Source of the DNA: Candidatus Marinacidobacterales bacterium
GTDB taxonomy: Bacteria > Acidobacteriota > Vicinamibacteria > Marinacidobacterales > DATDRI01
Direction of reading: 5' to 3'
DNA: 64,000 bases
NCBI GenBank assembly: GCA_965219415.1
Contig: CBDCNP010000002.1
Span: forward strand, 3,552,001 to 3,616,000
Positions 1-64,000 of this stretch are shown here, one piece after another. The notes under the pieces were generated by a model that was not told the DNA's origin, ran no database searches, and saw only the letters and a program-made list of their open reading frames with translations. The first letter of the stretch is position 1. Each line of letters begins with the position of its first letter. The translations under genes were made by a program, and so were the position numbers.

Positions 1-19
1 GGAAGCTGCCGAGCCAGAA

Positions 20-409
20 TTGATGGAAGAGCCCATGGCTGAAGAAAGTAGTGGCGAGAGCATGGGCGCTCCGCGCATTTTCTTTATCACACCCGAGGAC
101 GGCGCCACGGTGACGTCACCGGTGAGCTTCGAGTTCGGCCACGAGAACTTCACCATCGAGCCCAAGGGCGATATTCACGAAGGCGCAGGCCACCATCACA
201 TCAGCCTCAACACCGAGTGCCTTCCTGCAGGCGAGGCGATTCCAGAAGCGGACCCGTGGGTTCACTTCGGCGATGGCTCGGCGGTCATCGATATGCAACT
301 GCCGGCGGGTGAGCACATGCTCACGATCCAGGTCGGCGATGGCGAGCACGTTACCCTCGAAGAGCCCGGCCTCTGCCAAAGCATAACGATTACTGTGGAA
401 GAAGGTTAG
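20..409 (+). CDS. DUF4399-domain protein, probably 5'-incomplete at the window edge
   Basis: FFITPEDGATV...GAGHHH...HFGDG...LPAGEHMLTIQVGDGEH pattern; the reading frame is open back to the window start. Confidence 0.7.
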   Translation: MMEEPMAEESSGESMGAPRIFFITPEDGATVTSPVSFEFGHENFTIEPKGDIHEGAGHHHISLNTECLPAGEAIPEADPWVHFGDGSAVIDMQLPAGEHMLTIQVGDGEHVTLEEPGLCQSITITVEEG

Positions 410-431
410 AACCGCAATATTTGATGTTGGG

Positions 432-460
432 TGTCCCTCCGCCGACCCTGGCGGAGGGAC
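432..460 (+). terminator. GC-rich hairpin after the DUF4399 gene
   Basis: gtccctccgcc-loop-ggcggagggac, an 11-bp inverted repeat with no U-tract. Confidence 0.4.
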
Positions 461-475
461 GATCTCGTCCTGTGC

Positions 476-603
476 GGTGCTTCCGCCATCAAGTGTTGCT
501 ACGCCGCGTTTGAATGCTAGTGTCAGTTGGCTTGCCTGTGTCGGCGAACACCATACATAAGGATGTCGGGTGTACACGAACATCTCCCTGAACGTCAGGC
601 ACC
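476..603 (+). repeat. Family A end (GGTGCTTCCGCCATCAAGTGTTG), IS1-like TIR/MITE; an unoccupied copy of the IS1111 target
   Basis: Near-identical ends recur at 22401, 28437, 29251, 31004, 36906, 36976, 38091, 38935, 39342 and 40623, and reversed at 22703, 30941, 37177, 39701 and 42518. Confidence 0.85.
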
Positions 604-660
604 TGTGCCTTCTATTTATTCATCCGCGCGGCCCGAACTTGATTAATCTCTGGTCTGCCG
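604..660 (+). repeat. Family F end (TGTGCCTTCTATTTATTCATCCGC), left end of an rve-type IS
   Basis: Recurs at 23435 and 26156, and reversed at about 3753, 12324 and 42300; at 26156 it leads into an ELALESVALR transposase N-terminus. Confidence 0.75.
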
Positions 661-1847
661 GCGGTGCGTGACGCTTCGCAGCGGAGCACGGCGCAGCGCG
701 TCGGGAACGTCGAACAGCCCATCTGGTCAAAATACTCGAAGGCCCAGCGGGTCAGCAGTTTGCACCTGCGACCTGCCCTGCATCCTTAGTACTCATTCCA
801 GCCCAAACGCCCTCCGGAGGTCAGGTTTGTGTCTATATTCTCTGTTAATTCTCTGTTTTTCAGGGTTTCCAATCGAGACCGGATAGCTCCAAACTGCACC
901 ATCCGCCACCCAGTCTGGCCAATTGTGGCACTGCAGAGACGCGTGAGATTTTCCGCGCGGTTGGCGGGGTTTTGCAGGATCAGGTGTCACCAGAGACGCG
1001 CTAGAAGGGCCGAATGGGCCTCATTTTCGATATTCGTCTCTAATCGCGATTTTCGAGTGCCAAGTTTGCGCCAAATAAGGGAGTAGGCGCTGATCGAGCC
1101 ATGCGGGCGGCGGGAAAAGAGGCCACCCGAGAGGCCCAGAATCGAGGCCGGGGCGACCGCGGTGTAGCGGCCTAGCACGTTCTGGTCCAGGTGCGACCCG
1201 GGCCTCCTTGATGCTCGCTCTCGAATTGAGCCTCAAACAGGGTCCGCCAAGGCTTGAGCGAAGCTTCCTCCCGCAAAGCCGACGATGGCGTCGTCGGGTC
1301 GACCAGCACGAAGCAGCGAAGCATGGCAGGTCTAAACCGCGCAATCAATGCTGGATCGACTTTTTGCGGAGCACACGCGCCGGTCCTGACTTCGTTCGTG
1401 TTTTTGGACACGACGGGGCCGGAGGTATCTCACAGCGATTCATGACCCCGGTCATGGCGGCGACGGTCGGTCTGAACCGATGAAACTCGACGTGGACTGG
1501 TCCCAGGACCCGCCGGTTTCCGACCGGGACCAGAGGTATGATCTGGTTCGGGGACGCGACCGGGATCCGGGGCGCGATCGGGACGTTCATCGGCGCGGTC
1601 ATCGACGCGAGTTCGACGCACGACAGCCGCATCGGTCGCTCTCGGATCGGGTGGATGGTGTGGTGTACGATGTCGGGACGTTCCGGGTCGTACTATCTGA
1701 CCCTCGATGCCATGACCGGTCCGATGCTGGTGCGGGGGGAGTAGGACGGATTGCGAAGCAGCTACGACATGAGCGGGCAGGAGCGTCGATGACCTGGGTC
1801 TGGTCGTTACGGCGTCTGAGTCCGCGGAGCGCGCGGAGGTTCGCCGC

Positions 1848-3206
1848 ATGATCAGTCCAACGGAGTCGCTGGCGTTCTCGATGCATGCCAGTCCCGGCGT
1901 CTATGCGGTTCTGGCCGGATCGGGCGTATCGCGGGCCGCGAAGATCCCCACGGGCTGGGAGATTACGCTCGACTTGGTGCGGAAGCTCGCGGCACTCCGC
2001 AAGGAGACGTGCGATCCGGATCCGGAACGGTGGTACTGGAGCGCATTCAGCAAGGAGGCGGACTACTCGGACCTACTGGACGCGCTCTGCGGGACGGCGG
2101 CCGAACGGCAGCAGTTGTTGCGCGGCTACTTCGAGCTGAGCGCGGACGACCGTGAGGAGGGCACCAAGCAGCCGACCGCAACACACCGAGCCATCGCAGC
2201 GCTGGCTGCGAAGGGCTTCATTCGGGTCATTCTCACGACGAACTTCGACCGCCTGATCGAGACGGCGTTGGACGACGCTGGTGTGGCACCGGCAGTGCTG
2301 ACCACACCGGATCAGTTACAGGGCGCGTTGCCGCTGATTCACACGCGCTGCTGCGTCGTCAAGTTGCACGGTGACTACCTCGACACGCGGATCAGGAATA
2401 CCCAGGCAGAGCTCGATTCGTATCCCGCGGAGTTTAGTCGCCTGCTGGATCGCGTCTTCGACGAATTCGGCTTAGTTGTTTGCGGCTGGTCAGCGGCTTG
2501 GGGACGGAGCTCTGCGCAAGGCGTTGTACCGTGCGTCATCGCGGCGGTTCACGACGTACTGGGTGGCGCGTGGAGAAGTTACAGGCGAGGCCTGGAGCTT
2601 GATCGAGCACCGTGGGGCCAAGTTGATTCCGATCAAGGACGCTGACGATTTCTTCGGTGCCCTCCAGCAGCATGTCGAATCCCTCGAGGAGTTCGCACGG
2701 CCGCATCCACTGTCCACCGAAGCGGCTGTCGCAAGTCTGAAGGGCTACTTCGCCGAATCCCGGCATCGGATTCGGCTGTCCGATCTCCTCGACGATGCCG
2801 TCGAGCAGGTGGTCGAGACAACCTCCGACGATGCATTCACCGGTAATCCCTCAAGGGGGGATGACGACGCTGTCAACGCGCGGATGCGCGGCTTCGAAGC
2901 GGCTTGCTCGACGTTGCTTGCACTGGGAATAACGGCGATACCCGGTACACGTTGATCTTCGACAAACTTGAGATTCTCCTGACACTTGCCTACGTCCACG
3001 CCCACTCCGGGACAACTCCGCTACCGGACAGCGCGTTCTGGTACTTCCAGGAGAACGGAGGTCGCATTTTGAATGACATCGAGGAGTCGTTATCGTCAAG
3101 GTGCAACGAGTCACCTTTCGTCAGATCCCATATCTTCGGCGGCACCGCAGAGGAATGCCATCTTAGACTGAAGGACGTACGGAAAGTCATACCGAGTCAA
3201 GTGTGA
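1848..3206 (+). pseudogene. SIR2-like (SIR2_2) domain protein, frameshifted and probably internally deleted
   Basis: YAVLAGSGVS, ILTTNFDRLIE, VKLHGDY and VVCGWS motifs; extra G in GGGG at about 2500; second break at about 2940. Confidence 0.8.
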
Positions 3207-3304
3207 TCCCGTCGTGTCCAAAAACACGAACAAACTCACGACCTCGGGCCTTTGGGAAGGTGCAAACTGCTGACCCGCTGGGCGTTCGAGTATTTGGACC
3301 AGAC

Positions 3305-3453
3305 GGCCTCGCCGTTGCGCAGAACAACCTCGGGATTATGTAAGCCCTAGGGAAGGGCGTCCTTAAGGATTCCGTACTCGCGCGCATGTGGCTCAACATC
3401 GCCGGTGCCAACGGGGACGAAACCGCCAGAGAAACGCGGGACAAGCTGGAAGG
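3305..3453 (+). pseudogene. Sel1-repeat protein fragment
   Basis: Translates as GLAVAQNNLGIM*ALGKGVLKDSVLARMWLNIAGANGDETARETRDKLE, resembling the last repeat of the 33393-34679 protein. Confidence 0.7.
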
Positions 3454-3602
3454 TGAACCGCCCCGGGTTTTCCGGAGACTGTTTTAGTTGAGTCTCGCCA
3501 TCTCTAGCGAGCCTTCCTGCGACCGATAGTGGTTCATCTCGTACTCGACGGGGGAGACATTTCCGATCGGCTCCAAGAGTCGTTGCGTGTTGTACCAATG
3601 GA
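3454..3602 (-). mobile_element. IS3-family right-end fragment (IS51/IS6110-like terminus)
   Basis: TGAACCGCCCCGGG terminus and OrfB C-terminus VHWYNTQRLLEPIGNVSPVEYE. Confidence 0.75.
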
Positions 3603-3603
3603 C

Positions 3604-3776
3604 CCCGTCCTGTGCCAAAACTCGGCCCTTTTGAAATAGACCACAAATCAGCAGCTTAGACGCCCTTGGAATCCGCGCAGAATCCAGGGTATTTCGCGCC
3701 GCAGAGCTGACTTCCGACCCATGGGGCTGGCGGATGAATAAATAGAAGGCACAGCCGAGTTTTGGCACAGGACGGG
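3604..3776. mobile_element. Family B MITE with perfect 23-bp TIR CCCGTCCTGTGCCAAAACTCGGC
   Basis: Both TIRs are visible; single ends recur at about 5065, 12177, 15648, 28391, 30942, 37051 and 38017. Confidence 0.8.
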
Positions 3777-3813
3777 TTAGGTGAATCCATCAATGTCGCC
3801 GAAGGATCCGTCC

Positions 3814-4064
3814 CCGTCGTGTCCAAAAATACAAACGAACTCTAAGACCCACGCGCCGGGCCGTCGCCGAGTTCATCTATCATTATTATGGAGAGCTCAA
3901 CATTCTGGAGAGCTCAACCATCAAGGGCTTGGCGACGCGTTTCTGTTTTTGGACACAACGCCGAGGATTCTAGCTCCCATCGCCCAACCAAGCGTATACA
4001 CGTCTATTCCGAAACGTCCCGGCGTGCCGATCTTGAGTCCGTTTGTATTTTTGGACACGACGGG
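3814..4064. repeat. Family D ends/MITE (CCGTCGTGTCCAAAAA..)
   Basis: Forward end at 3814, reversed ends at about 3960 and 4064; others at 1417, 3208, 15452, 39126, 39404 and 39618. Confidence 0.75.
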
Positions 4065-4096
4065 CTGCGCCATGACTTAACCTAGTGATCACGGCC

Positions 4097-5000
4097 CTAT
4101 CCGCCACCTGGAACGACGAAGGCCTCGCTTGCGGCACCCATGGTCGCCACAACAGGCTCCTTGCTGCCCACATCATCAACCTCTGGTCGTGCGAACTGCA
4201 CATCTAGGACGCGAACACGATCGCCTACTCCGAATCCTGGCGCTTCGACCTTTGTGCGTAAGAGAAGTGGCTCGCCTGCTGGCACTGACTTGGAGACCTC
4301 AACATGCGCATCCCAACTCCTAGGGCCGTGTCGCGACTCCACAACAACTTGCGCGTCTCCAAAAACGTCGTGTTCGTCGGCCTCTGCTACTAGCAATCTC
4401 TGGGTCGACGGTCGCCAATACGCCTCGCACAGGTGACGCACACTGCAGTACCGGCACTTCTCAGGGCCAGGTCGAGCTTCAGGCGGCGTTACGCTCGCCG
4501 ATGCCCTCGCCGCGCGACCTCGCGTTGCGAGTTCGCGGGCTAACGATTCAAGTTCTGGTTTCTCCGGAACACTTACTGACACGTCCTTATTCCCATATGT
4601 CAGGACGAGCTTTGTAGCGCGCCGCCTAGTTGGGTTTCGCTCAGGGTCACGCCACCACAACAGGGCGTAGACGCGGAGTTGAAACGCATGGTCATCACTC
4701 GGCTGGCCTGTCTTGAAATCACGTATCTCGCAATGCTCCTCACTAAGGCTGATCAGATCCGCGATTCCGAACCATCCGAGTTCTGGATCTCGCAGAGTGA
4801 CTTCTGCGTACGACCCGGTCTCGAGTGGCCGGCGTGTCGATATCTCCGGACGCGAACGAGAATCAGCCACTGTTTCCTTGGGCTGGAGTTGTAACCTCGA
4901 CAGTTGGCTCTGGACCCGAGTTCTGATCTCCGGAATGGAAGCCTCAAGGCGGCCTCGGGCCGCTTCCAGGACATTTGCAGCCCGAGGATTGCTCTCAAAG
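4097..5000 (-). pseudogene. PD-(D/E)XK (RecB/Cas4-like) nuclease, N-terminus removed at an IS6 end
   Basis: GIADL...IRDFKTG...QLRVYA motifs and a CRYCSVRHLC cysteine cluster; the IS6 TIR GGTACTGTCAAGTTG starts at 5001. Confidence 0.75.
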
Positions 5001-5177
5001 GGTACTGTCAAGTTGACGAAAAGCTAGCTGACCGACCCCGTCCTGTCCGAAAACGCGAACGGACCCCGTCCTGTGTCAAAACTCGGCCTTTTTGAAATAG
5101 ACCATAAATCAGCAGCTTAGTTGTGATCCGCAAAAAAGAAGATCGCGTACCGCTGGATCGACTTTTTGCGGAGCACA
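5001..5177. repeat. Stack of termini: IS6 end, D end, B end and a 56-bp family E MITE (TGTGATCCGCAAAA...TTTTTGCGGAGCACA, 5122-5177)
   Basis: Direct match to repeats elsewhere; the E MITE also occurs at 37303-37397 and 42186-42241. Confidence 0.8.
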
Positions 5178-5342
5178 GCCATTTCTGCCCCAGCCGTCGC
5201 GGCGGCGGCACAGGCGAAGGGCTCGATCGTTCTTATTGACGGTCCTCGCTTGGCCACATTGATGGTAGAGCACGGCGTGGGTGTCAGCATCAAAACACTC
5301 GAGGTGCCACAGATCGACAGCGACTACTTTGAAAACGACTAG
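5178..5342 (+). pseudogene. mrr: Mrr restriction endonuclease C-terminal fragment
   Basis: Hand translation SIVLIDGPRLATLMVEHGVGVSIKTLEVPQIDSDYFEND* matches the typical Mrr C-terminus; absent from the ORF track. Confidence 0.75.
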
Positions 5343-8300
5343 CCTGAACTACGGGTTTGAAGACCGGCAGGCGTCAGATCGATTCGCAGGAGGGGCTCGA
5401 AGCGCTCGATCTCGTCAGGGCCGAGTGTCTCAAGCAAATAAGCGAGGAGGTCGTCTTGCCGAGGCTGGCCGAATACCATTCGATAGACGACGAGCGAGCG
5501 GCGCAGGTCCTCCAGCTGAACGCGATCGCGCGACAAAGGAAGTGCTGGCACGTGGCGCTCCACTCTCGCTCCCCCTTCCGGTGAAAACACCCAGAACGGA
5601 ACAAGACCATGGTCGCCTTCGCCAAGCTCCTCATTAGCCAGCTCGAAGGTGCGCTGCCAAGGATCCGAATCTCCGTCCATGGCCGCCATCGCTGCTCGCC
5701 CGAACTCCCGCGCCACGTTCTTTCGGATGGCGTGGCCCTTGTAACGGTGGACACGCCCCTCCCGCTGCTCGAGGTCAACAGGATTCGACGGTAAGTTCCA
5801 GTGAACGACGGCGTGGCAATAGGAGTGGAAGTCTAGGCCTTCCTGGCCCACCGATGTGGTCGCCAACACGAAGGGCCAGAAGGGTGAGTTAAAGGCTGCG
5901 CGGACCTGGTCCGCGCGTTGTGCCGCCTCTTCGGCCTCCCTCTTGTCGCTACCGAAGCGCATGGCGAAGTGGGCACGAAGTGAACGGTTCTCGATACTTA
6001 CTTCGCCGCGCGCTCGGTTCGCACGGATTTCGTCAACGTCGAGCCGAGAGGTACGAAGTGCGAGTGTGTTCCGCATGGCTTCTGCCAAGTCTTGCGTCGT
6101 TTCCTCAGAAGGCTCTCCAAACAAACCGAGCGAATCTCGCAACACGTGGGCGTACTCATCTAGCACAGCGCCGAACCCACCATTCGCGGCGTGCCGTACC
6201 ACGAGCCGCCAGTACGGCCAGGACGCTTCTCGAGTACCCTCCTCGACGCCTCCCCGGATTAACGCCGTTGCCTCAGGCTGGCTGAAGAGGGTTCGGGAGC
6301 TCCATGCTACCCGCGCCGCCCCATCACGGACCGCCGAGGAGGCCAAGCGCTCTCCTCCTCCGGCTACTCGGGCCAACGCACGCAAGGCAGTCGTACCTGG
6401 GCCGGCCAAGGCGACCTCTGCCAACACCTCGTGCAGGTCTGCCGGCGGTCGACCGAGCTGAAGCTCGTCGCGAACCACCTTACGCGCTTCGCCAACGTGG
6501 TCCTCCCAGCGCGACTCACTGTCTGTATCTTCGTCCTTTTGGTCCCCAGCCCAGAGGCTCGGCAGGTTGGTTCGCGCGAACCACGTCTCGGCGGCCTCGC
6601 GGTTGGCGCTCAGATCCAAGAGGATCGGCGCCGCCCAGTACCATTTCCCGTCTTCCGGCCCGGTCGTCGGGCTGGCGCGTGTCAAGGGCACCACGGCATC
6701 CTTGATTGTGTCTCCTATACGTTCGAGTACGGCCGCAAGTGTCAGAAGCGGGGCCGCCGAGTCGGCGCCGATATGCGCGAGCGGATCACCGAGTAAGGCA
6801 AGAGTGAAGCTGGGGTACAGGATGCCGAGCACAGGCATTCCTGTGAGCCGCTCGTTGGTACGCGCAAAACGCAATAGCGGTCGGCGCCGTCGGCGGGCCT
6901 CGATTGTGTTCTCGGGTTTGTTCTCGAAGCGCGTAAAGATCCGGCTCTCTACCTCGTAGCTGACAAGCGTCGCGAGCGCTTGCGGAACAACGGTCCAGGC
7001 TGAGAAAACGAGCCGCTTAGTCAGGCCGGTGTCTGCGGCACGTTTGTAGTCAGCGCCGAGCTGATAGCTCGGAAGTGATGGCGGCATCCAGAGGAGCCGC
7101 CAAGCACCAGAATTATCGAGCTCACGTACCAGGTTGCGCACACGCGCATTGCCTGGTTCCACACGTTCGTACGCCTCGATTCGATTCCACGGCAGGAGAA
7201 GTTCGTTCGCCTTTTCGAGCAACTGGGCGAGGTTGGTTCTGTTTTCGTGTGACTCAGCTTGCTCGCGAAATTTCTCCTTTAGTTTGTACTGATGCATGAA
7301 GTTCAGAAGAAAAGGGGCCGATTTCCAATACTCGACGACCTGCGGCTGACCGAGCGCCGACGCCACCCGCTGCAGCTGTGTAAAAGCGTGCACGTCCTCA
7401 GCTTTCAAGGTGACACCCTGTGCGAACACTTCCTTCAGCATGTCTCCGCGAGTGCCATCCTCACCTGGCTCGACGATTCTCTCGGTTCGCGACATCACGC
7501 GGCGAAGGGAGTCTTCGATCTCGTCTCGCAGGGCCGAGATCTCGTACTCCCCGCCCTCACCCAAGCGGTAGAGCTCTCGGCGAAAGTGTTTGAGCTGAAG
7601 CGCGAAGCGCGTTGTGCTCTCGGAAGACTGCTGCAAGAACTCGACCGTACAGAGGAAATCGGCGTGGTGATCGTCCTCATCTCGCTCGTGTCGAAGCGTG
7701 TACATCTTGTAAGGAGTGGCAGAGAGAAGGAGCATACGCACCTGACTGACATCATCGGCGTAGTTGAAGAGCTCACGCGCAAGCCGCCCCGCGTCGCTCT
7801 CTCCGGAGAGCAGATGCTTGAAGCGCTGGAATTCATCGAGAATGATGAGATCCGGCTCTAGAGCCTCGAGGCAGACGGCCGCGAGCAGTGCGCGAAGCTC
7901 ACCGATCAAGTGCGCACGCATCTTGCGATCTTCGCGAGGCCGCTTGCTCTTGCGAGCGTAGGAGAAGCGATCGCACAGCTCCTCGTACCGCGCACGGAGG
8001 CCCGGCCGTCCATCCCGAGTACCGCGGCACGCATCGCCGAGGGCCTTCGAGAACGCGACTTGGATTTCTTGATCGATCGAGCTTTGATCGAACGCACGAA
8101 TTCGCTTCCGAAACCCACCGGCGTTGCCAACATTTCCCTGAAAAAGGTTCAGTGCTCCGGCGCCGTGGTTTCCCCAGACCTCGCGAATCATCCAGTAAAG
8201 GAGGATGCGTTCCTCGCTGCGGCCAAGGCTCGACTTCAGGTCGAATGAGGTCCCTGGCGTGAAAGAGACGAAGTTTAGTGGACTGTTTCGAAGGTCGTGC

Positions 8301-8644
8301 AGAATAGTCGGCAGCAGCGTGATCCGCGTCGCGAGCTCAAAACGTCGGTCCCTCGTCAGATTCAAGCGATTGATGTTTTGTCGAGCGATCTCCGCGTTCG
8401 AGCAGATGTAGAGAACGTCGATACGCTCGATGCCTTCTTTGCGGAGATGCTCCACCGCCTTGGCGATCACGCCGCGGGCCACGAGTGTCTTCCCAAGGCC
8501 CACTTCGTCCGCCACAAGGAAGCGACGACTCGAATCTTTAGCAAGGTAGAGGCGCTCAAAGGCGAACTCTACTGTATCGCGTTGAAAGCCCTTGAGCTGA
8601 GACAGGATCTCCTCGGTATCGGGCCACTTGAACGTAGCGGTCAC
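5339..8644 (-). CDS. SF2 (SNF2-like) helicase, ZacC-like component of an Azaca-like defence operon
   Basis: ADEVGLGKT, ILDEFQ, LLSATP, TSVGQEGLDF and EQREGRVHR motifs; ATGA overlap with the upstream PLD gene. Confidence 0.8.
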   Translation of the reverse strand: MTATFKWPDTEEILSQLKGFQRDTVEFAFERLYLAKDSSRRFLVADEVGLGKTLVARGVIAKAVEHLRKEGIERIDVLYICSNAEIARQNINRLNLTRDRRFELATRITLLPTILHDLRNSPLNFVSFTPGTSFDLKSSLGRSEERILLYWMIREVWGNHGAGALNLFQGNVGNAGGFRKRIRAFDQSSIDQEIQVAFSKALGDACRGTRDGRPGLRARYEELCDRFSYARKSKRPREDRKMRAHLIGELRALLAAVCLEALEPDLIILDEFQRFKHLLSGESDAGRLARELFNYADDVSQVRMLLLSATPYKMYTLRHERDEDDHHADFLCTVEFLQQSSESTTRFALQLKHFRRELYRLGEGGEYEISALRDEIEDSLRRVMSRTERIVEPGEDGTRGDMLKEVFAQGVTLKAEDVHAFTQLQRVASALGQPQVVEYWKSAPFLLNFMHQYKLKEKFREQAESHENRTNLAQLLEKANELLLPWNRIEAYERVEPGNARVRNLVRELDNSGAWRLLWMPPSLPSYQLGADYKRAADTGLTKRLVFSAWTVVPQALATLVSYEVESRIFTRFENKPENTIEARRRRRPLLRFARTNERLTGMPVLGILYPSFTLALLGDPLAHIGADSAAPLLTLAAVLERIGDTIKDAVVPLTRASPTTGPEDGKWYWAAPILLDLSANREAAETWFARTNLPSLWAGDQKDEDTDSESRWEDHVGEARKVVRDELQLGRPPADLHEVLAEVALAGPGTTALRALARVAGGGERLASSAVRDGAARVAWSSRTLFSQPEATALIRGGVEEGTREASWPYWRLVVRHAANGGFGAVLDEYAHVLRDSLGLFGEPSEETTQDLAEAMRNTLALRTSRLDVDEIRANRARGEVSIENRSLRAHFAMRFGSDKREAEEAAQRADQVRAAFNSPFWPFVLATTSVGQEGLDFHSYCHAVVHWNLPSNPVDLEQREGRVHRYKGHAIRKNVAREFGRAAMAAMDGDSDPWQRTFELANEELGEGDHGLVPFWVFSPEGGARVERHVPALPLSRDRVQLEDLRRSLVVYRMVFGQPRQDDLLAYLLETLGPDEIERFEPLLRIDLTPAGLQTRSSG

Positions 8645-10542
8645 TCTTTACCCCCGCCATCGCTCGCTGATTCCCGCGTCTGCTCCTCGCGCACGGCCCA
8701 AATGGGATCCCAGATGGCGTTGAGACCATCGGGCAAAAGATCTTGTCCTTCTGGTGTCCGCCGAAGATCTGCGATTAGCCGCGCCACTTCGTCCAGCCGT
8801 TCCGGATCGCGGCCCAGCGCCTTGAGGAGCGACTCGAGTAGTGGGAAACCAGAGTCACCGAAACCTCGTTGACCTGGACGGTTTCTACTCCCCCCCGCGG
8901 CAGCGACAAAGTCAGAGGCCGAGAGTTCGCCTTCCGAAAGCAGAATCCACAGGAGCCGCATAACTTGGTCGCGATTTTGCAAGAGCGCCCGCAACAAACC
9001 CTCCCGGCGGTCTTCGGGTGCTCCCTCGAGTGGAAGATTGAGTGCGAAGCGAACCTGCGCATCTTGATTCTTGTACGAGGTGTTTATTTCGAATGCAAAG
9101 AAGCTCGTCAACGCCGCGAACGAGAGCATCTCGAAGCGTGCGACGGCCCGGCTTTTCGACCGTGCTTCGAGAGCCACCGACGCTTCAAAACGAAGCGACG
9201 TCGGCCAGACACGCACACTACAACCCGCCGGGACAATAGCACCGGAAGAGCGCCGAACCAGATCGATGCTGTACGTGCGGTCGTCCGCATTCGGCAAAAC
9301 CTTCGCCGTGAGCTTTGCTGCAGCGATCTGTGAGCGTGCCACGTTCAGCCGTCTTTCCAATTCAGCTTTCGCTTCGTCGGTGGAAGGGGGCACGTCCCCG
9401 CTCGGCGTGAAAGGTTGAAGGAGATCGCGCAATGTTGGAGCATTGTGTACACCTCCTTCTCCCAGCAGCACATCGATGCCGACACGGGTCTTCTTTCCTA
9501 CGAGCTCGACCAGGAATTCGACGTTGCGCTGAAAAGCCGCAACGGTCGCGTTGGCGGATCCTGTCCACACACAAGCATTCCAACCATCGTCGATGACGAA
9601 GAGCTTGGCGTGGAGACCAGAAATGGTTGCTTCGTTACCCTCGGAGGCGAGATCGACTTCCGTTCCCTCGGCATCGGCATTTGCCTCTTCGGCAAGGGTG
9701 TAGACCTCGAGATCATGCAACGTCTCACGAGGAAGTCTTTCGAGCTCTTCTGGCCGGGACACGAGTACGACTCGCTTTCGCCTAGCCGCAATGCGATCAA
9801 TCGTGCTCGAGGTCACAAAAGGTGAAACGATCACGCAAGGCCGTCGGTTCTTGGGGAATGGCCAGAGCGCGCGCGGATGCATCCCGAGCGGGTGAAACGC
9901 CACTTCTTCAAAACCTTCGGGCAACTCGAATTCCACACGCCGCACCTCGTCCTGCATTTGCTCGATCCCAGAGGCAACCTCCGCAGGCAGCGGATGAAGC
10001 GTCATCTTCGGGAGCGCGGAAAAAAACTCGCCCAGCGGGCGATTGACGCCGAAAGCATTGCGGCGTTTAGTGAGATGGCCGTCCAGGACCAAGGCCGTAT
10101 CCCATGAGCGGTCGAACGTGAGGTTGCGCGATAGGCAGAGCAGCCGGTACCGAACGGGCTCCCCGTCGTCGGTGGCGACGTAGCGTAGCAGCCAGACCTT
10201 CGGATGGAAGACACCACCCTTGTGCGGTGCCTCGACTTCGAAGACTGAATCCTCAAGGTACGCGAGCAGCGTCTGCCCCGGAGCCGGAACCTTCACCCGT
10301 CCAGCCTGACAGAAAAGATGGATGCGCTGCGCATGGCGGCGGACTGCCTCGAGCAGTGCCAAGGGGTCTGCCATCGGTCGCCCTTTCTCATCCTCCCAAT
10401 CAAAGAAAGTAAACGCCAAAGGTGCGGTCAGGAGAGCCAAGAGATCGAGGGTGTACGAAGTGCCCACCGCCCGGTCGAGCCGATACCCTCCGGATGGCCG
10501 AAGCCCGTCGAGCAGGAGACGGCGACTACTCGGTTGTAGCAT
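8641..10542 (-). CDS. Phospholipase D-family nuclease, ZacB-like
   Basis: Two HxK motifs (FHPKVW..SRNLT; LHAKLF..GSANAT); likely start MLQP at 10542. Confidence 0.8.
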   Translation of the reverse strand: MLQPSSRRLLLDGLRPSGGYRLDRAVGTSYTLDLLALLTAPLAFTFFDWEDEKGRPMADPLALLEAVRRHAQRIHLFCQAGRVKVPAPGQTLLAYLEDSVFEVEAPHKGGVFHPKVWLLRYVATDDGEPVRYRLLCLSRNLTFDRSWDTALVLDGHLTKRRNAFGVNRPLGEFFSALPKMTLHPLPAEVASGIEQMQDEVRRVEFELPEGFEEVAFHPLGMHPRALWPFPKNRRPCVIVSPFVTSSTIDRIAARRKRVVLVSRPEELERLPRETLHDLEVYTLAEEANADAEGTEVDLASEGNEATISGLHAKLFVIDDGWNACVWTGSANATVAAFQRNVEFLVELVGKKTRVGIDVLLGEGGVHNAPTLRDLLQPFTPSGDVPPSTDEAKAELERRLNVARSQIAAAKLTAKVLPNADDRTYSIDLVRRSSGAIVPAGCSVRVWPTSLRFEASVALEARSKSRAVARFEMLSFAALTSFFAFEINTSYKNQDAQVRFALNLPLEGAPEDRREGLLRALLQNRDQVMRLLWILLSEGELSASDFVAAAGGSRNRPGQRGFGDSGFPLLESLLKALGRDPERLDEVARLIADLRRTPEGQDLLPDGLNAIWDPIWAVREEQTRESASDGGGKE

Positions 10543-11764
10543 GTGGCGCCGCCGCTCCAAGCCCGTCGAGTATGTCCGAAACTATCGTCTGCACCGTACT
10601 CCATCGGTAGTTGAGCAGCCCCGCACCAGAAGTGCCGCCCCAGCGCTCTAGGTATTCGCGATGCGCAAGGCGGGCTCGCCCGCGCTTGAGTGCACGCTCC
10701 CTCACCTCAATCAACTGCCGGGCCGTTTCGCTCTCAACAAGTGCTCCGGGCTGGGAGGCGGCCTGCAATAGCTCAAACCAATCGTCTACGAATTGCCGGT
10801 GCGCGGGCGGGATCGGGCGGCCGTTCTCCATCTGGACCAAGTCCCAAAACCTCTCTCGATCCCACCCACGCAAAACTTCACTACGCTCCGAAACCAACGC
10901 GGCCCACCCGGCGAGCATCTCCCGATACTGTTCCACGCGCTCCGGCAAGGGAAATTTCTCGGCGAGCATCAAATTGTAGAGAAGTGCAGCTCCGTGGTGC
11001 GCCTCTGCGAAGTTGCGAGCGTGACCAAGCAACTCGCGTAGTCGCGGCGGAAGCTCGGCACAGACGGGATGTAACCATGGAAATGCCACACGCGGCCCCA
11101 CGGCGCCCTCGTCTATGAGATGAGCGAGAAGCGATCCTCGCGCCTGCGCGCGGATACGATCCTGCAAGTATTCGACTTCCTCCCTGCCGAGCGTAAAGTT
11201 GACAGCGTCGGGGAAATCACTGGGCGGGTCTGGGATGTGAGGATGCCAGATGCCTGGTGGAGCCGATTGACCTTCGCGATCATGACCCGCTTCGCGCCAC
11301 GCGCGTTGGTCTGCGTAGAGGCGATCGAGCGAACGATGGTAGCTGTCTTGTGATGCCCGAGATTGTCGGAGGCCCCATCGCTGGAGCCCACTCCAGTAGA
11401 TCGCGGACGGAAGCCGCTTCAGGTGACGTCCCGCCTCTTTTCCAATCACACCGCTGGCATCCGCTTCGTTCTCTGCGAGACTCCGAGCCAGCCGAATCTC
11501 TTCTTGGCGAGCAAGCTCGGAGATCTTCGCGGATGGCACTCGTCGACGCTCGAGATCCAGGTAAATCCACGGGATGAAGAGAAAGTAGCGCGCCCGCGTT
11601 TGGATCGTGCTCGTTCCGGGAAACATCTGATCCGCGAGCGCATCACGGATCGTCCCGATGCCCAGCTCATCCAGCGTGCCTGGCTGAGCAAAAAGGTCGA
11701 TGACCTCTAGCGCGCGCCGGCGGTCGCTCTCGCTGTTATCGAGCCATGTGAAGGTAGAGGACAT
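10526..11764 (-). CDS. DUF6361-family protein, ZacA-like
   Basis: N-terminus FTWLD...GTLDELGIGTIRDALADQMFPGTSTIQTRARYFLFIPW recognised as DUF6361. Confidence 0.7.
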   Translation of the reverse strand: MSSTFTWLDNSESDRRRALEVIDLFAQPGTLDELGIGTIRDALADQMFPGTSTIQTRARYFLFIPWIYLDLERRRVPSAKISELARQEEIRLARSLAENEADASGVIGKEAGRHLKRLPSAIYWSGLQRWGLRQSRASQDSYHRSLDRLYADQRAWREAGHDREGQSAPPGIWHPHIPDPPSDFPDAVNFTLGREEVEYLQDRIRAQARGSLLAHLIDEGAVGPRVAFPWLHPVCAELPPRLRELLGHARNFAEAHHGAALLYNLMLAEKFPLPERVEQYREMLAGWAALVSERSEVLRGWDRERFWDLVQMENGRPIPPAHRQFVDDWFELLQAASQPGALVESETARQLIEVRERALKRGRARLAHREYLERWGGTSGAGLLNYRWSTVQTIVSDILDGLGAAAPHATTE

Positions 11765-11778
11765 CGGCGCCTCGTGAA

Positions 11779-12177
11779 GGGATGTGTCCCGAGGTCCGTG
11801 GAAAAAGAACGGCGCCCTCCACTCCGTCGTCAGAGTATCATATCAGGCGGTAACCTCCGCGTGTTCGAGAGCCTCGCTCAGACGTTGGTAGCCGTCGATG
11901 CGTCGTAGTTGAATCTGGCCAGAGGCGATAAGCCCAAACAGCAAAGCGACCGCGGACTCCTCGCTGGAGAACGACGCTTGGGTTTTCGTCCGGCGTCGAA
12001 ACTCGCGGTTGAGATTCTCCAGAGCATTGGTCGTTCGAATCGATTTCCACATGGCACGAGGGAATTCGTAGAAGGTCAGCAGCTGATTACCGGCCTCCTC
12101 TGGGCTTCGGACGACGGCCGGCGCGAGAGGCGTCCACTTGGCGACGAGCTCGTCATAGGCTTTGCGAGCATCGATCC
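11779..12177 (-). mobile_element. IS256-family transposase 3' fragment with right end
   Basis: LLTFYEFP...IRTTNALENLNREFRRRTK motif; GGGATGTG terminus at 11779. Confidence 0.8.
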
Positions 12178-12461
12178 CGTCCTGTGCCAAAACTCGGCCC
12201 TTTAGAAATAGACCACAAATCAGCAGCTTAGAAGCCCTTGGAATCCGCGCAGAATCCAGGGTATTTCGCGCCGCAGGGCTGACTTCCGACCCATGGGCTG
12301 GCGGATGAATAAATAGAAGGCACAGGCGTCAAGGGCGGCGAAGCCGGCGCGCGCAGCGCGCTTTACCCTTGACGCCCCCGAGCACTCTGGTACGATCCCT
12401 GGGGCGATAGGGGACATCCTGCCGCCGGGCGTTGCGTTAACGTCCAACCTCGCTGTCATCT

Positions 12462-12808
12462 TCACGCTGAACCAATACAGGGGTTGACGATACTAGCGAT
12501 CTCATCAAGGGCTTGCTTACCCAGACGCTTGCCGATCTCGGCCAGAGACCGCCGTTCGCCGTCGGTCAGGCGCAAGCAACCCTGGATCTGATTTCGAAGA
12601 ACTCGATTCTCGGCCACAAGATACTCGGTGCGCAGGAGCAACTCCTCATCCACGGATCCTGAGATGTAGGCTAGCATGGTCTTCCAGTCCATCGCGACTC
12701 ATTCCGCTGAACTGGAATACGTATCCGACCGCGATGGCCGATTCAAGCGGCCTTTGGGAAGCTGCAAACTGCTGCCCCCCTGGGCCTTCGAGTATTTTGA
12801 CCAAACGG
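12462..12808 (-). mobile_element. 5' fragment of an rve-type (MDWKTMLAY) IS with its left end (family C)
   Basis: MDWKTMLAYISGSVDEELLLRTEYLVAENRVLR; end CGTTTGGTCAAAATACTCG. Confidence 0.75.
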
Positions 12809-12893
12809 GCGAAACAGTTATGCTTGACAACGAGCTGTCATCCACCTGGAGCCAAATTAGGGAAACGTCCTCCGCGCGAACCCGAGAAGATGA

Positions 12894-15428
12894 ATGGTTG
12901 ACTTCAAAAAGCGTCTAGGCAAGAAGAAACTCTCTCGCCCCATAAAACCACTCGAGATTTACTCGGCTCTCGATCGGGAGAGTGACAAAGGACCTCTGCG
13001 TCCGATACAAGAGGCCATTCTTGAGAAATGGTTCGCGCATCATCGAGAGGACCAGGACGTTATCCTCAAACTAAATACTGGCCAAGGAAAAACTCTGATC
13101 GGTATGATCATGCTGCAATCAAGACTCAACGAGTTGCAAGAGCCGGTCCTTTATTTGTGTCCCAACAAATTCCTAGCGGCCCACACTTGCACCCAGGCGC
13201 GCCAGTTCGGGATCAAGGTTTGCTCGACGGAAGGCGCGCTTCCTTCGGAGTTCTATAACGCTGACGCTATTCTCGTCACGCACGTCCAAAAACTATTTAA
13301 CGGAAAGACACAATTTGGACTTCGCGCGAACTCCACGTCTGTGTCGACACTCCTTGTAGACGACGCACATACTTGCATCGATTCCATTCGGGCTGCGACG
13401 AAGATAACGCTTGCGTCAAAGGAACCGGCTTACGGCATGATTCGTGACCTTTTTGACAAGTCGCTCAAGGAACAGGGAATGGGTACCTACGCGGACCTAC
13501 GTGCCGGGGAAGCTGGTACGACCCTCCTGGTGCCGTATTGGGATTGGGACGACAAGCATGAAGACGTTGTGGCGATTCTTTCGAAGTATAAGGACACGGA
13601 CACGCTCAGGTTTGTTTGGCCCTTGCTTCGGGACCGAATCGCCGACTGTCAGTGCGTGATTTCTGGCACGGGCCTAGAGATCGAGCCATACCTGGCCCCG
13701 CTCGAAGACTTCGGAACTTTCACCAGTGCAAAGCATCGAGTCTACATGTCAGCGACCATCGCAGACGACGCGTTTCTCGTGAAGGGACTCGGGGTCGAAC
13801 CCGCCGTGATCCGCAATCCTTTAATCTACGAGCATGAAAAATGGTCGGGCGAGAAGATGGTTCTGATACCGTCGTTGATAGGTGAGAAGCTAACCCGCGC
13901 GGAGATCGTACGCGTATTCGCAAGAGAGAGGAAAAGACGCGCGTGGGGCGCTGTGGCCCTTACGCGCAGCTTCAAGAATTCCAAAGACTGGGAGCAGTAC
14001 GGTGCATTGGTCGCGACAAGTCAGACAATCGAATCCGAAATACAAAAACTTAGAGACGGAAAGTGCGAGCGCACGTTGGTCATCGCGAACCGATACGACG
14101 GGATCGACTTACCAGATCAAGCGTGTCGTCTTCTAATCATAGACTCGCGCCCTTGGACAGAAAATTTGATCGACCAATACGTTGAGAGCGTCCGACCAGA
14201 AAGCGACCTCGTCGCGACGAGACTTGCTCGCACGATCGAGCAAGGTCTAGGTCGAAGCGTTAGAGGCGAGAAGGATTATTGCGTCTTCATAATTACAGGG
14301 CCGGATTTGGTCCGCTATATCACGCGGAAGGATATGACGCGTTTTCTGTCGAGCCAGACGCGCGCACAAATCCAAATTGGCCTAGATGTCGCAGAATACG
14401 CCAAAGAGGAGGCGGGCGACGAAGTCTCGATGCAGGAACTTATTGACCTTGCCGGCCAATGCTTAAAAAGAGGCGAAGATTGGAAAGCCTTCTATGTCGA
14501 GCGAATGGACGCAGTGCAATCTGAAAGCGACGGGAACGAACTCCTGGCTCAGCTTTCCATGGAGTTGGATGCAGAAAAGAGCTTCGTCTGCGGCGACGTG
14601 GACAAGGCTACAGCAACGGTCCAATCCTACCTCGACACGTCCGAACTGGATGAGGCCGAGACCGGCTGGTACTTTCAGCATATGGCCCGATACCAACGCG
14701 CGCTCAGCGAGATCGAGGCTGACAAGCTCCAGCAGACCGCACACGCGCGTAACGGGTATCTTCTCAAACCCAGAATAGGAATGACGTTCAAACAACTCAA
14801 CGTAGTAAGCCTAAAAAGGACTTCCAACATTATCGATTGGGTCGGCCAATTTACCACGTACGCAGATTTGCTCGTCGCGCTAACGGACGTGCTCGATGGA
14901 CTTTCATTTGGCGTGCGTGCAGACCGCTTCGAACGCGCATGGGACAACGTAGGTGAAATATTGGGCTTTGAACATGATCGACCGGACAAGATCTGGAAAG
15001 AAGGACCAGACAATCTGTGGGGCCTGGCACAAAATTCTTTCCTGGTGGTCGAATGCAAGAACCAGGTAGAACTAACCAGGTCCTACATAAATAAGCACGA
15101 GACGGCGCAATTGAATGGTTCGATAGCGTGGTTTCAGCAGAAGTACAAAGGTGCGCACTGTTTCAGCGTGATGATTATTCCTACTCACAAAGTTCAAAAA
15201 GGCGCCTACTTTGTCAGCGATGACGTTGGAATAATGAATTCGAACCTTCTTTCCAAATTCAAGAAACGAATCATCGCTTTCATTTCTGAGTTTAGAAACT
15301 TCAACCTCCAAGAGCTCTCAGAGGAAAAGGTACAGTCGTTGATAGACACGCACAAGCTCACACCGGAGTCGGTCGCACGCGATTTTGTCAAGCGGCCAGT
15401 TTACGCTGACAGCACATCAGCCCAATAG
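12894..15428 (+). CDS. Hna-like SF2 (DinG/XPD-like) helicase with C-terminal PD-(D/E)XK nuclease; single-gene anti-phage candidate
   Basis: LNTGQGKT, VDDAH, MSAT, YDGIDLP and EQGLGRSVR motifs; C-terminal GPDNLW...VECKN; 844 aa. Confidence 0.7.
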   Translation: MVDFKKRLGKKKLSRPIKPLEIYSALDRESDKGPLRPIQEAILEKWFAHHREDQDVILKLNTGQGKTLIGMIMLQSRLNELQEPVLYLCPNKFLAAHTCTQARQFGIKVCSTEGALPSEFYNADAILVTHVQKLFNGKTQFGLRANSTSVSTLLVDDAHTCIDSIRAATKITLASKEPAYGMIRDLFDKSLKEQGMGTYADLRAGEAGTTLLVPYWDWDDKHEDVVAILSKYKDTDTLRFVWPLLRDRIADCQCVISGTGLEIEPYLAPLEDFGTFTSAKHRVYMSATIADDAFLVKGLGVEPAVIRNPLIYEHEKWSGEKMVLIPSLIGEKLTRAEIVRVFARERKRRAWGAVALTRSFKNSKDWEQYGALVATSQTIESEIQKLRDGKCERTLVIANRYDGIDLPDQACRLLIIDSRPWTENLIDQYVESVRPESDLVATRLARTIEQGLGRSVRGEKDYCVFIITGPDLVRYITRKDMTRFLSSQTRAQIQIGLDVAEYAKEEAGDEVSMQELIDLAGQCLKRGEDWKAFYVERMDAVQSESDGNELLAQLSMELDAEKSFVCGDVDKATATVQSYLDTSELDEAETGWYFQHMARYQRALSEIEADKLQQTAHARNGYLLKPRIGMTFKQLNVVSLKRTSNIIDWVGQFTTYADLLVALTDVLDGLSFGVRADRFERAWDNVGEILGFEHDRPDKIWKEGPDNLWGLAQNSFLVVECKNQVELTRSYINKHETAQLNGSIAWFQQKYKGAHCFSVMIIPTHKVQKGAYFVSDDVGIMNSNLLSKFKKRIIAFISEFRNFNLQELSEEKVQSLIDTHKLTPESVARDFVKRPVYADSTSAQ

Positions 15429-15670
15429 GAGCCTTCACAAGAACACTGACTCCGTTGTGTCCGAAAACGCCAACGGAGTTGAAAGCTAGAATCCTAGAGT
15501 CGTTCTCGAAATTTGAGGAGACCAGCCGACGCGGCACTGGCTCCGCGATAGGCGATCCCGAGCAGACCTCTCCTCCAAATCATCCGTTACGTCCAGCTTG
15601 CGCGCCCGAACTCCTATGCGGTGTCGCGGTGGTAATAACTGAGCAAGCCCGTCCTGTGCCAAAACTCGGC

Positions 15671-15992
15671 TGTGCATCGTCAAAACTGCTCCGCCCACGA
15701 AATCAAGGACTTACGCTCCGCTTGAATTCCGGGCCGAAGACGGCGAAACTCCGCCGCTATGCTCAACGTTGTTGTCTTCCTCGTCTCACTTGGCGTCCGT
15801 GCCATTCGGGCGATGTGTCGGCGCCGCGCCGACCTGGTGTTGGAGAACGTCGCTTTGCGGCAGCAAGTGACGGCGCTGAAGAAAGAGCGCCCACGCCCAC
15901 CGCTCGACGACACGGAACGGGCTTTCTGGGTTGCCCTTCGAGGTTCGTGGCCCGTGTGGGCGAGCCGCCTGCTCATCGTCCACGCGGACACC
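15671..15992 (+). mobile_element. 5' fragment of the rve/IS481-like element
   Basis: Inverted copy of the left part of 16273-17558. Confidence 0.85.
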
Positions 15993-16266
15993 CGTGAGGT
16001 CAAAATACTCATGCGGCTTCCCGATGGTAGAAACGGAGCAACCCGCCAAGCCGTTCACGGGAGCGCACCTTGCGCTCGGACTGAGGTAACTGTTCGCTGG
16101 CTGGGAACAGCAGCAGATTCTCCTTGCCTTGATGATTCCTCTCATGATGATGGTAGACGACGTACTCCCTAAGCGCATGACGGAGCGACTTCTCGCCGAA
16201 CAGGATGAGCTTCGAGAGACATTCCTCTTTGACGGACTTCACCCAGCGCTCCGCGAACGAGTTCAA
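15992..16266 (-). mobile_element. 3' fragment and right end of the MDWK-type rve IS
   Basis: AERWVKSVKEECLSKLILFGE...HHERNHQG...LGGLLRFYHREAA*; end CGTGAGGTCAAAATA. Confidence 0.8.
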
Positions 16267-16272
16267 ATCCGG

Positions 16273-17558
16273 TGTCCATCATCATTATTGATCCGGGACT
16301 GGACTCTAGGGCCCGGACCGCCCTCGAGCACATGCTGGAGAGCGTGGTCAGCGCGCGAGGGAAGGTGCTGAGGACGAACTTCTCGGCGACCAGCCGAGTA
16401 ACGCGAGCGACCAAGCTGACTCAGGCTGCCTCTCGCCACTCGTATCGATGGTGCAGTCCACCGACTCGCGGCAGTGCGACTACTTTCGCCGTAGGAGACG
16501 GTCGGTGCGTGACCGTTCTCAAGCTCGGTGTGTCCTTGTTCAGCCCCAAGTGGCAACGGTCCTCATGATAGTAGCTGATGTAAGCTCGCACGAGCCGGAT
16601 GAGATGACATGCACCGAGAACCACGACGTGCTCAAGGAGCTCGCGACGGCAGCTGCCGACCCACCGCTCCGCGGTTCCGTTTTGCCATGGGCTGCGAAAC
16701 GAAGTGCGAACGGGTTTTGTGCCCGTTGCCTTGATGAACTCGATGACCGCAGCGTTAAAGATGAAGTCGCGATCGAAGATGAGATATCTCGGAGCGGTGT
16801 CGTAGGGAAACGCCTCACGCAGTTGCTGAATAACCCAAGCAGACGTCGGGTGGAACGTGGCGTTGAAGTGAACGATGTGCCGACGACCGTGCTCGATGAC
16901 GAAGAAGCCGTACAGCAGCCGGAGCGACGCGGTGGGCACGGTGAACAGATCCACGGCGGCGATATCGTCTTTATGGTTGCGCAAGAAAGCCATCCATCGT
17001 TTCAGCTGGTCGGGCTCCGCGGGACGCCGCGGCAGGTATCGCGACACCGTGCTCTCGGAGATGATGAAACCGAGCTTGGTGAGCTCAGCATGGATGCGTG
17101 GCGCCCCCCAGCCGTCTTGCGCCATCGTGCGGACGACGCGACGAATCTCGGCATCAATCCGAGGCCGACCGGGATGGCGGCGCTGCGAGATCTTTGCCCA
17201 GTACCGTCGGAATCGGTCGCGATGCCAACGGGCTACGGTGTCCGCGTGGACGATGAGCAGGCGGCTCGCCCACACGGGCCACGAACCTCGAAGGGCAACC
17301 CAGAAAGCCCGTTCCGTGTCGTCGAGCGGTGGGCGTGGGCGCTCTTTCTTCAGCGCCGTCACTTGCTGCCGCAAAGCGACGTTCTCCAACACCAGGTCGG
17401 CGCGGCGCCGACACATCGCCCGAATGGCACGGACGCCAAGTGAGACGAGGAAGACAACAACGTTGAGCATAGCGGCGGAGTTTCGCCGTCTTCGGCCCGG
17501 AATTCAAGCGGAGCGTAAGTCCTTGATTTCGTGGGCGGAGCAGTTTTGACGATGCACA
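16273..17558 (-). mobile_element. Complete rve integrase-core IS (IS481/IS3-like, TGT..ACA ends), transposase 16421-17470
   Basis: DLFT, IFDRD and QNGTAERW DDE motifs; ends TGTGCATCGTCAAAA and TGTCCATCATCATTA; near-identical copies elsewhere. Confidence 0.85.
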
Positions 17559-17856
17559 GGCTATTGTTCTACAACGTCGACAAAGGCTAGCCGACCAACG
17601 GAATTCAGGGGGAGGATTTGGTCATCATCCGAGCGCTCCTTAAAGCGACGAGAAAGCTGGAGCGTCGGCTTCGCCGAGGTGACTTCGATTGTCGGACGCT
17701 GGTGTTCCTAAGACATGGTGCGAGGAGATCAATCGGGCACAGTCGGACGTGTCCTATGATTTCGTCTTTGTGGACGAAGAGAGCTTCAACAGATACAGCC
17801 CAAAATCATTTGCCGACCTTGCTACCAATTTCCGTCAGTACAAGGAGGGCTGAATC

Positions 17857-19359
17857 ATGACCGCGCCGGTCACCGCCTCAATGCTTTACGATTTGGTTTC
17901 TTGTCCGCATCGCGTGACCATGGACCTTTTCGCCGACCAGGCGCAACGCGATGAGCCAAACCCGTTTGTTCAATTGCTTTGGGAGAAGGGTAACATCTAT
18001 GAGAAAGAGGTTATTGAGAGGCTGGAAATTCCCCTTACCGATCTCTCAATATACGCAGGTGATGAAAAGGAACGGCTGACTTTTGAGGCTATGCATGGCG
18101 GCGAACCGCTAATCTACAGTGGACGTATGCAGGCCGAAGGCCTTCTTGGAGACCCGGACCTGCTGCGCCAAGAGGGTGACGGGTATGTCGCTGGAGATAT
18201 CAAGTCAGGCGCAGGGGAGGAAGGCTCGGGTGACCTGTCGAAACCCAAGAAGCACTACGCGGTGCAACTCGGGCTCTACACAGACATCCTGGAACGTAAG
18301 GGCCTTTCTGCCGGGAAACGTGGCTTTATCTGGGATATTGATGGCCAAGAAATCATCTATGACTTTATAAAACCATACGGGAAACGGAATCCACGCACGC
18401 TCTGGGAGGATTATCAGGATTGCCTCGCCGAGGCCCAGGCGATAGTCGGCAAGAACACGGAGACGCTTGCCGCCTATAGCGGGGTTTGCAAGCTCTGTCA
18501 TTGGTACAGCGCTTGTATCTCACGCCTAACCGATGCGAACGATCTGACGCTGATTCCTGAGTTGGGCCGGTCGAAGCGTGACGTGATGATGGAACGTATC
18601 GCAACGATACGGGACCTGGCCGAGGCTTACCCCGCAGAATTTGTCACGGGCAAGAAAACGATCTTCCCCGGCATAGGTCTCGCGACTCTAGAGAAGCTGC
18701 ACGCCCGAGCGAAGCTGATTACGGCGGGGAAGAAGGCCAAGCCCTATCTCCGCGAACCGGTAACGCTGCCGGTCGCCGATCTGGAACTGTACTTCGACAT
18801 CGAAGTCGATCCCATGCGCAACATCTGTTACCTGCACGGTTTTGTCGAACGGCGGGGCGGCGACAACGACACAGAACGGTTTATCACTTTCTTCGCCGAG
18901 CAAACAACCGCAGAGGCTGAGAAGCAGGCTTTTGCCGAGGCTTGGCGCTACATGCAGGAAAGCCAGCCCTGCGTGATCTACTACTACTCGAAGTACGAGC
19001 GAACCATCTATCGAAAGCTACGTGAGAAATATCCGGACGTTTGCAAGGAGGACGAACTGGAGGCGCTATTCGACCCGGTACGGGCCGTGGACCTCTATTC
19101 TAATGTGGTGCTGAAGGCCACAGAATGGCCAACACGAGACTTCTCAATCAAAACACTGGCTAACTATCTCGGCTTTGCGTGGCGCGACACGCATCCCTCG
19201 GGGGCGGCTTCGATCGAATGGTTCCATAGGTGGGTAGAAACGGGTGACCCTACGATTCGCCAGCGCATTCTTGATTATAACGAAGACGATTGTCGTGCGA
19301 TGCGCGTTCTGCGGGATGCTCTTGACACCTTGATCGTGATGCCGGAGGGGCCCGCATGA
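17857..19359 (+). CDS. TM0106-family RecB-like nuclease with C-terminal RNase H-like (YprB-type) exonuclease domain
   Basis: SCPHR, GDPDLL, GDIKSG, QLGLY, CKLCHWYSAC, FDIE, FSIK and YNEDDCRA motifs. Confidence 0.85.
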   Translation: MTAPVTASMLYDLVSCPHRVTMDLFADQAQRDEPNPFVQLLWEKGNIYEKEVIERLEIPLTDLSIYAGDEKERLTFEAMHGGEPLIYSGRMQAEGLLGDPDLLRQEGDGYVAGDIKSGAGEEGSGDLSKPKKHYAVQLGLYTDILERKGLSAGKRGFIWDIDGQEIIYDFIKPYGKRNPRTLWEDYQDCLAEAQAIVGKNTETLAAYSGVCKLCHWYSACISRLTDANDLTLIPELGRSKRDVMMERIATIRDLAEAYPAEFVTGKKTIFPGIGLATLEKLHARAKLITAGKKAKPYLREPVTLPVADLELYFDIEVDPMRNICYLHGFVERRGGDNDTERFITFFAEQTTAEAEKQAFAEAWRYMQESQPCVIYYYSKYERTIYRKLREKYPDVCKEDELEALFDPVRAVDLYSNVVLKATEWPTRDFSIKTLANYLGFAWRDTHPSGAASIEWFHRWVETGDPTIRQRILDYNEDDCRAMRVLRDALDTLIVMPEGPA

Positions 19360-20588
19360 ACAATACACAGCAAACGCATGACGCTCAACAAATACTCTCC
19401 AGCCTGAGGGACCATCTTGCGCGGCATGACAAGCCTATCGCTTTCTTCTTAGGTGCTGGCACATCTTGTGCGATCAGAGTGGCGGTGCCCGATGACAAGG
19501 ATAAGACGCAGCCGCTCATACCTGCCGTTGCCGAATTGACCAAGATATGCCGGGAAAAGGCGCGTGGCTTAGGCAAAAAGTATGAAGAGACATGGCAGTT
19601 GATCGAGGAGCATTACAAAGAAATGAAGCAGGACCCTAATGTTGAGAATATTCTTTCGCGCTTGCGCATGATGCTCAACGCCGTGGGCAACACCGATACG
19701 TTGTCGGGCCTAAGAAAGGATGAAATCGAAAAACTTGAAGAATCTGTGCGCAAGACGATAGCCGAGATTGTAACCCCAAATTTAAGCAAAATTCCTAATG
19801 AGTATCCACACCGCAAATTCGCCCGTTGGCTGATCAAAACATCGCGCCAGAATCCTGTTGAGATATTTACGGTGAATTATGATGTGCTTATCGAGCATGC
19901 CCTTGAGGCCGAACGCATCCCGACGTTCGACGGCTTTGTCGGAAGCTTCCAACCCTTCTTTCACCCGGATAGCCTGCGCCGATTGGAGTTCGCACCTGGT
20001 GCAAATTGGACCAGACTCTGGAAAATGCATGGTTCGGTCACGTGGCGGCGCATCGAGCAAGATGCTCGCGTCCGTGTTGTCCGGGGCGATCCCGATGCGG
20101 CGGGCGAAATGATCTACCCGTCATTTCAGAAATACGATGAATCCCGACAGCAGCCCTATTCTGCCTTTACAGACCGTCTGAGCCGATTCCTTGAGCAGGA
20201 TGATGCGCTTTTGATAGCGGCAGGTTTTGGTTTCGGAGATGAACACATAAACAATCTCATATTCGGGGCTCTGGAGAACAGGCCAAGAACCCACGTATAC
20301 GCTCTTCAGTTTGAAGAATTATCTGAGGAGAACGATCTCATCAGGCGGGCTTACCAGCGACCTAACATGATCGTGATGGGTCCAGATACCGGCATCATAG
20401 GCGCGCGGCGGGCAGCTTGGGCACCAGTGGAATGCCCCGCTTTCATGGAAGTAGCATTTGAGCTGAGAGCTGACAATTCTTCTGAGGATGGAGAGGGCGC
20501 CGAAAATGAGGAAGCTAAGTTAGGCCTGATGAAAATCGGAGACTTTAGGTCCTTCTGCGACTTCCTCGAATCTATGACGGCGGTCTAG
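19356..20588 (+). CDS. SIR2-family NADase of a SIR2-HerA system
   Basis: FFLGAGTS, IFTVNYD, WKMHGS and GFGFGDEHIN motifs; ATGA overlap with TM0106. Confidence 0.85.
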   Translation: MNNTQQTHDAQQILSSLRDHLARHDKPIAFFLGAGTSCAIRVAVPDDKDKTQPLIPAVAELTKICREKARGLGKKYEETWQLIEEHYKEMKQDPNVENILSRLRMMLNAVGNTDTLSGLRKDEIEKLEESVRKTIAEIVTPNLSKIPNEYPHRKFARWLIKTSRQNPVEIFTVNYDVLIEHALEAERIPTFDGFVGSFQPFFHPDSLRRLEFAPGANWTRLWKMHGSVTWRRIEQDARVRVVRGDPDAAGEMIYPSFQKYDESRQQPYSAFTDRLSRFLEQDDALLIAAGFGFGDEHINNLIFGALENRPRTHVYALQFEELSEENDLIRRAYQRPNMIVMGPDTGIIGARRAAWAPVECPAFMEVAFELRADNSSEDGEGAENEEAKLGLMKIGDFRSFCDFLESMTAV

Positions 20589-20594
20589 CTCATC

Positions 20595-21733
20595 ATGCCG
20601 CTCGCTGATCCAACATATATTGGCCAGGTCGCTTCCGTTACAGGAGCTATAGTCCGCGTACGGCTTCGCGAGGATATGCCATCAACGCTGGTCATGATCG
20701 GCGGGGAGTCCTACCGTGTCGGCCAGATCGGGGGGTTCTTCCGCGTTCCCCTTGGCTATGCCAACCTTTACGCCGTCTGCACTCAGATCGGCGCGGATGC
20801 AGCCCCTCCCAGCAGTGCCGAGGTAATGTCCGAGGCAGCGCTGGAAACGGACTCACAAGTTCGTCTCTCGGGCTTTCGCTGGATGACGATTGTGTTATTC
20901 GGCGAAGGACTTGGTACCGAGTTTGAGAGAGGTGTCGGTCAATACCCGACAGTCGGAGATGAAGTACACCTTGTTACCAATGACGATCTTAAAATTATCT
21001 ATGGATGGGCAAAGGGCAAGAAGGGCACAATTTCTGTCGGACAAATAGCTGCCACGTCTGGCATATCAGCCGACGTAAGTGTGGCAGGACTCGTTAGCCG
21101 ACACAGCGCCATCGTTGGTTCCACAGGCGCGGGCAAGTCAAACCTCGTCACCGTTCTGATGGAAACGGTTTCCGACGGAACCCTGCCGAACGCCCGAGCA
21201 ATTGTCATTGATCTGCATGGCGAATACGGGACTGCACTTGGCGCCAAGGCGAGAGTGTTTCGTACAAGGCCTGACGAGGAAGCTGGAGAAAGACATTTGC
21301 GGGTGCCGTTTTGGGCGCTTCCATTTTCCGAGCTCCAGCAGCTTACGTTAGGGGGACTTCAGCCCAACCATGAAGCCGCTATCCGGGATCAAGTCCTAGA
21401 TATGAAAGTAGCGGCGGCAGAGCACCTGACCATCTCTCCGCCACCGGAAACACTCACTGCGGATTCTCCAGTCCCGTTCAGCATCAAGCAGCTATGGTAC
21501 AAGCTTGATCAATCTGAACGGGTCACCTTCCACACTACAGGAAACCAGCAGACTGACCAAGAGGCCTACCCTCCAGATGAAGTCGGAGACGCGAGCAAAT
21601 TGAGGCCCGACCGATATCCGGCAGCGAGTCCCTATAACCAGGAGCCGTACAAGAATCAGCGAAAGCGAAACATTGAACGCCACCTTGATCTCATGCGGAG
21701 CAGATTAAAGGATAGTCGGTTCTCGTTCCTTCT
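20595..21733 (+). pseudogene. herA: HerA/FtsK-like ATPase, C-terminally truncated by IS-derived DNA
   Basis: HAS-barrel-like N-terminus, HSAIVGSTGAGKS and IDLHGEY; no Walker B; after about 21733 the frame reads into antisense transposase. Confidence 0.8.
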
Positions 21734-22194
21734 CGCGAAGCGGATAATCAGCTGTTCGATCTTTTCGTCGATTCGTGGTCGCCCCGGATACGTCCGGTTC
21801 TTGGAACCGTCGAACTTCCTGGCGATGAGCTTGCGGTGCCACCCGAGAATCGTATCGGGCCTGACGATACTCGCTACCTCTTCGAGCGCGCGCTTGCCGA
21901 GCTGTTTTCCGATCTCCGCCAAGGTTCTCCGCTCACCATCGGTCAGGCGCAAACGGCCTTGCAGCTGATCTCGAAGAATACGATTCTCGGTAACGAGGTA
22001 CTCGTTGCGCAGGAGCAGTTCTCGGTCGACCGATCCCGTGATGTACGCCAGCATTGTCTTCCAGTCCATTGTGTCTCCCCGGAGAACTAGAGTAAGTACC
22101 TGACCACGACCTGTGATTCAACCGGTCTAACAGACCGAGGCCAAGCCCTCTCAAACTGGCCTACGGGAGCGCGTTTGAGTTTATTGACCAGACG
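21733..22194 (-). mobile_element. 5' fragment of the MDWK-type rve IS
   Basis: MDWKTMLAYITGSVDRELLLRNEYL...PGRPRID; left end at 22194. Confidence 0.8.
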
Positions 22195-22202
22195 ACAACT
22201 GA

Positions 22203-22400
22203 ATTTGATTAGTCTCCGGTCTGCCGGGACCATGCCGGCATAATTTCGTCGTTTGTTCGCGCTCTCGTCTCTGCCTTCAAGGCTCCTCGCGAGCTGGCTC
22301 TCGAGAATGTCGCTCTTCGCCAGCAGCTCGCCGTGCTCCGCCGTTCGGTGAAACGGCTGCGGCTCTCGAATGTCGACCGCGAGTTTTGGGTGCTGTTGCG
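22203..22400 (+). mobile_element. 5' fragment of the F-type rve IS transposase
   Basis: ELALENVALRQQLAVLRRSVKRLRLSNVDREFWV; related fragment at 26156-26305. Confidence 0.65.
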
Positions 22401-22703
22401 GGTGCTTCCGCCATGAAAGTGTTGGTGAGATAACGCTAAGACTTTACGCTGCATTAAATTACAACCAAAATAGCGCTCACGACCTTCGCCGCGCGCTTGC
22501 CAGTGGAACAAGTTTCGGCACAGGACGCCATCGTATGCAATAATGATGTCGGCGTGCACACGAAGATGTTGCTGAACGTCAGGCACCGCCTGGTCAGCGC
22601 AGTCTGCATCGCCGAAAGAACTGTGTCCCTTCGAAATCAGGCTCAACCTCTAGCACGTGAGCGGGTTACGCGGCGGCTACCAACACTTGATTTCAGAAGC
22701 ACC
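22401..22703. mobile_element. Family A MITE (composite)
   Basis: GGTGCTT...AAGCACC ends. Confidence 0.75.
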
Positions 22704-22730
22704 CGTGTCGAGGTGGAGCGGGTTTAGCTT

Positions 22731-23330
22731 GTGAAACTCCCAAGCCATTCTCCATTACTCGTCGCGCTCTCCCAGTCTGTCGCCGGGCGCGAGAAGTTTC
22801 CCGGCCGTATCGGTGGCGAAGGCCACATCGGCCAAGCGGCACCACCCTTCGAGCTAAAAGCGTGGTTGAACGCGGATCCGCTGGAGCCGGCCGACTTGAA
22901 GGGAAATGTACTACTCGTCCGTTGGTGGACGGACACTTGTCCCTTTTGCTCCACGACGGCACCCGTGCTGCGGGAGCTCAACCGCAAGTACCGAGGTCGG
23001 GGCCTCCGGGTCATCGGCATCTTTCACCCCAAGCCGCCCGGGGATAGGAGCGTCGAACGGCTGCGGCGGGCGACCGAGCGCTTCGGCTTCACCTTCCCGG
23101 TGGCCCTCGACGCGGATTGGATAGCGCTCCACCGCTGGTGGCTCGACCACGAGGTACAGGCGTGGACCTCCGTTTCCTTCCTCGTCGACAAGCAGGGTCT
23201 CGTCCGCTATGTCCACCCCGGCGGCGAGTACCATCTGGGAGAAGCTGGACTCCACTGGCGGAACCACGAAAGCTGCCATCGGGAATACCGCGAGATAGAA
23301 GACACCATTCTCAAACTCCTCGACAACTAA
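22731..23330 (+). CDS. TlpA/thioredoxin-like redoxin; true start uncertain
   Basis: LLVRWWTDTCPFC CxxC motif; TSVSFLVDKQG. Confidence 0.75.
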   Translation: MKLPSHSPLLVALSQSVAGREKFPGRIGGEGHIGQAAPPFELKAWLNADPLEPADLKGNVLLVRWWTDTCPFCSTTAPVLRELNRKYRGRGLRVIGIFHPKPPGDRSVERLRRATERFGFTFPVALDADWIALHRWWLDHEVQAWTSVSFLVDKQGLVRYVHPGGEYHLGEAGLHWRNHESCHREYREIEDTILKLLDN

Positions 23331-23460
23331 TCCCCACGAGAAGCAACGCCGCCAGCGCGAAAAAAGACGAGGAATTCTACGGTAGAGTTGGCGGGTTCGG
23401 GCACTCAACACCTCGATTTTGGCTCGGGAAAGGTTGTGCCTTCTATTTATTCATCCGCGT

Positions 23461-23609
23461 GATGGAGATCACGGATATACTCAGCCAGAACGTGCCCCTA
23501 GAGGACGTGGAGTATCTGGCCGGACACTCCAACCCCTCGGGCCACACAGATCTATGACCGGCGTAGACAGCACGTCACTCGCAACATCGTGGAGCGTGTC
23601 TCGATATGA
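23461..23609 (+). pseudogene. Tyrosine recombinase C-terminal fragment
   Basis: VPLEDVEYLAGHSNP / TQIYDRR..VTRNIVERVSI with a frameshift. Confidence 0.65.
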
Positions 23610-23808
23610 AAGAAGGACCAGGGAAGAGAGACATCCTTTCGAGGTGTCCCTTCCATAAACTCGAGCTGTATGAGATTGGCGAACTTCCTGTAACCGGAAT
23701 GCTTTGGTCGTCTTCATGTAGGACGTTTTAAGAGCCGGCGTCGGCTCTACTCCGGGGTAGAGGTGTAAGCTGGTGCGAAGTCCGGCAGCCGTTCCGAGCG
23801 GATCGGAC

Positions 23809-23915
23809 TCAAGCAGCGCGTCGAGTGTAATAATGATGGAGACCACCGACCTTTGGAATGACTCTCACTTTGCCCATCGCCGGTGACTCTACCCGGCGAG
23901 GCTCAGGCGCGTTGT
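23809..23915 (-). mobile_element. 3' fragment of another rve IS
   Basis: Hand translation DNAPEPRRVESPAMGKVRVIPKVGGLHHYYTRRAA*. Confidence 0.7.
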
Positions 23916-24000
23916 CGTCTGGTCAAAATATTCGAACGCCCATCGGGTCAGCAGTTTGCACCTTTCCAACGGGAAGCCGCATGAGTATTTTGACCTCACG
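23916..24000 (+). mobile_element. 85-bp family C MITE
   Basis: CGTCTGGTCAAAATA...TATTTTGACCTCACG; copies at 25509-25593 and 39189-39273. Confidence 0.85.
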
Positions 24001-24051
24001 CCGACAGAACCCGTCCTTTACAGCAACCGACCCAGTTTCAGGAGCTGAATC

Positions 24052-24927
24052 ATGAGTAACAAGTACGTAAGGCCGGAACACATGTCGCTAAAGGGCCATC
24101 CCGACTTTAACGAAAAATGGGTACAAAACCTCATTGCGAACGATCCTTCCATCCTACGGCTTGGAGAATTAGCGCTGAGGGACATAGAGCGCATGCAGCC
24201 GCGCGCCGGCCGTCTCGATCTTCTGCTTCAAGATACCGATACGAAACGAAGATACGAAGTGGAACTGCAACTCGGGTCGACGGATGAGGCCCATATCATC
24301 CGTACAATCGAGTATTGGGATATCGAGAAGAAGCTTTACCCGCAATATGAGCACTGCGCCGTCCTCATCGCAGAGGACATTACAAGCCGATTCTTGAATG
24401 TCGTCTCCCTTTTCAATGGGGCAATTCCCCTCATCGCTATTCAGATGCAGGCTCTCAAGGTCGGTGATAACCTGACGCTTGTTTTCACCAAGGTCATGGA
24501 CGAACTTTCGAGGGGACTTATTGACGAGGATGAGGATGCTGAATCAGCACCGACCGATCGTGCATACTGGGAGAAACGCGCCACCAAAGCAACGGTCGAT
24601 TGGGCCGATCAGATACTGGAGATTCTTCGTAGCTTTGATCCAACACTGAATCTGAAGTACAACAAATTCTATATCGGCGTGGAGAAGGACGGTCAACCCT
24701 ACAACTTTGTAACGTTCCGGCCACAGAAGAAAGCGCTCAGTTTCAACTTGAAGCTACCCCAGACCGACGATCTTGATACCAAGATCGACGAAGCTGGTCT
24801 CGACACGCTTGAGTACGACACACGCTGGGGCTTCTACCGCCTTCGTCTGACCATGAACGACATTAAGACGAAGTCGGAGATTCTGGAACAGTTGTCAAAA
24901 CTTGCTCATGCTCGACGAGCAAGCTAG
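24052..24927 (+). CDS. Putative restriction-endonuclease-fold (NucS-like) protein with DUF5655-like C-terminus
   Basis: FNEKWVQ...GRLDLLL...YEVELQ...IEYW; C-terminal LKYNKFYIG. Confidence 0.6.
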   Translation: MSNKYVRPEHMSLKGHPDFNEKWVQNLIANDPSILRLGELALRDIERMQPRAGRLDLLLQDTDTKRRYEVELQLGSTDEAHIIRTIEYWDIEKKLYPQYEHCAVLIAEDITSRFLNVVSLFNGAIPLIAIQMQALKVGDNLTLVFTKVMDELSRGLIDEDEDAESAPTDRAYWEKRATKATVDWADQILEILRSFDPTLNLKYNKFYIGVEKDGQPYNFVTFRPQKKALSFNLKLPQTDDLDTKIDEAGLDTLEYDTRWGFYRLRLTMNDIKTKSEILEQLSKLAHARRAS

Positions 24928-25023
24928 AGATCGGATAGCCTCCACTTTGATCGACTTTGAATCTTATCTGGTCAACTTTTAGTTTGAGACCGTATTGGGA
25001 CTGAGCGTTCGCAACTGTGAACC

Positions 25024-25508
25024 TTCGCGGTAGGGACCGCCCTTACGGACGGCCCCCCGCACAGATCCCAGCGAGCGCTGCTAACGCACTGGGCTCCTAC
25101 CTCAGGTCATGACGCGCAGTCGCTGTTCGGGATACGGGTGCAGTGTTCGAATCGGTGGAAACCAGCGGTCGGCCAGGCGGTTCATGCGCTCCGCGGTCAT
25201 CCGGTGTCGTTGGCTCCTCTGCCGCAGCGTGCGGAGCCAGAGACGGTACACCTGATACTTGAAAGCGCCGAGCTTCCGCTGGTTACGAGGCACCGCATAA
25301 TAGTTGAAATGCCCCTGCATGACCGACCTTAACCAGTGCCCTACCTCGGGGACAGGATGGTGCAGCCGTCGCTTCAGCTCGATTTTGATCTCGCGAAGTT
25401 TCGACTGCAGCCGTTTCCGCATCGTCTGCCGAAGCACGATGAATTTCCCATTCCTTGTTGTGTTGCACGTATGTGTGAAACCAAGAAAATCGAAAGACTC
25501 GGGCTTCC
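25024..25508 (-). mobile_element. Group II intron 3' fragment: RT/maturase C-terminus plus domains V and VI
   Basis: GHFNYYAVPRN...LRQRSQR...LHPYP; domain V GAGCCCAGTGCGTTAGCAGCGCTCGCTGGGATCTGTGCGGGGGG; end CCCTACCGCGA. Confidence 0.85.
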
Positions 25509-25593
25509 CGTCTGGTCAAAATATTCGAACGCCCATCGGGTCAGCAGTTTGCACCTTTCCAACGAGAAGCCGCATGAGTATTTTGACCTCACG

Positions 25594-26155
25594 CGGAGAT
25601 TTTTCACGGCGTTGCCGATCGGGTCGGAGACTCGCTGGGGCTCGCCCGGCTTGCAGCGGCGACGGATGCGGACGTGATCGTTCTTGCCGGTGTGTACTTC
25701 ATGGCAGAAACGGCCAACCTTTTGAACCCGAACAAGACTGTCCTCATTCCAGATGCGGAGGCCGGTTGTTCTCTTGCCGCCTCCATCACTGGCGCCGACG
25801 TGCGGCTTCTGCGAGAACGCTACCCGGACGTTCCGGTTGTTACCTACGTAAACACATCGGCCGAAGTGAAGGCGGAGAGCGACATCTGCTGCACCTCGTC
25901 GAACGCTGTCAAGGTCGTCGAGTCACTCGGTACGGAACGCGTCATCTTTCTTCCTGACGAGTACCTCGGGCGATGGGTCAGCCAGCAGACGAACGTCGAC
26001 GTCATCCTGTGGAAAGGCCATTGCGAGGTGCACGAGCGGTTTACGGCGGAAGAACTGCTTGGCGCACGCGAGCAATAGGGCAAGATTACGATTCTGGCGC
26101 ACCCGGAATGTCCGCCCGATGTCCTCGCGGAAGCCGATTTCGTCGGCTCGACGGT
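25594..26155 (+). pseudogene. nadA: Quinolinate synthase internal fragment with a nonsense codon
   Basis: [39 protein letters not shown] and AHPEC motifs; TAG at 26076; both ends cut at IS tips. Confidence 0.85.
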
Positions 26156-26504
26156 TGTGCCTTCTACTTATCCATCCGCGCGCACCGAACTTGATTAGTC
26201 TCCAGTCTGCCGGCATCATGCCTGCATGATTTCATCGTTTGTTCGCGCTCTCATCTCTGCCTTCAAGGCTCGTCCCGAGCTAGCTCTCGAGAGTGTCGCT
26301 CTTCGTGCGTCTGGAGATTCAGGGTTTAGTCCGGCATCTGCTAGTAGCCGCTCCGGCTCCATTCGCTTTTTCAGACACGACGGGCTCTGGAATGACCCGG
26401 TATAGTGTGGGCAGCTCTCGGCCAGTGGTCTCGGTGAGTTTCGGCTTGGGCGAGGACTCCCCATACCTACCCTTGCCCGTTTTTCCACGAAATCGAGGTG
26501 CGTA

Positions 26505-28292
26505 ATGGAGATTCGGAACCTCAACCAGCTTCTCTCGAACGCGGCGAAGAAGTACGACAAGCCGGACGCCCTCCTGTACAAGAAGAAGGGGGAGTGGCGG
26601 CGGCTCTCCTCGCGCGAGCTCATCGAAAAGGCAGGCAACTTGGCACTCGGGCTGAACGGCCTGGGTATCGGCCGGGGCGACAAGGTCACTCTCCTCTCGG
26701 AGAACCGCCACGAGTGGTTCATTATCGATGCCTCCCTCCAGATCCTGGGCGCGGTCAACGTGCCGATCTACGCGACGCTCCCGCCTCCTCAGATCACCTA
26801 TATCGTCTCGAGCTCCGAGTCGAAGGTCGTTATCGCCTCGACCGCCGACCAGCAAAAGAAGATCGCCGCCATCCGTTTGGACCTCCCTTCGGTCGGACAC
26901 TACATCACTATCGATCCGCCGACGGACGGCTACCAGGCGCTCACCCTTGACGAGGTGATGAAACAGGGCCAAGAGAGCCGGAGGGCAAAACCCGATCTCG
27001 TCGGCGAGCTATCGGATGCGGTCGACTCCGACGATCTCGCCAGCATCATCTATACGTCGGGAACGACCGGAGATCCGAAGGGCGTCATGCTCACCCACCG
27101 CAACCTGCTCTCGAACGTTGCGGCCAGCCAGAAGGCGCTCCCAGTCGAGGACACGGACGTGGCGCTCTCGGTGCTTCCCTATAGCCATGTCTTCGAGCGC
27201 ATGGTGGCGCATTACCTGTACGCCAACGGGGGTGCCACCGTGGCGCTCGCGGAGGGCCAGGAGAAACTCCTGGAGAACCTCGGTGAGATCCGCCCTACCA
27301 TCATGACGATGGTGCCTCGGTTCTACGAGAAGGTCTACGCCGGTGTGATGGAGAAAGTCGCTGCGGGGAGCGCGCTGAAGCAGAAGACCTTTCACTGGGC
27401 GGTCGCGATCGGACGCGAGCACGGGAAGTACCGGCAACGCGGCGAGCCGGCCCCGGCGCTCCTGAACGTCAAATACGCGCTCGCCTCCAGGCTCGCTTTC
27501 GCAAAGCTGCACGCCCGCGTCGGCGGCCGGCTGCGGTTCTTCATCTCGGGCGCGGCTCCGCTCGCGAGAGAGATCGCAGAGTTCTTCTGGGCGGCGGGGC
27601 TGCAGATCCTGGAGGGCTATGGGCTGACGGAAACCTCGCCGGTCATCTCCGTCAACCGTCCCGATGCCTTCAAGTTCGGGACGGTAGGACAGCCCGTCGA
27701 GGGAGTCGAGGTCAGGATCGCGAAGGATGGAGAGATCCTGGTCCGTGGGCCCAATGTCATGAAAGGCTACTACAAGAACGAAGCAGCCACTCGAGAGGCC
27801 ATTGACGAGGACGACTTCTTCCATACCGGTGACGTAGGGGTTCTCGACTCAGACGGGTTTCTTGCCATCACCGACCGCAAGAAGGACCTCATCGTTACCG
27901 CGGGAGGCAAGAACATCGCTCCCCAGCCCATCGAGGGCCGCGTCAAGACGAACGCTTACATTGCGGAGTTCGTCCTGGTGGGCAACAAGCGGAAGTTCCC
28001 GGCAGCGATCGTGGTGCCTGATTTCGAGAAGCTCGGTGCCTGGTGCAAGGAGCAATCCATCGACGCCTCCGACCGGAACTCGATGACCGGTCATCCCGAT
28101 GTGATCGCTTTCATGGAGAGCCAAGTACAGTCGATGACCTCGCACCTCGCGCAGTTCGAGAAGATCAAGAAGATCACCCTGATAGCAACGGAATTCACTC
28201 TGGAGGGCGGGGAGCTGACGCCGACGCTCAAAGTGAAACGAAAGGTTATCGAGGCCCGTTACAAGGATGTCATCGATCGGATGTACGAGTGA
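26505..28292 (+). CDS. Long-chain fatty acid-CoA ligase (second, diverged copy)
   Basis: IYTSGTTGDPKG, EGYGLTE, FHTGD and LTPTLK motifs. Confidence 0.9.
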   Translation: MEIRNLNQLLSNAAKKYDKPDALLYKKKGEWRRLSSRELIEKAGNLALGLNGLGIGRGDKVTLLSENRHEWFIIDASLQILGAVNVPIYATLPPPQITYIVSSSESKVVIASTADQQKKIAAIRLDLPSVGHYITIDPPTDGYQALTLDEVMKQGQESRRAKPDLVGELSDAVDSDDLASIIYTSGTTGDPKGVMLTHRNLLSNVAASQKALPVEDTDVALSVLPYSHVFERMVAHYLYANGGATVALAEGQEKLLENLGEIRPTIMTMVPRFYEKVYAGVMEKVAAGSALKQKTFHWAVAIGREHGKYRQRGEPAPALLNVKYALASRLAFAKLHARVGGRLRFFISGAAPLAREIAEFFWAAGLQILEGYGLTETSPVISVNRPDAFKFGTVGQPVEGVEVRIAKDGEILVRGPNVMKGYYKNEAATREAIDEDDFFHTGDVGVLDSDGFLAITDRKKDLIVTAGGKNIAPQPIEGRVKTNAYIAEFVLVGNKRKFPAAIVVPDFEKLGAWCKEQSIDASDRNSMTGHPDVIAFMESQVQSMTSHLAQFEKIKKITLIATEFTLEGGELTPTLKVKRKVIEARYKDVIDRMYE

Positions 28293-28294
28293 CG

Positions 28295-28390
28295 ATGTCC
28301 GGCTACGAGACCGTCATCGGCCTCGAGCTCCACGCTCAGCTCAGGACAGAGACCAAGCTTTTCTGCAGGTGCCGCACGCGCTTCAGTGAC
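28295..28390 (+). pseudogene. gatB: gatB 5' fragment (about 32 codons)
   Basis: MSGYETVIGLELHAQLRTETKLFC, cut at a family B tip. Confidence 0.85.
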
Positions 28391-28436
28391 CCCGTCCTGT
28401 GCCAAAACTCGGCCCAGCCGGCATTGACGAAAGAAC

Positions 28437-28602
28437 GGTGCTTCCGCCATTAAGTGTTGGTGAGATGACACTAAGACCCTACGGTGCATTAAATTACAGC
28501 CAAAATAGCGTTCGTGACCTTCGCTGCGTGCTAAATGGAGCGTAAGTGCCTCTTTTGAAAAGGGATGCATATACATCACCAACAGTAAACAGCGCAAGCA
28601 CC
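28437..28602 (+). mobile_element. 166-bp family A MITE
   Basis: GGTGCTTCCGC..GCGCAAGCACC; copies at 38935-39100 and 42353-42518 (reversed). Confidence 0.85.
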
Positions 28603-28603
28603 A

Positions 28604-29155
28604 TCATGGCTGCGACTCCCTGGATTGCGAATCGCCATCGTCGACCTCTGGTTCAGCAGTCTCCGGCTCAGCAACCTCTGGTTCAGCAGCCTCTGGCTCA
28701 GCAGCCTCTGGCTCAGCAGCCTCCGGTTCAGCAGGAGCGGAGCGTTCCTCGTTGACCGTCATTTGGATCGACCCCTTGAAGATGGCTCCTTCGGCAACCG
28801 CGATGCGTGCGGCGCGGAGATTTCCGAACACCTTTCCGGTGCGGGTGAGCTCAACTTTGTCGCTTGCCGTGCAGTCGCCCTCTAGCTTGCCACGTATCGA
28901 GACGTTGGCCGCCTCGACCTTCGCTTTCACTCGACCAGCTTCTTCGATTACAACCATTCCGCTGCTCTTGATCTTGCCTTCCACCCGCCCTTCGATCTGG
29001 AGCACCTCGCTGGTGTTCAACTCACCGCTGATGATCGTTTTCGCTCCGATCAACGTTTGCGGCGCGACCGATGGTGATTCGTTCTGGGCCGGAACACCGC
29101 GGGGACCGGTCACGACGTTGAGTTTTTGCGGTTCCGATTTTCCAAACAATCCCAC
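28604..29155 (-). CDS. Bactofilin (polymer-forming cytoskeletal protein) with an acidic AEPE(A/V/T) repeat tail
   Basis: TLIGAKTIISGEL..IEGRVEGKI..IAVAEGAIFKG; about six 15-bp tandem units at about 28650-28735. Confidence 0.85.
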   Translation of the reverse strand: MGLFGKSEPQKLNVVTGPRGVPAQNESPSVAPQTLIGAKTIISGELNTSEVLQIEGRVEGKIKSSGMVVIEEAGRVKAKVEAANVSIRGKLEGDCTASDKVELTRTGKVFGNLRAARIAVAEGAIFKGSIQMTVNEERSAPAEPEAAEPEAAEPEAAEPEVAEPETAEPEVDDGDSQSRESQP

Positions 29156-29351
29156 GTTACCTCCTGGAGTGGCTCACACTGCAGCGTTCAAGAAGGGTTA
29201 GATCGCCGCGGCGATGAAGGTCGTCCTCTTCTCTCATACCTCATCATAAGGGTGCTTCCGCCATCAAGTGATGGAATGGACTCCTCCACTGACATAGACG
29301 GCATCGATGTGCCAAAGTCAGTCGAATACGCATCGAAAAGGAGGAGTCCGA

Positions 29352-30383
29352 ATGAAAGATACGACAATCGCTGTGGATCTTGCAAAGAACGTCTTCGAGA
29401 TTGCCATCTCGGGAGAAGCGGGGAAGGTGTCCAAGCAACTCCGTGTGAGTCGACCCAAATTGGTGTCGTTCTTTGCCAAACAGAGCGCTGCCACCGTGCT
29501 TCTCGAAGCCTGCGGCTCGGCTCACTTCTGGGCAAGGACGTTCCGAAGGTTGGGACACGACGTCGTCCTGCTCCCACCTCACCTCGTGAGGCCGTATCGA
29601 CGCGGGAGCAAGAACGACCGCGCCGACACGAAGGCGTTGCTCGAGGCCTACAGGAACGAGGAGCTTCTTCCCGTACCCATCAAGTCCGTGCACCAGCACA
29701 CCCTCGCTGCGCTCCATCGCCTGCGCTCAGGATGGCTCTCCACACGGACCGCACGCATCAATGCCGTACGCGGGCTCCTGCGCGAACTCGGATTCATCAT
29801 CCCAAAGGGCGCTCACTTCGTCGTGCCCGCCCTCTTCGAACTCGTCGAAGACGCTGATTCTGATTTGCCCGACGTGCTCCGTTCGCATCTCCGTGATGCC
29901 TGCTCCGAGATTCGAGAACTCAAGGACAAGTGCGCTAGCATCGAGCACGAGCTCAAGGCGCTCACCAAGCAGCTTCCTGAAGTCCAACGACTTCTCGCCA
30001 TTCCCGGCATCGGACTTCTGGCCGCGACCGCCATCGTGGGCTTCGTCGGCGATCTTCGCCGCTTCCCATCGGGGCGCCGCTTCTCGAGCTACCTCGGCCT
30101 AGTTCCCAAGGAAAACTCCAGTGGCGACATTCGCCGCCTCGGACGCATCACCAAGCGTGGCGACTCCTACCTCCGTATGCTCCTCACCCAGGGCGGGCGC
30201 GCCGTGCTCCGCGCGGCGAACGTCAGCAAGAGCCCGCCCGACAAGCTCCGCGCCTGGGCTCGGAAGGTCCACCGCTCGCGGGGACACAACAAGGCCGTGA
30301 TTGCTGTCGCCAACAAACTCGCCCGGATCGTCTGGGCCGTCTCCACCCGCGAGAGTGAATTCCAGTCGCCGGTGGCCGCTTAG
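29352..30383 (+). CDS. IS110/IS1111 DEDD recombinase
   Basis: IAVDLAK, LLEACG, KNDRAD, IPGIG, GLVPKENSSG and ITKRG motifs; GGAG RBS upstream. Confidence 0.92.
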   Translation: MKDTTIAVDLAKNVFEIAISGEAGKVSKQLRVSRPKLVSFFAKQSAATVLLEACGSAHFWARTFRRLGHDVVLLPPHLVRPYRRGSKNDRADTKALLEAYRNEELLPVPIKSVHQHTLAALHRLRSGWLSTRTARINAVRGLLRELGFIIPKGAHFVVPALFELVEDADSDLPDVLRSHLRDACSEIRELKDKCASIEHELKALTKQLPEVQRLLAIPGIGLLAATAIVGFVGDLRRFPSGRRFSSYLGLVPKENSSGDIRRLGRITKRGDSYLRMLLTQGGRAVLRAANVSKSPPDKLRAWARKVHRSRGHNKAVIAVANKLARIVWAVSTRESEFQSPVAA

Positions 30384-30439
30384 ATTTAGAGGCTCCACTT
30401 TCGTGTTTTCCTTTTTCCCTTCCAAAAGAGGCTGCGACG

Positions 30440-30620
30440 ATACCCATCCAACTGATGGCGTACCGGTCGGACCGGCGCGGGGTCAAGCCAATAGCAACAC
30501 TGGCCCTAAGAGGTCGTTCAAAGTGATTGGCTCCTCGCGCGCGGATTTTCCATCATGGCCCGGAGCACCCAAGACGCTCCTCACTGAGGCCGAAGATACG
30601 TTTGCAGTCTGACCCACTCG
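30440..30620 (+). ncRNA. Putative bridge/seek RNA of the IS1111 (boundaries approximate)
   Basis: Stem agccaat/attggct encloses TAGCAACACT (reverse complement of the target) and AAGTG; a second loop holds TTCCATCAT and AGATACG, matching the donor junction. Confidence 0.7.
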
Positions 30621-51513: not shown

Positions 51514-53060
51514 GCATCCATCCGAACGTCGTTGACACTTCCGAGGTCCGGGGCCTTCTCCGCGTCGAGGCGGAGGTCGTAGTCGTGGGATCCGGCGCCG
51601 GGGGTGCGGTCTCCGCCAAGGAGCTCGCCGAGGGTGGCATCGCGGTCGCTCTTGTCGAAGAGGGCGCGTATCACCGGGCCGAAGACTTCAACCAGTGCGA
51701 GGCGGACATGTACCGCCGCCTGTATCGCGACCAAGGCACCCAATCGACCCGAGATCTCTCCATCAACATCCTGCAAGGCCGATCGGTCGGCGGAAGCACG
51801 GTCATCAATAACTGTATTTGCTTTCGGACTCCGGACCGAGTGCTGGCCACATGGCGAGACGAGTTCGGTCTGACCGATTTGAGCCCCGACTCGCTCCGTC
51901 TTTACTTCGAGCGAGTCGAACAGACTCTGGGTGTGGTTCCCATCGTCTCCGCCGAAATCAACGCCAATAATCGTGTGCTACTGGACGGGTGCGAACGGCT
52001 CGGATACCACGCCACGACGTTTGCTCACAACCGGAGAGAGTGCGTCGGCTGCGGCTACTGCATGCTCGGTTGTCCGTACGACCGGCATTCCAGCGTAGAC
52101 ATGAACTACGTACCTGAAGCCCTAGACGCCGGTTGCCGGCTATACACACGCTGCCGGGTGGAGGAGATCCTCATCGAAGGGGGGAAGTTGGTTGGCGTCG
52201 CGGGCTCGGTGCTCGATCCGATCTCGGGTCGGAGCCGGGCTCGCATCGAAGTCCGCGCGCCGTTGGTCGTCATGGCTGCGGGCGCCATTCACACGCCTGC
52301 CCTTCTCCTAGCCAATCGGGCCGGCAACCGCTCGGGCCAAGTCGGACGAAACCTCGCACTGCATCCCCTCGTCGCATCCTTCGCGAAGTTCGATCGCGTG
52401 ATCGACGGTTTCGTCGGCATCCCGCAATCCGTCTACTGTGATACGTTCGAACAATTGGAGGACGGCTCGGATGGTTTTATCATCGAAGGTATCTTCGCCA
52501 TGCCCGCTCTGTTCGCGAGCATCTGTCCTTCGTTCGGCCAAGAGCATTTCGACATCATGAACGACTACCGCCATCTCGCCGGCATGTACGCCATGATCAA
52601 AGACCGGGGCCGGGGCACGGTCGCAGTCGGCGACCAAGGACGACCCATCATCGACTACGATTTAGGCGAGCGGGAAAAAGACGTGATCCGCCGTGGGATC
52701 AAGGAAACGGCTCGGATCTTTTTTGCCGCCGGCGCCAATTCCGTCACGACCTTGCGCTCCGTCCCCCTAACGCTTCGCCGACCGGACGAGATCGAAAGCA
52801 TCGACGACCTGCCCTTGCACCCCAACGAGATGGCCCTCTTCTCCGCTCACCCACAGGGTTCTTGCCGCATGCATGCCGACGCCGAGCAAGGCCCGACCGG
52901 CACCTACGGCGAATCGCATGACGTCCCCAATCTCTTCGTGGCCGACGCCAGCGCCTTTCCGACCTCGGTAGGTATCAATCCGCAGATCACGATCATGGCC
53001 CTGGCTACCAGGCAGGCGAACGAGATCCGGCGAAGGCTGGGTCGAACACCCTTGGTGTGA
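51510..53060 (+). CDS. GMC family flavoprotein oxidoreductase
   Basis: VVGSGAGG, VGGSTVIN, CxGCGxCxxGC, SAHPQGSCRM and FPTSVGINPQ motifs. Confidence 0.9.
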   Translation: MSIHPNVVDTSEVRGLLRVEAEVVVVGSGAGGAVSAKELAEGGIAVALVEEGAYHRAEDFNQCEADMYRRLYRDQGTQSTRDLSINILQGRSVGGSTVINNCICFRTPDRVLATWRDEFGLTDLSPDSLRLYFERVEQTLGVVPIVSAEINANNRVLLDGCERLGYHATTFAHNRRECVGCGYCMLGCPYDRHSSVDMNYVPEALDAGCRLYTRCRVEEILIEGGKLVGVAGSVLDPISGRSRARIEVRAPLVVMAAGAIHTPALLLANRAGNRSGQVGRNLALHPLVASFAKFDRVIDGFVGIPQSVYCDTFEQLEDGSDGFIIEGIFAMPALFASICPSFGQEHFDIMNDYRHLAGMYAMIKDRGRGTVAVGDQGRPIIDYDLGEREKDVIRRGIKETARIFFAAGANSVTTLRSVPLTLRRPDEIESIDDLPLHPNEMALFSAHPQGSCRMHADAEQGPTGTYGESHDVPNLFVADASAFPTSVGINPQITIMALATRQANEIRRRLGRTPLV

Positions 53061-54274
53061 GCGCGATCCCACTCTACGTCTTGGGAGGCGTCAACATCGG
53101 GATCGGTGTCTACTCGTTGTTCTCCACTCTCGGTTACTACCGCTACGCGAAGCGAGCGCGGCGACTGAAATCGGAAGACGCCTACTGTCCGCCGGTGGCC
53201 CTGCTCGTCCCTTGTTGCGGAGTCGAGGAAGGCCTGGAAGACAACCTCCGCGCTTTGGTCCGTCAAGACTACGAGGCACTTAAAGTGATCTTCATCGTCG
53301 AGGACGGCTCCGATCCGGCGGTGCCTATCATCGAGCGTGTGCTCGGATCCGAGAGTCGATCGGGGGAGCTCGTGGTGGCGGGTCCGGCGGAACGGCGCGG
53401 TCAGAAGGTTCACAACCTCGTGGCGGGTTTGGAACGGGTTGGCGACGCGGAGGTCTTCGCTTTCGCCGACTCGGACGGGCGGCCCGACGATGGTTGGCTG
53501 GCCCACTTGGTCTCGCCGCTTCGGGAACCGAGGGTAGGGGTTTCCTCGAGCTATCGTTTTTACCTCCCGGAACCGGGGTGTCTAGCTTCGGTGTTGCGCT
53601 CCGCGTGGAATGCAGGTGTGCTGACACTCCTCGGCGAGCATGATCGTAACTTCGCCTGGGGGGGATCGATGGCTATCCGGAGGCGGATTTTCGAAGAGGC
53701 CAAGGTGGAGGTGGCTTGGCGAGGGGCCCTTTCCGATGATTACGCCTTGACCCACGCCGTTCGACGGGCCGGCTACTATGTGAAGTTCGTGCCGCGCGCT
53801 ATCGTGGCCTCCCACGGCCGCGTGAAGTTGAGACAGCTTCTCCGCTGGTGTGCGCGCCAGATGGCCATTACCCGAGTGTACTGGCCGAACCTGTGGCGCA
53901 TTGGTGGGGGGAGCCAGGTGGCCTTCGTGGCCTTCCTAATCACCGGAAGCATGGCCGCCTCCTCCGGGCATGTCGAGGTTGCCGTCCTGTTAAGTGTGGT
54001 GCTCCTGCTCAGCTGGTTGAGCGGAGGCATTCGTGCCCGCGCGGTCCGGCTCCTCCTACCAGAATGGAGTCCCGAGCTCCGCCGATACGACTGGGCCTAT
54101 GTGCTCTTGGCACCGGCAGCAAGTTTCATCACCGTGTACGGTTTCCTGAGCTCGGCCTTGTCGAGACGCATCGAATGGCGTGGGAAAACATATGAGATGC
54201 TGTCGCCTAGCGACACGCTCCTTCTAGGCCCGGTCAAGCCCAGGCCGGAAGCGAAGGCGCGAGAGATAAGATAG
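53057..54274 (+). CDS. GT2/GT21 glycosyltransferase (ceramide glucosyltransferase/HpnI-like)
   Basis: QKVHNL, FADSD, AWGGSM, LSDD and RQ motifs; C-terminal TM segments and IEWRG. Confidence 0.82.
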   Translation: MSAIPLYVLGGVNIGIGVYSLFSTLGYYRYAKRARRLKSEDAYCPPVALLVPCCGVEEGLEDNLRALVRQDYEALKVIFIVEDGSDPAVPIIERVLGSESRSGELVVAGPAERRGQKVHNLVAGLERVGDAEVFAFADSDGRPDDGWLAHLVSPLREPRVGVSSSYRFYLPEPGCLASVLRSAWNAGVLTLLGEHDRNFAWGGSMAIRRRIFEEAKVEVAWRGALSDDYALTHAVRRAGYYVKFVPRAIVASHGRVKLRQLLRWCARQMAITRVYWPNLWRIGGGSQVAFVAFLITGSMAASSGHVEVAVLLSVVLLLSWLSGGIRARAVRLLLPEWSPELRRYDWAYVLLAPAASFITVYGFLSSALSRRIEWRGKTYEMLSPSDTLLLGPVKPRPEAKAREIR

Positions 54275-54533
54275 GATCTCCCACGGTGCGGCCCCACGCG
54301 CACTAAAACACTGATTGAAGAGCGTCCGCCTCCGTCAGTGTCATGCTAATGGACTTCGGCGGACCCGCCCGTAGCCCGAAGGGCGTAGGCGGGAGCGAGC
54401 ACTAACGGGCCGCAGGCCCGCCGGCCGGGGAGCCTTCAGTTGCCGCGGAGCCGCGAAGTCGGCGTAGCGGCTAGCGCCCGAACGAGGAGTGAGGGCACGA
54501 CTAATTGCTGCCGGAAACAGTTGGGAGAAAAAG

Positions 54534-55370
54534 TTGAGCCAACCAATCTTAAGAATAGGGCACAGCCCGGATCCCGATGACGCCTTCATGTTCTGTGCTC
54601 TGGCACGCCGCGCCGTACGTATTCGCGACTACGCCATCGAGCACGTCATGGAAGATATTGAAAGCTTGAACCAGATGGCGCTCAACGGAGAACTGGAAGT
54701 GACCGCCATCTCGGCACACGCTTACCCATCCCTAGCAGACCGCTACTGGGTGCTCTCGACCGGCGCAAGCATGGGCGAGGGCTACGGGCCAGTTCTGGTT
54801 GCCAAGAACTCAGTTTCTCCACAAGAGCTCACCGGAAAACGAGTGGCGATCCCCGGAGAGAAAACCACCGCCGCGCTTCTTACAAGGATCTATCTGGGCG
54901 AGTTCATTCCTGTCGTTCGACCCTTCGACAAGATCTTCGAGACCATCGAGTCTGGAGAGGCGGCGGCGGGTGTTTTGATCCATGAGGGGCAACTTACCTA
55001 CTCCGAAAAGGGCTACCGAAAGGTACAGGACTATGGAGAGAAGTGGAACGAAGAGACCGGGCTCCCGCTTCCGTTAGGCCTGGACATGGTCCGCGCCGAC
55101 TTGGGAAAAGAACTGGCGAAAGAAATCAACCATGCCCTGCGCGCGAGCATCGAGTGGGCGTATGACAACGAGGAAGAAGCTCTCGATTACGCCCTTCAGT
55201 TCGGGCGCGGTTTGGAGCGAGAAATGGGACGGCGATTCATCAAGATGTACGTGAGCGATCTCACTCGAGATATGGGCGAACGGGGCCGTCAAGCCCTCGC
55301 GACGCTATTTCAACGGGGGGTAGAAGCGGGGGCGATCACCGAGCCCCCACAGTTGACGATGATTTCCTAA
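54534..55370 (+). CDS. mqnD: MqnA/MqnD/SBP family protein (1,4-dihydroxy-6-naphthoate synthase-like)
   Basis: IGHSPDPDDAFMF, GEGYGP, IHEGQLTY and TGLPLPLG motifs. Confidence 0.8.
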   Translation: MSQPILRIGHSPDPDDAFMFCALARRAVRIRDYAIEHVMEDIESLNQMALNGELEVTAISAHAYPSLADRYWVLSTGASMGEGYGPVLVAKNSVSPQELTGKRVAIPGEKTTAALLTRIYLGEFIPVVRPFDKIFETIESGEAAAGVLIHEGQLTYSEKGYRKVQDYGEKWNEETGLPLPLGLDMVRADLGKELAKEINHALRASIEWAYDNEEEALDYALQFGRGLEREMGRRFIKMYVSDLTRDMGERGRQALATLFQRGVEAGAITEPPQLTMIS

Positions 55371-55394
55371 TTCGCCAACGAGTTTTTCGACGAG

Positions 55395-56171
55395 TCAACC
55401 GCTGAGCGGCCGGTTGAGTTGGTAGATGATTCGCAACCCCTCCAGGGTGAGTCGCGGATTCACAATGTCGATTTCTTTCACCCACTCTGAGACGACTTCC
55501 GCCATCCCGCCGGTGGCGATAACTTTAGGCTTGCCGCCAAGTTCCTCCTTGAGTCGACTCACCAGCTCTCTTATCAGTCCCACGTAGCCGAACACCAACC
55601 CCGACTGCATCGCGGCAACCGTGTCGCGTCCTATCACGCTCCCGGGGGGAACCAATTCGACTTTTGGGAGCCTCGCCGTCCTTCGCACCAACGCTTCGGC
55701 CGAGATTCCCAGCCCCGGAGCGATAGCACCTCCCAAATACTCTCCCTTATCTGAAACGACATCGAAGGTCGTCGCGGTGCCGATATCGAGGACGATGGCT
55801 GGCCCACCATAGAGTTTTTGCACGGCGGCCGTATTCGCGACACGGTCCCCACCCGCCTCCGCCGGGTTATCGATGCGGATCTCGACCCCGGTCTCGACTC
55901 CTGGCCCGACAACCAACGCCCGCTGCCCCAGATAGCGTTCAGCCAAATCCTGAAAAATCGACGTTAAGGGCGGGACGACGCTGCTCATGACGGCACCGCT
56001 TACGTCTTCGAAGTCCAACTCGGCGCTCGCTAAAAGAGACTTGAGTAGCACGGCGTACTCGTCGGTGAGGTAATCGAGGTGGGTGGTGACTCGCCAATCG
56101 GCTTCCCAATGACTCTCACGATAGACACCGATACCGGTTTTGGTGTTGCCGATGTCGAAGACCACAAGCAT
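55395..56171 (-). CDS. coaX: Type III pantothenate kinase
   Basis: DIGNT, SSVVP, GGDR, DIGTATTFD, GGAIAPG and IATGG motifs. Confidence 0.93.
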   Translation of the reverse strand: MLVVFDIGNTKTGIGVYRESHWEADWRVTTHLDYLTDEYAVLLKSLLASAELDFEDVSGAVMSSVVPPLTSIFQDLAERYLGQRALVVGPGVETGVEIRIDNPAEAGGDRVANTAAVQKLYGGPAIVLDIGTATTFDVVSDKGEYLGGAIAPGLGISAEALVRRTARLPKVELVPPGSVIGRDTVAAMQSGLVFGYVGLIRELVSRLKEELGGKPKVIATGGMAEVVSEWVKEIDIVNPRLTLEGLRIIYQLNRPLSG

Positions 56172-56326
56172 GGCGCCTTCTCCTGGGGAGGTATTTGGAA
56201 GGGCATTCTAACCCGGGCCGGCTGCGAGCACCAGCGGATCTTGAATGGTTGTCTCGGCATTGACTCGACGAATTCGCGAAGATAACCTGACGCGCGAAAT
56301 TCTTGCGAGCTTGCGGAGGAACAGCG

Positions 56327-57722
56327 GTGACAGAAACCGATCGCTACACGGAGCAGGAAAAGGGCCTCGAGCGCAACCTGACCGCCTGGCAGCTCGCGAT
56401 GATTGCCATCGGCGGGGCGATCGGAGTGGGCCTCTTCTTGGGAAGCGGCGCAACCATCGGGTTGGCCGGCCCCGGCGTCATATTGTCTTACCTGATCGCC
56501 GCCGTTCTCGCCGCGACCATGGGATTGGCACTCGCTGAGATGGCAAGTGTCTATCCGGTTGCCGGCTCCTTCGGCGTCTATGCAGACCGGTACTTGCACC
56601 CGTGGGCGGGTTTCGCGCTTAGATTGAGCTACTGGTTCGCTCAGACTCTCGCCATCGGTGCGTTGGTAACCGCCGGGGGCATCTACTTCGGCTACTGGTT
56701 TCCCTCCGTCCCGACTTGGATTTGGATCCTCTCCGCCTCGCTGCTCCTGATCTCCGTCAATGCCGCGAGCGTCAAGTTGTTTGGCTCTATCGAATCTATC
56801 TTCTCGCTCATCAAGGTTGGGGCTATTGTTGCCTTCATCTTGCTCGGGGGCGCGCTCATTTTCGGTCTCGGACATCCTGGGCTGGGGTTCTCTAACCTCA
56901 CGAGTCACGGCGGGTTCCTACCCTCACGGCTGGTCCGGCGTCTGGCTGGCCTTGACTCTAGTTACCACGAGCTATATCGGAGTCGAAGTGGTCGCTGTGA
57001 CAGCGGGCGAGGCGAAGCGTCCCGAGGCATCAGTACCCAAGGCGCTTCTCGGCATGGTCATCGGGCTGGTCCTCTTGTATGGGGCCGCGATCTTGGTCGT
57101 GGTGACTGTTACTCCTTGGTTGGTCATTTCGGAAACCGGTGGAACTTTGAGCGGCAGCCCGTTCGTGAAAGTGTTTCACGAGATAGGGATTCCGTACGCG
57201 GGCGGGATCATGAACTTCGTCGTTCTCTCCGCGGCCCTTACGAGCGCCAACACCAACATCTATTTATGCACTCGTATGCTGTTCTCTCTCTCGCGTGCGG
57301 GTTTTGTACCTAAGACGGTCGGCGAGCTCGATCATCGAGGAGTGCCACTCAAAGCGCTCCTCGTCTCGGCCACTGGAATGGCACTCGCCGTGATCCTTGC
57401 GCTGCGTGGTCAGGCCGCATTCCTACCCCTGTTCGGAACCGCAGTGGCCACCATGTTTTCCATCTGGATCGTTATTTTCGTCTGCCACATTCGCTTCCGC
57501 CGCGAGCTGGATCCGGAGACGCTGGCCGGTTTGCACCTCAAAATGCCGGCCCACCCGTTTCCCTCTGTCCTCGCCATCTTGTTTCTCGTCGCGCTTCTCG
57601 CTACGACTCCGTTTGTTGCCGGACTCGAGTGGACGGTCCCTTTCTTCCTCGTCTGGCTCGGCATTCTGGCCGCGCTCTATCGCGGGATGCGCAGTCGAGT
57701 CTCCTCGGCCATTGTGAAATAG
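56327..57722 (+). pseudogene. APC amino acid permease with a +1 frameshift at about 56922 (real or sequencing error)
   Basis: MIAIGGAIGVGLFLGSG and YIGVEVVAVTAGE in two frames; extra C in the CCC run. Confidence 0.8.
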
Positions 57723-57725
57723 GCC

Positions 57726-58703
57726 ATGGAATACATCTCTCTCGGCCGAACTGGACTCAAGGTCTCACGACTCGGCCTAGGCGGCGGTAGCTTCGGGGGC
57801 CTCGGTTCGGATCCTAGGTTTTTCGGAAAAGGGCAAAGCGAAACCGAAGCGTTCGCGCTCATGGATCGTGCCTACGAAATGGGGATCAACTTCTTCGACA
57901 CCGCCGACGCCTACGGCGGCGGTCGCAGTGAGTCGATCATCGGGAGTTGGCTCAAGACGAAGTCCTCAGACGTAAGACAGCAGATTCTGGTGGGCTCCAA
58001 GGTCTTCAATCCCGTCGGAGACGGACCTAACGAGCGCGGCCTCTCTCGTCTGCATATCTTGCGTCAAGTGGACGCCAGCCTGGCGCGCCTCGGCGTCGAC
58101 CGATTGGACTTGTACCTGGCGCACGAGGCGGACCCAGAAACTCCCTTGGAAGAAACGTTGAGCGCCTTCGATGACATCATTCGTCAAGGAAAGGTCCATT
58201 ACATAGGTGCGAGCAACTGGGAGGCGTGGCGCCTTACGCGGGCCCTTTGGGTCAGTGACAAGCTCGGCCTGGCTAGCTTCTCTTGGGTCCAAAACCCTTA
58301 CAATCTGCTCGAACAAGAACTAGAGTACGAGATGCTACCGCTGTGCGAAGACCAGGGACTGGGCTTCACCCCCTATAGCTCCCTCGCCGGTGGCTGGCTC
58401 ACCGGAAAGTATGAAGCGGGGAAGGTCTACCCCGCCGGCTCGCGAATGACTATGCGTCCCGAACCTTATCAACACTTGATACAAGAGAAGACCTTTCGAA
58501 GTGTCGATGCCTTTCGCGAGGCAGCAAGGTCTCGCGGCATCGACATGGCCACTCTGGCCTTCGCATGGGTTCTGAGCCACCCACAAACGACCGCGGTCAT
58601 TGTCGGACCTCGGAGGCCGGAACACTTCGAGCTTGCCGAGAAGGCACTCGAAGTTCCGCTTTCTGCGAGCGAGCGCGCCGAACTAGCAGCACTATTCAGG
58701 TAG
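57726..58703 (+). CDS. Aldo/keto reductase
   Basis: FFDTADAYGGG, DLYLAH, YIGASN and PYSSLAGG motifs. Confidence 0.9.
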   Translation: MEYISLGRTGLKVSRLGLGGGSFGGLGSDPRFFGKGQSETEAFALMDRAYEMGINFFDTADAYGGGRSESIIGSWLKTKSSDVRQQILVGSKVFNPVGDGPNERGLSRLHILRQVDASLARLGVDRLDLYLAHEADPETPLEETLSAFDDIIRQGKVHYIGASNWEAWRLTRALWVSDKLGLASFSWVQNPYNLLEQELEYEMLPLCEDQGLGFTPYSSLAGGWLTGKYEAGKVYPAGSRMTMRPEPYQHLIQEKTFRSVDAFREAARSRGIDMATLAFAWVLSHPQTTAVIVGPRRPEHFELAEKALEVPLSASERAELAALFR

Positions 58704-58713
58704 GTGAACGACT

Positions 58714-59700
58714 ATGGATGTCATCGCGTTGAACCACGCCGAAGTCGAGAGGTTGTTGCCTATGGGAGAGTGCATCGAAGCGATGGAAAGCGCCTTGGCC
58801 GCGCTCGCCCGAGGTGAGGTCTACAACCCTCTCCGTTCGATCGTCCGCGCTCCGGACGCCAAGGGCCTGATGGGTTTGATGCCCGCCTACCGGGGCGGCG
58901 ACGAGGCCGCGTACGGGCTCAAAGCAGTGTGCGTCTACCCGGGAAACGCCGAGCGTGGGCTCGACCTGCATCAAGGTGCGGTTTTGCTGTTCAGCGCCGA
59001 GACGGGGGAGCTCCAGGCGGTCCTCAACGCTTCTGCGGTGACCGCGATCCGCACCGCCGCGGTGTCCGCGGTGGCGACAAAGTTATTGGCTCGCGAGGAT
59101 GCACGTGAGCTCGCATTGATAGGGGCAGGCGTTCAAGCCAGGTCTCACCTCGAAGCCATGGCCGAGGTGCGAAACTTCCAAAGAGTAAGGGTTGCTAGTC
59201 GCCGACCGGAAAGAGCACGCGAGTTCGCCGACTCGGTGCGGGGTAGTTTCCCCTTCACCATCGAGCCGGCGTCCAGCAACGAACAAGCGGTTCGGGATGC
59301 GGATGTGGTCACAACCGTGACGAGTGCACGGGAGCCGGTCATCGAGAGAGCCTGGATATCACCGGGTACACATATCAACGCTGTCGGGTCGAGCACGCCG
59401 GAGTCCCGCGAGCTGGATACGGCGACGGTCGCCGACTCCGCTCTGTTCGTGGACCGCCGGGAGTCCACCATCAATGAAGCAAAGGAATTCCGCTTAGCGG
59501 AAACAGAAGAAGCGATCGGGCCCGATCACATCAAGGCAGAGCTTGGTGAGCTTCTGATCGGTGAGAAGTCCGGCCGCTCGACACCGGAGGAGATCACACT
59601 CTTTCGGTCTCTCGGGTTGGCCATTGAAGACTTGGCCGCAGCACAACACGCTTATCGTCGCGCGGTAGAAACCGGAGCGGGCACGCGGATACCGTTCTAA
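58714..59700 (+). CDS. Ornithine cyclodeaminase/mu-crystallin family protein
   Basis: TAIRTAA, IGAGVQA, HINAVGS and SLGLAIED motifs. Confidence 0.9.
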   Translation: MDVIALNHAEVERLLPMGECIEAMESALAALARGEVYNPLRSIVRAPDAKGLMGLMPAYRGGDEAAYGLKAVCVYPGNAERGLDLHQGAVLLFSAETGELQAVLNASAVTAIRTAAVSAVATKLLAREDARELALIGAGVQARSHLEAMAEVRNFQRVRVASRRPERAREFADSVRGSFPFTIEPASSNEQAVRDADVVTTVTSAREPVIERAWISPGTHINAVGSSTPESRELDTATVADSALFVDRRESTINEAKEFRLAETEEAIGPDHIKAELGELLIGEKSGRSTPEEITLFRSLGLAIEDLAAAQHAYRRAVETGAGTRIPF

Positions 59701-59716
59701 CGAGTCTCGCCCGCAT

Positions 59717-60664
59717 ATGATTCCAATCGAAGAGATTCGCCGGGCCTGCGACGTCATCTCCAAGGATTCCATACGCACTCCGCTCGTTCGGTTGAACGTC
59801 GCGGATTCTCCCGCCGAGATCTTTTTGAAGCTTGAAAATCTTCAGCCCATCGGCTCGTTCAAGATCCGCGGCGCTTCTAACGCTGTGCGTCAAGCCTCAA
59901 CGGACGAAGTTTCCCGTGGCGTGATTACTGCCAGCGCCGGCAATATGGCCCAAGGGGTGGCATGGGTGGCCCGTGCACTCGGGGTCTCTTGCACGGTCAT
60001 CGTTCCTGAGAACGCCCCGGAGACGAAGCTTGCCGCCATCGAGCGCCTCGACGGGCAGTACATCAAGGTTCCTTTCGATCGATGGTGGAAAACCATACAA
60101 GAGTCTTCTTTTCCAGGAGTGGAAGGCCTCTTCGTGCACCCCGTTGAAGACGAGCGCGTGATGGCGGGTAACGGAACGATTGGACTCGAGTTACTCGACG
60201 ACTTGCCGGATCCGGATGTCATTCTGATCCCTTGGGGAGGGGGCGGTCTGGGCACCGGCATCGCGAGCGCATTGCGTTCCTTGGCACCGACGGTCAAGGT
60301 CTACGGCGTGGAACCGGAGACCGCTTCACCGCTCAACGCTTCGTTCGCCAAGGGCTCGATCGAAACGGTCGACTTTACGCCTTCCTTCGTCGATGGCGCC
60401 GGCGGGAAGACGCTGCTTCCCAAAATGTGGCCCTTGGCCCAAGAGCTTCTCGAAGGATCGCTCACTGCATCGCTCGGTGAAACAGCCTCGGCCATCCGGG
60501 TGTTGGCGGAGCGGAATCGGGTGATCGCCGAAGGGGCGGGCGCTTTGGCGGTAGCGGCTGCGCTCTCCGGCCGTGCCGGCACCGGGAAGATCGTCTGCGT
60601 CGTCTCAGGCGGTAATATCGATTTTGCGGTTCTCGTCGGGATACTGCGCGGAGAGATACCTTAA
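59717..60664 (+). CDS. PLP-dependent threonine/serine dehydratase or racemase family protein
   Basis: KLENLQPIGSFKIRGA, ASAGN, GGGGL and SGGNID motifs. Confidence 0.88.
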   Translation: MIPIEEIRRACDVISKDSIRTPLVRLNVADSPAEIFLKLENLQPIGSFKIRGASNAVRQASTDEVSRGVITASAGNMAQGVAWVARALGVSCTVIVPENAPETKLAAIERLDGQYIKVPFDRWWKTIQESSFPGVEGLFVHPVEDERVMAGNGTIGLELLDDLPDPDVILIPWGGGGLGTGIASALRSLAPTVKVYGVEPETASPLNASFAKGSIETVDFTPSFVDGAGGKTLLPKMWPLAQELLEGSLTASLGETASAIRVLAERNRVIAEGAGALAVAAALSGRAGTGKIVCVVSGGNIDFAVLVGILRGEIP

Positions 60665-60795
60665 CAGGGTGCCGAAGAGCCAAGCGCGCGAAGGCAGCCC
60701 TGAGCTCATGCGGAGTCGCCAGTCGACGAAGCATGAGGCGTGGGGATGGGGCCCCGCGCCATTCATCGGTAACTGAGCGCGCATTGAGGTACTAG

Positions 60796-61011
60796 ATGGA
60801 AATCAAAAGTGTCGAGTCTTTCCTCGATTACTACGAGAAAGTCCGGGGACGAACGCTGCGAGTTATCAAAGCCATCCCCCCCGAAAAAATGGATTGGTCT
60901 TACCGCGAGGGCAAATTCACGTTGGCCGATCTAGTGCGTCACATCGCCTCCACCGAACGTTACATGTTCGCGGAGACCATCACGGAACAAGTCAGCGAGC
61001 CTCCGGAGTAA
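60796..61011 (+). pseudogene. DinB/YfiT family protein, truncated
   Basis: FLDYYEKVRGRT..KFTLADLVRHIA..ERYMFAE, then an abrupt stop. Confidence 0.6.
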
Positions 61012-61023
61012 CTGGCTGGTCGC

Positions 61024-61317
61024 CTAGGACTCTTCCTCTTCGCAGTCGACCTCGGCCCAGCCTTGCCGCACTTTCGTCCCTCCACAGTAGCTCTTGCCTT
61101 GGGCCATGGGATTGTTGAGGTAAGCCAGAATGCTTGAACACGTCTCGTTTTCCGAGGGCTGGACCTTGCAAACACCCGAGTACGCTGGGTTTGTGAAACA
61201 ACAGGTTTCCCTGGATTCCGGAGATGCGTCCTGCTCGGGTAGCGAGGTGGACCCGGTAGACGTGAAAGCCAGCATAGCCGCCAATCCCGCCGCTAGCGCG
61301 ATACGTTCGATGACCAT
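61024..61317 (-). CDS. Small secreted cysteine-rich hypothetical protein
   Basis: Signal-like N-terminus, six cysteines and GGAGG RBS. Confidence 0.6.
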   Translation of the reverse strand: MVIERIALAAGLAAMLAFTSTGSTSLPEQDASPESRETCCFTNPAYSGVCKVQPSENETCSSILAYLNNPMAQGKSYCGGTKVRQGWAEVDCEEEES

Positions 61318-61476
61318 CTTAGCCTCCCTGAAGGAATCCCTTAAAAAAGCATACTCCTCCGGGTTCTCCCTTTCCAGCTCTCTGCCGATTAGCGGCAGTT
61401 TGCCCCGACGCGACGTGGTCGCCTATGATGGCCAAGAGCACGTCCCAGAGGTCGGGGAGGTGCGAGGAGGTGCGGG

Positions 61477-61770
61477 ATGGGAGCCGAAAACCTCAACATC
61501 ATTTGTCCCTGCTGCGATGCAAAGCTCACCGTGCATCCCAGTACCGGCGCGATCTTGGCGCACGAGAAACCTCTCGAACGATCGGCGAAGAGCTTCGAAC
61601 AAGCAGTTTCCGACGAAAAGAGGCGCCGCGAGGAAGCGGAGGACCGCTTCGCTCAGTCGGTGAAGGAGCACGAGAACCGGGAGGAGATCCTCGAAAAGAA
61701 GTTCAAGGAAGCCTTCGAGAAGGCGGAAAAAGACGACAAGCCGCCTCCTCGCCCGTTCGACTTCGATTAG
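61477..61770 (+). CDS. Small zinc-ribbon/coiled-coil hypothetical protein
   Basis: CPCC motif, charged helix, C-terminal PPRPFDFD and GGAGG RBS. Confidence 0.65.
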   Translation: MGAENLNIICPCCDAKLTVHPSTGAILAHEKPLERSAKSFEQAVSDEKRRREEAEDRFAQSVKEHENREEILEKKFKEAFEKAEKDDKPPPRPFDFD

Positions 61771-61785
61771 GGATTTGGTGGCCCA

Positions 61786-64000
<2,215 letters not shown>

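Follow-up and report, generated by a model that had tools for sequence, protein, structure and literature searches.

Three co-oriented genes occupy positions 17857-21730 on the forward strand of the 64,000-nucleotide stretch of DNA that was analysed (hereafter the window): a gene for a TM0106-family nuclease (17857-19359, 500 residues) and sir2 (19356-20588, 410 residues), both of them intact, followed by herA, whose open reading frame as read (20595-21968, 457 residues) includes read-through into an insertion sequence (IS). The original prediction that the three genes form one unit was confirmed at the junctions read in the sequence, where the TGA stop of the TM0106 gene (19357-19359) and the ATG of sir2 (19356-19358) overlap as ATGA, and the TAG stop of sir2 is followed by 6 nucleotides and then the herA ATG at 20595; it is also borne out by the conservation and horizontal movement of the cassette across loci (see below). 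The cassette begins with a conserved leader on the same strand (17755-17856), and an AAGGAGG ribosome-binding site lies 7-8 nucleotides 5' of the TM0106 ATG. The DNA match to the related locus L003 starts at 17755 and reaches 85.6% over 3976 bp. A scan of positions 17400-22300 found no sigma-70-like promoter and an Rfam search of positions 12000-28000 returned no family. We considered a small open reading frame at 17618-17860, which overlaps the TM0106 gene by 4 bp, as a fourth gene and rejected it, because DNA homology to relatives starts only at 17755 and the loci share no upstream gene. The window is a defence island that also contains PDC-S28 (12894-15428).

The TM0106 protein is a full-length match to the TM0106/COG2251 "RecB-family predicted nuclease" (TIGR03491), scoring 226.2 bits against a cut-off of 97.45, with residues 6-487 aligned to profile positions 2-460 of 462. 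It combines an N-terminal Cas4-like PD-(D/E)XK nuclease carrying four cysteines (PF12705 PDDEXK_1, residues 95-220), a helical linker and a C-terminal RNase H-like exonuclease of the PolB-exo/DEDD type (PF13482 RNase_H_2, residues 311-489). The cysteines (C16, C211, C214 and C220), the PD-(D/E)XK residues (D101, D114, K116, Q137 and Y141) and the DEDD-type residues (D314, E316, D412, Y474 and D478) are all invariant in 17 relatives and nearly so in 101 TM0106 sequences, in which the nuclease and Fe-S residues are conserved irrespective of context. Because the TM0106 profile found no match among PDB sequences at E up to 1, we used a fold search: an AlphaFold model (pLDDT 78.8) was matched by Foldseek to Cas4 (7mi4, 4r5q, 4ic1, 8d3l), MGME1, RecE and Dna2 on the nuclease side, and to the exonuclease domains of family-B and T7 polymerases and to MrfB on the exonuclease side. 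The dual-nuclease architecture with four cysteines, as first proposed, is thus upheld by Pfam, TIGR03491, the invariant residues and the fold matches, and the protein is probably a Cas4-like Fe-S PD-(D/E)XK endo/5'-exonuclease joined to a DEDD-type 3'-5' exonuclease. NurA, sought among Pfam matches at E up to 5, was not found (the matches are RNase_H_2, PDDEXK_1 and, weakly, DUF2779), PHROGs gave no match, and the PADLOC Cas4 model matched weakly (E 3.2e-4). The neighbours of the gene are sir2, herA and IS genes rather than the cas1/cas2 module in which a Cas4 of CRISPR adaptation resides.

The PADLOC check proposed along with the original prediction was positive for both partners: the SIR2 protein matches PDLC04093 (473 bits, residues 6-408; also PF13289) and the HerA protein matches PDLC04105 (244 bits, profile positions 7-353 of 576 only). 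A SIR2 profile run against the PDB identified 8W9L, the SIR2 of Paenibacillus sp. 453MF, as the closest solved relative (E 2e-67). The SIR2 residues GAGTS 33-37, N174, D176 and H225 do not vary among 15 relatives, the window protein included, and by the example of other SIR2 effectors we take N174 and H225 to be the catalytic Asn and His. In tblastn comparisons, 77 of 79 related genome loci have HerA after sir2, and the intact HerA of L003, 88% identical to the window fragment, matches 8WIV at E 1.3e-144 over residues 6-609.

A herA gene broken at an insertion sequence

Intact HerA relatives have 609-625 residues (about 622) and comprise the full ATPase (HAS-barrel, RecA-like core, Walker A and Walker B; for example in L003), which is absent in the window. 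Here a 5' fragment of herA (20595-21730, forward strand) encodes residues 1 to about 380: homology to relatives ends at about residue 381, DNA position 21730, in tblastn comparisons, and the reading frame continues to 21968 through the IS. Walker A (GSTGAGKS) is kept, the C-terminal ~240 residues including Walker B are gone, and a search across the genome did not find the missing C-terminal half. The break abuts the terminal 470 bp of a ~1.73-kb IS (21725-22194, reverse strand; transposase N-terminus, open reading frame 22069-21656), a stretch that agrees at 99-100% identity with the ends of four complete copies at other sites in the genome, the full-length element measuring 1725-1733 bp. A deletion ending inside an IS copy has taken the last ~240 residues of HerA, about its back third, in an order of events that we infer. 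Since herA is truncated at the IS junction, the cassette of the window is dead and its SIR2-HerA system is non-functional; NAD+ depletion and phage protection therefore cannot hold for this copy. The expectation that it would be inactive for want of the Walker B half of herA is supported by the partial coverage of PDLC04105, the tblastn stop, the IS junction and the genome-wide absence of the missing half, and the end first assigned to the operon, 21733, corresponds to the end of true herA sequence (homology to 21730, IS beyond). Immediately upstream of the cassette lies an IS transposase gene (integrase core, rve_3, PF13683; 16421-17470, reverse strand), and its N-terminus occurs a second time in part, recognizable as a duplicated peptide, at 15759-16172.

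Recurrence of the triad and partners of its nuclease

Whether close sir2-herA homologues might rarely have TM0106 upstream, a doubt raised with the original prediction, was answered by gene neighbourhoods: among the 47 informative genome loci (SIR2 identity 42-98%), 21 have a full TM0106 gene immediately before sir2 and two more (L015 and L020) have remnants, the loci being similarity-ranked samples that include near-duplicates (L008/L009/L010 and L016/L017). The triad was also detected in 11 metagenome loci, at least five of them repeats of genome loci, and on a single IMG/VR contig classed as viral (L173), the one locus in 2.9 million viral contigs. The hosts belong to mixed phyla, the flanking gene clusters are unrelated and the only genes common to the triad loci are these three, which have been transferred together. 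Most close-type triads keep the ATGA stop/start overlap, with a sir2-herA gap of 3-17 bp, and the three genes have diverged in concert, the TM0106 distances between pairs of loci being correlated with those of SIR2+HerA across 21 loci (Mantel r 0.825; not reached in any of 5000 permutations). A second SIR2-HerA lineage (33-43% identity) follows the same TM0106 clade in 8 metagenome loci, and close-type and distant-type SIR2-HerA partners are interleaved on the TM0106 tree. The TM0106 gene is rare and patchy: among 301 genomes belonging to the window's phylum, 8 have it (best other match 39% identity), and so do 7 of the 401 in an even sample of another class. Judged from these sequence comparisons, the triad is a recurrent, horizontally moving cassette and not a local accident. 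It appears to be new, as had been supposed, since no prior description was found in the literature searched.

The link between the partners is optional in both directions. Intact sir2 and herA occur without TM0106 in 24 of the 47 related loci, and none of 30 distant SIR2-HerA loci (25 informative) has TM0106; conversely, close TM0106 genes (61-86% identity) stand without SIR2-HerA and without a shared neighbour in 48 of 67 informative metagenome loci. SIR2-HerA adjoins TM0106 in one of the six TM0106-bearing genomes of the even sample when the centre genome is left out, and two of the seven TM0106 copies in that sample of 401 are broken. With at least five changes of close-type label on the TM0106 tree and 7-9 changes of TM0106 presence on the SIR2-HerA tree, the link has often been made and broken. 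An "obligate three-component system" is therefore too strong a description, and TM0106 as an optional add-on module fits better.

When TM0106 relatives are fused to other proteins, the partners found are NTPases in every case. Close relatives are fused to SNF2 helicases (19 clusters, 57-66% identity), to DUF499 (2 clusters, 50% identity) and to an AAA+/sigma54-type ATPase (1 cluster), and distant relatives to SF1 helicases (about 50 clusters, 23-33% identity); among 74 longer relatives we found no fusion to SIR2 or HerA. The fused SNF2 helicases match the BrxH, DrmD and HmaA models, HmaC/DUF499 genes adjoin or are fused to TM0106, and MmeI-like restriction-modification, DUF499/HmaC, DUF5131 and SbcC-like genes are the neighbours of close TM0106 genes. 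Hma and other SNF2-helicase-nuclease defences likewise unite a PD-(D/E)XK nuclease with a motor ATPase, but the HmaA nuclease is C-terminal and single (PMC11232893), whereas that of TM0106 is N-terminal and double.

The expectation of one shared alternative partner upstream of SIR2-HerA at loci that lack TM0106 was borne out only partly: DUF2779 occurs at 3-4 of these loci, DUF499/HmaC at 2, an AbiEi-like pair at 3 and UvrD-PDDEXK at 1, the rest being unrelated, and a conserved nuclease sought downstream of herA in these loci was not found. The DUF2779 gene immediately precedes sir2, in the same orientation, in L043 (with a 4-bp overlap), L067 and L076, and is divergent to sir2 in L030. Its product has a Cas4-like N-terminus (PADLOC Cas4, E 5e-6) and is collinear with TM0106 over 370 columns (hhalign E 0.0016), in line with the design of a Cas4-like domain plus an RNase H-like exonuclease (PMC3985635, PMC13621843), the latter of DEDDh/y type (PMC13621843). 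The combination of a PD-(D/E)XK (DUF83-like) domain with PF13482 and its frequent AAA/helicase fusions were noted in PMC3985635. The excerpts of these two articles present the TM0106 and DUF2779 families without a SIR2-HerA link or a shown function, whereas the comparison made here ties a defined TM0106 subclade (61-90% identity) to SIR2-HerA operons.

Possible coupling of TM0106 to the HerA motor

The sir2-then-herA order and the short gap between the genes are those of Paenibacillus sp. 453MF SIR2-HerA (8W9L SIR2, 8WIV HerA, 8WLD complex), described as a complete two-gene defence (PMC11472057), from which the window differs by an extra, translationally coupled upstream dual-nuclease gene and by its truncated herA. 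The triad is a variant of this known system and is new in having a recurrent dedicated nuclease: an upstream nuclease gene is not mentioned in the excerpts of three Sir2-HerA papers, including PMC11472057 and PMC13434337, and the text of PMC10853773, with many HerA mentions, is without SIR2, Cas4 or RecB. The literature searched contained no experimental work on a TM0106 protein. In type III Sir2-HerA, end-exposed DNA is reported to activate the ATPase and relieve the ATP block on the NADase; some Sir2-HerA systems have nickase activity and are gated by DNA ends, and how infection is sensed and what purpose the nuclease and nickase activities serve are under debate (PMC13434337).

With confidence somewhat better than even, we read the locus as a decayed mobile anti-phage cassette in which a Paenibacillus-453MF-type SIR2-HerA was coupled to a modular TM0106 nuclease that used the HerA motor. 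TM0106 would be a DNA-end-processing effector without a motor of its own, elsewhere fused to SNF2, SF1, AAA+ or DUF499 ATPases, and in the triad it may use the HerA hexameric translocase as NurA uses archaeal HerA. A NurA-HerA analogy has been drawn for SIR2-HerA itself (PMC11472057), and the HerA-NurA end-resection machine shares with the triad a HerA translocase gene beside a gene for a nuclease of RNase H-like fold acting on DNA ends; in contrast to NurA, TM0106 is of the RNase_H_2/PolB-exo type with an extra Cas4-like Fe-S nuclease domain, and its binding to HerA is presumed. The nuclease, if active in defence, could degrade phage DNA directly, alongside the depletion of NAD+, or it could create or enlarge end-exposed DNA, which would stimulate the HerA ATPase and thereby license the SIR2 NADase. 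As a recurrent natural variant with a dedicated DNA-end nuclease, the triad opens a direct way to probe the proposal that the NADase is licensed by DNA ends. A predicted 1:1 complex of SIR2 with TM0106, a poor proxy for a dodecamer-hexamer assembly, scored 0.00 in a run without controls and weighs neither for nor against coupling.

A less probable reading, though one with real weight, is that TM0106, a self-sufficient single-gene nuclease defence or some other accessory nuclease, shares a transcription unit with SIR2-HerA as a second autonomous module and travels with it in defence islands, with no mechanistic coupling between the two. It agrees with the mostly solitary occurrence of close TM0106 genes (the 48 of 67 metagenome loci, and five of six genomes), whose neighbours are the typical island genes listed above, with the sufficiency of SIR2-HerA as a pair (PMC11472057) and with the setting of the window itself, the defence island with PDC-S28 at 12894-15428. 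Stacking by chance leaves unexplained, however, the conserved 4-bp overlap, the co-divergence of TM0106 and SIR2+HerA across phyla, the repeated pairing of TM0106 with two SIR2-HerA lineages and the presence in the same slot of DUF2779, another nuclease family built to the same plan; moreover, a protein whose fusions elsewhere are always to a motor is unlikely to be indifferent to an adjacent HerA. The second SIR2-HerA lineage with the same TM0106 clade, together with DUF2779 in the same slot, favours a functional link.

It is rather improbable that TM0106 serves as a safeguard or regulator that trims or repairs nicks and ends made in self-DNA by HerA-associated nickase activity and so restrains autoimmunity, or that senses phage DNA ends before SIR2-HerA is activated, even though some Sir2-HerA systems have nickase activity and are gated by DNA ends (PMC13434337) and TM0106 comes first in the operon, translationally coupled to sir2. 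One would expect a safeguard to resist loss, but TM0106 has disappeared repeatedly from loci with intact sir2 and herA, and the way it is fused to defence-type SNF2 and SF1 helicases resembles an effector arrangement. A role in mobility or maintenance of the cassette instead of defence (for example, end processing in transfer or integration) is very improbable, for although the cassette plainly moves and its flanks are unrelated, one copy (L173) lies on a contig classed as viral and Cas4-like nucleases occur in mobile elements, no integrase, transposase or repeat is conserved with the cassette in the compared loci, TM0106 has no PHROG match and is found at that single locus in 2.9 million viral contigs, and SIR2-HerA cassettes without TM0106 move equally well.

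Extending the HerA-coupled reading beyond this locus, we tentatively suggest, as a proposal more likely to fail than to hold, that the TM0106 and DUF2779 dual nucleases are a widespread, so far unrecognised class of motor-dependent anti-phage effectors that in the triad dock on the HerA ring as NurA does, that they resect phage DNA ends and the ends so produced drive the HerA ATPase, drain ATP and fire SIR2, and that the same nuclease serves SNF2, SF1, AAA+ and DUF499 motors in other defence systems. If true, SIR2-HerA would be a two-armed machine instead of a pure NAD-depleting suicide system. The triad places the large, uncharacterised TM0106/COG2251 family and its look-alike DUF2779 in a functional setting for the first time; both look here like nuclease modules of defence islands in search of a motor. 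The window copy is a case of defence-system decay through IS activity. A further-eroded remnant was observed in a related genome.

Gene organisation and decay of the cassette

ORF calling placed a TM0106-family nuclease gene (17857-19359), sir2 (19356-20588) and a herA ORF (20595-21968) in the same orientation on the plus strand, with the TM0106 stop and the sir2 start read as overlapping in an ATGA and a 6-base gap separating the sir2 stop from the herA start. The GC content of this three-gene block (51-56%) is lower than that of its flanks (~60%). The TM0106 gene product is a full-length TIGR03491 member (226 bits, cut-off 97) with a PD-(D/E)XK domain and a C-terminal RNase_H_2 domain, and C16, C211, C214 and C220 are invariant in 17 relatives, bearing out the original prediction of a dual nuclease with four cysteines. 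D101, D114, K116, Q137, Y141, D314, E316, D412 and D478 are likewise invariant in the 17 relatives, and the conservation is nearly complete in 101 sequences from any context. The N-terminal half of an AlphaFold model (mean pLDDT 78.8; weak at residues 48-81) matches Cas4 structures (7mi4, 4r5q, 4ic1 and 8d3l), MGME1, RecE and Dna2, and its C-terminal half matches MrfB and the proofreading domains of family-B and T7 polymerases. In the accessible text of PMC3985635, COG2251 is described as combining PF13482 with a DUF83-like PD-(D/E)XK domain, frequently alongside tandem AAA domains, and is predicted to have 3'-5' exonuclease activity; our literature search found no experimental study of the TM0106/TIGR03491/PF13482/COG2251 family.

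The sir2 product is a defence-type SIR2 (PADLOC PDLC04093, 473 bits), and the sir2-herA pair belongs with the known Paenibacillus-type SIR2-HerA systems, save that its HerA is incomplete, matching the 576-position PADLOC model at positions 7-353 only. Intact relatives of this protein have 609-625 aa, of which only residues 1-381 are matched by the window. DNA homology to the best relative, locus L003, covers window 17755-21730 (85.6%), and window 21725-22194 is the last 470 bp of a ~1.73-kb IS (99-100% identical), of which the genome contains four further full-length copies as well as dozens of relatives at 70-78%. Since herA and the IS are both cut at one junction, a deletion is indicated. 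The C-terminal half of this herA was not found elsewhere in the 8.05-Mb genome, where it matches only other ATPases (28-34% identity); the copy had been predicted to be inactive, and the cut after residue 381 with loss of the remainder confirms this. A second IS (rve_3 transposase) lies directly upstream of the cassette. L020, from a related MAG titled Candidatus Marinacidobacterales, carries a smaller remnant (L020 6883-7849) that matches window 19240-20204 at 97.7% DNA identity and retains the last 58 TM0106 codons and the first 286 sir2 codons, with the same IS fragment 4 kb away; it is a second, further-advanced decay stage of the same cassette.

Recurrence of the triad among SIR2-HerA loci

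Scanning a SIR2 alignment against one genome per species yielded 79 loci, 49 of which encode a SIR2 at 42-98% identity to that of the window, 47 of them with at least 1500 bp of upstream sequence. TM0106 lies directly upstream of sir2 in 21 of these 47 loci, a count that exceeds the number of independent lineages because L008/L009/L010 and L016/L017 are near-identical, and C-terminal remnants occur in a further two (L015 and L020). No TM0106 was found in the 30 loci with a distant SIR2 (31-36% identity; 25 informative). The ATGA overlap reappears in most close-type triads and the sir2-herA gap ranges from 3 to 17 bp across triads, which come from Alpha- and Gammaproteobacteria, Acidobacteriota, Binatota, Bacteroidota and Myxococcota; upon clustering of flanking ORFs, TM0106, sir2 and herA were the sole genes common to the loci. 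On the SIR2+HerA tree, the TM0106-bearing loci fall into more than one clade and are strongly clustered (9 changes, against 17.1 on average after shuffling; none of 500 shuffles reached so low a count). TM0106 and SIR2+HerA pairwise distances are also correlated in the 21 triads (Mantel r 0.825, a value reached by none of 5000 permutations). TM0106 is therefore not rare upstream of close sir2-herA homologues, as it would be had the finding been made that the original prediction named as counting against it. The evidence for a three-gene cassette is solid.

TM0106 contexts, possible exchangeable partners and a proposed role

Searching metagenomes with a TM0106 alignment, we took the best 80 of 492 confirmed loci (61-86% identity), 13 of which end too near TM0106 for their context to be judged. 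Among the remaining 67, SIR2-HerA follows TM0106 in 19, and 48 have neither SIR2 nor HerA nor a common neighbour. Eleven of the 19 are of the window type, at least five of these repeating genome loci, and the other eight belong to a second SIR2-HerA lineage (33-43% identity, gaps of 17-230 bp); the closest solved relatives of both lineages are the Paenibacillus 453MF proteins. The three contexts are interleaved on the TM0106 tree; for instance, second-lineage L086 has window-type L012 as its sister, and a clade of the second lineage has the L026/L094/L096 group as its sister. In an even sample of 401 genomes of one class, this TM0106 subfamily occurs in seven, with two of the seven copies broken and, the centre genome set aside, SIR2-HerA adjoining TM0106 in one of six. 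TM0106-like genes of any kind occur in just 8 of 301 genomes of the window's own phylum, and the best hit besides the window's own is 39% identical, so the cassette came in by horizontal transfer. Phages are nearly devoid of TM0106 (0 PHROGs matches); the single locus in a viral contig collection, L173 (5001-8882), encodes all of TM0106, SIR2 and HerA on a 42-kb contig that may be a prophage or island bearing the system. L115 (838-6530) has a tandem pair of TM0106 genes, and behind each lies a gene for a ~350-aa protein; the two proteins belong to one family without Pfam match, which may be another TM0106 partner.

We infer that TM0106 in the triad is a motor-less DNA-end processor that would use HerA, either degrading invading DNA or enlarging a DNA-end signal. 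The accessible text of PMC11472057 describes a HerA hexamer carrying SIR2 rings and already draws the NurA-HerA analogy, and that of PMC13434337 reports for an E. coli type III system that end-exposed DNA stimulates the ATPase, so that ATP drops and the NADase is released. The main rival, in which two self-sufficient modules are merely co-transcribed, is credible because TM0106 and SIR2-HerA are each common without the other. Some SIR2-HerA loci lacking TM0106 (L043, L067 and L076) have a DUF2779 protein in the upstream slot, its gene overlapping sir2 by 4 bp in L043; in L030 the DUF2779 gene is upstream and divergent. On the downstream side of herA, no conserved nuclease gene was found in these loci. 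DUF2779 has a Cas4-like N-terminus and a two-nuclease design like that of TM0106 (accessible text of PMC3985635 and PMC13621843), and the two align collinearly if weakly (hhalign E 0.0016, 370 columns). The occurrence of two similarly built nuclease families in the same slot speaks for selection on the arrangement and against chance. As the original prediction had anticipated, no description of the triad was found in the accessible main text of the Sir2-HerA literature searched.

Among 74 longer relatives, the partner of the TM0106 module is an NTPase in every fused form: SNF2 helicases matching BrxH, DrmD and HmaA models (19 clusters, 57-66% identity), SF1 helicases (~50 clusters, 23-33%), DUF499 (two clusters, P0263 and P0264) or an AAA+/sigma54-type ATPase (one cluster); none is fused to SIR2 or HerA. 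Distant TM0106-like modules (24-25% identity) were also seen near SIR2-HerA lacking an upstream TM0106, in L036 as an 1175-aa SF1 helicase fusion (10333-13860, minus strand; matching MkoA/MkoC models) encoded convergently, and in L024 on the other strand (1-2295, minus). DUF499/HmaC-like ATPase genes lie directly upstream of SIR2-HerA on the same strand in L039 (3360-6176) and L041 (4112-6910), and adjoin TM0106 triads in L007/L034/L099 (1838-4961, minus strand); these neighbours and the fusions hint at interchangeable parts within a wider network. The Dehalococcoidia SIR2-HerA loci L031, L037 and L051 share an upstream same-strand pair (~4950-6930), an AbiEi-like HTH protein and a ~290-aa protein without family.

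Defence-island surroundings

An 844-aa DEAD/ResIII helicase protein encoded upstream (12894-15428, plus strand) matches PADLOC PDC-S28, a candidate single-gene defence, nearly end to end (978 bits), placing the triad in a defence island that IS copies have fragmented. IS fragments surround it at 12462-12692 (minus), 15759-16172 (plus), 16421-17470 (minus), 21656-22069 (minus) and 22209-22646 (minus), and the four full copies and dozens of relatives of the IS abutting herA suggest heavy recent IS activity in this genome. Downstream, a 291-aa ORF without Pfam family (24052-24927, plus strand) weakly matches PADLOC PDC-S18 (E 5e-6). A 134-aa ORF (25674-26078, plus strand) aligns with quinolinate synthase NadA, an enzyme of NAD biosynthesis, at positions 48-181 of 295 only and looks like a fragment; that it lies close to an NADase system may be coincidental.
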